Positions 1-64,000 of a stretch of 64,000 bases of DNA are shown here, piece by piece. Position 1 is the stretch's first letter. Each line of letters starts with the position of its first letter. The notes beneath the pieces are model-generated. The model was not told where the DNA came from. It ran no database searches and worked only from the letters and a program-made list of their open reading frames with translations. Both the position numbers and the translations under genes were made by a program. The DNA comes from a virus (lineage: Duplodnaviria > Heunggongvirae > Uroviricota > Caudoviricetes): IMG/VR virus record IMGVR_UViG_3300012573_000004. One strand, 5' to 3'.

Positions 1-13
1 GTTGCTCACCAAA

Positions 14-55
14 AAAGATATCCCCTCTGCGATCATTATCAGAGGGGATATCTTT
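14..55. terminator. Perfect 16-bp inverted repeat (aaagatatcccctctg / cagaggggatatcttt) with a 10-nt loop. An A-run precedes it, so a T-run follows on the minus strand. Likely a minus-strand or bidirectional terminator.
   Basis: Inverted repeat read directly in the sequence. Confidence 0.5.
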
Positions 56-536
56 GTGTGTAGTCCGCAGTTGTCGTTTTTGTTGATCAATCATAACCAC
101 TGTTGTCTACACTTCAAGATGAGTCAAGAGGTACTCACTAACGTATGCACAAAAACCCCAAGACCCACACTGCGCATAACATTACAACTGTTGTCCCTGC
201 ATAAACTCTGGGTTAAAAACCAAAAAGTTGATCATTAAATAAGAACCAATCATCCCTGAAACTAAAGATTTTGGGGCTTTTTAGATGATTTTCTTGATAA
301 ACCTCAAGATTGAGTTGCTTAGTTGAGGTTTAATCTCACTTATGGGATAAGGATTTACTCCACAGACGAATGCTAAATTGTCTACAAGGTGCATTGCTCA
401 TGCACTAACACGTACCTCTAGAAGGAGTTGCACCCTCACAAGCACCTTATAAGAGTGCTGTGCTAACCGTTACACCACAGAGTCTTAACTTCTACATGAA
501 ATCATTCTGGCAAATAATATGGTCTCATGTAGAGAG

Positions 537-610
537 CGCCCCTGAGAGGATTCAAACCTCCAACCTTCCCTTTAGGAGAGGGGTTCTCTATCCCGTTGAG
601 CTACAGGGGC
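537..610 (-). tRNA. tRNA-Arg (anticodon CCT); CCA not encoded
   Basis: Reverse complement folds as a cloverleaf: acceptor GCCCCTG/CAGGGGC, anticodon loop CTCCTAA, T-arm GGAGG-TTTGAAT-CCTCT. Confidence 0.7.
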
Positions 611-758
611 TTGTATGACTAGATATCCACTGTGTCAACCACTATGGCTATCTAGTTGTTATGTGGAAGATAATCACTTGCCATGGTGCCTGGTTTATTT
701 TTACTTGTCATAATTGACAAAGGGTGAACACCGGGAAACACCAATGCTAAATAGGAAG

Positions 759-2174
759 TCAAAGATCACTACACACAGAATCATTATTGATTCTGCTATC
801 ATGTACATCATTGACTAATTTGGCACCATTTTTTGAGTGAGACACCCCAGGACATACACCGTTGTCCTGGGGGCTTTTTCTTATATGGCGTGGAAGAACG
901 CTAAGCCCTATTCCTCTTCTAGCAATAAGATAGCTTGCTTTTTGGTGTATGGTTTTTCCATACTTTCTATCATTCCAGAATTGGGTATTTTTAGAAGTAT
1001 TATAAGGACTTACCTTTATGCATTTACCTCCACATATATCCATCTTTCTCTTTAGAAGAGTAGAAAATGTGTGATAAGGGATTTTATTAATAGTTCTATT
1101 TAGAGCTCTTGCACTACTTATAGAACTTCTTTTCAAAAAAGAAAGGCCTTTGAGGTTTTCAATATAAACTGTGCTGCAATGATTCTTTTTCAGCCAGAGA
1201 TAAATGGAATGAACAAGTGTTTCAATATCTTTGGAGTGCTTATGATGAAACTCCCTTTGTGCAATAGGGTTTCCATGTTTGTCTACTATAGTGCAAGAAA
1301 CAAAACCAGAGTTTTGGTCAATACCACATGCTCTTCCAGGTATATGTGATATTCCATGCTTCTTGTACAATCTTTCTTTTTCTACCCTAGTAGTTATATG
1401 TAGTCTCCATACCCTTTTATTGCTATCCCAGCAAAACTGGTATGCAGTTGCTAAACGCTCTTTGATACTATGATAAACATTCTTTTTACCGTGTTTAATG
1501 ACTACTTTGCCAAGCACATATTCTCTTCCTTGTAGTCTTAATGCTTTTTGCATTCCTGAACTAATCTTGATGGTTAGTTCTCCAGTGTCAGGGTTTAACT
1601 TGATGGTGTCATTTCCACATGTTTTTCCTGATTCACCCATAAACTCAAGGAATAATCTCTTGTTATTCCAATCTTCTTTTAATGAATCATCCCAGTAGTT
1701 TTGTGTGATTTTTCTTTGAAGCTTTGAACCACCAAAGCAGCATGATGGTGCTTTGGAAGATGATAGCCTTATTTTCTTGTTAATAACGGCAATAGAATCA
1801 ATGGCATTCTTTTTCTTTAATCCATGCAAAGTGGGAAGTTTCTTGTGAAGACGTGATATTTCTTTGTTCCAACTTCTGATATTTTCTTGAGAAGTTCTTA
1901 ACGCTAGTTGATACTGCTCAGAATTGGAATAAACAACATAGTCTGCTTCTCTTTTGCTAATCCCATATTTTTCCATTAACCGTGATCTACGTTCTAGCTT
2001 AGAAGGAGTATCCTTGTCTTTTCTATGACAAGATACTATGTATGAATAATCATCATTTCTCACGGTACTTAGGAAAAGTCCCACAGTGTGAAGAATATTC
2101 TTTCCCTCTTTGGTGAGATCAAGCTTTGTAGAATAGGTGAATACAAGATAGTCTTTACTTTTCATGAGATTCAC
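759..2174 (-). CDS. tnpB: TnpB-family RuvC-like nuclease (IS607-type accessory). C-terminal zinc finger and RuvC-III look degenerate.
   Basis: RuvC-I-like CGIDQNSGFVSCTIVDKHGNPI and RuvC-II-like VYIENLKGL. Only two Cys (CGGKC) in the zinc-finger region. Overlaps the upstream recombinase ORF. Confidence 0.65.
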   Translation of the reverse strand: MNLMKSKDYLVFTYSTKLDLTKEGKNILHTVGLFLSTVRNDDYSYIVSCHRKDKDTPSKLERRSRLMEKYGISKREADYVVYSNSEQYQLALRTSQENIRSWNKEISRLHKKLPTLHGLKKKNAIDSIAVINKKIRLSSSKAPSCCFGGSKLQRKITQNYWDDSLKEDWNNKRLFLEFMGESGKTCGNDTIKLNPDTGELTIKISSGMQKALRLQGREYVLGKVVIKHGKKNVYHSIKERLATAYQFCWDSNKRVWRLHITTRVEKERLYKKHGISHIPGRACGIDQNSGFVSCTIVDKHGNPIAQREFHHKHSKDIETLVHSIYLWLKKNHCSTVYIENLKGLSFLKRSSISSARALNRTINKIPYHTFSTLLKRKMDICGGKCIKVSPYNTSKNTQFWNDRKYGKTIHQKASYLIARRGIGLSVLPRHIRKSPQDNGVCPGVSHSKNGAKLVNDVHDSRINNDSVCSDL

Positions 2175-2784
2175 CCTTAGATTCTTCTTGAAGGAGATTT
2201 TTTACTCTTTCAGCTCCTCTTTTACCATATAATCTCCCACATGCTGATACCATGAACTCAGTTATTTCTGTTGCTAAGTCATCTTCAACATCATTATCAT
2301 TGGCAACAATGATGTCCCTTCCTTGTGCATTAAGAGTCTTTTTAATGAGATTAAAATTGCTTCTAGCTAGCCTTTCTCTATGTTCAACAATGATGGTGGA
2401 TATAGAAGGATCAGCAAGTATAGAAGATAGTTTCTTTCTATTTTCATTAAATCCAGAACCTACCTCTTCTACACATTTATCAATTGATAATCCATTGTTG
2501 TTAGCATATTCATAGATAGCTAGCTTCTGAAGTGGCAATGACTCTTTTTGCTTAGATGTGCTCACTCTGCAGTAGGCAACTGTGAAATCATCATTATTAT
2601 TTTCTTCATAGGAAGAAATACCAGTGAAGGATTCTGGAACCTCAACTAAAATGATTCTTTCACTAGGGCGAAAAGTGGGAAAAGGTATCTTTCCTTGGTG
2701 ATACCAATTCAAAGCAGTTTGACGTGTTACTGTCATAAGATCTGCATATTCAGAAAGTCTGATTTTCCTTGTTTTCTCTTTCAT
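2155..2784 (-). CDS. tnpA: IS607-family serine recombinase (MerR-like HTH plus resolvase catalytic domain)
   Basis: Catalytic YCRVSTSKQ serine motif. N-terminal HTH (LMTVTRQTALNWYHQGKIP). Start chosen at MKEKTRK, preceded by the SD aaagggg. Confidence 0.75.
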   Translation of the reverse strand: MKEKTRKIRLSEYADLMTVTRQTALNWYHQGKIPFPTFRPSERIILVEVPESFTGISSYEENNNDDFTVAYCRVSTSKQKESLPLQKLAIYEYANNNGLSIDKCVEEVGSGFNENRKKLSSILADPSISTIIVEHRERLARSNFNLIKKTLNAQGRDIIVANDNDVEDDLATEITEFMVSACGRLYGKRGAERVKNLLQEESKGESHEK

Positions 2785-2919
2785 TAGTATCACCCCTTTC
2801 ATACTATAGTGCATTTGTATATATGGTATTATCATTATACCATACCTTTTTCATATTTGTCAAAATAAGTATTGATACAATGTTTTATATTGAAAATACC
2901 ATATTTTAATAGCAGTTAG

Positions 2920-2992
2920 TGCCCCCGGCAGGATTTGAACCCGCGACACATGGGGTAGAAACCCACTGCTCTATCCACTGAGCTACGGAGGC
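2920..2992 (-). tRNA. tRNA-Arg (anticodon TCT)
   Basis: Reverse complement GCCTCCGTAGCTCAGTGGATAGAGCAGTGGGTTTCTACCCCATGTGTCGCGGGTTCAAATCCTGCCGGGGGCA. Anticodon loop TTTCTAC. Confidence 0.8.
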
Positions 2993-3488
2993 ATGTGTTC
3001 AGCCAATGAAAGCAACCTTTCATGACAACTACCATTTAACCACAGTATCATCTTGATGTCAAGAACAACTCTTCCAAGGGTGTTCAAAGTCCTTTGTCAA
3101 GCTGTTCCACGTGAAAGGAAAGACTCAAGATGTATTTGTAGGAAAATTATCCCTACAAATGACACTGATTATCTCAATACTAGATAATCAGTGCGGGAAG
3201 TGCAAGCATCACCCTATCAAAAAGCACACCATCATATTGTGATGCTTATCACTTGTGCGGTTATGAAGTTATCATCAGATGATGAGGAAACAAGGAGGAG
3301 GAAAACAGCACTATTTTCTACAAATAGCGCACCTCATCACCAGTTTCTGGTGCTCTCATCGGCTGACATGAACTACTATAACACTATAAAAAATCTCATG
3401 TCAAATTCTTTACCGTTTTTACTTAAGTACTGCTGTTTTGATACTCTTCAAAGAAGAAAACCAACCTACTAGATAAAGGAAACGATCT

Positions 3489-4622
3489 ATGGCAACTCTT
3501 ACTTTTGATGACTTGACATCTAAAGCACTCAAATGGGTACTTTCTGGTGCAGACAACTCTGACTATGGACACTACATTATAATCTCCATTGACAAGGATG
3601 GATTTACTAAACTTTCCACCAACACTCCCTTTGGACGATCTTTGGAGATGCAGGCTGAAAACACTGAAGGTGAATATTCTGATGTAGCTTTTGCAGCTTC
3701 TACTCTTTCTGGTTTGGCTAAAAGTGTAGAAGAAGGAGATCAGCTCACTTTAAACATTGACAATAAGAAAGATGTTATCTACATCTCACTTGCTTCTACC
3801 ACTATCACAGTAGATAACCTCTATGATGTGTGTCCTGTGGTTGCTAGTCTGCGTGGAAAAACCACTCTTACCACTGTAGATGCTAGCTCTGTAGCTCAAG
3901 CTTTGACTACTGCTACAAAGATGCTTCCCAAAAATGGTGATGTAGCTATTGACTGTGATAGTGATCGTTTGACTGTTTCTGCTATTTCTTCTGAACTTGT
4001 TTCTAGAGAAGAGTTCCCTTCTACTCTTCCTGAAGGTGAAGAGTCTCACATTCTTGTATCAGGAAAGAAGCTTTCTCCTCTTAATGCAGTAGTGCGCACT
4101 GGAATTGTAGAGGATATGAAGATTAAGGAAGAACGTGGAGTGGTAAGTTTTGTCTTCCCTATTCATGATGATTCTATTGGTATTGATGCGTTGTCTATGA
4201 ATGTTTCTACTGCAGTAGAAAACTACAATGGTGAAGGAGGAGAGTTCCTTGATGATGAGGAAGATGAGATCGCTACCTTGTCTATTTCTGAAGTCAAAGA
4301 AGCTCTAGCCCCTTTGACTGCTGTTGTCTCTGATGCCAATGTCACCATTGATACTACAGGTGCTCATGGTGTATCTCTTACTATCACCTCCAAAGGTACA
4401 GCTGCAAAAACCATTGTTCTAGATGCTGAAGTAGCTTCTGGTACTACCTATACAGTTTCTTTGCCAATGTTTATGGCTGCTTTGAAGAATATTTCTACTG
4501 CACAGGTTGTTATTTCTTCCATTTCTGTTGATGATGATCCACAGTGGTACATCTTGACTCCAGATCATGGTGATGATGACAATCCTGGTGAAGATCTCAT
4601 TGTTGCCATTCCTCTTAGATAA
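3489..4622 (+). CDS. DnaN-like DNA polymerase sliding clamp (beta clamp) homolog; orphan
   Basis: 377 aa, the size of a beta clamp. Segment LTLNIDNKKDVIYISLASTTITVDNLYDVCP resembles the domain-I 'SGrsrFsLstLpaedfP' region. RLTVSAISSELVSREEF resembles the domain-II 'lrlvATDghRLa' region. SD aaaggaaacgatctATG. Confidence 0.5.
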   Translation: MATLTFDDLTSKALKWVLSGADNSDYGHYIIISIDKDGFTKLSTNTPFGRSLEMQAENTEGEYSDVAFAASTLSGLAKSVEEGDQLTLNIDNKKDVIYISLASTTITVDNLYDVCPVVASLRGKTTLTTVDASSVAQALTTATKMLPKNGDVAIDCDSDRLTVSAISSELVSREEFPSTLPEGEESHILVSGKKLSPLNAVVRTGIVEDMKIKEERGVVSFVFPIHDDSIGIDALSMNVSTAVENYNGEGGEFLDDEEDEIATLSISEVKEALAPLTAVVSDANVTIDTTGAHGVSLTITSKGTAAKTIVLDAEVASGTTYTVSLPMFMAALKNISTAQVVISSISVDDDPQWYILTPDHGDDDNPGEDLIVAIPLR

Positions 4623-4648
4623 GATGGTGGCTCTATAAGAAAAACAAA

Positions 4649-4692
4649 ATGCACCTTTTTGTTACAGATTATACAAAGAGGTGCATTTTTTA
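4649..4692 (+). terminator. Rho-independent terminator downstream of the clamp gene
   Basis: atgcacct...aggtgcat stem followed by TTTTT. Confidence 0.6.
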
Positions 4693-4735
4693 TGTCCCCT
4701 TTATACCTGTGCAGTGTTCAATGACACTTTGTGTC

Positions 4736-4749
4736 CCTTTTTGAAGATA
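4736..4749 (+). promoter_or_regulatory. TTGTGTCCCTTTTT motif copy. Representative of at least 14 plus-strand copies (a degenerate ATGTCCCCTTTAT copy also lies at 4691).
   Basis: Exact motif read in the sequence. See the findings for the full list. Confidence 0.5.
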
Positions 4750-5042
4750 CCTGATGAAAGCTATTTCCAACAATGATTTTTTCGACCCCCTCCTCTAATA
4801 AGATCAAGGGGAGAATACAGCTTTTTTACAGCATTATTACTTCCTCATTTTTCAAGTTGCCTATTTATATTCAAGAATATAAATGCAATGTGCATGCTTT
4901 GACCTGCTGTTTTATAACCACTACCCCCATTTTCTACCCCCGTAGAAGTCAAAAAACTTGCGCTGTTCATCTTGCTGTGTCATACTAATAACCACAAGGA
5001 AAAACACACCATATCAACACTTCTTAAAGGAGAAAAAATATC

Positions 5043-7610
5043 ATGCGTTATAACACTGGCGTATCTACTATCAGCAATGCACAGTCTAATCTTATGACTG
5101 TAGATCCTGACAAGGCTGCAAAGGTAGCAGCAATGCTTGTCAACAACTACACCTCCTATGTCACCCCTGTGCGAGAGGTCATCATCAATGGTTTGGAAGC
5201 TGTTGAGGGTCAAGAAGATGGTCATGTCACAGTAGAGTTTGATGCTCAACTGAAAAAGGCCACTTCTGTTTTCTCCAACTATGACATCAATGGAGAAAAT
5301 GACTACACCATTCATATCACTGATAATGGCTGTGGCATGAGCCATGACTTTGCTAAGAACAAGTTTGTTCACCTGACTGCTTCCAGCAAGGATGACTCTG
5401 ATGATTCTATTGGTGGCTTTGGTATTGGTGCTAAGGCTGTAGCTTCCATTTCCCACCACACTGTATTCCGCACTGTTCAAGATGGTGTTGCTACTGTCAT
5501 TGTCTTTGGCATGTCTGACAAGGGTGCCACCACCTCTGTTAGTGATCCTATGGAAGTAGATGAGCCTAATGGCACTAAGGTATCTATCCATGTGGATCAG
5601 GATACTTTCTATAGCATCATCTCTGATATTGAAGAACAGTTTCTTGACTGGATTGATCCTGAGACTCCACTAACTGTTTCTTCTCCTGAAAGGGATTTTC
5701 AGGTAGGCAAGAAGTCTCAGGATACATTCCATTCTTATACTCATAGCAATGGTGTTGTAGTTCATATGGTAAAGAACAATGATAAGGGTATGTTTAGTTT
5801 TAATCCTGCTGACTCTATGCTTCGCTGTGTAGGAATGCCTTATCCTGCTACCAACTCTATGAAGAATTCCTATGAGATTGGTGCTTCTTTTGTCAGGGCT
5901 TTGAACGGTGTTATCCCAGGAGCGCAAGTAAGAAACAATAGTTTCTACCTCATCATTGATGTTCCACCACGTGATATCACCATTGACTCTAGCCGTGAGC
6001 GTGTAGCTGATACTGTGCATCTTCGCACTGTCATTGATGAAGCTATTGATGCTGCTGTAGAGGATTATGCTTATAGCATTGCACATAACCTTAAAAACTC
6101 TAAGGATAGCCAGGAGTTTTTTGATAAGATCGTTCAAGGATTCCCCTGTGTTGGACTCACCCTACGTAGTGGAGCATTGGGCAATGCTAACTCTATTGTG
6201 GAAGATTACACTACCTATGTAGAAAAAGATAATGATCTTGAGGGCAAGGGTATCTTTATTATCAATGATGAAGATGATAAGTGCTACAAGAGCGGAAATC
6301 TATATGAAATGGATAATGATTCCATTAGGTACATTCTTGATGCGTGGCGTGCAGAGTCTATTTCTCGTGTTTTTGCAAGCTCTGACAGTATTGATGATGC
6401 TTTGGGTGTTGATACACACAAGTGCTCTTTTGTGGTAGTTGTTGATACCAAGAATGGTGGCTCTACTACACAGATCAACGGTGGCGGTCTCTATGATAAG
6501 ATTCTTCCAGATTCTTTCTTGAGTCTTTTTGATGACAAGGAAGACATTGATCTTACTATGGAACTTGTTAAGTGGCATCTTGACATTAATGCTTATACTG
6601 CACCTAAGAGCTACCATGCTATCCGCAAGTCTATGATGACTCGTGGACGTGGCAAGGGCAAGAATGGTTCCCATTCTAAGCGTGAGATCTTCTCCTATAT
6701 TGACAACAATGGAAATCGCAAGATTGTCACTGCTGGTGATGCCAATGATATTCTTACCCAGTGGAAGAATGATAACATTTCTACCCTTGTTCTACTTCAA
6801 GACAACAATGACAATACTGGTCTTGACTACTATCAAGAAACACTAAAAAACATTGACAAGGTTGTTCAAAAGGTCTATGGCACAGATCACAAGGTAGTAT
6901 TTGTTTCTGCTAAGCGCTGTGATACTGTGGCAAAGAATGTGCGCATCTTGAAAGAAAATGCTGACAAGGCAGTAATGGAAGTCAATGAAGATATCCTTGA
7001 TGGTAAAGATGTCACAAACTCTATGTCTCATATCACCAAGGATATGTCTCAAGGAATGGGTTTCTTGTTCTTTGAAAGCTCTCTAGACAACTTCTTTGGT
7101 GGCGAGTATGTCAATAGTGGTATTGGATACAAGTGGCTAGATGCTGAATATGGCAATGGCACTATCCAGGATATTCTTGTTGATTACTTGAATCTAGATC
7201 CTGAAAAGTATCACAAGGCTAAGGAAAATATCATTGAAACTATCAATGTTGTTTCTGATGACGAACCTCAATCTCCTGATGACACCTCTGTAGATTACTA
7301 CCGTGCTATTACTGGAAGTGCTATTGTTTCTGCATTCCACAAATTCTACTACAGCCTTGGAAACAAGGATAAGACCCTTGACACTGTAGGAAAGCTCTTT
7401 GCTGATGGTGCAGATTACGATGAATACACCCGCCGAGTGCAAATCCTTTTCAACGTTGTAAACTATACTTGCAAAAACCATGTTGGATACAGTGGTATTA
7501 GCAACAAGGAATCTGCTAAGTTTATGGGCAATACCATTGCTACTGCTCAAGAGCTTGCAGACAATCCTGACTCTTTGGCAACTCAAATGATGACAAATGG
7601 CTGGGTGTAA
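5043..7610 (+). CDS. GHKL-superfamily (Bergerat-fold) ATPase; MORC/Hsp90/MutL-like, function unknown
   Basis: N-box REVIINGLEAV. G1 box TDNGCGM. G2 box GGFGIGAKA. SD aaggagaaaaaatatcATG. Confidence 0.55.
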   Translation: MRYNTGVSTISNAQSNLMTVDPDKAAKVAAMLVNNYTSYVTPVREVIINGLEAVEGQEDGHVTVEFDAQLKKATSVFSNYDINGENDYTIHITDNGCGMSHDFAKNKFVHLTASSKDDSDDSIGGFGIGAKAVASISHHTVFRTVQDGVATVIVFGMSDKGATTSVSDPMEVDEPNGTKVSIHVDQDTFYSIISDIEEQFLDWIDPETPLTVSSPERDFQVGKKSQDTFHSYTHSNGVVVHMVKNNDKGMFSFNPADSMLRCVGMPYPATNSMKNSYEIGASFVRALNGVIPGAQVRNNSFYLIIDVPPRDITIDSSRERVADTVHLRTVIDEAIDAAVEDYAYSIAHNLKNSKDSQEFFDKIVQGFPCVGLTLRSGALGNANSIVEDYTTYVEKDNDLEGKGIFIINDEDDKCYKSGNLYEMDNDSIRYILDAWRAESISRVFASSDSIDDALGVDTHKCSFVVVVDTKNGGSTTQINGGGLYDKILPDSFLSLFDDKEDIDLTMELVKWHLDINAYTAPKSYHAIRKSMMTRGRGKGKNGSHSKREIFSYIDNNGNRKIVTAGDANDILTQWKNDNISTLVLLQDNNDNTGLDYYQETLKNIDKVVQKVYGTDHKVVFVSAKRCDTVAKNVRILKENADKAVMEVNEDILDGKDVTNSMSHITKDMSQGMGFLFFESSLDNFFGGEYVNSGIGYKWLDAEYGNGTIQDILVDYLNLDPEKYHKAKENIIETINVVSDDEPQSPDDTSVDYYRAITGSAIVSAFHKFYYSLGNKDKTLDTVGKLFADGADYDEYTRRVQILFNVVNYTCKNHVGYSGISNKESAKFMGNTIATAQELADNPDSLATQMMTNGWV

Positions 7611-7626
7611 CATTTAGTAAATAGAA

Positions 7627-7660
7627 AACCTCTCCCCTTAGTGGGAGTGGTTTTCATTTT
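7627..7660 (+). terminator. Rho-independent terminator after the GHKL ATPase gene
   Basis: Imperfect stem acctctccc/gggagtggt followed by a T-run. Confidence 0.5.
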
Positions 7661-7860
7661 TTATTTTCAATGATTTTGTGTCCCTTTGGAAGTATTCTAT
7701 CCTGCATACTAGACAACATGATTGCTGTATGATACAATTGAACACGTAAGAAAAACACACCAGAAAATATCAAAAAATGTAGTATATCTACTTGTCAGAA
7801 CCATGACTGACTGATATACTAATGAAATATAACCCAATCATTTATGAAAGGAACAAAGAA

Positions 7861-8688
7861 ATGGCACAGCCACTATCTTTTACTATCATTTCTCAAGATG
7901 ACACTTCTATCCTCTCTTTTGTAGATATGACTACAGGACAGTCTGGAAATCTCCCACAGTGGTCTAGTCTTGATAAAAAGTCACAAAACACCATCATGGA
8001 TATCATTAAAAATCCAGATAGTGTAGACGGTGATCCTATCAAGGCTATCTATGATGCAGCAAGCAACTATAACTCCAATGCTATCCAAGAGATCCGCAGC
8101 AAGCTAGGTATCACAGTAGATATTGATAATATCTACATTGGTTCTATTGTTTTGCCTAAGACTTTCCAAAAGCTACTGGGAAATGTTGATACACTAGAAG
8201 AAGCACAAAGCATTGTTGCTTTTGCTAAGGATCTAGAAAACAATCCTGGTGAGCACTGCAAGGAAGCACTTATTGAGTGGCTAGTAGCTAATCCTAGCTT
8301 GTCTTTTGCTCCAGATGGTCGCATCATTGGCTACCGTGCAGTTGATGACAAGTTCCTTTCCTATCACAGTGGTTATGGCATTGTCAATGGAGAAGAGTTT
8401 TCTAACTCTAAGCTAGATAGCACTCCTGGAAATGTTTTGCAGTTCCCTCGTTTTATGGTAGATCAGAATACTGATAAGCATTGTTCTATTGGCCTCCATG
8501 TGGGTACATGGAAGTATGCTTCTACATTTGGACATCAAAAGCACATTTCTGTTGCTTTCAAGGCTTCTGATGTAGTCTCACCACCATCTGATGCTCATCA
8601 GGAGAAGATCCGAGTTTCTGAGTTTGCTGTTCTAGAAGAAATCACTGAACCCTACCATGACACCATTGTTGTAGGTAAAACCTACTAA
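7861..8688 (+). CDS. Hypothetical protein
   Basis: Long ORF. Start moved to MAQPLSF because of the SD aaaggaacaaagaaATG. Confidence 0.5.
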   Translation: MAQPLSFTIISQDDTSILSFVDMTTGQSGNLPQWSSLDKKSQNTIMDIIKNPDSVDGDPIKAIYDAASNYNSNAIQEIRSKLGITVDIDNIYIGSIVLPKTFQKLLGNVDTLEEAQSIVAFAKDLENNPGEHCKEALIEWLVANPSLSFAPDGRIIGYRAVDDKFLSYHSGYGIVNGEEFSNSKLDSTPGNVLQFPRFMVDQNTDKHCSIGLHVGTWKYASTFGHQKHISVAFKASDVVSPPSDAHQEKIRVSEFAVLEEITEPYHDTIVVGKTY

Positions 8689-8732
8689 TAAATCAAGCAC
8701 CATCACTTTTTTAAGAAAGGACACTTTATACT

Positions 8733-9608
8733 ATGTCTAAGATCATTACCATTTTTTCTAATCCTGGAACCTATAGCTCTACGCTTCCATCTTCTTCAGT
8801 ATCTGACAAGGTAGAAGATAACAAAACTCTTACTGCTTTGGGTCATACTGTTGATGAAAAGAATTTTGATAAGTCACGTCATGTAGCATCTCTTTTCAAT
8901 GCTATTTCCCGTGGACGCAATGTTCATGCTACAGCGCAGCGCATTGGTCTTGTTTCTGATCATCCTGGTGAGGGTGGCAATGATATTGAATATCTATCAG
9001 AAGCCATGAAGAATATCTATGGCATTCATGGTGATAACGCCATTCTGGGTAGCATTGAGGTAACAGATGCACAAATGGAGTATCTAGAGTCTAATCCCAA
9101 TGCTATGGAGGTATTTATTGATAATGCAACCATTCAACCTGATAACCTTTCCTGGAATAAGGAAGATGTAGAGCACCGTGAGTCTTTGTGTGAAGAAGTT
9201 CACTCTTTTGCTAATGATGTCAATGATCTCATTGATGTAGCACGTGAAGCAGAAGATGAAGATGATGACTGGACTGATGACTGGGATGATGAAGATGATT
9301 GGAATGACTGGGATGAAGAAGATGATTGGGATGACTGGGATGACTGGGATGAAGAAGATGATTGGGATGAAGATGATGATTGGGGTGAAGATGACTACAG
9401 TGTAGAAGAAGATAATGAGGATTCTAATACAGGAGTCAACTCACCCTCACAGATCAAGGATGATGAATATATCAGCATTGAAGATCTTAGCCCACATGCA
9501 CAGCTTGTAGTTCTAACCCCAGAAGAACTAGAAAAGCTGAAAAAGCACCCACGTTTTGCTAATGCAGAACAGCTAGAGCTTTCCTTTGATGATGTAGATG
9601 ATGAATAA
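8733..9608 (+). CDS. Highly acidic protein with a tandem (D/E)DW repeat tract (DDWTDDWDDEDDWNDWDEEDDWDDWDDWDEEDDWDEDDDWGEDD)
   Basis: ORF with the SD aagaaaggacactttatactATG. Low-complexity D/E/W repeat. Terminator follows. Confidence 0.6.
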   Translation: MSKIITIFSNPGTYSSTLPSSSVSDKVEDNKTLTALGHTVDEKNFDKSRHVASLFNAISRGRNVHATAQRIGLVSDHPGEGGNDIEYLSEAMKNIYGIHGDNAILGSIEVTDAQMEYLESNPNAMEVFIDNATIQPDNLSWNKEDVEHRESLCEEVHSFANDVNDLIDVAREAEDEDDDWTDDWDDEDDWNDWDEEDDWDDWDDWDEEDDWDEDDDWGEDDYSVEEDNEDSNTGVNSPSQIKDDEYISIEDLSPHAQLVVLTPEELEKLKKHPRFANAEQLELSFDDVDDE

Positions 9609-9628
9609 TCTTTCATCTTAAAACTTTA

Positions 9629-9671
9629 CCCCTTGTGCATTATGTGAGGTGATGCACAAGGGGTGTTTTTT
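9629..9671 (+). terminator. Rho-independent terminator (12-bp perfect stem ccccttgtgcat/atgcacaagggg plus T6)
   Basis: Read in the sequence. Confidence 0.8.
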
Positions 9672-9742
9672 GATCATTTATTTTTGTGTCCCTTTTTCCT
9701 ATCAAGATGACACTCCAAGATGCAAAAAAAAATAAATGACAA

Positions 9743-9925
9743 CTAATAGCGCCACTCGTTTTTTGCTAAACTTTTCAAACGCTCAACAAAAGGAGTATAA
9801 GGTCTAGGCTCACGAGATTCCAACTCGTCTAATATGTCACTATCAACCACAGTAACGCTATCTGCTATGGCTTTGTTTCTAGAACATTCTTGGCATTGTT
9901 TTATATGTTCATCATGCTCGTCCAT
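9743..9925 (-). CDS. Small hypothetical protein (MDEHDEHIKQCQEC...)
   Basis: SD aaaggtgag upstream of the ATG. A small minus-strand ORF between plus-strand genes. Confidence 0.3.
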   Translation of the reverse strand: MDEHDEHIKQCQECSRNKAIADSVTVVDSDILDELESREPRPYTPFVERLKSLAKNEWRY

Positions 9926-10112
9926 CAATGATCACTCACCTTTCAAAATATCTTTACTAATCTTATTGATTCTACAGGAATAATCCCCTGTGCTTTTGTC
10001 TATATTGATAGTAGATTTTAGTATAACACCAAAAGGATGTGTAGTCATTTTGTTCTTGGTAAGATAATCCACATATCTTATAATCATCACAAGAAAAGAG
10101 GATAGGTTATCT

Positions 10113-11906
10113 ATGGCAAGAAGAAAGACACGCAAATCACCCGCTAGGCGCTCACGTAAGCGCTCAACATCTTCTAAGAAGTCAACTACCCTTAATAGCT
10201 CACAGAAGTCCTTAAAACAGCGTCAGAAGGCTCCTTGGGATAGGTTGAAATTAGCAGGATACAGTACCCCTATTATCTATCAATTCCCGTGGGAGGATAG
10301 AGCATTATCTAAAGTGGCACAAGCTGAATACTTCCCTGGTATTGGGTATGTATCTTTGAAAGAAAATCCTCTCTTTAAAGACTATAGGATAAAAAACTAC
10401 TCTTGGGAGAAGTTCATAGAAGATAAAACTAGCAATACAACATCTACTCCTTTCCCAGAAGGAGAAGATCCTTATGTTTTAAGAGAAGATCAAAAAGAAG
10501 ATGTTGCAACTATCATTAAAGCTTATAATGCTGGTGCTCCTGAATTCTTGATTGCCAATGCTACTGGTACAGGAAAAACAGTTACTACCCTTGCAGCATT
10601 AGATGAGCTTAATCCTCACAGTGTTCTTATAGTATGTCCTACAGCAGTTATTCCTGTATGGAGAAGACATATTGAAGATATGGGTGATAAGGGAAGGAAG
10701 TATGTTATTATCAACTATGAATCCTTGAAGAAACTTGTGTCCCCTCCTGATGAAGCAGTTAAAGCTAAAAAGGCAGCAACTCAAAATAAACACATTTCTC
10801 TATCAGGAAAACCTTATACACATTTTGATGCAGTTGTCATTGATGAAGCACACAAGACTAAAAACCCTACTGCACAACAATCACGCATATGCTCTATGAT
10901 CTCTGCGCATGCACGCTTTACTCTAAGGCTCACAGCTACCCCTGGAAAGAATCCTTCACAGCTTCATTACTTGTATAGACTTTTATCTTTTAATACTGGG
11001 GATAACATTGAAGTAAAAGATGATAAAGATTTCTCCCGCTATATTTCCTGGTGTAAAAAGCATCATGTTGATGGCATTGTCTCTGCTCCTTTTGGAAATG
11101 GTATTACCTTTGAAGGCGGTAGTGACTCTGTAAGAGCTATGGAGAAGATACTCTATGGAAAAACTACCCACGGTGTTACAACAGCCATAAAGAAGAAACC
11201 ACACAATTGGGATAAAGTAATAAGACAACCCTACCCTATTGACATTTCTGCACAAGAAAAACAGGACTATCAACTTCTAGTAGAAGATGTAAAAAACATT
11301 ATGCTCAATGCTGGAAAATCTAGAAGAATGGATATGTCTAAAGGTATTGCTGCAATGATGAAGATGCGTCAAAAAGCTGGTCTTTTAAAAGCATCACATA
11401 TTGCCAACTACACACAGTATTGTGTTCAAGATCTAGGAGAACAAGTAGTTATATCTACTGTATTTCACAACACTGCAGAAGTCATTGAAGAAAAACTTCA
11501 TTCCTTAAAGATTGACTGTGTAACTATCACAGGAAAAGACTCTGCTGAAGACAAAGAAGATAAAAGACTAGCCTTTCAACAAGGTAGAGTCCCTGTAGTC
11601 ATCACCTCTATTACTACAGGTATTTCCTTACACAGCAATGAAGAATCAGTAGGAGGAAACTCTACTCCTCGCAGGCTCATTGTAGGAGATATCCACTTTT
11701 CTCCTATTGAGCATACACAGCTAGAGGGAAGAATCAACAGGAATGGAGAAAGCGGGATTGTAGTCATTCCTATGCTTGCTGATACAGTAGATGAGAAAGT
11801 TGTATCTACTTTACTTCATGGTGTAGAAACTCAATCTATTCTTCAATCACATGGCGATGAAGATGATATTGCTTTTCTTGCAGATGCACTAGGAGTAAAA
11901 CTTTAA
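10113..11906 (+). CDS. SNF2/DEAH-box superfamily-2 helicase with a basic N-terminal tail
   Basis: Walker A GTGKTVTT. DEAH box VVIDEAHKTKN. Motif VI QLEGRINRNGESG. SD aaaagaggataggttatctATG. Confidence 0.75.
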   Translation: MARRKTRKSPARRSRKRSTSSKKSTTLNSSQKSLKQRQKAPWDRLKLAGYSTPIIYQFPWEDRALSKVAQAEYFPGIGYVSLKENPLFKDYRIKNYSWEKFIEDKTSNTTSTPFPEGEDPYVLREDQKEDVATIIKAYNAGAPEFLIANATGTGKTVTTLAALDELNPHSVLIVCPTAVIPVWRRHIEDMGDKGRKYVIINYESLKKLVSPPDEAVKAKKAATQNKHISLSGKPYTHFDAVVIDEAHKTKNPTAQQSRICSMISAHARFTLRLTATPGKNPSQLHYLYRLLSFNTGDNIEVKDDKDFSRYISWCKKHHVDGIVSAPFGNGITFEGGSDSVRAMEKILYGKTTHGVTTAIKKKPHNWDKVIRQPYPIDISAQEKQDYQLLVEDVKNIMLNAGKSRRMDMSKGIAAMMKMRQKAGLLKASHIANYTQYCVQDLGEQVVISTVFHNTAEVIEEKLHSLKIDCVTITGKDSAEDKEDKRLAFQQGRVPVVITSITTGISLHSNEESVGGNSTPRRLIVGDIHFSPIEHTQLEGRINRNGESGIVVIPMLADTVDEKVVSTLLHGVETQSILQSHGDEDDIAFLADALGVKL

Positions 11907-12004
11907 TCTTTCCTGTGGATTTCACATATATAACTTCGTTATGATATAGTTTTCAACTATGAACATTTGCACATATCTTTTGTCACGAAGAGAAGAGGAA
12001 AAAC

Positions 12005-12388
12005 ATGGCAAAAACTTACCAAACTCATATCATGTGGTCAGGTCACGGAGATGACATCTACAACCAACCTGTCAGTCTTCTAGCTTCTGGAGAAGACAAT
12101 GCACGAGAGATGTTTAGCAACATTGTCTCTGAAGGTCTTGCTATTAAAAATGATGGTCTTTTCCTAGCAGCTGTTTCACCAGAAATGACTGAAGAGGAAA
12201 TCAATACCTATTCTGATGATAAGGAAGCACTCTGTGCAATCATCAAAAGTGAAGATGAAAAGTTCTCTCTTGGATCACTGATTAAAGAATATGCTACCAG
12301 CAATGATGACTGGGCAGAAGGTTCTTTGACTGTTATCTATGATAATGATGAAACTGATGCTGATGTTACTATGACTAACCGTGGATAG
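12005..12388 (+). CDS. Small acidic hypothetical protein
   Basis: ORF with the SD agaggaaaaacATG, followed by a strong terminator. Confidence 0.55.
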   Translation: MAKTYQTHIMWSGHGDDIYNQPVSLLASGEDNAREMFSNIVSEGLAIKNDGLFLAAVSPEMTEEEINTYSDDKEALCAIIKSEDEKFSLGSLIKEYATSNDDWAEGSLTVIYDNDETDADVTMTNRG

Positions 12389-12404
12389 TTCTATACAATA
12401 GAAA

Positions 12405-12442
12405 CCCCCTAGCAAAGAATAATCTTGCTAGGGGGATTTTTT
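12405..12442. terminator. Bidirectional rho-independent terminator (ccccctagcaa...ttgctaggggg plus T6) between convergent genes
   Basis: Read in the sequence. Confidence 0.85.
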
Positions 12443-12464
12443 GTGTCCCTTTTATATAAAGAGA

Positions 12465-13769
12465 CTACTCATTGTCCTTCTCTTCATTGTTTTTCCCTTG
12501 GGAAGTATTATCTTCTGACTCTTTGTTTTCTTGTCTATTATCCTCCAGTGGAATAGCTCCAGCTTTCTCCATAGCTTTGTGATAAGACTTAGCAGCTTTT
12601 TCTTTCTGCTTTCTTCTCTCACGAAGTTGCTGAGTAGACTGTGATTCATCTGTTTCCTGATAACGGAATTGAGGAACAACCCAACCACGGTTTTGAGGGC
12701 TAGAAGAACCTCCTACACCCTTCTTTTTGTTGGTATTAGCAAAACGAGCCTTAGTCAAGGAACGTCCTACCTGTGCAATAGTTCCAGCAAAGTTAACCCT
12801 TTGATCATCAGGGAGATTTTTAGCGTTATTAGCAATCATTCCACGGCGAGTGGTAGCAGCATGAAGAGAATCAAATTCACCCAACTTGACAGTGACATCT
12901 TTACCTCTGGTATTGGTAAGCATATGTCCTAGTTCTTGAGTGTTTTTATCCACTGGAGAAGCATCCTCAAAAGAGGTTGCTACAGTAGTGCGCATTGACA
13001 CAACATACTTGCCATCTTTGTTTTCTGTAATATGCATGTCATGGCGTCCCTCTACTACAGATCCATCTGGCATAGAAAGACGAGTCATTTTAGTCAAACT
13101 GTCAGCAGCTTTACTACCAATCTCTTCTCCATCAATCTTTTTTGGAGGTCTAGTTGACTCCTCTTTTCTCCATGCAGAATCGGCACCAGTTTCTACCCAT
13201 GTAGATGCACGCTGTAGCTGTTCATCACTAAGATCATCAAGTTCTACTTTTTGAGGTTTTCCTGTAGTGTAGTCAATCCCTGATTTGTTGCGTTGTGCTC
13301 TAGGAGAAAACTCTGCACCACGGTTGATTGCTTCTTGTCTAAGTATTGGTCTTTCACTAATAAACTCATGATAGTCCTTATAGGAATCATCCCTTCTAGC
13401 GATACCTTCTTTCAAGAGCTTATCATAACGCTCAATCTTGCCTTGCTTTTCCTCCCACAGTCTTAGAGCACCTTGCTTAGAAGGAGAAGGTTTGCGTTTA
13501 GGCAAAGAGTCTTGCACCTCTTTAATCTGCTCTGCAAGGTACTCTTGTCCAGCTGGAGTAGCATAAAACACACGGTTTGCCTGCTCCATGCGAAGCTCAG
13601 CATTGTGTAGGCTTTTAGCTACTTTTTCTGGCATAGGGTTGTCATTGCCGCCATCTTCAAAAGGTTGTGCTTGTGCTTGTGCCTTTTGAAGATTTTTCCT
13701 TGCTGCTGCATGACGTTTTCTACCACTATTAGAACACCTTGGGCCTGGTCTTGCTCTACACATGTTCAT
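12465..13769 (-). CDS. Hypothetical protein (basic N- and C-termini, Q/K/E-rich)
   Basis: 434-aa ORF with no recognisable motifs. Confidence 0.5.
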   Translation of the reverse strand: MNMCRARPGPRCSNSGRKRHAAARKNLQKAQAQAQPFEDGGNDNPMPEKVAKSLHNAELRMEQANRVFYATPAGQEYLAEQIKEVQDSLPKRKPSPSKQGALRLWEEKQGKIERYDKLLKEGIARRDDSYKDYHEFISERPILRQEAINRGAEFSPRAQRNKSGIDYTTGKPQKVELDDLSDEQLQRASTWVETGADSAWRKEESTRPPKKIDGEEIGSKAADSLTKMTRLSMPDGSVVEGRHDMHITENKDGKYVVSMRTTVATSFEDASPVDKNTQELGHMLTNTRGKDVTVKLGEFDSLHAATTRRGMIANNAKNLPDDQRVNFAGTIAQVGRSLTKARFANTNKKKGVGGSSSPQNRGWVVPQFRYQETDESQSTQQLRERRKQKEKAAKSYHKAMEKAGAIPLEDNRQENKESEDNTSQGKNNEEKDNE

Positions 13770-13928
13770 CCCTCTTTCTTTTATATATTATTTGTTGTAA
13801 TAAGATTACATTGTTTAATAATAACAGTGTCCCCTATCACTGTGCATTAGATGATTTTTGACTTTTTATCCACTTATGTCTATTATAAAAATACACATAG
13901 GAAAACAACTACTAGAAAGGATATACCA

Positions 13929-14273
13929 ATGACTGCACAGTATTTCTTTGTTAAATATGCCAAAGGGCAAGATGGAGGGTTTGGAGATTACCGCTCTCCT
14001 GACTGGGAAAGCGCAGAATATCTTAAAGATAACAATGGAAACCTATTATGGTTTTCTAATGGGGAGGAAGCAGGCAAGTTTGTTCAATCTTGCAATGACT
14101 ATTCTGAAAATGTGTTTTATTCTCATGGTGATCATTATGAATATGATGGTGATTTTCCTGTAGAGTATGCTGTATTTTCTTTTGCAGTCCCTAACACTGA
14201 GTCTGCTGTAGGTGCTGATGCTGCATTTATGGAATACAAAGAGAAGATAAAAGAAGAAGCACTTTCTTGGTGA
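13929..14273 (+). CDS. Hypothetical protein
   Basis: Start at MTAQYFF, preceded by the SD aaaggatataccaATG. Confidence 0.5.
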   Translation: MTAQYFFVKYAKGQDGGFGDYRSPDWESAEYLKDNNGNLLWFSNGEEAGKFVQSCNDYSENVFYSHGDHYEYDGDFPVEYAVFSFAVPNTESAVGADAAFMEYKEKIKEEALSW

Positions 14274-14383
14274 AAGGTTGTGCTGCATAAACAACCATGC
14301 TATGATATAGTTAGTTGTTAACCTTTTATTAACTTTCTATAAACCCAGATGAACATGCACAACAAAAGTAAGGAGATTATATC

Positions 14384-14476
14384 ATGAAGTTCATTGCTAA
14401 GCTCTTCAACATCAAGAAGGATGCCACCCCTGTTGATGCAGCTTATCAGCGTGGATATGTTATGCTAATTCGATAA
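14384..14476 (+). CDS. Candidate 30-aa small protein (MKFIAKLFNIKKDATPVDAAYQRGYVMLIR)
   Basis: Perfect SD taaggagattatatcATG with an intrinsic terminator immediately downstream. Below the 60-aa cutoff of the ORF track. Confidence 0.4.
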   Translation: MKFIAKLFNIKKDATPVDAAYQRGYVMLIR

Positions 14477-14490
14477 AAGACAGCGCAAAA

Positions 14491-14526
14491 ACACCCCTTG
14501 ATAAGGAATCAAGGGGTGTTTCTTTA
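14491..14526 (+). terminator. Rho-independent terminator (acaccccttgat/atcaaggggtgt)
   Basis: Read in the sequence. Confidence 0.7.
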
Positions 14527-14536
14527 TGCCTAAAAG

Positions 14537-15292
14537 TTACATCCTTGGACCTGTGCTTCCTACTGCAACAGCAAAAAGTGATACAATAACAAACAGAAAT
14601 AGCACTATCAATGGTAGCAAGAGTGCTACCCAGTTTATCACCTTAGATGCTTTATCTTTTTCATAGGAGTTATCTAGTATAAATAGGTAGTAGAATGGAA
14701 GAATGATGCCAATTCCAGTAAATAATGACACTACTAGGTTAATAATGGCAAAGAAAAGCTGATTTCCCTGTGTTTTCAAAAACTCAGGCCAGTTGCTACT
14801 ACCATTGCCAGTATCACCAGAATGGATGAAATCTTCATACTGTTGCTTCACCTGAGCAGGTGGAACAGGAGGAACTGGTCCTCCTCCAGTGAAATAAGAG
14901 TTTCCTTGCTGCTGTTGCATCTGGCTATCTTCATCATAGTCATATCCATCATAGTGTGAAGAGGAAAAGTCTTCATACTGTGCAGCATTGGATTCTGGAA
15001 TATTATCTACATCAGCAAAAGGAGTTCTGCGAGGAGTGTATTCTTCTGCAGTGTCTTCTTCCTGGTAATCACTATCATCATTGATGAAATCATCACCAGT
15101 GTAGTATTCATCAAGACCACTGTCAGTATCTGGGTAGTAATCTTGATCTTCAGTGCTATCTTCTTCTGCTACAGCATGTGTATCTTCCTGCTCTGTATAA
15201 GGAGTAGCTGTAGAGTTATTTTCTTCTGTACTATCCACCTCATCATCATAAGGTGCATGGGTGGGGTATTTATTGTTTTGTGGTTGAGTCAC
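14537..15292 (-). CDS. Membrane protein with an acidic Q-rich N-terminal region and two C-terminal TM helices. Start uncertain (possible GTG).
   Basis: ORF 14537..15430. There is no early ATG. A GTG at 15292 has the SD gaaggtga. C-terminus has TM segments LVVSLFTGIGIILPFYYLF and LLLPLIVLFLFVIVSLFAVAVG. Confidence 0.4.
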   Translation of the reverse strand: MTQPQNNKYPTHAPYDDEVDSTEENNSTATPYTEQEDTHAVAEEDSTEDQDYYPDTDSGLDEYYTGDDFINDDSDYQEEDTAEEYTPRRTPFADVDNIPESNAAQYEDFSSSHYDGYDYDEDSQMQQQQGNSYFTGGGPVPPVPPAQVKQQYEDFIHSGDTGNGSSNWPEFLKTQGNQLFFAIINLVVSLFTGIGIILPFYYLFILDNSYEKDKASKVINWVALLLPLIVLFLFVIVSLFAVAVGSTGPRM

Positions 15293-15489
15293 TATGGTGT
15301 CACCTTCCAATTGTGAGGTTAAAAGATTGAAAAAATGTATATAACATATGATAACAGGAAAGGTGCTTATCCTGTTATAGTTGTTACTGGTGTGTTTTAA
15401 AAAAGTTTGTGTCCCTTTTTTATAACACAAAAATAACCTCTTTTCCTTGTAAAAGATTAACCTACAGGGAAAAGAGGTTATGAGCTATC

Positions 15490-16254
15490 CTATGCACTCA
15501 AAGCACGGTGTCCTGAGATGCGTCCAGTCTTTCCTGTGTCAAACTTAGAGCCATCAGCATAACCTGCATTATAAGAGTTCCTATCTACAGAAGATCTAGA
15601 AGAAGTCTTGATATTTCCCTTGCAATCACCCATAGCATATTCTTTAGCTTTTTCCTGATCATTGATAATGGCTACTACACCATCACCATTATTACTACGA
15701 GCTTCAGCTTCATGTCCTCGTAGAGAATCCTTAATAGCAGAAGCATAGCCTACCATGTGGGAAAGACGCTTTTTGCGAACCCCATAGACTCCAGAAGGAA
15801 TAGCCTTCATAGCAGAATCAACCATGGTCAAAGATGCTACAGAGAACAACATCTTCACTCGCTCACGGTCAATATCTCGCCCATAAATATCCACAGTATT
15901 AACAGCTTTTCCTGGGATATTACTTCCCACTGCATAGCAGCCTAGAGCATTAGAAATAACTGTCACTAGAATGTGCTGTTGCTTCTTATAAGGAATATTA
16001 GAGTCAAAGACAATGCTGTCTTTGCCCATTTCATTATTGTTATGTGCATTATGAGTATGAACATCATTTTCTTCAATACCATACTGAGCCATAAGCTTCA
16101 TAGCACGAGATAATGCTGCATCTCCTTCTGCTGTTCCCTGCTGATCATTAGCAAGGTTGAGAAGCTTGGAAATCTTTGCAGTGATAGTAGCACTCTTATG
16201 AGACAAGATATTCTCCTTGATATGGATGGTGTTTTCTTTTGATGCATTTCCCAC
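15490..16254 (-). CDS. DUF2786-like protein (common on phages and plasmids)
   Basis: ISKLLNLANDQQGTAEGDAALSRAMKLMAQYGIEE matches the DUF2786 pattern 'KirKLLakAest...EAeaaLakAqeLMakhGI'. Confidence 0.5.
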   Translation of the reverse strand: MGNASKENTIHIKENILSHKSATITAKISKLLNLANDQQGTAEGDAALSRAMKLMAQYGIEENDVHTHNAHNNNEMGKDSIVFDSNIPYKKQQHILVTVISNALGCYAVGSNIPGKAVNTVDIYGRDIDRERVKMLFSVASLTMVDSAMKAIPSGVYGVRKKRLSHMVGYASAIKDSLRGHEAEARSNNGDGVVAIINDQEKAKEYAMGDCKGNIKTSSRSSVDRNSYNAGYADGSKFDTGKTGRISGHRALSA

Positions 16255-16484
16255 TATATACCACTGTGTTTTTCTTGTCTATCCATATCCCTCATATGGG
16301 GGTGGGTAGAAAATAGCACGAATATAACTATTGACAAAAAGCAATCATTGTGATAGAGTTGTAAGCAACTGCATTGGTTAATCAATAGCAGGAATATATG
16401 TTTTTTCTTTGACATTTTTCAAAGAAATGGTGGAGCTAAAAAAGACACAGGAAAAATCCTGTGTCTTTTTCTATTTATTTTTTC

Positions 16485-16733
16485 TTAATGAGAAACATCA
16501 TCAGGTTGAGGGGTTTGTGACACACCTACATCACGAGAATCAGTATTGTGTTCACTATGACGGGTAGGTCCAGCAAGGATAACAGACATTAATACAACTA
16601 CAAGAATAATGCAAGATACTGCTAAAGAGATAGCAAAATCCTGAGCATTATTTTCTTGTAGAGTTCTGTTTTCCCTATAATACATGTCTTGATAGTCTCT
16701 AATGCTTTGAGAGCTGTCAGTATAAGTGCTCAT
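16485..16733 (-). CDS. Small membrane protein (one TM)
   Basis: ORF with the hydrophobic segment ISLAVSCIILVVVLMSVILAG. Confidence 0.4.
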   Translation of the reverse strand: MSTYTDSSQSIRDYQDMYYRENRTLQENNAQDFAISLAVSCIILVVVLMSVILAGPTRHSEHNTDSRDVGVSQTPQPDDVSH

Positions 16734-16796
16734 GATAAATATTCCTTCACAGTTGATATTTTCTTTTTGACAACCATTATAGCTTCCTTGGATTCT

Positions 16797-17066
16797 TTAA
16801 TCAAGGATATTTTCTTCAGAAGTACTTTCTGGTTCTACCACTTTATCATTCATGGGATCAATGATTTTTCCTTCACTGTTTCTAATGGTATTGCCTGGTC
16901 CAATATTATAGTCTGTGGTTTCCTCTTCTATAGGAGAGCTGTCATTAAAATTTGTTTCTACAGTAACAGATGTTGTTTCTTTATCTCCTTCTACATCAGA
17001 GCAGGCACTAAGAAAAATAGAGCTTATAATGATTGCAGCTGTTGCACGTTGTGACTTTGTAGACAT
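16797..17066 (-). CDS. Small lipoprotein
   Basis: Signal peptide with the lipobox IFLSAC|SD. Confidence 0.5.
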   Translation of the reverse strand: MSTKSQRATAAIIISSIFLSACSDVEGDKETTSVTVETNFNDSSPIEEETTDYNIGPGNTIRNSEGKIIDPMNDKVVEPESTSEENILD

Positions 17067-17123
17067 GTCTTTTATTCCTTTAGACTCTATATGCTTTGTA
17101 CTATTTTAACATAGAAAACATGT

Positions 17124-17357
17124 CTACTTATCTAGCATGTTTGTGTCCCTTTTTCTAAAAGAAGAATGGAATGTGAGAAATGCAGTATAGAGCACTAATA
17201 CCAGTACTATAATACCTCCTCCTCTACCACTATAATGCTCTATAAGGAAGAGCAAAAGAGCACATGTGCAAAACACACATGTGCTCAACAGCATTATCTT
17301 TCTAGCTATCAAAGAAATATCCCTTGATAACATCATAGACATACCAGTATCCTGCAA
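17124..17357 (-). CDS. Small membrane protein
   Basis: ORF with two hydrophobic segments. Overlaps the upstream ORF. Confidence 0.35.
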   Translation of the reverse strand: MQDTGMSMMLSRDISLIARKIMLLSTCVFCTCALLLFLIEHYSGRGGGIIVLVLVLYTAFLTFHSSFRKRDTNMLDK

Positions 17358-17619
17358 GAGGAATCAGCCCTGCAATATTCTCTAGATACACAGTGCCATA
17401 ATAAGCTATGACACCAGGAGTGATAAGAAGAATAGCCAAAGCAACAAACACTGCAATGTTAAATGCATATTGAGATGCCTTATGTTGGATATTCTTTCCA
17501 GAATGGGTGAAAGTAGTCATTGTGGTGCTACATCCTTTTCTTATCAGGAGTTGAACAAGTGAAATGTTCTTTTCTTGAAGAACAACTTTCACTGTAGTCA
17601 CAAAAACACCACAAGTCAA
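17302..17619 (-). CDS. Small membrane protein
   Basis: ORF with the hydrophobic segment IAVFVALAILLITPGVIAYY. Confidence 0.35.
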   Translation of the reverse strand: MTCGVFVTTVKVVLQEKNISLVQLLIRKGCSTTMTTFTHSGKNIQHKASQYAFNIAVFVALAILLITPGVIAYYGTVYLENIAGLIPLAGYWYVYDVIKGYFFDS

Positions 17620-17631
17620 TATTTACCCCAT

Positions 17632-17805
17632 TTAGGGTGTAGTAGTTACTGTTTCTACTTGTTCTACTTGTGTATTTTCAACAGAAGAAGATTCAACCTG
17701 ATGATGAAAATAAATGGCCATTGCAGCTCCAATAGCTAGAATCCCCAGCAAAATCACAGCACAGAGAAAGTCTTTCCCTTTTTCACTTAGTTGTTTCATA
17801 GGCAT
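17632..17805 (-). CDS. Candidate 57-aa membrane protein (MPMKQLSEKGKDFLCAVILLGILAIGAAMAIYFHH...)
   Basis: SD aaaggagaaaaaATG. TM helix. Below the 60-aa cutoff of the ORF track. Confidence 0.4.
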   Translation of the reverse strand: MPMKQLSEKGKDFLCAVILLGILAIGAAMAIYFHHQVESSSVENTQVEQVETVTTTP

Positions 17806-17820
17806 TTTTTCTCCTTTGTA

Positions 17821-18657
17821 TTACCAGCTAGACAGTAGAGAAGAGCCAGAGCTTAGACCAGGAACTGCAGGTTTAGGTGGTGTAGAAGGAATGCCCGGAA
17901 GAGGAGAAGGGGAAGGAGCTGGTGCAGGTGAAGGCTGTGGGATGTTATCTTGTCCAACAACCTCTACACCCCATTGTGCAAAATCTTCAGATACTTCATC
18001 ACCAAAGTTGATATTATCATTGCCGATATATCCACCAGAAAGAGAAGCAATGATATGTGCCTTGCCATTGTCATCTACAGAATAAATAGGAGAACCCGAA
18101 TCACCACCAATAGCAAAAACACTAGCTTCTACACTTCCACGTTGGTAATCAATCTTAGTGACTTTGCCACATGTCTTTTGAGTGCTCCTGCCATATTTGC
18201 ATACATTATCCCACTTCTGTACATCACTGAGGGATTTTGAATTGTCAATAGGAATACCCCCTTCAATAACACCAGAAGTTGTTACTCCAGGTGATAGCTT
18301 GAAAATAGCCAAGTCATTAAATGTCTTTCCATTAGGGTTGTGGTGAAAAGAGTTATCACCATAGTAGTTATTCATAAAAGAATCATCAGAGATAGGAACA
18401 TTGCGAGAAGAAATCTTCTTCACTGGAGATCCATCATCACGCTTCCTCACGCAATGTCCTGCTGTTGCACCGTAAAGATCACCTTTTTTATCTTTTACTA
18501 CTGCAGTAAGAGTGCATAGTGACACCTTGTGGTTAGAAAAATGAATTTCAATTTGATTTCCAGGATTTACTGTAGCAGGTTCAGCATATGCTACAACAGG
18601 GGAAAAGAGAGCAACAGATGCTGCAGAAACAACTGCAGCAAACTTGGCTTTAAACAT
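17821..18657 (-). CDS. Secreted trypsin-like (S1/chymotrypsin fold) serine protease
   Basis: Signal peptide MFKAKFAAVVSAASVALFSPVVAYA. His motif TAGHC. Ser motif GGDSGSP. Pro-rich C-terminus. Confidence 0.8.
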   Translation of the reverse strand: MFKAKFAAVVSAASVALFSPVVAYAEPATVNPGNQIEIHFSNHKVSLCTLTAVVKDKKGDLYGATAGHCVRKRDDGSPVKKISSRNVPISDDSFMNNYYGDNSFHHNPNGKTFNDLAIFKLSPGVTTSGVIEGGIPIDNSKSLSDVQKWDNVCKYGRSTQKTCGKVTKIDYQRGSVEASVFAIGGDSGSPIYSVDDNGKAHIIASLSGGYIGNDNINFGDEVSEDFAQWGVEVVGQDNIPQPSPAPAPSPSPLPGIPSTPPKPAVPGLSSGSSLLSSW

Positions 18658-18881
18658 AGATAAGTGCCTTTCTAGATAGTTTTTGATAGTTCATAGTAGA
18701 ATAGATATTCTTTACAAGAGAGAATAATACTATGCTGCATTTTATCTGTCAAGAAAATAGGAAAGAAATATACATTGTCAATGTGTAAGTTTTTGTGTCC
18801 CTTTTTAAGATTCTATAAAAAACCCCTTTGATCTCTTGTAAAAAATCAAAGGGGAGGATGAAAAGTGGCTTTTGATATCAC

Positions 18882-19082
18882 TTAGAATGTAACACGATCA
18901 AGGATCTCTACATCAGCCTTAGACTCAATAACACCTTCCTCAATAAGCTCACGCTCTAGTGCAGAGATTGCACGCTTGAGGTTGGAGCCATAAATAGCAC
19001 GCTTATGAACGTCCTTGTTAAGGTCAAACTTTCCTTTATCATCTTTGTCCTTTTTGAAAACATAAGCAAAAACGTAGTTCAT
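18882..19082 (-). CDS. Small hypothetical protein
   Basis: Start at MNYVFAYVF with the SD aaaggacaaactatATG. Confidence 0.4.
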   Translation of the reverse strand: MNYVFAYVFKKDKDDKGKFDLNKDVHKRAIYGSNLKRAISALERELIEEGVIESKADVEILDRVTF

Positions 19083-19223
19083 ATAGTTTGTCCTTTGTCT
19101 AGGGTACAGTTTCTTTCTATGTGTTATGTGAAACACATTGCAAGCATTTTATCACCAAAAGGGAACATTTTGCAGAAAACAAAAAAGAAACACCGCTAAT
19201 AGTTTAATCAACGGTGTTTTTGG

Positions 19224-19296
19224 AGCCTTCTATCGGGATCGAACCGATGACCTACGCATTACAAGTGCGTTGCTCTACCATCTGAGCTAAGAAGGC
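19224..19296 (-). tRNA. tRNA-Thr (anticodon TGT)
   Basis: Reverse complement GCCTTCTTAGCTCAGATGGTAGAGCAACGCACTTGTAATGCGTAGGTCATCGGTTCGATCCCGATAGAAGGCT. Anticodon loop CTTGTAA. Confidence 0.85.
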
Positions 19297-19500
19297 ATAT
19301 ATGCTTATCAACCTGTGTTTCTATCACTGTCAATCAGCATGAATACAACTATAACACACAGTTTTTCTACCTGTCAAATTGATGCTCAATATTGTTTCTA
19401 ACCAGGGAAGATTGGAAATAATAGAATAAGAATATCAATTGTTATAATCAATACATTGCAGTACTTTTTAACTTCTACTTTATTTTAAGGATGTATCCCC

Positions 19501-19983
19501 ATGGAGTTTTTTACTACCCCCTCTTGGTCAACATTGAGTGGAATATTTGTTCTATCACTCATTCTTTTTGGAGCTTTCATTGCCATTATCTACGATCAGC
19601 AAGGTGAAGAAAATCATAGAAATGTAAGAATCATCACTGTTATCTATGCAGCCTTGCAAATTGCACTCAAAGTATTCCTCGTCATTGGAATATTCAAAAT
19701 AACAGGTGGAACAGCACAAGCAGGATGGGGGCTTTTCATTGGATATATCCTTGTTCTCGTTGTTGACATCCCCACTATTGCCCTAGCATCTATTAAACGT
19801 CTTTCTCGTGGCTATGAAATATTACAAGATAGCCTGCTTGAAGATGAAGGTGAGTCAGAGGATGAAAACAAAGATGAAGACAAGGATGAAGATGAGGATG
19901 AGTCAGAGGGTGATATTAGAAAGGATGAAGATAAAGATGAAGATGAGGATGACATTGACAAGGATGATGATTCAACCAAATAG
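19501..19983 (+). CDS. Membrane protein (three or four TM helices) with an acidic E/D/K-rich C-terminal tail
   Basis: ORF with hydrophobic segments followed by EDEGESEDENKDEDKDEDEDESEG. Confidence 0.55.
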   Translation: MEFFTTPSWSTLSGIFVLSLILFGAFIAIIYDQQGEENHRNVRIITVIYAALQIALKVFLVIGIFKITGGTAQAGWGLFIGYILVLVVDIPTIALASIKRLSRGYEILQDSLLEDEGESEDENKDEDKDEDEDESEGDIRKDEDKDEDEDDIDKDDDSTK

Positions 19984-20049
19984 ATCTTATCATTCCCACT
20001 TTCACAGCAGGGAATGACTTATACCTTCATCCACATTATGCAGTTAAAT

Positions 20050-20445
20050 CTAGCACTTTAAATGAATCTCTTTGGCAAAAGCACAAGAGACATCCTTGCA
20101 CACAGCATCAACCATAGATCTTTGCACATTTTCCAAATATGACTCATCATCTTCCAATGGAAGCAAAGGGAAATCACGGTTGTATAAGTTCTGCTCAAAA
20201 ATATCAAATCCAATATCTTCTACTACAAACTTAACTGCATCTATTAACTCTTTTGAGATTTCTTGGACAGTTGCACCATATCCAAAGATATCCTCGCATA
20301 AAACATCTTTGATAGCATCCTGGATATCTTTGAAATCCTCTTCATTGATATTGATTCTCATATAGCTTCTAAGGCTATCATCAACAATATCAATGCATAA
20401 CTTCTTGTACATATCCAGATGGGTTTTCACCGCTGTCATTTTCAT
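20050..20445 (-). CDS. Hypothetical acidic protein
   Basis: 131-aa ORF. Confidence 0.5.
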   Translation of the reverse strand: MKMTAVKTHLDMYKKLCIDIVDDSLRSYMRININEEDFKDIQDAIKDVLCEDIFGYGATVQEISKELIDAVKFVVEDIGFDIFEQNLYNRDFPLLPLEDDESYLENVQRSMVDAVCKDVSCAFAKEIHLKC

Positions 20446-20591
20446 TCTCCTTGTTGCAAATCATATCCTTAACAAGGAGGATACAAGAGTATATGGAACA
20501 CAGACATAGCAACACACCTATATGTGATAGAAAAAAACTACCCTGTATAAAATGTTACACAGGGTAGTAAAAGACTGATTAAATATCAGTT

Positions 20592-21695
20592 TTATTCTTC
20601 TTCATCATCACGCTGAGCTTGCACAACAGCTTCTAGAGAGCGAACAATGGTAACAGTAGAATCCTTGGTATAAGGACTTGGTTTCAAGAAAGGATACTCT
20701 GGAATATCAATATCCTGTGTAGCAAAAACCTTGATATCACCTTCATCATCTTCTTCCATAATGAAAGATGCAATAGTGTCAAGGAAATCACCAATTTGAT
20801 CCTTAGCACTTTCAGAAGAAAGACCTTCCACCCAATTGTGAGAAACCTTCCATACAGCAACCATGTTTGTAGGAGATGAATCATCTTCATCAATGTCAAG
20901 ATCAGCGTTGCAAGCAACTACAACATGACCTGGAATAATACCTTCAATAGCACTTAAAACCATTGCGTTATCCACTGCAAGATATCTTCCTTCACCAGTT
21001 CTTGCTATCTGAATATCTCCACTTGTACCAGGAGAGTTATCATCATAGATATCCATTCTATATGCAGAAGACATCATTGCTAGACCTTCATATTCAGCTT
21101 CTTCCAAATAAGAAGTATCAGGAATGAAGAAAAGAGCATACACATCACTTTCATGAGGAATCATCCTAGGGAGAATACTCATTGTTTCAGTATCTACAAT
21201 TGTAGAAAGAGCATCATCTACCTCATCTTTATGAGCTTTCTCATCTGGCTTCTCATCCATGAGTGAATCAAACTCATCCTGATTGAATACTGCAGTAGTA
21301 GAAATCCTTCCCAAGAAATCTACTGCACGTTCACGGTTTAAGATATAACTTTCTTCTTCTACAGAATCAATGATGTCTTCAATCTCTTGCTCTTGGTTTT
21401 CATCTTTGTTCTTTTCATCTTCTAAAAGGTCTACTTCAAAAGGTGGAAGAGAAAATCCATAGTCATCCAACACTTGTTTCATTTCTGAAAGTTGCTCTTG
21501 TGAAGAACAATGAATGAAACATAGATCTTTGTTTTCTACATCTGATACATCAGCTTCCTCTTCAGAAAGGTAGACTCTAGCACTTCGTGACACCACTGCT
21601 AGCGGTGTGAGAACCTTTACATTGGTAAAGTTGGTTGTTTCCAAAAACTTCTCCATAGTGGATAGAGGAGATTGCACTGCAATAATATAAGACAT
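20592..21695 (-). CDS. Hypothetical acidic protein
   Basis: ORF. Start at MSYIIAVQSP (the upstream part begins with TTG). Confidence 0.5.
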   Translation of the reverse strand: MSYIIAVQSPLSTMEKFLETTNFTNVKVLTPLAVVSRSARVYLSEEEADVSDVENKDLCFIHCSSQEQLSEMKQVLDDYGFSLPPFEVDLLEDEKNKDENQEQEIEDIIDSVEEESYILNRERAVDFLGRISTTAVFNQDEFDSLMDEKPDEKAHKDEVDDALSTIVDTETMSILPRMIPHESDVYALFFIPDTSYLEEAEYEGLAMMSSAYRMDIYDDNSPGTSGDIQIARTGEGRYLAVDNAMVLSAIEGIIPGHVVVACNADLDIDEDDSSPTNMVAVWKVSHNWVEGLSSESAKDQIGDFLDTIASFIMEEDDEGDIKVFATQDIDIPEYPFLKPSPYTKDSTVTIVRSLEAVVQAQRDDEEE

Positions 21696-21793
21696 AAAAA
21701 ATTTCTCTTTCTTTCTCAAAAAGCCTATTGTATTTTTATGCTATCATGCTACAGTTATATAAAGCAAGGAAAACAAAACAACAAGGAGAAAAA

Positions 21794-21985
21794 ATGATTA
21801 TTTACACTTCAATCCACAACCACAAAAGAGCGGAAAAGCAGCAGGAAATGCGCAGAAGCAATGCTGCAGGTGTTCATAGCTGTACTGTGTCTCGAAGTGC
21901 AGCTGCACATTCTGACATCTATGACAACCTGGAATCTTTTGGGCTATCCAGTGCTGATGATGCACTAAACCTAGAAAACTGGTGA
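21794..21985 (+). CDS. Small hypothetical protein
   Basis: Strong SD aacaaggagaaaaaATG (MIIYTSIHNHK...). Confidence 0.35.
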   Translation: MIIYTSIHNHKRAEKQQEMRRSNAAGVHSCTVSRSAAAHSDIYDNLESFGLSSADDALNLENW

Positions 21986-22311
21986 TTTATATGATAAAGA
22001 TTTTTGTTGATGACATGAGAGTACCCTTATCCGAAGATTGGGTTTTAGCTTCCACTGTTAAAGAAGCACAAGATCTCATCAAGCAAGGAGGAGATTTTGT
22101 ACTCTCCCTAGATCATGATCTAGGTCAAAGAGAGGGAGATGAGGATAACACACGTTCATTGCTTTTATGGTGTATAGACAATGGATATACACCACAAGCT
22201 GCAGCAGTGCATTCTTCCAACCCCGTTGGTGCTCAATGGCTGAGAGAATGCCTTCTCTATGATTTTCCAGAACCCATTCCTCGTATCACACCTCCATCAT
22301 GGTCTATTTAA
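21982..22311 (+). CDS. cREC-like (cyclic-phosphate-processing receiver-like) domain protein
   Basis: IKIFVDDMRVPLSEDW...VLSLDHDLG matches the hallmark 'ilflDD.R.P ... iSLDHDLG' of standalone phage cREC/REC-like domains. Confidence 0.45.
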   Translation: MIYMIKIFVDDMRVPLSEDWVLASTVKEAQDLIKQGGDFVLSLDHDLGQREGDEDNTRSLLLWCIDNGYTPQAAAVHSSNPVGAQWLRECLLYDFPEPIPRITPPSWSI

Positions 22312-22355
22312 AAAAACTCCCTTCTTATCTTTTAAGAGGGGAGTTTTTCCATCTA

Positions 22356-24593
22356 CTAGGAAAGAGGGTGAACAACCTTCCTTCCAAACATCTGATCTTC
22401 AATCATAGGAGTCAATGTCTCTGCAAAGAGATTAGTAATGTGATGACTATCACGGTACACTACAACATTTCCCACAATGGGATTAACCCACCCATTAGTA
22501 ATAATAGAGTTATTAATATCCATCAAGGTAACCCCAGGAATACCCCTATATGCTTCCAGGGAAGGATCTGTATCATTTAAAAGACCTTGTGAAGAAAATC
22601 CACATTCACTTGAGATATCTTTTCCATCTATCCTAGCCTTGCTGACACAAATGCGCATATCATCATATTTACCATCTTCAGTGGTAGACCATGCAACATC
22701 CCTCATAAGATAAATAGGAATATTCTTATCAGCAAACTTGCGCATAGATTCTACATACTTTTCTGGAACGATCTCTGGTCCTACACCTGTAGCAGTGCTA
22801 GGTCTAGTAGAAGTATGGAAGATACCTTCTGTAGGAGGATTGTTAAGAACATAATCTACAACTTTATCAGAGAAGTCTTTACATCCAGGATAATCTGAAT
22901 TATCCCACTTCTTATCTAGATAAAGAGCACAACCCATCTTAATCAAGGGTATAAGCTTTATACCTCTACGCTTAGCAATATCATCTAAAGCTGGAAGATA
23001 CATTTCAGAATGAGAGCCACCTAGAATATACATTGTCTTATCAGAAGAGGTATCTCCATACTCACAAGGAGTGCCATCCTTTTTGTTAAACACAATGTCA
23101 TTATTTTTGAAATCAGAAAAACAGACATCTTTCTGACTTTGTGGATACATATTATCCACTCCTTCATCAGGATTGGGCATGATATCTACACCATCAGGAA
23201 CAATCTTATTTTCTGTTACAGCCCTAGCTCCAGGATAAGCAACATCTTTGCCACCATTAGCAGCAATAGCATGTTCTACCTGAATCTTTTTAAGATGTTC
23301 CACCCCTGCATAAATGCCAGGAGAAGTAGCAACAGTAGCAATCATTACCACAATACATGTTGCAGCAGAACGCATTGCCACAGAAGGAGATCTACGATGC
23401 TTCCTCTTAGCTTTTCCTGACAACATCTCTTTGAGCGTTGCTCTTTTAGGCTTTTTCTTTTGCCTTAGAGGTTGTTCTACATAAACATGAGTAACCCATG
23501 CAAGAATGCTAGATACACCAATAACCACAATCCCTTGCAGTGGATCAAACTGTGGTCTAGAAGTAATATGTGCAGCTACAATAAGAACCATCCAGTGCCA
23601 CAGATACAAGCTATAAGAGATTTTTCCTAGCCACAACATAAAAGGTGTTTCAAAAATAAGCACTGGACCCATAGTTGCCCATGATTTCTCTTCAGCTTGA
23701 TTATGATTTCCAGAAAAGATAATCAGCATAGCACCAATCAAGGGAACCAAAGTCAAAGGACCAGGGAACTGTTCTACACCATTGAGAACAATGCCTGCTC
23801 CCACAATGAGCACTACTCCTACTAGTGTAGACACCCACCTTAAAAGAGGAGAGAAAACTACTTTATCTAGTACAAATAGACCAATGAGACCACCTAAAGC
23901 AATCTCCCAGAATCTAGAAAAAGTAGAGTAATAGTTTTCCACCTGATTGTGGTTGCCTAACCATATAGCATAAACAAAAGAGGAAGCGGCTAGAATGCCA
24001 ACTACTGTTGCAACAAGGTTCTTAGCATTTTTTCCTGTCTTTTTACACAGTGAAACACATATCACAATAAGAGCAATGAGAAGTGCATAGATCTGAACCT
24101 GAACTGACATTGACCATAGATGCTGGAAGACATCAGCATCACTGCTAGCCCGTGCATAAGAATCACCATCTTGAATAAAAATCCAGTTAATACAATACAG
24201 TGCTGCAGCAGAAGCATGCCTTAGCATATCCTCCCACTGTGCAGGAGGAATAACCATAAGAGACAAGACAACTCCTGTGGCAATCATCACAATCAAAGCA
24301 GGATACAACCTACGCAAGATCCTTAACATAGATTGTGTATAAGAAAGACCATCTTCTTTTTGCGCATTGCGTAGCTGAGAAGAAATCAGCAAAAGACCAC
24401 CAATAAACAAAAAGATATCCACACCAGAAGATACCCTGCCAATAAAGACATGGAAAATAACCACTAGAGCTAGAGCAAAACCTCTAAGACCATCAATGTG
24501 ATGATAATAGCGCCGAGTGGAAGTAGAACTACTAGCCCTGTGACTTCCCCCTTTTCTAGGAACTAGTGTTTTAGGTGTCATCATTGTAGTCAC
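22356..24593 (-). CDS. Acyltransferase family 3 (OafA/YrhL-like) membrane O-acyltransferase fused to a C-terminal SGNH hydrolase domain
   Basis: Hallmark HIDGLRGFALALVVIFHVF. About 10 TM helices. Large C-terminal extracytoplasmic domain. Confidence 0.85.
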   Translation of the reverse strand: MTTMMTPKTLVPRKGGSHRASSSTSTRRYYHHIDGLRGFALALVVIFHVFIGRVSSGVDIFLFIGGLLLISSQLRNAQKEDGLSYTQSMLRILRRLYPALIVMIATGVVLSLMVIPPAQWEDMLRHASAAALYCINWIFIQDGDSYARASSDADVFQHLWSMSVQVQIYALLIALIVICVSLCKKTGKNAKNLVATVVGILAASSFVYAIWLGNHNQVENYYSTFSRFWEIALGGLIGLFVLDKVVFSPLLRWVSTLVGVVLIVGAGIVLNGVEQFPGPLTLVPLIGAMLIIFSGNHNQAEEKSWATMGPVLIFETPFMLWLGKISYSLYLWHWMVLIVAAHITSRPQFDPLQGIVVIGVSSILAWVTHVYVEQPLRQKKKPKRATLKEMLSGKAKRKHRRSPSVAMRSAATCIVVMIATVATSPGIYAGVEHLKKIQVEHAIAANGGKDVAYPGARAVTENKIVPDGVDIMPNPDEGVDNMYPQSQKDVCFSDFKNNDIVFNKKDGTPCEYGDTSSDKTMYILGGSHSEMYLPALDDIAKRRGIKLIPLIKMGCALYLDKKWDNSDYPGCKDFSDKVVDYVLNNPPTEGIFHTSTRPSTATGVGPEIVPEKYVESMRKFADKNIPIYLMRDVAWSTTEDGKYDDMRICVSKARIDGKDISSECGFSSQGLLNDTDPSLEAYRGIPGVTLMDINNSIITNGWVNPIVGNVVVYRDSHHITNLFAETLTPMIEDQMFGRKVVHPLS

Positions 24594-24750
24594 AGTATCA
24601 AGTCACTTCCTTGCATATCTTTTTTATTGGTGTGGTTTATTATTAAAAGATAATATTTTTAACTCTCATTGTATATCAGTATTGTTTAATATCCAACTTT
24701 TTGCAGTTATAGCACTCTTTTGTGGCATTCCATTGAAAAAACAATGATGC

Positions 24751-25128
24751 CTATATCTCTTTGTAATCAATAATGTTTAATGGCCTGCTATAGGGTTCAG
24801 CCCCTGTACCTGTTACTGTAAACTCATACAAAGAGCCTTCTTCAATGTGAGAGAAAATATCATCAGGGTCAGTGCTCAAATACCGCAAAGAAGGCTTAAC
24901 AACCAATGTTCCACATTCTAAAGTGTCAACTTTATATTGCTTTTCATCTTCCTTCCCTTCACCTGAATAGGAAGCTATCTCTTTGCCTGCAACAGTACAG
25001 GGAATGGTGTTTTTATGGCTAGAGTGATAAACCCACAAAGAAAATACCAAAATAGATACAGCACATATAGCTAAAACTGCTAATGCAATCAAGCTGATTG
25101 TATAACTTTTCTTTGTGTTCATCATCAC
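24751..25128 (-). CDS. N-terminally membrane-anchored small protein
   Basis: TM segment ISLIALAVLAICAVSILVFSLWV. Confidence 0.5.
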   Translation of the reverse strand: MMMNTKKSYTISLIALAVLAICAVSILVFSLWVYHSSHKNTIPCTVAGKEIASYSGEGKEDEKQYKVDTLECGTLVVKPSLRYLSTDPDDIFSHIEEGSLYEFTVTGTGAEPYSRPLNIIDYKEI

Positions 25129-25274
25129 TCTTTCTCTCTATGATTTTTTCATCCTTGCAAAAGATAAAAATACCACAAAAATAGCACTAATCTAAATCAA
25201 TCATCTGTGATTTTTAAAATGATATAGTTTTCCAAAGTGCCATTAAACAAATCTTTTCAAGAGGAAACCAATCC

Positions 25275-25946
25275 ATGACAATAACGTTTCTTATTGCTCA
25301 AATCCTAGGATTTTGCGCTGCTGGTGCAGCATGTATGCAACACCCATCTCATGTGATTTACCTTTGGGGACATAGAAAAGATGTTTCTATTCTTAAAGGT
25401 TTATCTCTGTTATCTATCCTTTTTACTACTGCAAACTCTATTGCATGGGGTGTATATGGATTAATGTACAAAGCTTACCCCACAGCACTTATTTCAGTAT
25501 CAGGAACCATTGTCATGGCTATCACAGTAGGAATCCTAGTTAAAGCGCGCATGTGGAAGATTCCTGCACTGATAGGATATATACTTTTTATCTTGCTGTT
25601 GATATTTTTGTCCCTTATAGCACCACAAGATCAACTAGGTTTTTGGGGAAATATGATTTCTATTGAAATGTGGATTCCAGCTGCATTAAAAGTTGTCAAA
25701 GTCAGAAACACACCAGCAGCTTTATCTTATCCTCCTGTAACATCCTGGACAATCATCATCACCAATATTCTATGGATATCCTATGGTGTTCTTTTGCAAG
25801 ATATATGGCTATGGCTTTCTGCACCTTTTTCCATCACGTGTGCTCTCATGATGCTATGGGCATATCACAGCACAAAGAAACACCTTGATGGTCATGCAAC
25901 CCATATCATAGAAGAAGATCACTCTTTAACTTCTGAGAACTCATAA
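25275..25946 (+). CDS. Integral membrane protein (multi-TM)
   Basis: ORF with six or seven hydrophobic segments. Confidence 0.55.
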   Translation: MTITFLIAQILGFCAAGAACMQHPSHVIYLWGHRKDVSILKGLSLLSILFTTANSIAWGVYGLMYKAYPTALISVSGTIVMAITVGILVKARMWKIPALIGYILFILLLIFLSLIAPQDQLGFWGNMISIEMWIPAALKVVKVRNTPAALSYPPVTSWTIIITNILWISYGVLLQDIWLWLSAPFSITCALMMLWAYHSTKKHLDGHATHIIEEDHSLTSENS

Positions 25947-26368
25947 GTCCTATCAGGATCGCTGTCTGGTTGAATCTTTCCTCTAGGGCGCACTTTAAAA
26001 TCATAAGTATGTCCAGGTTTAATAGAGTCGTCTATAACTCTACTATGCAACTCCTCAATACTTACTCTAGCTTCAATATCATGATCGCAGTTATCATCTT
26101 GCTTGGTGTCAATGAGATATATACCTCCAGAATATGATGAGTTATATTGCCCATTTCCAATCAATCTTTTTAGCTTCACTGCATCAGGAGAATCTTCTAC
26201 AGTACAAGTCTTCACTATTTCCTCTGGCTCTACTTGTTCAGCAATATTTTTAGACAAAGAGTTTTCCCCTGAAAACATTCCAGAAGCAACAGCAGTACTT
26301 ACTATCACAACCACTACTGCAAAAAAGAAAAAAGCTACTTTCTTCTTGCTTAGCTTGTTGTTTTCCAT
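25919..26368 (-). CDS. Secreted or anchored small protein
   Basis: N-terminal TM/signal segment VAFFFFAVVVVIVSTAVASG. Confidence 0.5.
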   Translation of the reverse strand: MENNKLSKKKVAFFFFAVVVVIVSTAVASGMFSGENSLSKNIAEQVEPEEIVKTCTVEDSPDAVKLKRLIGNGQYNSSYSGGIYLIDTKQDDNCDHDIEARVSIEELHSRVIDDSIKPGHTYDFKVRPRGKIQPDSDPDRTYEFSEVKE

Positions 26369-26641
26369 ATTGATTTCATGTCCCCTTTATGAGTTGATTA
26401 TTCCTTAAAAATGTGGTTTATATTTTATTTCCTTTTACAGTATAATCACCCAACGCTTTTTCCCATAATCCCACACCTTATCCAACTCATTAAGCTCAGC
26501 AAGTTGAGATTCAGTAAGACCATCTATATATTTTAAAGCAGGATCTTGTTGGAATCTGGAAATCCTATAGTTAAACTTATGCTTTCTTTCCATTCCAACT
26601 TTGTAGTAGTAATCAGGATGAAGATCACCATCAAATATGAA

Positions 26642-28036
26642 CTACCAACTCACTAAAGCTGAGTTGGTTTCCTGCTTCTTAGAGGATACAGTCCCCTGCA
26701 TTGCTGCAGGTTTCTGTAGGTCTACAACCCTCTCACTATGCTCATAGAAAACATAGTCCAATTGGTCCAAATAAGAGTTTTGTCCAATCAGCACAGGCGT
26801 TAATTCCCTATGTTCCATAGGTATATTATGTTCTGATAAACCAAAATCTATCATGTTTTTAGCTGCATGAATATCACGATCTTCTGTAGCACCACAGTAT
26901 TTACATACATATTCTCTTTCTTTCAAAGAGTGTTTAGTGTTTTTATCACATGAAGAACACCATTGTGTAGTAGGAGACCACTTATCCACCATAAAAGCTC
27001 TTGGATGAGCTTTCAAAAGAGATTTAACTCTACCTAGAACACTGTGATGGAGTTTTCTTCCAAAGCGCATCTTCCATGCACTCAAACTTTCATCTTGAAA
27101 GAAGACATACTCATTTTTCATCAAAAGAGAAACTATTTGTTTAGCAAGATTATCTTTCTTGTTATTAAGTTTGTCATATTCCCTGTTTAGTTTCTCCTTT
27201 GTAATGAAGTAGTTATGAGAAAGTGGAATATAAGACAAACCTTCTTGATTCTTTCTCTTTTTTGCTTGTCTATATTGTCTATCTAGTTTCCTTTGTAGTC
27301 TTTTTACCCTTTGTGGCACTTCAATAGTAGTACTTATCTTCTCACCAGTTGATAGGGTTATGTGAGTTGCAATTCCCATATCAATCCCAATAGCAGTATT
27401 AGGAATGAAATCATCTACATCTACTTGTGAGGTATAAGCTGTTATTTTAATGAAGAACCCTGATGCTTTTTTAATGAGTTTAGCATTAGCTAACTCAGCA
27501 TCTTGAGGTATTTGATGCAGTCCATAAACTTTAAAACTTCCAGGTATCTTTTGAATACTTGCTTTCTTTTCTAGAAAGTTTATTTTATAGGTAGTTTTGT
27601 ATTGCTTGAGATCAATACTTTGAACCTTGCGTGCAAATTTCAAACTTCCTACTTTATGTCCCTTTTCTTTGAGTGCTTTCAAAGAAGACAAGTTTCTAGA
27701 GATGGAAGAAACAATAGACTGTTTCAACTGAGAACCTAGATAACAAATCTTCCTATCTTCCATTTTTCCTTCCCTGTTCATCACAGGTACTGTTTTTCCA
27801 GGAATATAAGAAGTTGGTTTATCAGTGTTAAGAGCAGCATTGTATATCCATTTTGCTTCAAGAAACACCTTATCTAGCGCTTCTTTTTGCTGGAGGTTGA
27901 GTTTATCCATATCAACTTTTAGCTCATAAACTTTACATGTTTGTTGAGATCTACGCTTGCGAGTTTCTTGTCTTGTTCTCGCTATTTGTGCATTTTTCTC
28001 ATTTGCATAAACTTTCTTATTTACTATAGCTGACAT
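26642..28036 (-). CDS. tnpB: TnpB (IS605 OrfB) RuvC-like nuclease
   Basis: RuvC-I IGIDMGIATHITLSTGEK. Zinc finger CSSCDKNTKH...CKYCG. RuvC-III DRDIHAAKNMI. SD agaggtgaataataccATG. Confidence 0.8.
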   Translation of the reverse strand: MSAIVNKKVYANEKNAQIARTRQETRKRRSQQTCKVYELKVDMDKLNLQQKEALDKVFLEAKWIYNAALNTDKPTSYIPGKTVPVMNREGKMEDRKICYLGSQLKQSIVSSISRNLSSLKALKEKGHKVGSLKFARKVQSIDLKQYKTTYKINFLEKKASIQKIPGSFKVYGLHQIPQDAELANAKLIKKASGFFIKITAYTSQVDVDDFIPNTAIGIDMGIATHITLSTGEKISTTIEVPQRVKRLQRKLDRQYRQAKKRKNQEGLSYIPLSHNYFITKEKLNREYDKLNNKKDNLAKQIVSLLMKNEYVFFQDESLSAWKMRFGRKLHHSVLGRVKSLLKAHPRAFMVDKWSPTTQWCSSCDKNTKHSLKEREYVCKYCGATEDRDIHAAKNMIDFGLSEHNIPMEHRELTPVLIGQNSYLDQLDYVFYEHSERVVDLQKPAAMQGTVSSKKQETNSALVSW

Positions 28037-28114
28037 GGTATTATTCACCTCTTTTCTGATATTTTGCTATGCTCTTACTTAAAGAGTATAGCACATAAGA
28101 AAGTGATAAGTAGA

Positions 28115-28528
28115 ATGCACAAGGAATATAAATCTCTTAATAGAAACACCACAAGAATCAGGTATCATATTGAGTTGTCATTTAGATATGGATATAAAGT
28201 TGCACAAAGCATAGGAGATGACAATGTGAAAAGCATTATCAACTCAGCCGTAAGTCATTGTGAAGGTGTGAAACTTTTATCAGTGGGAATAGATAAAAAT
28301 CATGTCCATATGGTTATAGATTCACCTCCTTATTGGAGTGTTACTCAATTAGTAGATAGAATAAAACAACTTTCTACTCACAGAGCATGGATGAAGTATT
28401 TTCCTATTGTGAAACAGTTTTGTGGGAAGAAAAAAGTTTTATTTTCTGATGGATATTTTTGTGAATCTATTGGAAATGTTGAAGAAAATGTAGTAATAGA
28501 TTATGTTAAAAATCAAGGGAAGAAATAA
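28115..28528 (+). CDS. tnpA: IS200/IS605 Y1 (HuH) transposase TnpA
   Basis: HuH motif HVHMVI. Catalytic Tyr region SDGYFCESIG. Length 138 aa. Confidence 0.75.
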   Translation: MHKEYKSLNRNTTRIRYHIELSFRYGYKVAQSIGDDNVKSIINSAVSHCEGVKLLSVGIDKNHVHMVIDSPPYWSVTQLVDRIKQLSTHRAWMKYFPIVKQFCGKKKVLFSDGYFCESIGNVEENVVIDYVKNQGKK

Positions 28529-28551
28529 TCAACCACATTCACCCCACCAGC

Positions 28552-30114
28552 TTAAAAGACAGGTGGGCTTTCTGTGGTTGATATGGTAAATCCAAGAGTT
28601 TTATACAGGCTTCCATCAGAAACTGTATTGTCAGAAAATGTCACAATCTTTTCCAAACCATATTCTCTTGCGTAAGACATACCCTTTTTAAGAAGTTTTC
28701 CCATCCCTCCTACTACCACACAAGAGGTTACATACCTATCAAGGTAGAGGATGTTTTTATTCTTTCTCCAAGAAGACACAGCAACTAGATCACCACCTTG
28801 ATCATAGAGACCAATGTATTTACTTCCCTGTGATCTTCCTTGAATGTGGTATTTATCTAGGAAATCTCGTGCTGTAGCAAAATCCACAGAATCAGAAAAT
28901 GTATTTCTAGCATACACCTTTCTATCTTGAGATACTCCAAGTTTATGAGAAATCATAGATTCTACTATTTTTCTTCTCAACATCCAGTCATCTTCCCATA
29001 CCACAATCAACTGAATGCCTTTATCTGCACAAAGCTTCCACTTGATAATGTGCTTATCTTTGGTTTTTCCTACCTTTTCACTGTGCCAATAAAGACCATT
29101 GAACTCTATGGCCAAGTTGTGATCCGGAATATAAATATCTAACTCATGAGTTCTTAAAGCAGATCTATCAGAGGTTTTTACTCCTACTTCTTGTGGAAGT
29201 ATAGATTTAACAAAATCAGCAACTTCAGTCTCCATGGTAGATACCTTCTTGCAACAACGAGGGCATCCACTACCTCCTGTCCTGCCACTTATGATGGCTT
29301 TCCAACTGTGTCCATTCTCACATTTCCACCATACTTTTTTGGTTGATTTAGCAGCAACATCATGTGGTGTGAGAGGAAGATTCTTGCTGGTATCCCATTC
29401 TTTAGATAGTTCTGGGAAAAGAGTAGCAATGTCATTGTCTCCAGGTAATACCTTTTGCCCCACACATACTGGACATCCACTTTTATTCATTGACCTATGG
29501 TAAATAGAAGCTTTATAGCTATGATTTTTCTTTGGACATAACCACCATACTTTTTTATGTGTTCCATAACTATAAGATTCAGGTAGTAAATCATTTTTAT
29601 CATAATCCCATTCTTTTATAAGATCAGGGAATCGTGTTTTAAGATCTGTTTCTCCTACAATCACCCTGTTTCCAGAACAGTAAGGACACCCTGTTCCACC
29701 TGAAACACGAGAGGAGATTTTGGTTTCCCATTCATGCCCCCTATCACATATCCACCACACCTTCTTCCCAGAACTTTGCACTACCTCTTGAGGTTTTAAG
29801 TCATTCCTTTTATAATTCCACTGTGATGCAATTTTAGGATGAATGTATGCAAAGTCATTAAATCCTTGCAAAACTTTCTTCCCTGCACAATAAGGACAGT
29901 TTCTCCCACTTGCCCTACTTTTAATGACAGCAGCCCAACTATGACCTTTATCACATTTCCACCATGCCTTCTTATGCGATCCAGGAAGTACTTGATTAGG
30001 AGAAATGGTATTTTTATCATCATCCCATTGTTGAGCAAGATAAGGATGTAAATAGACAAGGTTATTTTTGCTTGTTACACTCCTGCTTGGTTTAGAAATG
30101 ATATCATTTTCCAT
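28552..30114 (-). CDS. Five tandem treble-clef zinc-ribbon repeats, a Vsr/PD-(D/E)xK-like endonuclease domain, and a GNAT-like C-terminus
   Basis: Five repeats of W(D/N)x(x)KN...P....GS.KK(A/V)WW.C..GH.W.A.I..R..G.GCP.C.G. Then DIYIPDHNLAIEFNGLYWHSE (Vsr/DUF559-like 'EfDG..WH'). Confidence 0.6.
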   Translation of the reverse strand: MENDIISKPSRSVTSKNNLVYLHPYLAQQWDDDKNTISPNQVLPGSHKKAWWKCDKGHSWAAVIKSRASGRNCPYCAGKKVLQGFNDFAYIHPKIASQWNYKRNDLKPQEVVQSSGKKVWWICDRGHEWETKISSRVSGGTGCPYCSGNRVIVGETDLKTRFPDLIKEWDYDKNDLLPESYSYGTHKKVWWLCPKKNHSYKASIYHRSMNKSGCPVCVGQKVLPGDNDIATLFPELSKEWDTSKNLPLTPHDVAAKSTKKVWWKCENGHSWKAIISGRTGGSGCPRCCKKVSTMETEVADFVKSILPQEVGVKTSDRSALRTHELDIYIPDHNLAIEFNGLYWHSEKVGKTKDKHIIKWKLCADKGIQLIVVWEDDWMLRRKIVESMISHKLGVSQDRKVYARNTFSDSVDFATARDFLDKYHIQGRSQGSKYIGLYDQGGDLVAVSSWRKNKNILYLDRYVTSCVVVGGMGKLLKKGMSYAREYGLEKIVTFSDNTVSDGSLYKTLGFTISTTESPPVF

Positions 30115-30277
30115 TAATATTTTTCCTTTATATTTAGTATATTTTTTGATATTCCTCTTATAGAGGATAAATCTCTATGTGCTGCTAATCATATAGTTCC
30201 ATTGTAGCATAAAGAAAAACCCTAGAACAAACATCAACATGCTCTAGGGTTAATATTGCAACTGCATTAACTACTTA

Positions 30278-31159
30278 TTAAACACGAGAGAATTCAGCAA
30301 TGTAGTTATCATTGCTAGACTGCATACAAGTAATAAAGACAAGACGATTAGGCTTCTTCTCATTCCAAATATCTTTGTCTCGTGCAATCAGACCTTTACC
30401 AGCACGGTGAGACTTCTCAAACTTAAACTTAATTCCGCCAACCTCAATAATATCACCAGGGTTAAGCTTAGATTCTCTGCTTACAGGATCATAAAGCCAG
30501 TTTCCTGGTGCTAGTCCTGATAGTGCTCTACCATCAGGAGTGGTGTCGAGCGCATGAGCCGCCAGGTAGGACGTACCTTGTGAGGTCTTATCATACTTCA
30601 CACCACGGTTTTTAATCCAGAACACAGAAGTAAAATTTGTTGGCTCAATGGTTCCGTTTTTTGGCTCCACCAAGGATCCCAATGCAAAATCAGCATTCAA
30701 GGAAGGGATCTTTACTCTTTTACCAGTATTGGAAATCTGTTTCATTTCCTTAGCACTAGGCTTCCTATCAGTCTGCGCTGGGGTGCTTCCCCTGCGATGA
30801 GTATTCTTGTCCCTTTTATTCTTGTTCTTATTATCATTGTGAGGAGATGAGCTGCTATCTCCTCGTCCTGGAAGATCTGAGTGATTAACTGGGTTTCCTA
30901 GAAGATCCACATTCTGGTTAGGATCGTCATCTTTATCTTGTCTTCCTACAGGTGCATCTTTTACTGCTGTTAGCTGTGAAGAATCTTCAGGCACTGTCAC
31001 AGCATTAAATTGGGCACCTGCATTATTAGATACCTCTTGACCCTTATCTGACTTCATAAACATTGTTACTGATCCAACAATAACCAAAATAGCCACCATG
31101 GCTACAGCAATGATGATTGCCAGAGTCTTTTTCTCTTTTGCTCCAATTTTTGATGACAT
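30278..31159 (-). CDS. Membrane-anchored sortase-family transpeptidase (class E/F-like)
   Basis: N-terminal TM LAIIIAVAMVAILVIVGSV. Catalytic His in TSYLAAHAL. Cys in LVFITCMQS. Arg in NYIAEFSRV near the C-terminus. Confidence 0.6.
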   Translation of the reverse strand: MSSKIGAKEKKTLAIIIAVAMVAILVIVGSVTMFMKSDKGQEVSNNAGAQFNAVTVPEDSSQLTAVKDAPVGRQDKDDDPNQNVDLLGNPVNHSDLPGRGDSSSSPHNDNKNKNKRDKNTHRRGSTPAQTDRKPSAKEMKQISNTGKRVKIPSLNADFALGSLVEPKNGTIEPTNFTSVFWIKNRGVKYDKTSQGTSYLAAHALDTTPDGRALSGLAPGNWLYDPVSRESKLNPGDIIEVGGIKFKFEKSHRAGKGLIARDKDIWNEKKPNRLVFITCMQSSNDNYIAEFSRV

Positions 31160-31384
31160 TATACTTTGTGTCCCTCTCTTAGTGTTGTCCTTGTGCTTAT
31201 AAGTATTATACTTTATTTCCTATTATCTTCTCATATTAAGAAGCGTTTACACAAAACTACATTTCTCTCTCAATACAAAAAGATGATCTTCCATACCTGT
31301 ATAGAGTACAACATAGAATCAAGAAAAAGAAAAAGCCACAAAGAAAAGTCATCCTTTGTGGCTTTTTATACAAGCTATCTTTCC

Positions 31385-32503
31385 TTAGTTGTTATCAGAA
31401 GATACTTCCTTGTTGTTATTGTCATCAATGGAAAGAGACTTCTTTAGCTCATTGAGAACAGTGGTGGAAGAAACAGCTAGAGTAGAAAGAGTCTTAGTGA
31501 TATCCTTGTCATCTCCTACAATGGTGAGGTTGGAGTTGGAAAGAGACTTTCCTAGAGACTCCATGATTTCTGGAAGGTACTTAATCATCTCAGCTTGCAA
31601 GGTAACAGAGTTGGAAGAAGACAGTGCTTCTGCTTCCAGCTTGGTAGCCTTTGCCTTGGTTTCTGCAGCAATAGTATCTCGTTTAGATTCTGCTTCTGCT
31701 AACTTGACAATATCAGCTTCATACTCAGCTTGCTTAAGCTCAGCTTCAGCCTGACGGAGCTTGGTTTGTTCTCGTGTCACAGAAAGCTTCTCACGTGCTT
31801 CTGCTAATGGACCTGATTGTTCTGCTTCAGCTCGTGCCTTAGCGGTTTCTACAGTGTTCTGTGAGGTCTTGAGATCAGTTTCTTTCTGGTTTTCAGAAAT
31901 ATCCCTATCAGCTTCTAGCTGTGCTCTACGAATTCGTGCTTGGGAAGCTGCATCTTCCCGTGCTGCATTTTCTGCCACACGAATAAGCTCAGGCTTGGAA
32001 AGGTTCTGGATATGTCCATTATCATCTGTGACACCATTGATCTGGAAAGAATCAATCTTCCAGCCAAATTCTGACATTTTCACTGATACTTCTTCCATGA
32101 CAGAGACAGCTAAAGCCATGCGATCATTGATGATTTGCTCTACTGACAATCCACCAATGAGACCTCGTGTTGCACCCTCAAATACATCAGCTGCTGCTTT
32201 TTCAATGTCATCATCACTATAGTTAAGGAATTTTGCTGCAGCCCTGGTAATACCTTCAATAGAACGTTCTACAGAAAAGACCACAGTAGCAGAGACTTTG
32301 ATCTCCACATTGTCCTTTGTCTGTGCTAGAAGTTTAAAGCTAACATTGTGTGCATCTGTGCGAAAACGCTCCACCCTGTGAAGCAGTGGAACAACCCACG
32401 TTCCTGAACCTACCACTACCTTGAATGGTTGCTTAGGATCTCTTTTGCCAAATCCACCTGTGATGATAATGGCTTCTGTAGCCTTTGGAGTGATAAAAAA
32501 CAT
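31385..32503 (-). CDS. Flotillin-like SPFH/band-7 protein (YqiK/FloT-like)
   Basis: SPFH domain (VVPLLHRVERFRTDAHNVSF...). Long Ala/Glu-rich coiled coil (AEAELKQAEYEADIVKLAEAESK). SD aaaggaaaacaATG. Confidence 0.7.
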   Translation of the reverse strand: MFFITPKATEAIIITGGFGKRDPKQPFKVVVGSGTWVVPLLHRVERFRTDAHNVSFKLLAQTKDNVEIKVSATVVFSVERSIEGITRAAAKFLNYSDDDIEKAAADVFEGATRGLIGGLSVEQIINDRMALAVSVMEEVSVKMSEFGWKIDSFQINGVTDDNGHIQNLSKPELIRVAENAAREDAASQARIRRAQLEADRDISENQKETDLKTSQNTVETAKARAEAEQSGPLAEAREKLSVTREQTKLRQAEAELKQAEYEADIVKLAEAESKRDTIAAETKAKATKLEAEALSSSNSVTLQAEMIKYLPEIMESLGKSLSNSNLTIVGDDKDITKTLSTLAVSSTTVLNELKKSLSIDDNNNKEVSSDNN

Positions 32504-32752
32504 TGTTTTCCTTTCTTTTATGATATATTTTTCATCAGTTAAATACATAGTACTGGATATAGACTGAAAGATCAACAAAAACACATAAAAGCATAATGAA
32601 ATAGTAATGTGGTATTATATGCTTAAAGACTTATATGTGATTGTAATCACATATGCAATATGGTCTTGTTTTTCAGTATAATAGCAGTCTAGTTATAATA
32701 AACCTTAGAAAAAACCATTGAATAAATAGTACTTGCAGAAAGGGATACACCT

Positions 32753-33211
32753 ATGAACTCTCCTAGTGCATCGCTGCGCACTCTTGCTGCAAAGGGTCTA
32801 GTTCCTTTGTCTTTAGTTGCAGCTCTTGTTACTGGAAACCCTACTGTTTCTGCACAAGAAACCACCTCTTATAATAAAAATTACAGCTTTTCCCAAGAGG
32901 AAAAACCACAGGACAAAAAGCCTTCTTATTCTTTTGGAGCTAAACTCTTTGCTCCTTCTTCTTTTGATGGCCATGCTGGAATGTGGGTAGGTAGAAATCT
33001 ATCTACTACATCATCTAAAGATATGAACATACCTCAGCTTCATGAGTATTTTGTCTCCAATGAAGGTGTCTTGTATAAAACCACTATTACTTCTGGAAAA
33101 AACACTATAGATGAAAAACACACTAGTGTTCTTCCTGAAAAGGTATCACAAAGCCTGAGAGAAAAAATGCCTTCTATGCCTGCTGAACTGGTGTTTCAGC
33201 ACTTTTCTTAA
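32753..33211 (+). CDS. Secreted hypothetical protein
   Basis: Signal peptide LAAKGLVPLSLVAALVTGNPTVSAQE. Confidence 0.5.
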   Translation: MNSPSASLRTLAAKGLVPLSLVAALVTGNPTVSAQETTSYNKNYSFSQEEKPQDKKPSYSFGAKLFAPSSFDGHAGMWVGRNLSTTSSKDMNIPQLHEYFVSNEGVLYKTTITSGKNTIDEKHTSVLPEKVSQSLREKMPSMPAELVFQHFS

Positions 33212-33300
33212 AACATAAAAGACACTATGCTACCTCTTTTTAGGGGTAGCATTTTTTTATCTCTTGACAATGTTTTTTCTTCTATGTCATACTATATTCA

Positions 33301-33651
33301 GTGCTTCACACAGCAGGGAAGAATCTTGCTGGATTTAAAAGCACTATGAACTTTGTACAACAACACACTATATCAAGGAGACACCTCGTGTTTAGCTTTA
33401 CTACCCCTGGAATGGAAGAGACTTCTAACGCTATGGAAGACAATCTTGTTGCTTCTGGGGATGACATCACCACCATTGATGATTTTGACTTTGAAGATAT
33501 GGAAGATTCATATGATGATTTTGATGATGTAGAAGAAAATCCATATGAGGAAGAGTACGGTGATCTCAGTGATGAATGGCTAGATGATTGCTATGAAGAC
33601 AACCTTCGCATGAAGTTTTCTCGCAGCGCTCGAAACAATGGTGATTGGTGA
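33301..33651 (+). CDS. Acidic hypothetical protein (start uncertain)
   Basis: ORF with a D/E-rich segment DDFDFEDMEDSYDDFDDVEENPYEEEYGD. Confidence 0.4.
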   Translation: MLHTAGKNLAGFKSTMNFVQQHTISRRHLVFSFTTPGMEETSNAMEDNLVASGDDITTIDDFDFEDMEDSYDDFDDVEENPYEEEYGDLSDEWLDDCYEDNLRMKFSRSARNNGDW

Positions 33652-33657
33652 TATATA

Positions 33658-34362
33658 ATGGCTGGTAAGCCGTCATATAATAAAAAGGATAATGACTATG
33701 TAGATATGCAGCTTTTTACCAAGGAGCATTTTTATCTTTTCCCTGTGATTAAATATGATTACACAGGTGATGATGGTCATATCATTGCAGTATCTTCAGA
33801 AGTTTTTGATGGTGGTCTATCCAACGCTATTGATTACACCCAAGGAAAAGCTCTAGAAGAACAGCAGGTGCAAAAATACACACTGATTACTATTTTACCT
33901 GCTGTTGCTATGGCTTCCTTTATGATTTTATCTGGAGGTATTTTCAACTACATCATTGCTACTGCTTTGATGGTCTCTATCTTTTTGTCTATTAGAAAGT
34001 TCCTTAATGCTGAAGCTTTAGTTACTGTGATGAAAAAGTCTTTTAGAGACAACCGCATTATGGATAAATCTACTGATCTATACAAGATAGCAACAGTAAA
34101 AGAAATACAATCTTTTAACTGTCCCATGGATGTTTCTGAAAATCTCCATCAGATTCCACGCAAAGTATGGGAAGAAGCTGGCTTGGGAACATATTTTGCT
34201 CCTCAAGATATGTTTTCCATCATTGTTTTAATCGCTCTATCTTCCCCTGTAACACACAATGAAGCTGTAAAAATAGTAGAAGATATGATTTATGCCACTG
34301 AAGAAGAAAAAATGAAATGCATTGACAAGCTTTTAGCGCTTATCATGCAGAAAGTAGATTAA
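33658..34362 (+). CDS. Membrane protein (two TM helices)
   Basis: ORF. Terminator follows. Confidence 0.5.
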   Translation: MAGKPSYNKKDNDYVDMQLFTKEHFYLFPVIKYDYTGDDGHIIAVSSEVFDGGLSNAIDYTQGKALEEQQVQKYTLITILPAVAMASFMILSGGIFNYIIATALMVSIFLSIRKFLNAEALVTVMKKSFRDNRIMDKSTDLYKIATVKEIQSFNCPMDVSENLHQIPRKVWEEAGLGTYFAPQDMFSIIVLIALSSPVTHNEAVKIVEDMIYATEEEKMKCIDKLLALIMQKVD

Positions 34363-34410
34363 AAAAACACCCTCTTGAAGAAAAATATTTCTTCAAGAGG
34401 GTGTTTCTTA
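34361..34410. terminator. Bidirectional terminator (acaccctcttgaag/cttcaagagggtgt, A-run plus T-run) between convergent genes
   Basis: Read in the sequence. Confidence 0.8.
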
Positions 34411-34419
34411 TTTATCTAG

Positions 34420-35922
34420 TTAAAAGAATATCTTTTTCACTTTGTCTAGGAAAGATACATTAACCTTTCCACCTGTATTAACTTTAGGTCCTACATTAGT
34501 AGAAATGTCTTCTTTCTTCACAGGTTCAGGTTTATTTATGTCCCTTGATACTTTTTCCTTATGAAAAGTATCATTGTCTTCTTCATCTTCTGTATCATTT
34601 ACTGATGCTGAGAGATCATCTCGTGAAATTTCTCCTTCAGCTGGTTGTGGGGGTTGTATGGTATAGCCATCATCACTATCCTTGCTGGTAGAGGTTGTGG
34701 GTTGGTCAGAATCTGTGTGGCTATCCTCTGTAGATGAAGGAAATGTAGTCTGGCTGGGAGTGGCACTATCTGCATGAGAAGACACTACAGAAGGGGATTC
34801 TTTCTTTGCATTATCATCATCTCCCTGTGGTGGAACTACTGATGGTGATGAGTCAGGAGAAGGATTATTATCTCCTGAGGAAGGCTTATCTTTGTCACCT
34901 GAGGAGGGCTTATCTTTATCTCCTGGAGAAGGCTTGTTATCTCCTGGTGAAGGTTTATCTTTGTCACCTGAGGAAGGCTTATCTTTGTCTCCTGGAGAAG
35001 GCTTGTTATCTCCTGGGGATGGTTTATTATCATCAGAGGATGGTTTATCTTTGTCATCAGGGGAGGGCTTGTTGTCATTTGTATCTTTGTCACCAATGGT
35101 ATTGACAAATACCTCTTTCCCTACTGTCTTTTCAATCCACTCTTTATACTCAGAAACAGGCATGTACATAGTCTTCTTATTTCCTACTGGATCCACACCT
35201 TTTGGAGTTGCTCCAAAGGAAAGAACACCATAGAGTGTATCATTGATAACAAATGGTCCTCCAGAATCCCCTACTGTAGAAATTCCTTTTTTGAAAATAA
35301 CAGGATTAACGTTCATTCCTGGATTAAACTCATCATCTTTTTCTGTCTTATAAGACATTGTTCCATCCAGAGTGTTAAGTTTTTCCAATTTATCCTTTTT
35401 ACCTGGTCCCCAGCCATATCCTTTTCCTTCAGTGTTTTTATTGATGACACCTTCTTGCAGCTTCATAGGGGTAATATTGCTTGCAGGTTTATCAAGGTGA
35501 AATAACGCCATGTCCCTATCTGAAGAGTAGGTCTTTACATTGTCTACTTTATAAACAGGCTGTGATTTGGCACTAGTTCCAAAAGAAATATCTGAATACC
35601 ACTTATCTATTCCACCTTTAGGAATACAATGCTGTGCTGTTAACACCCACTGTGGTGCAACCAAAGTTCCAGAACAAGTCAGAGTATGAATTTTAGGTTT
35701 TTTATCATCTATATCTTCCTTATTTTTCATAAAAATTCGTGCTACTGCACTAGTGGTATCATTATCTGGTGCATCTGTAGAAGAAACCATTGCTGATGCT
35801 GGTGCTATAGAAGCTGTTAGTGCAATAGCAGCTACAGTAGAAGCTGTGTATATTGTGTGTTGTGAAGGCATAAAGAGTAGTCCTTTTTCTAGATGTTGTG
35901 CATTTCTATGCAAATTTTTCAC
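34420..35922 (-). CDS. Secreted trypsin-like serine protease with a (D/N)KPSPGDKDKPSSGD repeat linker and a C-terminal TGG tag (GPKVNTGGKVNVSFLDKVKKIFF)
   Basis: Signal peptide. His motif TAQHC. Ser motif GDSGGPFV. Tandem-repeat linker. Conserved C-terminal tag. Confidence 0.8.
   Translation of the reverse strand: MKNLHRNAQHLEKGLLFMPSQHTIYTASTVAAIALTASIAPASAMVSSTDAPDNDTTSAVARIFMKNKEDIDDKKPKIHTLTCSGTLVAPQWVLTAQHCIPKGGIDKWYSDISFGTSAKSQPVYKVDNVKTYSSDRDMALFHLDKPASNITPMKLQEGVINKNTEGKGYGWGPGKKDKLEKLNTLDGTMSYKTEKDDEFNPGMNVNPVIFKKGISTVGDSGGPFVINDTLYGVLSFGATPKGVDPVGNKKTMYMPVSEYKEWIEKTVGKEVFVNTIGDKDTNDNKPSPDDKDKPSSDDNKPSPGDNKPSPGDKDKPSSGDKDKPSPGDNKPSPGDKDKPSSGDKDKPSSGDNNPSPDSSPSVVPPQGDDDNAKKESPSVVSSHADSATPSQTTFPSSTEDSHTDSDQPTTSTSKDSDDGYTIQPPQPAEGEISRDDLSASVNDTEDEEDNDTFHKEKVSRDINKPEPVKKEDISTNVGPKVNTGGKVNVSFLDKVKKIFF
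34842..35097. repeat. In-frame tandem repeat (about 21-24 bp units) encoding KPSPGD(N/K)DKPSSGD
   Basis: Repeated DNA. Antisense frames give the spurious ORFs 34806..35105, 34836..35108 and 34892..35233. Confidence 0.7.
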
Positions 35923-36033
35923 ATAGTTTTTCCTATTCTAGGATACATTTTTATCCTTGTTTTTGCTGGGATGAGAAAAACCCCTGAATCCTTATAACAG
36001 GAAACAGAGGTTTGATTCTATAAAACTACAACA

Positions 36034-37314
36034 TTAAAAGAGTTGTTTTACCTTTGCAAAAAATGATTTACCTTGTACCTTTCCACCAGTCTTTACTGTT
36101 GGTCCTACAGCTTCCTCTTCTGCAGAATCATTGACACTATTTCTGTCTTCTGTGCTGTCTACTGTAGAACCACCTTCAGTGGTATTTCCTGCAGTAGCAC
36201 TTCCTGTAGTGGTACTTCCTGCAGCAGTGTTTCCTGCGGCAGTGTTCCCTGTGGTAGTAACCCCTGGAACAGTTCCATTGCCAACAACAACAGCTTCATC
36301 AGTATCTTCAGGAGGGTTAATCACTGTTGCATCAGTTACCTTGGAGTCATCTACTTGTGTCCCTTTATTTGTGGAAGACTTATGAGAAGTTGATGGTTTT
36401 GCTGTTTGTGATGTAGAAGGTTGGGAAGACTCATCCTCACTAGGAGTGTCTCCATTGGAGGTGTCTTCCTTAGTGGGAACTTCTGCATCAACAGTTCCAC
36501 CATCTTCTTGTGGTTGTGCATTACCAGAATCTTCCCCTGATGCAGTTACAAAACTATCATTTTGTTCAATGGTTTTTTCAATCCATTCTTTGTATTGAGC
36601 TACAGGCATATATAGTCCATGAGATATTTCTCCCTTGTCAGGAATAGTTGCCATAGACAAAACGCCATATACTGTGTCATCTATAATAAATGGAGATCCA
36701 GAGTCACCCTTTGCAGAATGGCCACCATCAAAGATTACCTCATTAGTGTCCATGTCTTTAAATGGTCCACCATGAACAGCTTCTGGAAGCATTGTTCCAT
36801 TGAGGGTATTGAGAGCTTTGAGTCGTGGTTCATCTATAGGCTTTCCCCATCCATAAGCTTGTCCCTGCTTTTCTTCTTGTATAACACTATCCCAAAGCTT
36901 CAACGGGGTGATATTTCTTACTGGTTTATCTAAATGGAATAGAGCCATATCATCTTGATCAGAGTGCATTTTAACATCATCTATTTTGTACTCTTGTCCA
37001 TCATCAGTGGTCCCAAAAGTAGCAACCCCAGAATACTTATCTAGTCCTTCTTTAACACAGTGTGCAGCAGAAAGAATCCATTGTGGAGCAATCAAAGTTC
37101 CTGTACAAGATGTAACATGCACAATCCCACTACCATTGGCTTGTACTGCATCTATTTCAGCTTTATCACTTAGCTGGATGTGTGTTATAGCATTAGTAGT
37201 ATCATTAGCTTCTGCATTAGTATCACTGACTAGAGCTTGTGCAGGAATGGCCATAGTTGTCAATGCTAATGCTGCTGTTGCAGAAGCTGTAGCCATTTTT
37301 GTTTTATAACCCAT
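36034..37314 (-). CDS. Secreted trypsin-like serine protease with a Thr/Ala/Gly-rich linker and a C-terminal TGG tag (GPTVKTGGKVQGKSFFAKVKQLF)
   Basis: Signal peptide. His motif SAAHC. Ser motif GDSGSPFI. Tag. Confidence 0.8.
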   Translation of the reverse strand: MGYKTKMATASATAALALTTMAIPAQALVSDTNAEANDTTNAITHIQLSDKAEIDAVQANGSGIVHVTSCTGTLIAPQWILSAAHCVKEGLDKYSGVATFGTTDDGQEYKIDDVKMHSDQDDMALFHLDKPVRNITPLKLWDSVIQEEKQGQAYGWGKPIDEPRLKALNTLNGTMLPEAVHGGPFKDMDTNEVIFDGGHSAKGDSGSPFIIDDTVYGVLSMATIPDKGEISHGLYMPVAQYKEWIEKTIEQNDSFVTASGEDSGNAQPQEDGGTVDAEVPTKEDTSNGDTPSEDESSQPSTSQTAKPSTSHKSSTNKGTQVDDSKVTDATVINPPEDTDEAVVVGNGTVPGVTTTGNTAAGNTAAGSTTTGSATAGNTTEGGSTVDSTEDRNSVNDSAEEEAVGPTVKTGGKVQGKSFFAKVKQLF

Positions 37315-37399
37315 GAAAAAAATCCTTCTTTCTCTTATTTTCTATCTCTCTTGTAAAAAATCATGAACTCATGATTGGCAACATGTCTATTGTAGATGT

Positions 37400-38800
37400 T
37401 TACTGTGTTGCATTGTCATAACTGGATGCATGAGCGTTGTGGGTATCTACATCATGGTCATGAGTAACATCTTTTCTCACAGTGCTTTTGTTTCCATAAG
37501 CACTATCTCGTGCAACTTTTTTATGAGAAGAGTTTTTGATTGTCTTGAGACGTTTGTGCAAGCTATCAAATCTCTTACCACTTTTCTTTTCTATTTTGGA
37601 GATTACCTTTTCAGCCAAGGATGCATCAGTTCCTGCCTGAGCATGTGATTGTGCTCCACCTTGTGCTGTTGCATGTGCTGTGTTTTTACCACCAATAGAT
37701 GAAGCATGTGCTGAAGATCGTGATTTGTGTCCCTTATGTGCATGATGAGATGGTTTCTTATTTCCCTTCTTTGCATGATGAGAAGGTTTTTTCCCTGCTG
37801 CTTTAGACTTATGGTGTCCAGATGCAGGCTGAGGAGAAGATACTAGTTTCTCACCTGTAGTCTCGTTAATCCATTTGCCATAAGGAGAAACAAGAGCATA
37901 AAGCACAGTATCAGTAGACTTTTGCCCATCATCACCATGAACAACACCCTGAGACAAAATTCCATAAACTTTTCCATTAATAATAAATGGAGATCCAGAA
38001 TCACCATAGGTAGACTGTCCAGAGTTTAATGTAGCACGCTGAGTTTTCATACCTGGTACAGCACTGTCAGTTTCTACCTTGGGTTGAATCTGTGCAATAT
38101 CAGCAGTGAGATTTTCTGCTTCTGCAGGCACGCCTTGATCATCTACATCACCCCATCCATACACAGAACCAGGGGTAGGAGATTTGACTATGCGGGAAGA
38201 AATCTTTAATGGTTGTGCAGCAGAAGGAGTACTAAGATGAAGAAGGGAAAGATCTACCTTGTCATTGTTGACAACACTATCTACCTCAATTTTATCTGTA
38301 GATTCTGGTGTTTCTCCCAAAGTTACTTCAGAAAATGCTTCTTGTTTATCTACACAGTGTTTTGCTGTAAGAATCCACTCAGGAGCAATGAGAACACCTG
38401 TACAAATAGTAGAACCATATCCTTGACCTGAAGAAATATCATCAGAGTCAGAGGAATCATCAGAAGAATCATCAGTAGAATCTTCCTTATTGTCCTCATC
38501 TTTTACTTCATCAGAATCTTCTTTGTTATCATCATTGTTGCTTGAATCTTCTGAAGATTTTTCATCTGAAGATGTTTCATCTTCTTCATTGGCATAGTTT
38601 TCTGTTTCTTTATCCCCAGTACCAGATTCCTTATTGCTATCTTCTGGGAATGTTGTTTCAACTCTAGCAATAGCACCAACATTTTCTTGATTTTTAGGCT
38701 GAGAGCCATCAACAATAGCAAAAGCAGGTGAAGCAACAACACTTGTTGTTACCACACCTGCACATAGTGCTGCTACATATCTAGACATGTGCTTAGTCAT
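37400..38800 (-). CDS. Secreted trypsin-like serine protease with an acidic N-terminal low-complexity region and a basic His/Lys-rich C-terminal region
   Basis: Signal peptide. His motif TAKHC. Ser motif GDSGSPFI. No TGG tag. Confidence 0.8.
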   Translation of the reverse strand: MTKHMSRYVAALCAGVVTTSVVASPAFAIVDGSQPKNQENVGAIARVETTFPEDSNKESGTGDKETENYANEEDETSSDEKSSEDSSNNDDNKEDSDEVKDEDNKEDSTDDSSDDSSDSDDISSGQGYGSTICTGVLIAPEWILTAKHCVDKQEAFSEVTLGETPESTDKIEVDSVVNNDKVDLSLLHLSTPSAAQPLKISSRIVKSPTPGSVYGWGDVDDQGVPAEAENLTADIAQIQPKVETDSAVPGMKTQRATLNSGQSTYGDSGSPFIINGKVYGILSQGVVHGDDGQKSTDTVLYALVSPYGKWINETTGEKLVSSPQPASGHHKSKAAGKKPSHHAKKGNKKPSHHAHKGHKSRSSAHASSIGGKNTAHATAQGGAQSHAQAGTDASLAEKVISKIEKKSGKRFDSLHKRLKTIKNSSHKKVARDSAYGNKSTVRKDVTHDHDVDTHNAHASSYDNATQ

Positions 38801-38901
38801 GGGTAAATCACACCTTCATGGATAGAAAAACATTTTTCCTTGATATTTTAGCAGGTTGAAGGTGTGATTAGAGTTGCCTTGCTTTTTGCTGTGTATCTTT
38901 T

Positions 38902-39204
38902 CTACAAAGCTGCATATTCTGCAGCAGAACACAACATCTTTCCCCATTGTGCCTGGCTGCTATCTTTATCCTCTTCACCACGGAAGACTTTCCTTCCTAG
39001 CTTATATGCTTCAGCAGAGCTAAAAGAAGCTACCAGTTCTTCTGATGACAGCAATTCAACACTATTGGAGTGTGCCTTGGCCACTACGCTTTTACCTTCT
39101 AGAGACCATGTACAGGTATCACCAATAGATACAGTAGCCTTAATGCGGGGAACATCCCCATTTCTGTAATAGTTCTTCTTGCTCTTATTATGAGTCATTG
39201 TCAT
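38902..39204 (-). CDS. Small hypothetical protein
   Basis: ORF only. Confidence 0.3.
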   Translation of the reverse strand: MTMTHNKSKKNYYRNGDVPRIKATVSIGDTCTWSLEGKSVVAKAHSNSVELLSSEELVASFSSAEAYKLGRKVFRGEEDKDSSQAQWGKMLCSAAEYAAL

Positions 39205-39382
39205 TTCTCCTTTTATTACATGATATATATTGTGCTTGTTGATATTACAGAATAAACAATACCTGATTCCACTTATAAATGCAAGATTGTTCTATTTTTG
39301 CATAACGTAAAACGAGCTGTGAGCTTGTTATTATGATATATGACCTTTTCACATTATAAAAAGATTGGACGTTTAAATACCC

Positions 39383-42073
39383 ATGAAGAAAAACACTATT
39401 TTAGCTTGTACTGCTTTGTCACTTATTCTCCCCTGTGTCCCTGCTCATGCTGCTAATGATATTTACAATATATCACCAGCTTCCACCCCACAGCAGATCA
39501 AAGATTCTACCTCTTCCCAGGTAATGACTATTCATGATAGAGAACGATCTTCAGATCTCACCACCATTTGGATAGCACCAAGGAAAGATTGCAATGATAA
39601 AGCTGATGGTAGCAAAGACAACCCAGTATGTGATGTGTCACAGGCTAGCTCTATTCTTAACAATCTTTACCAACAGGGAAAAGCACGTGGTGATGTAGAC
39701 ATCAGATTCAAAACAGGAAAAGGTGTTGTCTATCAACCTGAAAATGGAAAAAGGTTTGGTGATTTTACCTTCGCTCCTACAGCAGGACATGTAGTGAGAT
39801 TTATTCCTGATTGGTACAACAACATTGATGACTTGAAGAAAATCAATGCTGATAATAGAATCAATGTTAAAGGATATCCAGCTTCACAATCTAAAAATAA
39901 TGACTCTGGGGTAGGTTTATCTATTTCTCCTAAATCTAATAAGGGAGGAACATATCAAATCAGTGGATTCCATTTTGACAACCTGGTAAACCCATTGAAA
40001 GTCATCACTCCTCAAGTAACCAAAGACAAAATATCCAATAGCTCTGATCCAGAAGATATCTATAAAAACATTAGACATTCCCAGAATGCACCTATAGGGA
40101 ACATGCTTATTTCCAATAACGTTTTTGATCATGTAGGTGATGCATACACAGCTGGTGGTGGAAACTACATCTCAGGTGCAATGAGGGTGTGGGGTGCTAC
40201 CAACATGCTTATCAAAGACAACACTTTTATCAATGGAAAAGCAACTTCTAAAAACACTTCTACTTCCCATGTTATCTACAACTATATGACATCAGGAACA
40301 GTCTATGAAGGAAATACCTTCAAAAATAATAACTACTCTTTGATTAGAGCACGCTTGAGCAATGATGATATTATTACAGGAAATAACTTTTCTACATCTA
40401 AGAGTCTTTTTGGAAAAGACAAGGAAGTGATTGGAACATGGTATCAAGGATACCTCTATGGTAAAGGAGGAACAAGAGACAACAAATCTTATGCAGAATG
40501 TAAAGGTGATGGACCTTTTGAGTTCAACAACACCTTTACAGGAAGATACTCCACTGTCTTAAGAAACCTTAAACAGCAACCTTATTGCACAGATAAAAAA
40601 CGCATCACAGCACCCATGTTTCTAGAAGGAATACAAACTGGAGATAAAGAATATTCCCTTCGTTGGGGGGATGCTGATACTAATGGTGATGGAGTGAAAA
40701 ACTACCATGTCTATGTAGGAAAAGCTAATAAGTATGGAACTCCTACTTCTGATGTACCTGTCAAAGTAAAAACCACTCCTTCTTCTGTGCATGAAGCCAC
40801 AATTGATAAATCTATGTTTGACAAAGCTGGTATCAAGCCAGGTGATAACTTCCACTATTATGTGGTAGCAGAATCTACATCTGGATGGTTGTCTTCTAGA
40901 AACCAACTGAAAACATCAGCATTCCTTGATAAAACCTATCAAGGAAGAGACAACTATACTGTAGCTAGAGTGGAATCATGGGATAGAATCACTGATGGTA
41001 AAAAGCCAGAGAAATCCACTTTTAACTATGATCTTGTTTCACACAAGGTATCACCTAGCTATAAGAGTGCAAAAGTAAAACCAGGAGACAAAGCAACACA
41101 GTATGTGTCCCTTTCCAAGGTTCCTGCTTATACTACATTCTCATTGAAGGATTCCACATTTCCTAAAAAGGTATCTATAGATCCACGCACAGGAAAAATC
41201 ACTGCTGACACTGCAAAAGTAAAACCTGGAAAATATACAATAGATGTTGATGTGCAATATGGTGATTGGTCTCATGACACTGCAACATTCAACCTTGAAG
41301 TAGAAGAAGAAACAGTTGACAAGCCTTCTACTGATAAGCCAACCACCAGTACCAGCAAGAAGCCAACCACCAGTACTAGTAAAAAGCCAACCACCAGTAC
41401 TAGTGAAAAACCAACTTCTACTGACAAGCCAACCACCAGTACTAGTGAAAAACCAACCACCAGTACTAGTGAAAAACCAACTTCTACTGACAAGCCAACC
41501 ACCAGTACTAGTAAAAAGCCAACCACCAGTACTAGTAAAAAGCCAACCACCAGTACTAGTAAAAAGCCAACCACCAGTACTAGTGAAAAACCAACTTCTA
41601 CTGACAAGCCAACCACCAGTACTAGTGAAAAACCAACTTCTACTGACAAGCCAACCACCAGCACATCTAGTGACATTTCCAAGCCATCTAGCTCCAATGA
41701 TGTAACAACTAGCAAGAAGCCAACAACTTCTTCCAACAAGAAGACTGCTTCTAGCACTGTAGTTTCTCCTACAGCACAACCTTCTCCAGTAGATAAGGGA
41801 AGCTCTCATCACCCATCACTATGGGAGAAAATAAAGTCTGTCTTTTCTCCACATAAAGAAGATCAATCTTCTTCTAATAACCAAGTAAAAACCCCTTATC
41901 ATGCAGTCAATGCAGAAAATAGTGAAAGCAACGCAAGAGACAGTCATGACTACCACCCTGGTGATGCAAGCAATGATGCAGATACAGGAGAAGGGAAAGT
42001 AGGTCCAGAGGTAAACACTGGTGGAAAGGTGGATAGATCCTTCCTAGATAAGGTTGTATCCATTGTGAAATAG
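39383..42073 (+). CDS. Large secreted right-handed beta-helix (pectin-lyase-fold-like) surface protein with TSTS(K/E)KP tandem repeats and a C-terminal TGG tag (GPEVNTGGKVDRSFLDKVVSIVK)
   Basis: Signal peptide ILACTALSLILPCVPAHA. Parallel beta-helix repeats (NNVFDHVGD...GNTFKNNNYSLIRARLSNDDIITGNNFS). Thr/Ser/Pro repeats. Tag. Confidence 0.7.
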   Translation: MKKNTILACTALSLILPCVPAHAANDIYNISPASTPQQIKDSTSSQVMTIHDRERSSDLTTIWIAPRKDCNDKADGSKDNPVCDVSQASSILNNLYQQGKARGDVDIRFKTGKGVVYQPENGKRFGDFTFAPTAGHVVRFIPDWYNNIDDLKKINADNRINVKGYPASQSKNNDSGVGLSISPKSNKGGTYQISGFHFDNLVNPLKVITPQVTKDKISNSSDPEDIYKNIRHSQNAPIGNMLISNNVFDHVGDAYTAGGGNYISGAMRVWGATNMLIKDNTFINGKATSKNTSTSHVIYNYMTSGTVYEGNTFKNNNYSLIRARLSNDDIITGNNFSTSKSLFGKDKEVIGTWYQGYLYGKGGTRDNKSYAECKGDGPFEFNNTFTGRYSTVLRNLKQQPYCTDKKRITAPMFLEGIQTGDKEYSLRWGDADTNGDGVKNYHVYVGKANKYGTPTSDVPVKVKTTPSSVHEATIDKSMFDKAGIKPGDNFHYYVVAESTSGWLSSRNQLKTSAFLDKTYQGRDNYTVARVESWDRITDGKKPEKSTFNYDLVSHKVSPSYKSAKVKPGDKATQYVSLSKVPAYTTFSLKDSTFPKKVSIDPRTGKITADTAKVKPGKYTIDVDVQYGDWSHDTATFNLEVEEETVDKPSTDKPTTSTSKKPTTSTSKKPTTSTSEKPTSTDKPTTSTSEKPTTSTSEKPTSTDKPTTSTSKKPTTSTSKKPTTSTSKKPTTSTSEKPTSTDKPTTSTSEKPTSTDKPTTSTSSDISKPSSSNDVTTSKKPTTSSNKKTASSTVVSPTAQPSPVDKGSSHHPSLWEKIKSVFSPHKEDQSSSNNQVKTPYHAVNAENSESNARDSHDYHPGDASNDADTGEGKVGPEVNTGGKVDRSFLDKVVSIVK
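41316..41660. repeat. In-frame tandem repeat (27/33-bp units) encoding KPTTSTS(K/E)KPTSTD
   Basis: Repeated DNA. Explains the spurious antisense ORFs 41141..41812, 41272..41757 and 41316..41705. Confidence 0.75.
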
Positions 42074-42089
42074 ATTAAAAAACACACCA

Positions 42090-42124
42090 AAAAAGCGCTG
42101 AGAGCATTTCTCAGCGCTTTTTGT
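42090..42124 (+). terminator. Rho-independent terminator (aaagcgctgaga/tctcagcgcttt plus T-run)
   Basis: Read in the sequence. Confidence 0.85.
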
Positions 42125-42195
42125 CTTCCTATACTACAATCACATCATATTTCTTTTTAAACCTCTTAGAATGTGATACAGAGGATTCTTGTCAT

Positions 42196-42564
42196 CTAGA
42201 AATAAGTAACAAAAGATACATCATTTAAGTTGATGTCATCATCTCCAATGACAGTATCACCTTTGACTTCAGCATAATCCACGGTGAAGTATTCAGGATA
42301 GTCTTGAATCAAAGAGGAGATATCATGGTAATAATCCCCATCCCAGAAAAACCTATCATCTTCATCATAGATATTCTGAGAAGAAATATCACCATAGTCA
42401 TCTTGCAAAGACTCATCTTTGATGAGATTAAAAAGATCAACAAAACCCTCAGGTGCTAGATTGTTGATGTGGCAATCAACTTCAGCAATATAGTCTTGTG
42501 CAATCTCATCATCTTCTACAGTCTTAAATACTCCAGTAAAAGAAAAGACCTTATCCTTGTTCAT
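42196..42564 (-). CDS. Acidic hypothetical protein
   Basis: Start at MNKDKVF with a perfect SD aaggagaaataacATG. Confidence 0.5.
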   Translation of the reverse strand: MNKDKVFSFTGVFKTVEDDEIAQDYIAEVDCHINNLAPEGFVDLFNLIKDESLQDDYGDISSQNIYDEDDRFFWDGDYYHDISSLIQDYPEYFTVDYAEVKGDTVIGDDDINLNDVSFVTYF

Positions 42565-42662
42565 GTTATTTCTCCTTGTTGTGATGGTGTTTTTATCTTC
42601 ACCTTCTACCCTAGACAAGAAAGAACAACATTTCTACCCAACACCCTCTTTCAGGGGTGTTT

Positions 42663-43076
42663 TTAGATTGTGTCTTTGCTGGATTTAATAGTGATATCCT
42701 GAGCATTGTTGCTGTGTTGTGCTGTGGTGAGATCTACTACAACATAGTCATCTTCTCCAGTAAGCTTGCTTTCAATATCCTTGCTTTGAACCTTATGGAC
42801 TACAGCATGTACAGTTCCCATACTTCTATCAGTTTCACGATACTCCATACCTAAGTGAAGAGTACTAAGATAGACCTTAAATACAGTGCGCAAAATAGTA
42901 TTTGCAGCTCCATATGTGCCTATGTTTTTCAACATGGAAGAAAAGAAGTCATCTCCAAAGATCTCTTCTTTTAAAACACTTAAATAGTACTCTGAAACAA
43001 CTGGAGTAGTAACAGTTACTGCTGTAAAAGTATCTTTGTTAATATTACTCTCCATTAAAATATCACATTGTGACAT
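42663..43076 (-). CDS. Hypothetical protein
   Basis: ORF. SD aaaaggaga upstream. Confidence 0.45.
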   Translation of the reverse strand: MSQCDILMESNINKDTFTAVTVTTPVVSEYYLSVLKEEIFGDDFFSSMLKNIGTYGAANTILRTVFKVYLSTLHLGMEYRETDRSMGTVHAVVHKVQSKDIESKLTGEDDYVVVDLTTAQHSNNAQDITIKSSKDTI

Positions 43077-43231
43077 AAGTATCATTCTCCTTTTATTGTA
43101 TTTTTTCTATTGATTTCTATATTACCAAAAATGCAAAAGTGATATGCAAAACACCTCAACATTGGATTTTTAAGACTAGTTGGTATACTTTTTGCATATA
43201 TCAACAATCAAAGAAGAAAAGGTGAAAAAGT

Positions 43232-43759
43232 ATGGATAACACAGAAAAACCCCACAACTCTACTGCTAAAAAGCTTGCCACCATTGCAGCAGTTGTAGGT
43301 GTGCTCATAGCTATAATTGTAGCTTTTGTCATTTTTTCTCAAAAAGATAGTAGTGATTCTGAAAAGAATGACCTTACACAAACACAGCAACCTTCCAATG
43401 AAGATATGCTTCCAGAAGAGTCAAAAACTACCTCTGCACGAGACTTGCTAGAAAAGCATGACGGAAAAGTAACACAGCAGGATAAAGATGCAGTAAAATC
43501 AGCTAAAAAGTATCTTGACAACCCTGGTGGATTTTCTCCTGACACCCTAACAGAAAAGCTTAAAAAAGATCACATTCCTGAAACCTCCATTGACTATGCA
43601 CTAGACAATGCTGATGCAAATTGGAATGAGCAAGCAAAAAATTCTGCACAAGAGATTAAAAACAGCCTTGGGTGGACCAATGAGGAGATTACCAATACAC
43701 TAGTTCTTTCAGGTTTTACTGATGAACAAGCACAATATGCTGTGGATAATATTTCTTAA
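43232..43759 (+). CDS. Membrane-anchored Ltp-like repeat protein (host cell surface-exposed lipoprotein / superinfection-exclusion family)
   Basis: N-terminal TM. Two Ltp-like repeats: AVKSAKKYLDNPGGFSPDTLTEKL and AKNSAQEIKNSLGWTNEEITNTLVLSGFTDEQAQYAVDNI. Confidence 0.5.
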   Translation: MDNTEKPHNSTAKKLATIAAVVGVLIAIIVAFVIFSQKDSSDSEKNDLTQTQQPSNEDMLPEESKTTSARDLLEKHDGKVTQQDKDAVKSAKKYLDNPGGFSPDTLTEKLKKDHIPETSIDYALDNADANWNEQAKNSAQEIKNSLGWTNEEITNTLVLSGFTDEQAQYAVDNIS

Positions 43760-44004
43760 AACGCATATTATACAAGAAAAACAGGGATGAGGATAAAAAC
43801 TTATGTCCCTGTTTTTTCTAATTGAGATGGTATTCCTTTAAAGCATTCTTGATCATTTCCCTGGTGAAACCATCTGCAACTAACATATCTATCATATCAT
43901 TGGTAGATAACCCTGTTGTCTTTTCTATATCCTGTAATGCTTGCTGTATTTCTTTGGTATAATCAACATCAACGTTATCTAGAGCATATTTAATAGCTTC
44001 ATCA

Positions 44005-44277
44005 TCATTGATATCTTTTTTTCAACTTCTCATAAATTTTCTTTTCAGAAACAGAATCACTATCAACATATCCTTGTGCAATACCAAGTGCTTTTTGAGA
44101 CAGTTCAGGAGCTTTTGTTTGCGCAGCTTTTTCTGCAGTAGAAACTATATCTTCTGCAGGTTTAACTTCCTTATCTTTTCCAATATAGGTATCTTTATCC
44201 ATAAGAGTACCACAAGAAGAAATAAGCACAGAAGATACAGCTATACTGCATATCATTATTGTTTTTCTAGAAAACAT
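44005..44277 (-). CDS. Small lipoprotein
   Basis: Lipobox LISSC|G after a hydrophobic N-terminus. Confidence 0.5.
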   Translation of the reverse strand: MFSRKTIMICSIAVSSVLISSCGTLMDKDTYIGKDKEVKPAEDIVSTAEKAAQTKAPELSQKALGIAQGYVDSDSVSEKKIYEKLKKRYQ

Positions 44278-44382
44278 AACTTCTCCTGTGCTATATTATG
44301 ATGCATATATACTTACATATCTATTATATGCATCAACAATATCACAGCTATGCATTTCCTCTTATAGCTATCAACTTACCTC

Positions 44383-44814
44383 TTATTCAACATAAGAGTC
44401 AATAAAAGCAAGAGAATAGGTAACGTTCATGGAATGGCGCTGAAGTTGTGTAGGAGAAATATCACCCATGTTGTTTTCCTTTAGGTGCAAAGACAAACGC
44501 TGATAGTCATCTTCTTCCACTATCAAGTGCTGAGCAGCTTCACTTAAGCTTTGAAACATTCCAATATAGAAACCAAACTGGAATGCTACCAAGTGAGACA
44601 TATTATCTACGCTATATCCTAAAGCATCAGCTATAGTGTAGAACTCATGTTCTCCTACTCCATGAGCTTGAGCATTATCCCCTGTCATCATTCCATGGTA
44701 AATAGGGGTAGAAAACCCATAAAAACGCTCCTTGTCTAAAGCATAAGTATTCATAGTCTCTACCATGTCTTCAAAATTGTTGCGAAGAAAATCAGAAGAA
44801 AAGATATTAAGCAT
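44383..44814 (-). CDS. Hypothetical protein
   Basis: ORF only. Confidence 0.45.
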   Translation of the reverse strand: MLNIFSSDFLRNNFEDMVETMNTYALDKERFYGFSTPIYHGMMTGDNAQAHGVGEHEFYTIADALGYSVDNMSHLVAFQFGFYIGMFQSLSEAAQHLIVEEDDYQRLSLHLKENNMGDISPTQLQRHSMNVTYSLAFIDSYVE

Positions 44815-44996
44815 TGATATTTCTCCTTAAAAAAGTGGTGTGTTTTTTCTGATGCTCCTAGTATAGCCTACACAACAACAATGATCAACAACAATGATTA
44901 ACCTTCTCATAGAGAAAACACCTTCTTAGTGCATTTTTGCACCAGGAAGGTGTTGATTCTTCTAAAAAGAGATGGGATATACCTCTTTAAAGTTGA

Positions 44997-45848
44997 TTAA
45001 ATCAAGTTGGCAAATGTCATAAGAACATTCCTGTCACCTGTAGGATAGACATCAAAATTAACAGATGGTTTGAGGTTGGCTACCTGAGATACAACCTCAA
45101 AAGTCTTATCAGCAGGGAAGGAAACCACTGCTGTTACAAAGGAGTTCTTGTTAACAGTGGAGATAATATCTACTGCTTCTTCTGCGCTGTCAACCTCTGC
45201 ACTATAAGAACGCACATCCTTATCATCTACCTTATTGAGAACAGTGACCACGGTGGGGTTTTCTTTGAGATAGTCTGTAATAAGCTTCTTAGCATTGCCA
45301 ATATGAGAAAGATCCTCATCATAATCAGGATTGTCAATGATAATAACAATCTTGGAATTTTCACCTAGATAGGCAATAAACTCAGTGTCTTTGCTTTCAT
45401 TTTCATCACCAAGAATATCCCACATATTCTTTTTGGTCTGCAGGGTAGCATCACTAACAGTGATAGTCTTGTTCTTATACTTTACCTCAGTAGAGATATC
45501 CTTAAAGCATTGTGAGCACTCTTGTGAATTCTCATTTGAATCTTCTTGAAATTCTGTTTCATCTACAACAGGAAGTCCAGACATCATATCTTCCTCAGAT
45601 GTTGATTCCTTATCACAGCAACAATCACTCTCACACTTGTTGGAAGAGTCTTTGCCAAGAGAAGATTCATTCTTTAGAAGAATAGAAACAGCATCAGGGA
45701 TGGATTCTTTGAGATTGAGGTTTTTAAATCCTCCCTTAGGATCATTGATAATAAAGTTAAAATCCTTTTCAGTCTCTTTTCTAATCTGAGGAAGAGACTC
45801 TTCCACCTGGTCAATAATCATGTTGAGCAAATCTTCAGAATAAGACAT
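44997..45848 (-). CDS. Hypothetical acidic protein
   Basis: ORF. SD aaggagaacatatATG. Confidence 0.5.
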   Translation of the reverse strand: MSYSEDLLNMIIDQVEESLPQIRKETEKDFNFIINDPKGGFKNLNLKESIPDAVSILLKNESSLGKDSSNKCESDCCCDKESTSEEDMMSGLPVVDETEFQEDSNENSQECSQCFKDISTEVKYKNKTITVSDATLQTKKNMWDILGDENESKDTEFIAYLGENSKIVIIIDNPDYDEDLSHIGNAKKLITDYLKENPTVVTVLNKVDDKDVRSYSAEVDSAEEAVDIISTVNKNSFVTAVVSFPADKTFEVVSQVANLKPSVNFDVYPTGDRNVLMTFANLI

Positions 45849-45931
45849 ATATGTTCTCCTTATGTGCTAGAGATAACGTTTACGTTTTCCAACTCTACCA
45901 TAGAGGAAAAAGAGTTATCAACTGCAGTTTA

Positions 45932-46282
45932 CTATGCTGCAGCAATGCAGTCTTTTTCCAGTTGAGGAATCTCAGAAGAAATGCGCTCAATCTTTTCAGT
46001 GGAGCGGTATCCATCTCGTACTAGATAATCACATTCTCTTAAAGCCTTATCTAGTTTTTTGCCTTCTGGAGTATCTTGCAAGGAAATATTTTTCTCTTTT
46101 AGATTTAAGCGCACTTGCTCTACTTGTTGTTGCACTCTATCCCTAATCTTTTTGCTTTTCATGTGTGCTCTTTTCTGCTTCTTTTCCTCATTTCCAGCCA
46201 GAAACAAAAAAGTAACCAGTCCAACCAAGAGAATGATAGCAACTGCAACAATACCAATAGTGATCCAAGTACTTATGCCCAT
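45932..46282 (-). CDS. N-terminally membrane-anchored coiled-coil protein
   Basis: TM segment ITIGIVAVAIILLVGLVTFLFL followed by a charged helical region. Confidence 0.5.
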   Translation of the reverse strand: MGISTWITIGIVAVAIILLVGLVTFLFLAGNEEKKQKRAHMKSKKIRDRVQQQVEQVRLNLKEKNISLQDTPEGKKLDKALRECDYLVRDGYRSTEKIERISSEIPQLEKDCIAAA

Positions 46283-47415
46283 AGAAATCTAATCCTTTTT
46301 TATTGAAAAACTTTTTTGTATATCCCTTCTACTGTAATAACAGACAATGGTATAATCCAAATTTTAACAAAGTCAAGGATGTAGGGTTGATTTTTAAAAT
46401 ATACCAACTATCTTGTACAAAGAACAAAAATGTTACATGGGAAAACCATGTCCCTTTTAGTGATTGCAAAAATAAAAGCTCTATTTTTCATTCTAAGCCT
46501 TTGAAAACACTTATATGGGTATTTGTACAAATCTCTCCTCTGCAACGCTCTCACAGCCACACAGGGTATCTATTTAGCTCATTTTTTATACAGCATCAGA
46601 AGACATCTTTTCTATATAGGATCTTCTTCTCCTTGAGTTGTTTTTCATCTCTTTGCACAAAAAAAGCAAATCCATTTTAAGAAGATAAACTCTTTTCATG
46701 TAGGACCCTACCTAGATCTTGTGCTCAACTTCTTAAAACGTCTCATAGAACAAAAACTTCTATTTTTACCCTTGAAAAATCACAAAATGATAACAGAATA
46801 ATAACAGAATAATATACTTATTTTTCTCAGTTTTTTCTTAGGAAAATATGAACTTCAGTAGGGGGTAATGTTAAGGTTTCAATTTTTACCAATTTTCACC
46901 ATATCAGCAGGTAGATTTATGTTTTTTGCAAAAACTAGACAGAGCTGTCTATAAAGTTATACAAATGTTATCAAAATTAGTGTTTCTGTGAAATACCTGT
47001 GAATCCTGATTTTTGACAGATCTGTGCTTAAACCCAAAAACATTATCTGGAAGAGACATCTAAGAAGTTCATGGAAGTGAATATTCAAGACAACTAGCAA
47101 AGATTGTCTAAAGCTTCATGGAAATAATGTTTCAAGATCTTTACAAGTTTCAAGATAAGTTGTCTTATGTTCATCTGCAGAATCTTTTTTCAAAAGCTTC
47201 AGCAGATGTCTTAAACGGAATGCTAACGCATTCCTAGAGAAGATTACTTAGAGGTGAATCAAATTGCATAATTTTGTTTAATTTAACCCCCCTATAATTC
47301 CCCCCTAAACAATAGTCACGTGGTAAGTAGACCGAGCCGTCTATCAGAGATTTCACAGAATACAAGATTTTCAGACTATCCCCTGGTAGGGGTATGTTTT
47401 TCCACCTGGGAAAAC

Positions 47416-47450
47416 AGTTTATTCACATTTTTATCCACAGGGTTGTGAAT
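47416..47450. promoter_or_regulatory. Cluster of three DnaA boxes (TTATTCACA, TTATCCACA, TGTGAATAA) inside a 1.5-kb gene desert; candidate replication origin
   Basis: Exact or near-exact matches to the TTATNCACA consensus in both orientations within 35 bp. Flanked by AT-rich DNA. Confidence 0.5.
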
Positions 47451-48065
47451 AACTCTAAATAAGCTTTCTACCTGCTGTTATGTAAAAATGTGATCAAACT
47501 CATATAGGGTTGAAAATGACTTGTTTTTATACCTTGAGCTGTAAGTTAATCTTTTGTTAACCTAATGTTCATCTATTATTTTTATTCATAAGCGGTTTTT
47601 TGCGAAAAAAATGACAAAGGGACATGAAAATAGAACCTTTTTTAGTAGTTAAAAATAACGATTTTTATGTGTTCTACTTCACAAAAACGCCCTAAAAATT
47701 CAACCAATTTCTCCATATAAACGATTTTTTATAAGGTCTGCACTTTTGGTATAAAAAGTGCAAAAACTTAACATAATGGAGATGTTTTCTTGGATTTCTT
47801 TTTCTCAAGTATTGTTTTTGTGTCCCTTTCTCCAAATTCTGTTAGTGGATACAACCCATCATTGGATATATCTTCCTATAGCAAAAAATCACACCTAGAT
47901 CTCTTGTTTTAAAATATCTCTGCAACAGAAGTGAAACACCCCTGAAAAACTAAAAAATATAGCCACATGAGGAAAGAAAAACACATTGAGGTATAAATAC
48001 TCACAAAAACACTTTCAACCGCTTAGAAATCAATATAAAGCTTTTGTTCTTTTTTCTTCTAGAGA

Positions 48066-48108
48066 TTAAAAAAAAGAGACTGATCTTTTAAAAAGACCAG
48101 TCTCTTTT
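48066..48108. terminator. Bidirectional terminator (near-perfect 16-bp stem aagagactgatctttt/aaaagaccagtctctt, A-run plus T-run) downstream of minus-strand gene 48152..49135
   Basis: Read in the sequence. Confidence 0.8.
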
Positions 48109-48151
48109 CAACAGTTGCACAAATGCTTATATTTTTCTATAGAGCAGAAAA

Positions 48152-49135
48152 CTACCACTGTCCATAGATTTCAGAATGTGCTCTGATATTCATGTTTCCA
48201 GAAATAATACCTCCATGGCAAACTGTATAATCTAGAACATGAACGTTTTCACATACCATGCTATCTCCTTGGATTGTACAGTGTCCATAAATATGTGAAG
48301 TGCCACACACCTGAGCGTTATCTTTTACTACAGCATTGCCATAGATATGAGATTGTCCATAACACAGTGCTTCCCCTGATACTTCTGCATGTCCATAGAC
48401 AACACTGTTGTTATAGATTTCAGCGCTTCCCTTAATCACACAATGACCATAAGCTTTAGCTTCATCTGATAGACAAGCATGACCAGAAACATGACAATAT
48501 CCTTTAAGCTGAACATTGTCTACAACAATAGAAGAACCATCAACTCGCGCATAGTCTGAAACTACAACATCTCCACAAACATGAGCATTGTTTCCTACTT
48601 GAGCATCATCTTTTACCTGTGCCTTTCCATAGATACAAGCTTTTCCACAAAGATAAGCATAACCATAGATATCAGCACTTCCACTAACTTTCACATTGTC
48701 TCTAACAATAGCCCTTTGATGCACTTGAGCATTATCAAAAACTTGACTGTCATCTCTAATGATTGCACTGCTATAGACATGAGCATTGCCATATACTTGT
48801 GCATTTCCTAGAACAAAAGATTTGCCTGAAACATGAGCTTTATCATACACCTGTGCATTGTTTTTGATAGTTGCATAATCTTTTATTACTGCATTTCCAT
48901 ATACTTGTGCAGTGTCTTTTGCACAGCTAGATCCAGAAAGAACAGCATTGCCATATACCTTAGCATTATCAAAAACCCATGCGTTATCAGAAAGGTTATG
49001 TGGTGATTCTACAAAACCTCCTTTATCTCCTTGAGATACACCCTGATCAGGAATATCTTTGAGTGCTTGAATCCTGTGTAGGGTGTGTCCTGAGACAACA
49101 ATGGTGTCATGGGTAAGTCTAAAATAGGTATCCAT
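48152..49135 (-). CDS. Beta-solenoid repeat protein built from ~10-residue units ([DN]-x-A-x-V-[YFC]-G-[NK]-A-x-V), function unknown
   Basis: At least 25 consecutive degenerate repeats (NAKVYGNAVL, TAQVYGNAVI, NAQVYDKAHV, NAQVYGNAHV...). The same repeats are visible at DNA level. Confidence 0.6.
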   Translation of the reverse strand: MDTYFRLTHDTIVVSGHTLHRIQALKDIPDQGVSQGDKGGFVESPHNLSDNAWVFDNAKVYGNAVLSGSSCAKDTAQVYGNAVIKDYATIKNNAQVYDKAHVSGKSFVLGNAQVYGNAHVYSSAIIRDDSQVFDNAQVHQRAIVRDNVKVSGSADIYGYAYLCGKACIYGKAQVKDDAQVGNNAHVCGDVVVSDYARVDGSSIVVDNVQLKGYCHVSGHACLSDEAKAYGHCVIKGSAEIYNNSVVYGHAEVSGEALCYGQSHIYGNAVVKDNAQVCGTSHIYGHCTIQGDSMVCENVHVLDYTVCHGGIISGNMNIRAHSEIYGQW

Positions 49136-49246
49136 AATTGATAAGCTCTCCTTTTAATGATATATAGTGCTTTTTAACTACCAATGATAGACTTATGTGC
49201 ATCAAAAGTCAATAACATAGACAACATCATTAACATTTTAAGAATA

Positions 49247-49290
49247 GAAAAAATCCCTGTGGAAAAACTCCACAGGGAAAAGTTTTTTTT
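49247..49290. terminator. Bidirectional terminator (tccctgtgg/ccacaggga, A-run plus T8)
   Basis: Read in the sequence. Confidence 0.8.
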
Positions 49291-49423
49291 ATTCTGTGCT
49301 AATGGCTGCTAGTTGCTCGGCTGTAGCAATAAGAACAATGAGACCCCATGCTAAAGCCAATGGCATCATCACAGCACTAACAGCAGCAATAACGGTATTT
49401 TTTACCATATGATATCACCTTTC

Positions 49424-49828
49424 TTAAACAAGATTAGGTTGTGCAGTTTTGTGGAAATCCAGCTCAATAGAGCGCACATCATAAGTAGATGCAGCCTTAG
49501 ACAAGTTGATGATCATGAAGTTATCATCATCACCTGCAAGATTATATACCTCATTCATAGAATCTAGAGCAAAAATATCAGCATCAGTCCAGTTTCGTGC
49601 AGCAGCATTCCTATGATAGTTGTCTTTACCCAAATCCAGCTTGGAGTAATGAATCATGAAGACTTCTTGCAGAATCAGATCCGTTACAGCATGTACTCCT
49701 CGCTTGTTGAGCATCATAGTGATGTCATTGTCATTGAGAACATTTTCAATCAAAGATACAGTGGAATCAAAGGTGTTCTTGGTAGATGCCACCACTCCTG
49801 TGATAACCCCAGCACCCTGGTATTGACA
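49424..49828 (-). pseudogene. 3' portion of a small-protein gene split by the IS605-like insertion. Paralog of 52245..52670. Continues from the 5' fragment at 51902..51925.
   Basis: Translation ...CQYQGAGVITGVVASTKNTFDSTVSLIENVLNDNDI... aligns with the intact paralog from residue 9 onward. No in-frame ATG start: the track ORF 49424..49795 begins at a GTG, and the frame upstream of 49828 hits stop codons. Confidence 0.6.
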
Positions 49829-49879
49829 TTCTCCCCATAGCTAAAGCTAGGAGATTCAGTGTGTTATAGACTATAACTC

Positions 49880-51346
49880 CTAAATGGAGGTGTTATCATC
49901 TATAACCTTGACTGGATTGATAGCATCATTGAAATCAGCCTTGATTGAAGGTTTGAAAAACTCTTCTCTCATACCTTGCGGTATTGTAGGTCTTATAATC
50001 TCTCCACTACCATTCATATGATGTGCATCATATGCGGGCAAGTCAGTGCCCTGTAAAATATACTCATATAGAGCTAGGATGTTGCAAGCAGCATTGGTAT
50101 CAGCATTGCTATCATATCCACAATGCTTACAAAGAAAAATAGATTGACTCTCTCTATTCTTCTTATTTGTATATCCACACTTGCTGCACCTTTGAGAAGT
50201 GTAATAAGCTGGAACATACACTACTTGCTTTCCATTGTTTAAAGCTTTATATTCCAACATGGTACTTATTGTGGAAGGTGAAGCTGAAAGAAAAGATCTA
50301 TTCATTCCTCTCTTTTTCTTTCCACCTTTTTTAGTCATGTTCTTAACCTGGAGATCTTCTAGAACAATCACACCATGTTCTCTAATGATGAAGGTTGTTT
50401 TTTCTTGAAGCCAAGAGTTTTTATATGCAGAAATCTTCTTGGAATAATGAGCACATTTTCTCTTGTTTTCTTGGTAAGTATTTCCCTTCATCACCTTGTA
50501 CATGTTTTCTTTCCCACCAGCTTTTTTAGCTCTAGATCTAGCCTTACCCATTTGCTTTTGATAATACTTCTTCTTAGACTCATACTTATCTAAGAGCTTT
50601 TTATCAAAAGACATAGTTTTTCCATCACTAGTAGCTAGTGGAATGACCCCTCCACGATCAATGCCTACTGCTTTATTAGTTGCAGTAGAGTTCTTCTTAT
50701 TGCAAGCTGGGGTATTAGTAAAAACAACTGTCTTTGAAGACCAATTGACTATGACACTGGTATAGGGGTTAATGTCATCATAGGTTTTTACCCTAATGGT
50801 AATCTTCCAAGAAGATTTGTCCTTGGAGTTTTTCTTTTTATCTTTGGGATTTCTACCACCAATAACAATGACTCCTGTGTTTTTACCAGTTTTATGGTAT
50901 CTAGCATTAGTACCATTGTTATACCAGCATACAAAATATTGATCTTCTTTCTTTTTAGATTTAAATCTAGGCATAGAACCAGGATTAGATACACCTTTTT
51001 CTCTTAATGTTTTTCTTCTTTTTACAGCAGAAAACCATTCAATGTTTTCTTTCTTTTCTGGAGCTTGCAAAATCATTGTTGGAATAGCAGAAAGGAAAGA
51101 ATACTCTATCCTTGCATTTTTGTCAGTGATATTTGCAACATCACTTCCAATGGGGACAAGATTTTTATTCTTGTCATATTTCTTTCTTTTAGATCTATGC
51201 TGATTAAATCTTGTTCTGTATCCATCACATAACCAGTTCATAATCTTATCAGGAGATGTAGTATAAGAGTCAGTACCTTGAATACAACCACGGTAGATAG
51301 GAGCACCTGAGTGTTTAACACTAATGATTTTAGCCTTTTGACTCAT
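49880..51346 (-). CDS. tnpB: TnpB (IS605 OrfB) RuvC-like nuclease
   Basis: RuvC-I AVGIDRGGVIPLATSDGK. RuvC-II VIVLEDLQVKNM. Zinc finger CSKCGYTNKK...CKHCG. RuvC-III SNADTNAACNILA. Confidence 0.8.
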   Translation of the reverse strand: MSQKAKIISVKHSGAPIYRGCIQGTDSYTTSPDKIMNWLCDGYRTRFNQHRSKRKKYDKNKNLVPIGSDVANITDKNARIEYSFLSAIPTMILQAPEKKENIEWFSAVKRRKTLREKGVSNPGSMPRFKSKKKEDQYFVCWYNNGTNARYHKTGKNTGVIVIGGRNPKDKKKNSKDKSSWKITIRVKTYDDINPYTSVIVNWSSKTVVFTNTPACNKKNSTATNKAVGIDRGGVIPLATSDGKTMSFDKKLLDKYESKKKYYQKQMGKARSRAKKAGGKENMYKVMKGNTYQENKRKCAHYSKKISAYKNSWLQEKTTFIIREHGVIVLEDLQVKNMTKKGGKKKRGMNRSFLSASPSTISTMLEYKALNNGKQVVYVPAYYTSQRCSKCGYTNKKNRESQSIFLCKHCGYDSNADTNAACNILALYEYILQGTDLPAYDAHHMNGSGEIIRPTIPQGMREEFFKPSIKADFNDAINPVKVIDDNTSI

Positions 51347-51449
51347 GGTTTTCTCCTTTCTTGGATAAGAATGTTCTTTGTTATATGATGTGTTAGTAGT
51401 ATAACATAAAAAAGAACACTATGCAAATCATTGCTTCAAGGAGTAGCTT

Positions 51450-51845
51450 ATGGATGGAAATATTAAAACAGAAAATCACATTACTTATGACTGCCATTAC
51501 CATGTTGCATGGTGTACCAAGTATAAGCTTGAACTCTTAAAAGATGGGGTTGATGAGCGTTTAAAGGAAATCATTTATGATGTAGCACAAGAGTTTGATG
51601 CTGTTGTTGAAGAGTTAAAAATCACAAAAGATCATGTTCATTTAATTTTGTCATGCTACCCTCATATTACTCACAAAATAATCAGAACAATGAAGGGTAG
51701 ATCTTCTAGTCTTCTACGAGAGGAATACAGTTTCATCAATACTAGAACCCCTTCCCTGTGGACAAGACGTTATTTCATTGCTACTACTGGTGAATCACAG
51801 CTAAGAAATATTAAAAGGTACATAGAAAATCAAAAGAGGAGATGA
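51450..51845 (+). CDS. tnpA: IS200/IS605 Y1 (HuH) transposase TnpA
   Basis: HuH motif HVHLIL. Catalytic Tyr region RRYFIATTGES. Length 131 aa. Confidence 0.8.
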   Translation: MDGNIKTENHITYDCHYHVAWCTKYKLELLKDGVDERLKEIIYDVAQEFDAVVEELKITKDHVHLILSCYPHITHKIIRTMKGRSSSLLREEYSFINTRTPSLWTRRYFIATTGESQLRNIKRYIENQKRR

Positions 51846-51901
51846 CACCACCATTCCTCCCCATGCCTAAAGACAGAAGAATCCTGGTGGTGTGCATAGG
51901 T

Positions 51902-51925
51902 TTTCCACAATAATGAACTTGGACA
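51902..51925 (-). pseudogene. 5' fragment (MSKFIIVE) of the IS-disrupted small-protein gene, with its conserved ~230-bp upstream leader (51926..52140)
   Basis: ATG TCC AAG TTC ATT ATT GTG GAA is identical in sense to the start of the paralog (MSKFVIVE). The reading frame then runs into IS sequence and stops. Confidence 0.55.
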
Positions 51926-52244
51926 TATATCTCATCTCTTTCTGATAGATGGTGTGTTTTCCTCTTGAACAACTTCTATATTAGAAGAAAGAAAGAAAGT
52001 TCCCTGTTTAACTGATACCCCATTGTAGGGGTGGTAAAGAAGAGGGTGATATTGTGTCCCCTTATATCACAGTAGATACGCAACACAAAAATGGATAGAG
52101 CGGTTTGTATATTTTAACCTATTCCCACACAGTACCTCCTCACTCTTTTAGCACGCTAATATAATAAGTGGTGGGGAGTTCATAAAAACAAATAAAGACC
52201 CTTGCAAATCTAGCATCTACAAGGGTTTTTATCTGTTTTCTGTC

Positions 52245-52670
52245 TTATGCATCAACCTTTGCAGGATTGTAGAAATCTAGCTCAATAGAGCGTGCATCAT
52301 GGGTAGATGCAGCCTTGGATAAATCAATAACCATGAAGTCATCATCACCTCCAAGGTCATATATCTCTTGCATGGAATCTAGGGTTAGGATCTCAGCGCT
52401 AGACCAGTTTCGTGCAACAGCATTGGTGTGATAGTCATTTTCACCCATGATATCCAACTTGGAATAATCAATCATGAAAACATCATTCAAAATGAGCCTG
52501 GTAATAACATAAGTGCCACTTTGCTGAAGCAGTGCAGAAATGTCATTGTCATTGAGCACATTTTCAATACGGGAAACAGTAGATTCAAAGGGGTGCTTGG
52601 TAGATACCTCCACTGCCTTGACCATTCCAATTCCATGGTACTGCTGTTCCACAATAACAAACTTAGACAT
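52245..52670 (-). CDS. Small hypothetical protein (142 aa); intact paralog of the IS-disrupted gene
   Basis: MSKFVIVEQQYHGIGMVKAVEVSTKHPFESTVSRIENVLNDNDI... SD ctaggagagaaaacATG. Confidence 0.6.
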   Translation of the reverse strand: MSKFVIVEQQYHGIGMVKAVEVSTKHPFESTVSRIENVLNDNDISALLQQSGTYVITRLILNDVFMIDYSKLDIMGENDYHTNAVARNWSSAEILTLDSMQEIYDLGGDDDFMVIDLSKAASTHDARSIELDFYNPAKVDA

Positions 52671-52886
52671 GTTTTCTCTCCTAGTAGATGGTGTGCTTTC
52701 TTGCTTGAACACCTTTTACTATAGTGGGAAAGGTGTCATCTGTCTACTTGCTACCCCATTTGAGGGGTGAAAAAAGAGGAGGGTGATATTGTGCCACCCC
52801 CCCCTTTTTTTGTCTTGTGGTGAGCACACAACACAAGAATAGACAGAGTGGTCTGTCTATTTTAATATTGATTCATATTTAGTGAA

Positions 52887-52920
52887 ATAAAAACAGCATG
52901 AGATGTTCTCATGCTGTTTT
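52887..52920 (-). terminator. Terminator for tRNA-Asp (aaacagcatgaga/tctcatgctgttt hairpin with a T-run on the minus strand)
   Basis: Read in the sequence. Confidence 0.75.
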
Positions 52921-52923
52921 CTG

Positions 52924-52997
52924 CGCTTCTGACGGGACTCGAACCCGCGACCTCCGCCGTGACAGGGCGGCGCGCTAACCGGCTGCGCCACAGAAGC
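52924..52997 (-). tRNA. tRNA-Asp (anticodon GTC). Notably GC-rich.
   Basis: Reverse complement GCTTCTGTGGCGCAGCCGGTTAGCGCGCCGCCCTGTCACGGCGGAGGTCGCGGGTTCGAGTCCCGTCAGAAGCG. Anticodon loop CTGTCAC. Confidence 0.85.
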
Positions 52998-53131
52998 AAT
53001 AAATATACTATAACACACCTAGAAAAACACTGTCAAGTCCTAGTTTAAAAAACTTTCTCCACACAAGAAAATGCATGCTGCTATGATGAAAAAGAACATT
53101 TATTTCTCTATTTTTCGCAAAGGAAAAGCAC

Positions 53132-53542
53132 ATGGCTAAAAAGAAAAAGAACACCTCTTCATCTACATCTTCTAGAACTGATATTGCAGCATCATTTATT
53201 GCTGACAACATCTACCGTTATAACACCATGACTGTTGAAGATAGATCTGTTACCCCTTGGGATCTAAGAGATGCACTGATTTCAAAAAACCCTGGAAACC
53301 TTTATGAAGTAAAAAACACCTCTGATGGTGATGTGGTATCTATCAACAACAATGACTGTGTTATCTATGCAGGTGATTCTGCTTTTAGTGATGCTGGACA
53401 AAGGGGTTTTAAACTAGATAGAATCATCTATGACCGCATGGGTGGATCTAGAGGGAAAGGATCTGGATCAGGGGGAAGTTTTGTCACTGTTGCACTTGTA
53501 CTTCTTCTTGTCATTATCATTGCAGTGGCTATTTTCTTCTAA
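53132..53542 (+). CDS. Tail-anchored small protein (basic N-terminus, C-terminal TM VTVALVLLLVIIIAVAIFF)
   Basis: ORF. Terminator 53565..53602 downstream. Confidence 0.5.
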   Translation: MAKKKKNTSSSTSSRTDIAASFIADNIYRYNTMTVEDRSVTPWDLRDALISKNPGNLYEVKNTSDGDVVSINNNDCVIYAGDSAFSDAGQRGFKLDRIIYDRMGGSRGKGSGSGGSFVTVALVLLLVIIIAVAIFF

Positions 53543-53564
53543 GTTGTACTTGTTCAATACAGTC

Positions 53565-53602
53565 AAGCTGGTTTTGTTTTTCAACAAGACCAGCTTTTTT
53601 GT
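53565..53602 (+). terminator. Rho-independent terminator (aagctggt...accagctt plus T6)
   Basis: Read in the sequence. Confidence 0.65.
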
Positions 53603-53820
53603 ATCTAGCAAATAAGATAAAAACACCTCTGATAACTCCATACTCTTTCCTGAGATAGCTTGAAACAAGCTCTTTGGATTTTCATACACAAAGAGATTTC
53701 CAGCTGCTTAGAAAGCAATATAGGAGGTATTATTATATTGTGTCCCTTTTACCTTTTCATAAAAAAGAAAAACACCCCTTGGAATACATCTAAGAGGTGC
53801 ATTTAAATCATAGGCTGTTT

Positions 53821-54552
53821 CTATGCAGCCACAGAACTGTGATGATCAATGACTACATCAGCAAAATCCTCCAAAGTGGAAACACGAACACCTGGAAGAT
53901 GCTCATTATATGGCTGATTGTAGATAACAGGGAAAGAATGAGATCGTGCCAGAACATCAATGATGTTTTTAGGTGCATCATCAATGATGTAGTCAAAACC
54001 CATTTCTGACTTGTTCTTCTTATCCATGAAGAACAAACGATCATCAGTGATGTTGATACCATGACGGGAAAAGAAGCGCAAAGTCTCCTTCCTCCATGGC
54101 TCACGGCGGGCTGTAACAGCAAGAACCTTGAATCCATGATCTACAAGCTTATTGACAGCCATAGGTGCAGTAGGATCAGCTAGAGGAATATCTCCTGCTT
54201 TATCCATGACTGAAACATGTGCTTTTTCAAAGTCATCAAAGTTTTCAAACCATCCAGAATCAACAAAGTTATAAGACTCTGGACAGTCAATATCACTTTC
54301 TGCAACAAGAGAATAAGGCTTCATAGCTGCATTAAAATCAGCCATAACACCATCAATGTCTAGTGCTACTACAGGAGACTTCTTAGTAATGGTAAAAGTC
54401 TTTTCTACCATAAGATCTTTGACAAGATGTGCTTCTTTGATCTTTCCTGGAGATACCTGATCTACAGGGAGATGAGAATACGTAGTGTATAAATCCAATG
54501 AGGACATAAGTGATAAAACTCCTTGATAATATAAGTGCTTTTTTAGATACAT
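53821..54552 (-). CDS. HAD-superfamily 5'(3')-deoxyribonucleotidase-like (NT5C-like) protein
   Basis: HAD motif I VVALDIDGVMADF. Motif III/IV region ...YIIDDAP. Start uncertain (several in-frame Met codons). Confidence 0.55.
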   Translation of the reverse strand: MYLKKHLYYQGVLSLMSSLDLYTTYSHLPVDQVSPGKIKEAHLVKDLMVEKTFTITKKSPVVALDIDGVMADFNAAMKPYSLVAESDIDCPESYNFVDSGWFENFDDFEKAHVSVMDKAGDIPLADPTAPMAVNKLVDHGFKVLAVTARREPWRKETLRFFSRHGINITDDRLFFMDKKNKSEMGFDYIIDDAPKNIIDVLARSHSFPVIYNQPYNEHLPGVRVSTLEDFADVVIDHHSSVAA

Positions 54553-54597
54553 GTGTCACTATAGCAGTGTATCTTTGCTTGATCAAGGAAAATGCAA

Positions 54598-54651
54598 AGA
54601 AAAATAAAAACACCCCTCTATGCAGAGATAGATCCTTGCATAGAGGGGTGT
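54598..54651 (-). terminator. Terminator (15-bp perfect stem acacccctctatgca/tgcatagaggggtgt with a T-run on the minus strand) downstream of the TnpB-like unit
   Basis: Read in the sequence. Confidence 0.8.
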
Positions 54652-54705
54652 TTCAGCCCAATAAGGAGTAAATGAACAATAGTTCACTGGATACACCACA
54701 GCATA

Positions 54706-54812
54706 AGCTATAAGTAAGCTTCTGCTGCGTGTATGACTATACCATAAGATAAAAGAAGACAAAAAGAAAAAACACACATGTACTTTTTACTCCTTGGTAG
54801 CGATCTAGCCCC
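54706..54812. repeat. ~100-bp direct repeat, copy 1 (downstream of the TnpB-like gene). Copy 2 is at 56558..56655.
   Basis: gctata..agcttctgctgcgtgtatgactatacca.aaga.aaaagaaga...cacacatgtactttttactcctt..tagcgatc.agccc shared between the two copies at about 90% identity. Confidence 0.75.
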
Positions 54813-54826
54813 CACCACAGTACCAA

Positions 54827-56623
54827 CTACATTAACAAAGAATGCACACAATGCATATCTTTTCTAGCATAGTTGGTTTTAGCAGCCTTTTCAGGGTCCT
54901 GGAGAGTATCGTATCTATCTCCATCCACTAAAACTGTCACATCATCATAGTGTGTAGTGGTGCTGTAAGTATTTCCCACCTCCTCCACAAACTTTTGTCG
55001 TGCTTTCTTGAACTGTCTTCCTTTCTTTTTATTATCACATTTTCCTGTAGGTTTTCCTTTCTTCTTTCCAGTTGATTTATAGGATAGAGTATCCTTTGTT
55101 ATAGGTGTTCTTAGATTCTTTTTATTCTTATCTCTTTTATAAGATTTAGATTTTCTTCTAGTAGAAGACATTTTACAAGCAGTAGGTATTGCTCTTTTTC
55201 CTATGTTGTATGAAGCATTGATATCTCTATCTACATCTTCTTTGCACTGTGTGCAATGAGCATTCTTCCATGTATTAAATGTAAGATTACTTCCACAGAA
55301 ATAGCATTGCGTGCTTGTATAAGCAGGATTGACAGTAATAACTCTTCCACCATTGAGTTCTACATATTCAGTAGTCCTTTTAACTAGTTCCCCTCTATTC
55401 CATCTACCACTGCTCATAGTATTTTCAATCCATGAAAGATCTTCAAAAGCTACAACAGCGTTATCCCATATATGTGATATATAAGCTATTTCACCTGCTG
55501 CAATGATTGCAAGTTGCCTTTTCTTGTTGCTGTTTTTCTTTCTTTGAAGAGATATTTCATTTTTGATATCCATATACTTTTTGTCAAAAATAGATGTCTT
55601 GTCTAACTTTTTATGTAGTGAAGATATTTGTCTAGATGTTGCTTTGATACTATTAGATAAAGAATGCACTCTTCTTGACAAAGATGTACTATGCACCACT
55701 CTTCCATTTTTGTCAATGACTGAAACTACTGCATAGTCACTAATATTGACATCTACGCCAATAAAATAGTTGCTGGTTATATCTTTGTAGATGTAAGGGT
55801 ATTCCATAGAAAAATGGAATAATACTTTGTTGTCTTTCACAGTTATATCAGGCAAGCATACTTTTGATGCTTCAAAAAACCTTGATGTGTCAAAATGAAA
55901 GTATAGCAAATACCACTGTCCATCAATAACCATTCTTAGACAAATATGACCATCTTCAAAAGGATTGTTGGTGATATATGCATAGCCTTTATCAACAATG
56001 CTTAAGCTTATCTTGTCCCTTATATCACAAGGGGTTCCTATATGGGCTGTTCTCTTCCATCCTGAACTGATATATTTATCACTTGATCCATTGAAAGCTT
56101 TTATTCTTTCTAACCATGATGTAGCTTCATCTACTACTCTTCTGTGGTACAACCATTGTCTTCTGGAGTTGCCACTGGTTTTTGATACATTCTTTGTGTG
56201 TTCTTTGTAGGATATACCACCATTTGAATAGCTAATATGAGATTCTTTATGTGATGGAATAACACCTTGTGGAAGATTTAACCCTAGAGAAATACCTATT
56301 TTACTTGCATTGTTGAAACCATTGTACCTTTCCATATCATCAAGCAAGTGGATATCATTTCTCAGTGTCCATTCAGCTGCTGCTGTTATTGATTGTATTT
56401 CTTCTTTCAACCTAGCAAGAATGAGCTTTGTATCATCAACATCTTTTCCTGATAAATCATGAATGGAATAAGGTGTTGCAGTAAAGCTTTTATAACACTT
56501 ATTGCTGTTTTTGCTCAATATAATCACCTGCTTTAGATAACAAGCACAAGCTTCAATCGCTATAGCTTCTGCTGCGTGTATGACTATACCACAAGACAAA
56601 AGAAGAAAAAAGGGGAAGCACAC
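54827..56623 (-). CDS. TnpB-like / Cas12-like RuvC nuclease (598 aa with an N-terminal extension)
   Basis: RuvC-I IGVDVNISDYAVVSVIDKNG. RuvC-II AVVAFEDLSWIE. Zinc finger CYFCGSNLTF...CTQC. RuvC-III DVDRDINASYNIG. The ATG at 56623 has the SD caaggagtaaaaagtacATG, and this start lies inside the direct repeat. Confidence 0.7.
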   Translation of the reverse strand: MCFPFFLLLSCGIVIHAAEAIAIEACACYLKQVIILSKNSNKCYKSFTATPYSIHDLSGKDVDDTKLILARLKEEIQSITAAAEWTLRNDIHLLDDMERYNGFNNASKIGISLGLNLPQGVIPSHKESHISYSNGGISYKEHTKNVSKTSGNSRRQWLYHRRVVDEATSWLERIKAFNGSSDKYISSGWKRTAHIGTPCDIRDKISLSIVDKGYAYITNNPFEDGHICLRMVIDGQWYLLYFHFDTSRFFEASKVCLPDITVKDNKVLFHFSMEYPYIYKDITSNYFIGVDVNISDYAVVSVIDKNGRVVHSTSLSRRVHSLSNSIKATSRQISSLHKKLDKTSIFDKKYMDIKNEISLQRKKNSNKKRQLAIIAAGEIAYISHIWDNAVVAFEDLSWIENTMSSGRWNRGELVKRTTEYVELNGGRVITVNPAYTSTQCYFCGSNLTFNTWKNAHCTQCKEDVDRDINASYNIGKRAIPTACKMSSTRRKSKSYKRDKNKKNLRTPITKDTLSYKSTGKKKGKPTGKCDNKKKGRQFKKARQKFVEEVGNTYSTTTHYDDVTVLVDGDRYDTLQDPEKAAKTNYARKDMHCVHSLLM

Positions 56624-56655
56624 ATGTACTTTTTACTCCTTGATAGCGATCAAGC
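56558..56655. repeat. ~100-bp direct repeat, copy 2. It contains the SD, the start codon and the first ~20 codons of the TnpB-like gene.
   Basis: See copy 1. Confidence 0.75.
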
Positions 56656-57043
56656 CCTCTCACCACACAATAAGGAAAACAACAGCAAAGGGCGATCAAG
56701 CTGGTGGAATAAAAAGCAAACATGTGTGCTTTTCCCCTCTATTTATTTATATGAGCACTATATAAGAAAACATCCTTTCCCTCAAGTGCTGTTTTTAAGC
56801 ATACTACATAGGGTAAAAACGTGTCAAAATAAGGTGTATAAAATAGGAGTTTCTGCAGGTGAAAGGTATAAAATATGTTGATTACTTTTACACATCTTTA
56901 CAACTTTGCAGCTTTACAGCTCTACAGTTTCCCCCTTCTCCTTAGTTGATTTCTCTTTTCCCTAGTGACTAGGCAAAGATATTATTAACAAGTATAATGT
57001 AGATCACAATGGAGTTTATCTTTCAAAAGCAAAGGAGTGCTCT

Positions 57044-57505
57044 ATGGAAAACACAAACTATCTTATTACTACCTCTGATGAGAATATGTATTATCTTTTG
57101 ATAGATAAAAAATACACTCCACAAGAAAGCTTAGAGTACTTCCTGCAGTATGATCTCAATGCTTTGCTAGAGTTTATAGCAACAGTAAAGTCATCTTCTA
57201 CTCTGCTCTACTATTGGAGAGCAATAGAATCATTAGATACCCCCCTAGATTACTTCACTCAGTGTCAAGAACTGCTTTTCTCTTTTGTAGGAAATGATAA
57301 TACTCCCCAAGAAATCATCCATGATGTAGCAAGCAATAACACTGTGCTAAAAGATGATAAGTTGGGAGTAGAGCCTTGTATAGCACATATGTTTGCTACG
57401 CATATTAACTCAACTCAAGAACTTATAGAAATATATCATGATAACTTTGATAACCATGAAGATATACAAGATGATTTTAATGAGTTGATGCTTGCTGCAT
57501 CATAG
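57044..57505 (+). CDS. Acidic hypothetical protein
   Basis: ORF. SD aaaggagtgctctATG. Confidence 0.5.
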   Translation: MENTNYLITTSDENMYYLLIDKKYTPQESLEYFLQYDLNALLEFIATVKSSSTLLYYWRAIESLDTPLDYFTQCQELLFSFVGNDNTPQEIIHDVASNNTVLKDDKLGVEPCIAHMFATHINSTQELIEIYHDNFDNHEDIQDDFNELMLAAS

Positions 57506-57670
57506 ATGATATTTGTGTCCCCTTTTGACTTCTTCCAATAGCACTCTTTGAAACAATGCTATATTCTGCTATCATTGTGTATTCTTAAAAAAGATACCCC
57601 CCCCATGCAATCACTTTTTTCTAGACACGTTCCCACTTAAACTTCATAAACCTCAAGGAGATAACAACTT

Positions 57671-57955
57671 ATGACTACCTCAAATATTTCAAGTATAGAA
57701 GCAACTGAGCTTCTATATAGAAAAGTACGCTATACAGGATACCTTCTTCCTGTGGATAACTACATCATTGCTATTGAACAAACATGGAATGATGAAACTA
57801 GCACCAACAACTTTGATGCTCATATCTTCTCCTATGAAGAAGATCCACAGTTTGTGTCTCACATAACCTCTAGTCTTTTAGAAGACAACACTTTATTTGA
57901 GACAGAAAACGCTGCAGGAAAATGGGCTATTGATAAGCTAAACAAGATTGCGTAA
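57671..57955 (+). CDS. Hypothetical protein
   Basis: ORF. SD aaggagataacaacttATG. Terminator follows. Confidence 0.45.
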   Translation: MTTSNISSIEATELLYRKVRYTGYLLPVDNYIIAIEQTWNDETSTNNFDAHIFSYEEDPQFVSHITSSLLEDNTLFETENAAGKWAIDKLNKIA

Positions 57956-57965
57956 ATGTAAGAAA

Positions 57966-58013
57966 AAACACCCCTTTGGAAGATTATAAAATATCAACCA
58001 AGGGGTGTTTTTC
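57966..58013. terminator. Bidirectional terminator (acacccctttgg/ccaaggggtgt, A-run plus T-run)
   Basis: Read in the sequence. Confidence 0.75.
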
Positions 58014-58023
58014 ATATATTCAA

Positions 58024-58263
58024 CTACAGTGCAACATGAGTAGAAATAACAGTCTTGTCTCCATTGTCTTCTACTTTTACCTTGTCTACAAAAATGAAAT
58101 CATAGCGCAGAGATTGGATGTGTAGCTCTGCTTCTTTTTTGCTCTTCCATTCTGACTCTACATGAGTATCCTTGCTATAAGAATGAGCAACTCTTACTAC
58201 CCACAGGTATCCATCTTCTTGTGGTTTAGATGTTGTTGCTAGAGTATCTAGAACATTAAACAT
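58024..58263 (-). CDS. Small hypothetical protein
   Basis: ORF. SD aaggagaacaagaagatacaATG. Confidence 0.4.
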   Translation of the reverse strand: MFNVLDTLATTSKPQEDGYLWVVRVAHSYSKDTHVESEWKSKKEAELHIQSLRYDFIFVDKVKVEDNGDKTVISTHVAL

Positions 58264-58355
58264 TGTATCTTCTTGTTCTCCTTAAAAACAGTGGCGTGGT
58301 GCTTTTCTTCTAAAAATGATTATTGCATAGATAGCTTTGTTAAAGCAAACAAAAG

Positions 58356-58427
58356 CTCCCCCGGTAGGATTCGAACCTACATATCACGCATTAACAGTGC
58401 GCTGCTTTGCCAGTCAGCCACGGAGGA
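58356..58427 (-). tRNA. tRNA-Asn (anticodon GTT). The D-arm is atypical in my hand fold.
   Basis: Reverse complement TCCTCCGTGGCTGACTGGCAAAGCAGCGCACTGTTAATGCGTGATATGTAGGTTCGAATCCTACCGGGGGAG. Canonical anticodon loop CTGTTAA. T-arm GTAGG-TTCGAAT-CCTAC. Confidence 0.7.
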
Positions 58428-58468
58428 ATGTTTATAAAAAACAGTATAATACATAAAGTGAATCATTG

Positions 58469-59179
58469 TCAAATACCATTCTCACCAGCAGTGTTGCCAC
58501 TATTTTCTGTATTTGGGTTAGGAAGAGGAATATTAGGTAAAGGCTGTTCTCCTACTCCACTGTTGTTATCAGAAGTGCTACCACCACTATTTCCTTGAGT
58601 TGCATTTCCTTGGGTGTTATTTCCCTGATTTGTAGGAGAAGGACTATTTCCATTATTTCTAGGGGTGTTTCCTTGTTGAGCAGGGGTGTTATTTCCCCTG
58701 TCATTTCCCCTGTTGCTATTTCCTCTATCAGGAGTGTTTTTATGTGGTGTATTAGGATTGTTGTGCCTTTGTGGAGTATTCACATTTTCTTCAGGATAGC
58801 TATGTCCATTGGTATTTCTTTTTTGGTTATTACCTTCAGTATTACCACTGTTGTTTTGCTGCTGGTTTCCACCATTTCCTGTGGTATTGTCATTTCCTTC
58901 TTCAGGGATACCAGTAGGTGTTACACCAGTGTTTGCAGAAGAGTCTTCTCCTGGATTATAAGTCTCTACAGTATTTACTGTAGTGGTAGTAGGAGTATTA
59001 TTTTTGATAATAACCTTTTCTATGGGAACAGTGCGCACAATCACAGTATTGACAGTGTGATCTTTTCCTATGTCATAATGATCAAAAGCTTTACCAGTAA
59101 GATAATAAGAGGAGGAAAAAGATATAACTGCTCCTATAGAGTAGATAGCAATAGTTGCTTTTTTACTAGGATTAATCAT
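58469..59179 (-). CDS. N-terminally anchored surface protein with an N/T/G/Q-rich low-complexity region
   Basis: TM segment ATIAIYSIGAVISFSS followed by a highly biased composition. Confidence 0.5.
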   Translation of the reverse strand: MINPSKKATIAIYSIGAVISFSSSYYLTGKAFDHYDIGKDHTVNTVIVRTVPIEKVIIKNNTPTTTTVNTVETYNPGEDSSANTGVTPTGIPEEGNDNTTGNGGNQQQNNSGNTEGNNQKRNTNGHSYPEENVNTPQRHNNPNTPHKNTPDRGNSNRGNDRGNNTPAQQGNTPRNNGNSPSPTNQGNNTQGNATQGNSGGSTSDNNSGVGEQPLPNIPLPNPNTENSGNTAGENGI

Positions 59180-59256
59180 ATTCTTGTCCCTCCTTGAAAA
59201 TAAGTTGTATTTTTTATCTGTGGTGCTTTTACTAGCATATCACTATAACGTAGCAT

Positions 59257-60132
59257 CTACATCATCAGCATCTTATGCGCTATCTCCCTCATAGCTTTTT
59301 CCACAAAGAATACCTGTGTAGAGTAAGGATGTGGGATGAAGGAAAGAGAAGAAAAGTAAGTTTTTGCCAATGTATAGCTATCTGCAGAAAATCCCCTCCA
59401 TTGAGGACCAGTAGCACGAGTACTAACAAGGAGATTTTCTGCTCTAGAGATTATGAAACTTTTGTACTTATTATCACTATTGTACTTTTTCTCATTATCA
59501 ATAGTGGTATAAAAATTGGAATAGTTATTACCAAAAAATCCAATGTATACTCCTAAAAGTCCTTTTCCAGGAATCCATACAGGTCCACCAGAATCTCCAA
59601 GTTTCCCATAAGCTCCAGAGTCTCCTATAATGACATTGCCTGCTACTATTTTGATATTTCCACAGTTAATCTTTTTCTGCACTCTGCTATATACACATAC
59701 TTTTTCACTGCTTTTAACATCAGAAATATCTACTTTTCTATCACCAGAATAGATATTTTCTCCCAAAGAAACATAGTTATTAAGTTTTACAACATTAAAA
59801 TCATTTCCCATAGATTGAGATAAAAGAGTTTTGCTACTTCTGTCAGTGCGAGATTCTATAGTTCCAATGATGTGATCATCATTGTCATATACCACTGATT
59901 TCTTCCCCTTAAAAGAACAGTGATCTGCAGTATAAGCAAGCTTTTCTTTGTGATTTATGTATCCAATAGTGCAAGTTTTCTTTTTATCAATAGAGATTTT
60001 ATCACCTTGCACAATGGTGGGAAGATCCTCAATAGGTGTGGTGTAAATAGGTTGTGCAGAAGCGTGAGCAGGAAAAATAATGATAAAGCAGAAAGCATAT
60101 AATAATGCTATCTGCTTTGTTAAAATATGCAT
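59257..60132 (-). CDS. Secreted trypsin-like serine protease
   Basis: Signal peptide IALLYAFCFIIIFPAHASA. His motif TADHC. Ser motif GDSGGPVW. Confidence 0.75.
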   Translation of the reverse strand: MHILTKQIALLYAFCFIIIFPAHASAQPIYTTPIEDLPTIVQGDKISIDKKKTCTIGYINHKEKLAYTADHCSFKGKKSVVYDNDDHIIGTIESRTDRSSKTLLSQSMGNDFNVVKLNNYVSLGENIYSGDRKVDISDVKSSEKVCVYSRVQKKINCGNIKIVAGNVIIGDSGAYGKLGDSGGPVWIPGKGLLGVYIGFFGNNYSNFYTTIDNEKKYNSDNKYKSFIISRAENLLVSTRATGPQWRGFSADSYTLAKTYFSSLSFIPHPYSTQVFFVEKAMREIAHKMLMM

Positions 60133-60216
60133 AGTAGTTTCTATAACCTTTTTGATGTATCCTAGAATGGCTGAGCTGTTTTAAGCAACTATCCTAGCAC
60201 AATCATTTCACTATGT

Positions 60217-60744
60217 CTATGCAGCACTAACAGTTTCAGGAGGGGTAAGAAGAACATGATCTCTTCCCATGCTTCTGTTGAGGATTTTAATAGCAGCATT
60301 ATGTATGTCTTGTCCCCCTGAGGAAGAACACCATGGTTCTATAATAAAAGTTTTTACTCCCTGATCAAAAAGATCTAGTGCTGTAGCAAGAATGCATCCA
60401 TCAGTATCAAATCCTGCAAGGAATACCTCACAGTCATCTCCCTGCATCTCTATAAGAGGAATAAGCTGTTGTGCCGCACTATAGGTACTTTTGGGAAGGG
60501 AAATATCATAAGCATGCTGGATTTGTTTGATAGAAGCGGTCTTCTCATTTTTAATCATCATGTCATCCCATCCTAGTTGTTTAACAAAAAGGCTAGTTGG
60601 ATCATTGTAGAATGCAGTAGCAGCAACAAGATCAAACCCAGAAAGATCTGCTGATGCAATAGAAGACACTACATCTTGTGTCCCTTGAGTGGTATTAAAT
60701 CCGTCTTGCATATCAATCAAAGCAAGAAGCTGTGGTGAATCCAT
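60217..60744 (-). CDS. Isochorismatase-family cysteine hydrolase (nicotinamidase/PncA-like)
   Basis: LLALIDMQDGF (typical 'LlvIDmQndF'). VFLAGFDTDGCILATALDLFDQGVKTFII (catalytic Cys region). SD acaaggag. Confidence 0.6.
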   Translation of the reverse strand: MDSPQLLALIDMQDGFNTTQGTQDVVSSIASADLSGFDLVAATAFYNDPTSLFVKQLGWDDMMIKNEKTASIKQIQHAYDISLPKSTYSAAQQLIPLIEMQGDDCEVFLAGFDTDGCILATALDLFDQGVKTFIIEPWCSSSGGQDIHNAAIKILNRSMGRDHVLLTPPETVSAA

Positions 60745-60797
60745 AAATATCATCTCCTTGTATCATAAATCACAATCTTGTTTCTCATAACTATATC

Positions 60798-60839
60798 AAA
60801 AAACATCCCCTCTTAAACTATGAAAGCTTAAGAGGGGAT
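60798..60839 (-). terminator. Terminator (atcccctcttaa/ttaagaggggat with T6 on the minus strand) for gene 60888..62714
   Basis: Read in the sequence. Confidence 0.8.
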
Positions 60840-60887
60840 AGCCGTTGCTTGGTAAATATATGTTTTCAATACAGTGAATGTATGAAT

Positions 60888-62714
60888 CTAGGAGAAGATT
60901 CCCTTAACCTTGTCCCAGAAGCTTAGTGTAATGTTTCCTCCAGTATTAACCTCTGGACCAGCTTTAGAATCATTAAGAGGTTGTGTGTCACCGCTTACCT
61001 TCTTTGGTTGATAAGGAGTGGATGGAGAGTTAGGAGTAAAGGAATCATTGCTGTTGCTGTTGTCTCTTATTGGGGAAACAGGAGTGGTTGTAGCAGCAAA
61101 GGAAGGAGTGTTCTCTTCTACTGGAGTTCCTTCATCATTATCACCATTGTGAGCGTTGTCATCTACAGGAGTACTTGGAGTCTTAGAAGTGCTTGGTGTA
61201 GATGGAGTCTTAGAAGTGCTTGGTGTAGCCGTGTCCCTTCTTGGTGTTGTAGAAGTACTTGGAGACTCTGACTTGCCTGGCTTATCTGGAGTACCTGGAG
61301 TATCGGGCTTATCTGGGGTATCAGGAGTATCTGGGGTGTCAGGAGTATCTGGCTTCTCAGGCTCATTAGCTATAGCACCCATACCAAAACTTGCACCAGT
61401 TCTGTCATGGATAATGAACTTCCTAGGAGTACTATCAACCTTATAACCCTTTGGAGCCTTGTCTTCTACCAACTCATATCTTCCCTCAGGAAGAGCAACA
61501 TTGATAAGACCATCTTCTTTGTAGAGATCTTCTAGAGCGTTCTTATCATTATCACCAGGTTTCTTGTTATCTGTAACAGTGAACTCTTCTTTAGTACCAA
61601 GATTCTTAATCTTCCAAGAAGATCCAGAAAGAAGCTTATTATCTTTATCAGTCTTTCTTAGGGTTAGACCATTGTCAGAAGGGTAGAGATAGTTGTCATC
61701 AAAACTCCACGTGCTTTTAGCTCCAGAACCTGTATCTGCTCTTGCAATACGAGACACAGAAGCAGGCTTTATTGTCACCATAGGGTTACAGGAAGCAAAT
61801 ACAGTAGGTTTATGCCAAACTTCCTTCTCCCCTGTTTCTGGGTCTTCTCTGTAATCCCTGCTAGGTTCTAAAAACCTTCCATCTCCTCCTCTGATTCTGG
61901 ATGAAGCTGCTGTTCTATCATAATAAGAAGTGTTAATGGAGAAAACATCATCATGTTTCATGAAGAAATCAAATCTTTCACTTAAAGAAAGACCCTTTTC
62001 TGGAACAAGTTCTGATTTGAGTTCTCTTCTTTTCTTGAATCCGTCTCCATAAGGAGCATAATTCTCAGTATTCATGCCAGCAAAATCTATCCCTCCCATG
62101 GTATGCCCATAACCATTGTATATCTTAGCATTATAAAGATGCCCACTCTCAGGATCTTTCTTCCACTCTACCATCTCTTTAGGAAGGTAGTTTTCTGGTT
62201 TGAACAACCTATAGAAGTATTTTTCTTCAATATTAGGATCTCTATCTTCTTTTTCTACATCAGTAGCAATGAAGTACTTATCCTTACCCTTAACCTTCAT
62301 CAATTTTGGCTTTTTATCATCAGGATATTTTTCCACCAAATAACTATAATCCCCTGGAGCATCCCAACTTGACTCTTCTAGATTATTAAGCTCTTCTTCA
62401 GTAGGGTGCTCATATCCTGGGGCTTCTGGATAACCATCATCAACAATATAGGTATTAATATCACCTACCTCTTTGAGCTTATCTTGAAAATCCTTATCCA
62501 TAATATCTTCACAGTATAACCATTCACCCCACTTCCAACTGTCTTCTGTTTCAGTATCAGATGGGTAGATGTTATCTACATCTCTTTCTTCAGCAGTTGG
62601 GTAAAGTTTTTCTACAGGATCTTCCACTGCAGAAGCTATACCACTTCCACCTATTCCTGCAGCTAGTGCTAGTGAGAGAGCAAAAACACTAGTGGTATTC
62701 TTTTTTAGAGACAT
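60888..62714 (-). CDS. Secreted 608-aa protein with a (PDT)n/PGTPDKP repeat linker and a C-terminal TGG tag (GPEVNTGGNITLSFWDKVKGIFS)
   Basis: Signal peptide VFALSLALAAGIGGSGIASA. PEKPDTPDTPDTPDTPDKPDTPGTPDKPGK repeat. Tag. Confidence 0.65.
   Translation of the reverse strand: MSLKKNTTSVFALSLALAAGIGGSGIASAVEDPVEKLYPTAEERDVDNIYPSDTETEDSWKWGEWLYCEDIMDKDFQDKLKEVGDINTYIVDDGYPEAPGYEHPTEEELNNLEESSWDAPGDYSYLVEKYPDDKKPKLMKVKGKDKYFIATDVEKEDRDPNIEEKYFYRLFKPENYLPKEMVEWKKDPESGHLYNAKIYNGYGHTMGGIDFAGMNTENYAPYGDGFKKRRELKSELVPEKGLSLSERFDFFMKHDDVFSINTSYYDRTAASSRIRGGDGRFLEPSRDYREDPETGEKEVWHKPTVFASCNPMVTIKPASVSRIARADTGSGAKSTWSFDDNYLYPSDNGLTLRKTDKDNKLLSGSSWKIKNLGTKEEFTVTDNKKPGDNDKNALEDLYKEDGLINVALPEGRYELVEDKAPKGYKVDSTPRKFIIHDRTGASFGMGAIANEPEKPDTPDTPDTPDTPDKPDTPGTPDKPGKSESPSTSTTPRRDTATPSTSKTPSTPSTSKTPSTPVDDNAHNGDNDEGTPVEENTPSFAATTTPVSPIRDNSNSNDSFTPNSPSTPYQPKKVSGDTQPLNDSKAGPEVNTGGNITLSFWDKVKGIFS
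61270..61370. repeat. In-frame short tandem repeat encoding PDTPDTPDTPD...
   Basis: Repeated DNA. Explains the spurious antisense ORFs 61156..61446 and 61163..61366. Confidence 0.65.
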
Positions 62715-62916
62715 TTCTTTTCTTTCCCTTCAGAAAAATAAACAAATTGGTATTCAATGTACATATTAAAATATACATTCTATTTTCAGAATACATCATT
62801 TGTGAAAAATATGTACATCTCCCTTTTTTCACAAGACAAATACGATACAGTTCACAAAATAAAAAATCATCACCTCCTCCAGTACAGAGAAGAGGTGATG
62901 ATTTACAAACTGTTAT

Positions 62917-63876
62917 TTAGACATTCAAATGTGGAGTTTTTCCAGAAAGAATAGACATGATGAAAGGTGTCAGAATCACTGCTACTCCAGCAATAGCAGC
63001 AAACCCTAGAAGCCATTCAGATCCACTAGAGCTTCCAGAAAACCCACCTGTTTTAGGAGGAGTAGGTGCAGAAGGTTTATGGGTAGCTGGAGTAGGTGTC
63101 ATCTCAGTATCATTGTCCTGATCACCAATGTCAGGGTTTTTCAACGGGGTTTTCTCTAACACATAAGGAGAGTGTTCAGCATATTGACCAGCAGGACACA
63201 TCTTAGACTCATCTACTGTTCCATCTTCATTAATAGAACCATCACCTTCAGCACAATTCTTGTCATCAATAGAGGTGAAGAAATGTTTACCTCCAATGAT
63301 CAAGGTGTATACACCTACAAACCCTTTTCCTGGAATCCAAGCAGGTCCTCCAGAATCTCCACCAATGCCATTGACATGTTCATCTCCTACTACCAAAGTT
63401 CCATCTACACTTTTAACTTTTCCACAATGAACACTGTTGAACTTCCTACTAAACATACATAGCTTTTCACCAGAAGTGATATCTGCAGTGCTTACCCTGT
63501 TATCTCCAGAATAAGAGTTTTCTCCTGTTTCAACATCATCATAAAGATTGATATAAGCTACATCATTACGAGATTTAGGAATACCCATTTTCCTATCAGA
63601 AAAACGTCCATATGCTTCACCAATCTTTTCCCTGTTACTGTTGTAGATAACACTTTTTTGATGCGCTGGAAGACAATGATCAGCAATATAAGCTTTATGT
63701 GTGTTTTTATCTACATAACCAACAGTACAAGCAATAGCAGTTTCATTGATATATACCTTTTCACCTTGTGAGATAGTTGTCTGGGAAGAATCCTGCTGTG
63801 CATGAGCGATCTGTGGAGATGCCAAAGATGCAAAGAATACTGCACATGCAGTAGTCAAAGATAATACTTTTTTCAT
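62917..63876 (-). CDS. Secreted trypsin-like serine protease ending in an LPXTG-like anchor (PPKTGG, hydrophobic TM, Lys-containing tail)
   Basis: Signal peptide. His motif IADHC. Ser motif GDSGGPAW. C-terminus PTPPKTGGFSGSSSGSEWLLGFAAIAGVAVILTPFIMSILSGKTPHLNV. Confidence 0.8.
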   Translation of the reverse strand: MKKVLSLTTACAVFFASLASPQIAHAQQDSSQTTISQGEKVYINETAIACTVGYVDKNTHKAYIADHCLPAHQKSVIYNSNREKIGEAYGRFSDRKMGIPKSRNDVAYINLYDDVETGENSYSGDNRVSTADITSGEKLCMFSRKFNSVHCGKVKSVDGTLVVGDEHVNGIGGDSGGPAWIPGKGFVGVYTLIIGGKHFFTSIDDKNCAEGDGSINEDGTVDESKMCPAGQYAEHSPYVLEKTPLKNPDIGDQDNDTEMTPTPATHKPSAPTPPKTGGFSGSSSGSEWLLGFAAIAGVAVILTPFIMSILSGKTPHLNV

Positions 63877-64000
63877 GATAGTTTTTGTTTTCCTTTTTTG
63901 ATAAGAGTGATACTTTTTGCTCTTTTATTTTATTATACCTATCAAAAAAGAGCAAGTTTTTTTGGAGAAATACACATTTATGCAGGTTAGTGCTACTCTA

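Follow-up and report, generated by a model that had tools for sequence, protein, structure and literature searches.

The locus considered here raised the question of whether the long direct repeats that bracket a gene for a TnpB/Cas12-like nuclease are the ends of a mobile element or part of the phage genome in which that element resides. Within the window, i.e., the 64,000-nucleotide stretch of phage DNA that was analyzed, the two copies were readily aligned (54717-54819 with 56564-56667; BLAST, 105 columns, 88.6% identity, E 5e-30), which bears out the ~100-bp repeats of ~90% identity described in an initial annotation. A repeat finder resolved the copies into blocks of 51 and 48 nt with a 1-nt indel between them, and a 27-mer common to both, GGTATAGTCATACACGCAGCAGAAGCT, occurred exactly twice in 64 kb compared with an expectation of 0. 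The duplicated unit was fuller than the ~100 nt first noticed, being 124 nt in the downstream copy and ~121 nt in a truncated upstream copy. No CRISPR array was found between positions 53500 and 58000 or elsewhere in the window, and the repeat copies numbered only two, approximately 1.85 kb apart. As judged from comparisons with related loci, the repeats represent a segment of phage intergenic DNA (R, 118-128 nt) that is present in two copies, now diverged, and they lie outside the mobile unit; the element is of an ordinary kind and its setting is unusual.

The open reading frame at 54827..56623 (-), which gave a Pfam match to Cas12f1-like_TNB (3.8e-13), had been read as a 598-aa protein with an SD, start codon and first 20 codons that were copied in the repeat. 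The 598-aa length is an artifact of ORF extension, because homologue starts and the nucleotide homology with a related locus, L001, which begins only at 56542, exclude this N-terminal extension; the true start is downstream. Homologue N-termini begin M(xx)LSKNS, and the aligned position in the window is either TTG 56518 or GTG 56527. The tnpB coding sequence was placed at 54827..56518 (-), i.e., 563 aa from TTG 56518 to a stop codon at 54827-54829, on the basis of homologue N-termini, Pfam, conserved residues and fold; the alternative start at GTG 56527 gives 566 aa. Both starts lie outside the repeat, which thus copies neither the SD nor the start codon of the gene nor its first codons, and the N-termini that the two copies seemed to share are in frames that differ by the 1-nt indel, MCFPFF.. 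being read from GTG and MCVFSF.. from ATG in another frame. A protein of 563-566 aa is inside the family range of 510-577 aa. The extra length, which had been put at ~200 aa over a typical TnpB, is shared across the family and is accounted for by an enlarged core together with a Lys-rich, disordered tail of ~85 aa; fusion at the N-terminus was therefore rejected as the source of the extra length.

Identification of the product as a TnpB/Cas12-like nuclease with a RuvC triad and zinc finger was in agreement with Pfam, conserved residues and modeled fold. Residues D256, E359 and D432 (RuvC-I, RuvC-II and RuvC-III) as well as C405, C408 and C422 were invariant or nearly so in alignments of 28 and 115 sequences. 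An AlphaFold2 model, with pLDDT ~90 across residues 5-480 and below 50 in the C-terminal tail, matched AsCas12f (Foldseek E 3e-14, target-normalized TM 0.61-0.65), ISDra2 TnpB (E 5e-12), mimivirus Fanzor2 (E 6.6e-9) and ISFba1 TnpB. Likeness in a PDB sequence search was limited to the region of RuvC-II, the zinc finger and RuvC-III. At the nucleotide level, the region had no match among 50,697 phage records, and a protein-mode phage search gave only matches of ~24% identity, from Salinibacter phages. The dN/dS ratio across four tnpA-less copies was 0.15-0.19, and this purifying selection, together with the intact catalytic residues, suggests that the function of tnpB has been maintained.

Comparison with related loci shows that the gene is the tnpB of an IS607-family insertion sequence, a non-autonomous one, which resides in a phage of approximately 379 kb. 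Window positions 56542..54817 correspond to L001 6019-7744 with 93% nucleotide identity and flanks that are unrelated on both sides. This homology set the mobile unit at 54817..56542 (-), within which lie what is left of the tnpA 3' end, the tnpB gene and a right end (RE) that terminates in ...GTAGTTGGTACTGT. The RE terminus, TACTGT, was 10 nt past the tnpB stop in six loci with differing flanks. By direct reading, the remnant of the serine-recombinase gene tnpA consists of 14 codons (LLSKAGDYIEQKQQ*) that overlap the tnpB start at 56499..56543 (-); the corresponding TnpA C-termini in L002, L084 and L085 are ..QKKLLKKAGEIIEQKQ*, and a remnant of 42 codons was detected in L001 and L081-83 (tblastn, E 1e-16 to 1e-17). 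Intact tnpA, encoding 207 aa with Pfam Resolvase, HTH_17 and MerR domains and overlapping tnpB by ~25 nt, was found in L002, L084/L090, L085 and L091, and relatives at 57-60% identity carry a tnpA of this MerR-HTH and Resolvase type. The IS200/IS605 assignment of the initial annotation was rejected, since relatives carry a serine recombinase and not Y1_Tnp. No intact transposase gene adjoins tnpB, as had been noted; the window copy has lost its left end and all of tnpA except the remnant, through a deletion with the same junction in L088, and the left boundary of the window unit is a deletion endpoint, not the true left end. Most copies in the clade are tnpA-less (tnpA was intact in 2 of 70 IMG/VR loci), and up to nine or more copies occur per contig in IMG/VR. 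No terminal inverted repeats joining both ends were found in L002 or the window.

That the repeats bracket the gene, and that the downstream copy begins exactly at the end of the unit, might suggest that they belong to the element as its intrinsic ends, which would make it a TnpB element of a new kind, or that they form a minimal arrangement resembling repeats and spacers. This is almost certainly incorrect, given that the same element in L001 has wholly different flanks, that the intact relatives lack flanking repeats (no direct repeat within 1.5 kb at either L084 or L091), that R occurs alone and as a single copy in three element-free lineages and that the 64 kb contain just the two copies and no array. 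The repeat-free copies of L084 and L091 likewise dispose of the proposal that the locus has a new element architecture. Long flanking direct repeats are, as had been remarked, atypical for this kind of element; in a survey of 72 related loci, ~5-6 showed any, several of these being paralogous genes or tRNAs, and bracketing repeats are for this reason not a family trait. A tRNA-attachment site, as used by an integrative element, was considered for the flanking repeat of L001 and rejected, the repeat being a paralogous tRNA-Gln beside a tRNA-like target split by the element.

The positions of the junctions, comprising five left-end junctions and three right-end target positions, indicate that clade elements sit directly 3' of GTGT and that the core is GT rather than GG. 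Thus, left ends were flanked by AGTGT in four loci (L002, L084, L085 and L091) and by GGTGT in one (L081), the right-end target positions were TTGTGT, CATGTGT and GTGGTGT, each immediately before the junction, and all right ends of the clade finish in CTGT. Characterized IS607 members have the core dinucleotide GG (PMC6188088, PMC10690162), and IS607 transposition makes no target duplications (PMC6188088). A left-end junction after AACAGT in L076 and L081 was also considered and was rejected, as comparison of four intact elements put the junction at GTGT 10 nt upstream.

Application of this rule to the window showed that R is bounded by two GTGT motifs, a 7-nt TGTGGTG motif being present at each end of the segment. 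The RE is joined at the first GTGT, at the start of the downstream copy, and the left end was formerly joined at the second, at the end of the upstream copy; since the two ends were thus attached to target sites ~125 bp apart, R is duplicated. The complete downstream copy, R_B (54693..54816 (-), 124 nt), has its first base directly after the RE and its last bases at the second GTGT site (..GCTGTGGTGT). The upstream copy, R_A (56543..56664 (-)), is ~8 nt short at the end of R, where most of the second GTGT site is missing, these bases having been lost in the same deletion as tnpA and the left end. The deletion junction, between GAAGCTTGTGCT and TGTTATC, is common to the window and L088.

The association of the duplication with the element, which the initial annotation had listed among its possibilities, was evident from empty sites in a comparison with 12 related loci, the sample being small and not independent (~7 lineages). 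In L077/L079, L087 and L092, the NT5C gene and a 153-aa gene are adjacent and R (~124 nt) is single, whereas R was duplicated in every one of the four filled variants (the window, equivalent to L073-75, L088, L081-83 and L076). Two classes of R allele were recognized, 72-81% identical to each other. R_B of the window was 94% identical to the single R of L077 while R_A of L076 and L081 were 88-90% identical to the single R of L087; R_A of the window, with 0.71-0.74 identity to both single-copy alleles, is a mosaic of the two classes. The match of the copies to two allele classes, each single-copy in empty genomes, points to recombination between phage genomes and not to the chemistry of transposition.

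Based on these findings, we put at roughly 65% the probability that the locus is a decayed IS607 tnpB around which R was stacked by inter-genome recombination, with a predicted RNA-guided nuclease as its product. In two co-infecting phage genomes, the element would have occupied the first GTGT site in one and the second in the other, and one R allele would have been stacked on each side when the genomes crossed over within the element or underwent an equivalent event mediated by recombinase or homology. The two postulated parental alleles are hypothetical, since none of the four filled variants combined a single R with an element at just one of the sites. Exact-pattern scans of IMG/VR with two conserved R stretches and one conserved right-end block gave 0 matches each, and such scans gave 0 matches in genome contigs and no further contig among metagenome contigs. 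Recombination could also have run in the reverse direction, the single-R genomes and both allele classes having arisen from exchange between R_A and R_B in duplicated genomes. In L081, the left end, which is deleted in the window, is intact and precisely joined at the GTGT site, and the right-end junction is 48-52 nt deeper into R; an additional event, either a TGT-microhomology deletion or a re-insertion, is therefore needed for this variant.

Insertion of the element into a pre-existing repeat, as the initial annotation had allowed, survives as a minor and rather unlikely explanation. A head-to-tail duplication of R would have arisen beforehand, e.g., by unequal crossover at TGTGGTG, a motif found at each end of R that could act as the microhomology in such an event, and the element would have been inserted later at the junction. 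The nearly adjacent R copies of L076 show that a tandem R-R state once existed, which fits this sequence of events; in that locus, a different IS607 element is inserted simply, 5 nt inside the second copy. The boundary between the L076 copies, however, bears a 10-nt footprint, GATCAACAGT, with which the window-type left end also begins, and the element therefore preceded the tandem state. Other findings against a prior duplication are that the window-type element lies exactly at the copy boundary on both sides, its left end following the complete second GTGT site and its RE preceding the first base of R (a coincidence of ~1 in 100), that a microhomology junction would retain one TGTGGTG whereas both are present and that no element-free genome with two R copies was found among the three empty lineages.

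Duplication of a long target in a single step at insertion, through widely staggered breaks or one-ended homing, is similarly improbable. In the latter route, one end of a TnpB cut would copy the element from a donor and the other would be end-joined, so that target is kept on both sides. At L001, 19 nt of the tRNA target (AATGGCAGCACGTTGGTTT), roughly the length of a guide, are duplicated around the same element, and the left junction lies about where TnpB would cut; this is consistent with such a route, and lengths that vary from 19 to ~72 and ~124 nt suit repair better than a fixed stagger. Against it are the failure of IS607 transposition to leave target duplications (PMC6188088), the lack of any duplication at the intact relatives L084 and L091 and the expectation that cleavage by TnpB, at 15-25 nt from the first GTGT, would preserve ~20 nt rather than 124. 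Moreover, the left junction of L081 is a precise left end at GTGT with no end-joining scar, and copies from different allele classes were not identical at birth.

A sub-variant of inter-genome recombination would be Campbell-type integration, in which an aberrant circle of element plus adjacent R, excised by recombination of the upstream GTGT site with the right end or of one repeat with the other, recombined homologously within the R of an empty genome, so that the element would be left between R copies from two genomes. Excision of IS607 elements as double-stranded circles, the derivation of the copies from two allele classes and the location of both junctions at GTGT sites are compatible with this route, while the circle itself is hypothetical and the recombinase would have to accept a target site as a substitute for the left end. 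Although the present data fit this route as well as unequal crossover inside the element, we regard it as very unlikely.

In the preferred reading, that of alleles stacked by recombination between genomes, a working scheme for tnpB can be proposed by analogy with characterized IS607 and IS605 TnpBs. A host promoter upstream of R_A would transcribe tnpB, and the 3' ~200 nt of the transcript would form the scaffold of an omega-RNA. A candidate for this scaffold and for the right-end recombination region, at 54817..55016 (-), was recognized from synonymous-site conservation, conserved blocks and fold. It overlaps the last ~60 tnpB codons, which encode the disordered C-terminal tail, and over these codons codon identity at identical amino acids rose from ~0.5 to 0.73-0.80. 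Nucleotide-conserved blocks were evident in the 3' ~200 nt, for which a tentative consensus fold was obtained, with too little covariation (3 of 33 pairs; 6 sequences, 3 groups) for a structure to be asserted. Rfam searches of the 64 kb at the gathering threshold and of 54400-56800 at E<=10 gave only tRNAs and chance matches, with no RAGATH-18 or TnpB-associated RNA, and the empty-site intergenic region matched no Rfam family.

Transcription signals were also considered. A promoter-like site (TTGACA-18-TATGCT) at 56798..56827 (-), a consensus match upstream of R_A with no terminator between it and tnpB, may drive tnpB transcription. An apparent intrinsic terminator, a GC-rich hairpin followed by a T-run at 54608..54653 (-) with a 22-nt inverted repeat that is 91% complementary, would end transcripts that run from tnpB into R_B and, in empty genomes, the intergenic transcript; it was missed by a simple terminator scanner because its stem exceeds the limits of the scanner. 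NT5C has a promoter-like site of its own past the terminator, and a better site was found upstream of R_A than within R. An extended -10 promoter (TGgTATAGT) in R was considered for NT5C and rejected, as the scanner gave it no support.

The predicted guide is encoded by the 20 nt directly 3' of the RE (GGTGGGGGCTAGATCGCTAC, 54797..54816 (-)), a position modeled on characterized IS607 and IS605 TnpBs (PMC10690162, PMC8612924), and GTGT, as proposed from the insertion junctions, would be the TAM. The first ~20 nt of R_B would thus serve as guide, which accords with an earlier suggestion that the duplication is guide-related to the extent that the downstream copy starts exactly at the expected position, the guide itself being assigned by analogy. 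In R_A, the corresponding TAM-like GTGT (56665-56668) and protospacer-like 20 nt (56645-56664) are located at 56645..56668 (-). The window guide differed from its own R_A by a 2-nt indel, with 13 of 20 mismatches when ungapped, as opposed to 0 of 20 mismatches with R_A of L088/L089 and 1 of 20 with R_A of L081-83. Reciprocally, the guide of L088 had 12 of 20 mismatches with its own R_A and 2 of 20 with R_A of the window type. In each of the three empty lineages, a third variant was seen, GGTGGAAGGGC, to which none of the observed guides corresponds. R is variable at its 5' end, which sits in the apex of a G-rich hairpin, and this variation is possibly unrelated to targeting.

As predicted, the nuclease would cut matching GTGT-flanked sites in other genomes, leading to homing or the exclusion of rivals, and its own upstream copy, R_A, would escape cutting by virtue of a differing seed. 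A possible, though doubtful, extension is that the duplicated target has been selected for in the course of an RNA-guided conflict, fought between huge phages that infect the same cell. R_B would then supply a guide against the upstream copy of rivals, the 2-nt seed indel would protect the phage's own copy and element-free genomes would survive only with the third, non-matching variant. The tnpA-less TnpB would in effect be a programmable nuclease for inter-phage exclusion and homing, and the stacking of alleles at insertions, including that of an IS605 element elsewhere in the window, would be the footprint of provoked break repair.

Likeness to characterized IS607 elements (H. pylori IS607 and C. 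botulinum CboIStron) was seen in the small serine-recombinase tnpA of relatives, with its N-terminal MerR-type HTH and overlap with tnpB, in the lack of terminal inverted repeats, in the lack of target duplication at intact relatives and in insertion 3' of a short motif, the last bases of which recur at the right terminus. Motif and terminus differ by one base in both systems, i.e., GTGT and CTGT here and TGGG (target and TAM) and TCGG (scaffold end) in CboIStron, and the guide is expected in both from DNA just past the right end. Differences include the core and target (GG/TGGG as opposed to GT/GTGT here) and the size of TnpB, which is ~390-410 aa in IS607 and 560-570 aa here, with a larger N-terminal half and the ~85-aa disordered Lys-rich tail. 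The reRNA of ISFba1/ISXfa1-type IS607 derives from RAGATH-18, whereas neither RAGATH-18 nor any other Rfam family was matched here, and the element is therefore not assigned to that subgroup. The clade is hosted by huge phages, and the ~124-nt target duplication that flanks the window copy is unlike IS607.

In comparison with ISDra2 and other IS200/IS605 TnpBs, for which omega-RNA-guided 'restorative homing' has been described, the nuclease has the same RuvC fold and is under purifying selection. In those systems, the omega-RNA extends across the tnpB 3' end and right end with a guide from the flank, as is predicted here, and the TAM is the target motif of the transposase, as is proposed here. 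Their transposase is a Y1 HUH enzyme that acts with subterminal hairpin ends, in contrast with the serine recombinase and lack of such hairpins in the present clade. Since the window element has no transposase, any spread would have to rely on homing, on recombination or on a transposase provided in trans. The free-standing homing endonucleases of T4-like phages (SegF, SegB and Mob) mediate intronless homing and localized marker exclusion. Here too, a nuclease gene occupies an intergenic region of a large phage, the flanks are mosaic between lineages and, by prediction, co-infecting genomes are cut while the phage's own site is protected by sequence differences. SegF, SegB and Mob, however, recognize their target by protein, whereas recognition here would be by an RNA guide encoded in the flank, and self-protection, unlike theirs, would depend on the target being duplicated, with an indel in the seed of one copy. 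Proliferation of an IS607-derived TnpB homologue in very large viral genomes is shared with Fanzor2 and IS607-like elements of giant eukaryotic viruses; the present host is a bacterial virus, and the catalytic Glu (in FEDLSW) precedes the zinc finger by ~45 residues, as is canonical for TnpB, as opposed to the rearranged position in Fanzor.

These comparisons define a clade of divergent IS607 elements, which has expanded in the genomes of huge phages, mostly without transposase, and is distinguished by TnpBs of ~560 aa, a GT/GTGT target rule and a candidate omega-RNA of no known family. Since the ends have been placed precisely, empty sites have been located and both TAM and guide have been predicted, the nuclease is directly testable, and this TnpB is a candidate compact editor with a new predicted TAM. 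The reciprocal pattern of guides and protospacers among natural variants offers a system in which to ask whether TnpB acts as an inter-phage weapon or gene drive, a role that has been proposed for OMEGA systems and, to our knowledge, has not been shown for phages. For automated annotation, the locus is a caution that long 'terminal direct repeats' can be stacked target alleles and not element architecture.

The window also contains a separate, genuine IS605-type element (Y1_Tnp and a 488-aa TnpB) at 49826-51898. A second case of stacking was noted at this element, which interrupts a resident copy of a gene while an intact copy of the same gene is present in one flank. The flank with the intact gene copy was 80-82% identical to relatives, compared with 90-92% for the other flank, and this difference in identity indicates that the duplication junction at the IS605 site is a junction between lineages.

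The element around the tnpB gene was found to belong, in decayed form, to a divergent IS607 clade and to be bracketed by two copies of its own target DNA. The direct repeats of about 100 bp that the initial annotation had placed around this gene (54827..56623, minus strand) were recovered, by a minus-strand reading of 54300-57100 and by repeat searches, as two copies at 54717-54819 and 56564-56667 with 88.6% identity over 105 columns (BLAST, E 5e-30). In the repeat search, a 1-nt indel broke the match into blocks of 51 and 48 nt, and a 27-mer shared identically by both copies was absent elsewhere in the 64 kb (0 expected). The assignment of the product as a TnpB-like nuclease was likewise confirmed by a Pfam Cas12f1-like_TNB match (3.8e-13). 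Thus, both the repeat and the TnpB are real, but the proposed duplication of the gene's SD, start codon and 20 leading codons within the repeat was not borne out, as the supposed N-termini lie in different frames owing to the indel and the start codon of the gene is not inside the repeat. The N-termini of 274 homologues (510-577 aa) align further in, with M(xx)LSKNS corresponding to TTG 56518 or GTG 56527 of the window, and the TnpB is therefore 563-566 aa, the 598 aa originally given being an artefact of ORF extension.

Alleles of this locus were found through homologues of the neighbouring 153-aa protein. The empty sites (L077/L079, L087 and L092), in which an NT5C gene directly neighbours the 153-aa gene, contained one segment alignable to both window repeats, while two copies were present in all four filled variants, i.e., the window type (L073-75), L088/L089 and L081-83, which carry the same element, and L076. 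Comparison with the empty loci identified the repeats as target DNA (R) rather than element DNA, so that the new element architecture first suggested gives way to stacked alleles of the insertion target. R is 118-128 nt long, starting with the base that follows TTGTGT and finishing at ..GCTGTGGTGT, and is thus bounded by two GTGT sites. The right end (RE) of the window element adjoins the first base (54816) of the downstream copy (54693-54816). In L081, the upstream copy ends directly at an intact left end (LE; GGTGT followed by GATCAACAGT..). One deletion, common to the window and L088, removed the LE together with the bulk of tnpA and trimmed a few terminal bases off the upstream copy (56543-56664 in the window), and a 10-nt footprint of the window-type LE (GATCAACAGT) was noted between the two R copies of L076.

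The extent of the mobile unit was evident from L001, a locus with a different gene context that encodes a protein (P0001) 91% identical to the window TnpB. Nucleotide identity to L001 was 93% from window position 56542 to 54817 with unrelated DNA past both limits, which places the repeats outside the mobile unit. In L002, L084/L090, L085 and L091 (57-60% protein identity), a 207-aa MerR-HTH+Resolvase gene overlaps the start of tnpB, which is the IS607 arrangement. The window retains the last 14 codons of this tnpA (LLSKAGDYIEQKQQ and stop, 56543..56499), L001 and L081-83 retain 42 codons, and in L081 a complete LE is followed by tnpA with an internal deletion; the left boundary in the window is therefore a deletion endpoint. 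The RE lay 10 nt beyond the stop codon, with terminus TACTGT, in six loci with differing flanks. The DNA directly before the LE was AGTGT in four independent intact elements and GGTGT in L081, and target positions joined to the RE also followed GTGT (TTGTGT in the window, CATGTGT in L081 and GTGGTGT at the tRNA target of L001). Characterised IS607 elements insert after GG and terminate in GG (PMC6188088), and in CboIStron the transposase target and the TnpB target-flanking motif (TAM) are both TGGG and the scaffold ends in TCGG (PMC10690162). The GTGT/CTGT junctions noted here mirror the former rule, and GTGT (target) and CTGT (element terminus) replace TGGG and TCGG in the same layout. New features of this clade are the GT/GTGT target rule, TnpBs of 560 aa, an unclassified candidate omega-RNA, a huge-phage habitat and frequent loss of tnpA.

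In each of four tnpA-less copies, tnpB comprised 563 stop-free codons with dN/dS of 0.15-0.19. An AlphaFold2 model of the TnpB (115-sequence alignment; pLDDT ~90 over residues 5-480) matched full-length Cas12f and TnpB structures. The C-terminal ~85 residues (~480-563; window 54827-55080) were Lys/Arg-rich with pLDDT below 50, and this tail was conserved across the family despite its predicted disorder. Synonymous-site conservation over the tail codons was 0.73-0.80 as compared with ~0.5 elsewhere in the gene, as expected if the same DNA encodes an omega-RNA scaffold or recombinase sites. A consensus fold was predicted for the 3' region, with little covariation, and no Rfam family matched.

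Since IS607 transposition makes no target duplications (PMC6188088) and none was found in the intact relatives L084 and L091, the duplication of R is not the result of transposition chemistry. The copies of R formed two sequence classes, 0.72-0.81 identical to each other and each also present as a single-copy allele. The L077 class included the downstream copies of the window (0.94 identical to the single R of L077), L076 (0.81) and L081 (a 72-nt fragment), the L087 class included the upstream copies of L076 and L081 and the downstream copy of L088 (0.87-0.90 identical to the single R of L087), and the upstream copy of the window was a mosaic of both. Because both classes are single-copy in empty lineages, divergence between the repeats is divergence between phage lineages, in agreement with the identities of the flanks to L077 (92.8% downstream, 87.6% upstream). 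Judged from sequence comparison, the same stacked-allele pattern is present 3 kb from R at a complete IS605-type element (49826-51898, considered with 49442-49825, 51899-52067 and 52245-52793; Y1 tnpA at about 51450-51845, plus strand; 488-aa tnpB at 49880-51346, minus strand), for which L076 and L077 provide precise empty sites. This element splits a resident 142/155-aa gene after about codon 9, and an intact paralogue (~75% identical) is located immediately upstream. Identity to L076/L077 was 80-82% for the flank that holds the intact paralogue and 90-92% for the other. Parental alleles with the element at a single GTGT site were absent among the alleles found of this locus, and the direction may have been the reverse, i.e., single-copy genomes may have arisen from duplicated ones by recombination between the two copies. 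The R classes, the flank identities and the IS605-type case together favour inter-genome recombination, by which co-infecting genomes would have stacked two R alleles around the element, leaving both element ends at legitimate but different GTGT sites.

The intergenic site of the window element is occupied in L076 (3342-5373; ena:ERZ27283358:k119_34765) by a different IS607 element, inserted after GG, 5 nt inside the second copy of R, with a flank that perfectly matches the upstream copy. Its products are a resolvase of 200 aa and a TnpB-like protein of 478 aa in which just half a TNB domain was recognised (24 bits). The latter retains D of RuvC-I and E of RuvC-II but has neither the zinc finger nor RuvC-III, and may be nuclease-dead. 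In element-free form, the intergenic region (L077 4430-4830, minus strand, equivalent to window ~56830-56543 plus 54816-54600) gave a very stable predicted fold (-132.6 kcal/mol, z = -7.6) with a terminator, in which a long hairpin pairs the upstream region with R and the 3' foot of a second hairpin is the second GTGT site. Its reading frame was unconserved and an Rfam search gave no family match; possibly, the region specifies an unknown phage non-coding RNA split by the insertions.

By analogy with related nucleases, the 20 nt after the RE would be the guide, and these were compared with the GTGT-flanked start of upstream R copies. The candidate guide of the window showed 13/20 mismatches, with a 2-nt indel in the seed, to its own upstream copy as opposed to 0/20 for L088/L089 and 1/20 for L081-83. 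Similarly, the L088 guide showed 12/20 mismatches to its own upstream copy and 2/20 to window-type copies. The downstream copy of L081 lacked its first 48-52 nt, hence an altered guide, and a third variant, GGTGGAAGGGC, occupied this site in 3/3 empty lineages. Self-avoidance and escape from RNA-guided cutting would produce such a pattern, although the sample is small and the region is a G-rich hairpin apex; guide-mediated conflict between phage variants is offered as a testable and more interesting hypothesis.

The window (G+C 37.6%, six scattered tRNA genes) lies on a 378,967-bp metagenomic contig (ena:ERZ27289771:k141_5510), identified by an exact match of a neighbouring gene's protein, and the phage is a huge phage. 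Also encoded is an rIIA-like protein with a GHKL ATPase domain (5043-7610, plus strand; phrog_612, 9e-24), which marks large lytic phages. At least three TnpB-like genes besides tnpB were noted in the window, among them one of 468 aa (26642-28048, minus strand; OrfB_IS605 and TNB domains) and one of 471 aa (759-2174, minus strand) with a weak PHROG 'transposase' match and nothing more. Phage genomes of this group are densely loaded with TnpB-type elements, and L088 carries four TnpB genes inside 10 kb.

TnpB relatives were located in viral contigs of IMG/VR as long as 437 kb, frequently in many copies per contig. These include a sister clade (L003-L072, ~40% identity) from huge phages of high G+C content, in which one contig can hold nine or more copies and tnpA is intact in just 2/70 loci. 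Its copies terminate in ..TTGATAC plus three bases that vary, and its terminal hairpin shows visible compensatory changes (CCTAC/GTAGG vs CCTGC/GCAGG). In L001 (5689-5803, 7745-7804), the tnpA-less element interrupts a second sequence resembling tRNA-Gln(CTG), beside an intact tRNA-Gln(TTG), with a 19-nt target duplication (AATGGCAGCACGTTGGTTT) of about guide length, and in the IMG/VR relatives L033 and L039 the RE likewise adjoins a tRNA gene. Two further direct-repeat pairs in the window, at ~15750-18500 (58 nt, 76% identity) and 59544-59599 / 63306-63361 (56 nt, 86%), bracket segments of 1.7-3.8 kb without a TnpB, and tandem repeats of ~70 and ~156 nt were noted at 34856-35076 and 41325-41673 within large ORFs for a trypsin-like protease and a RibLong-domain protein.
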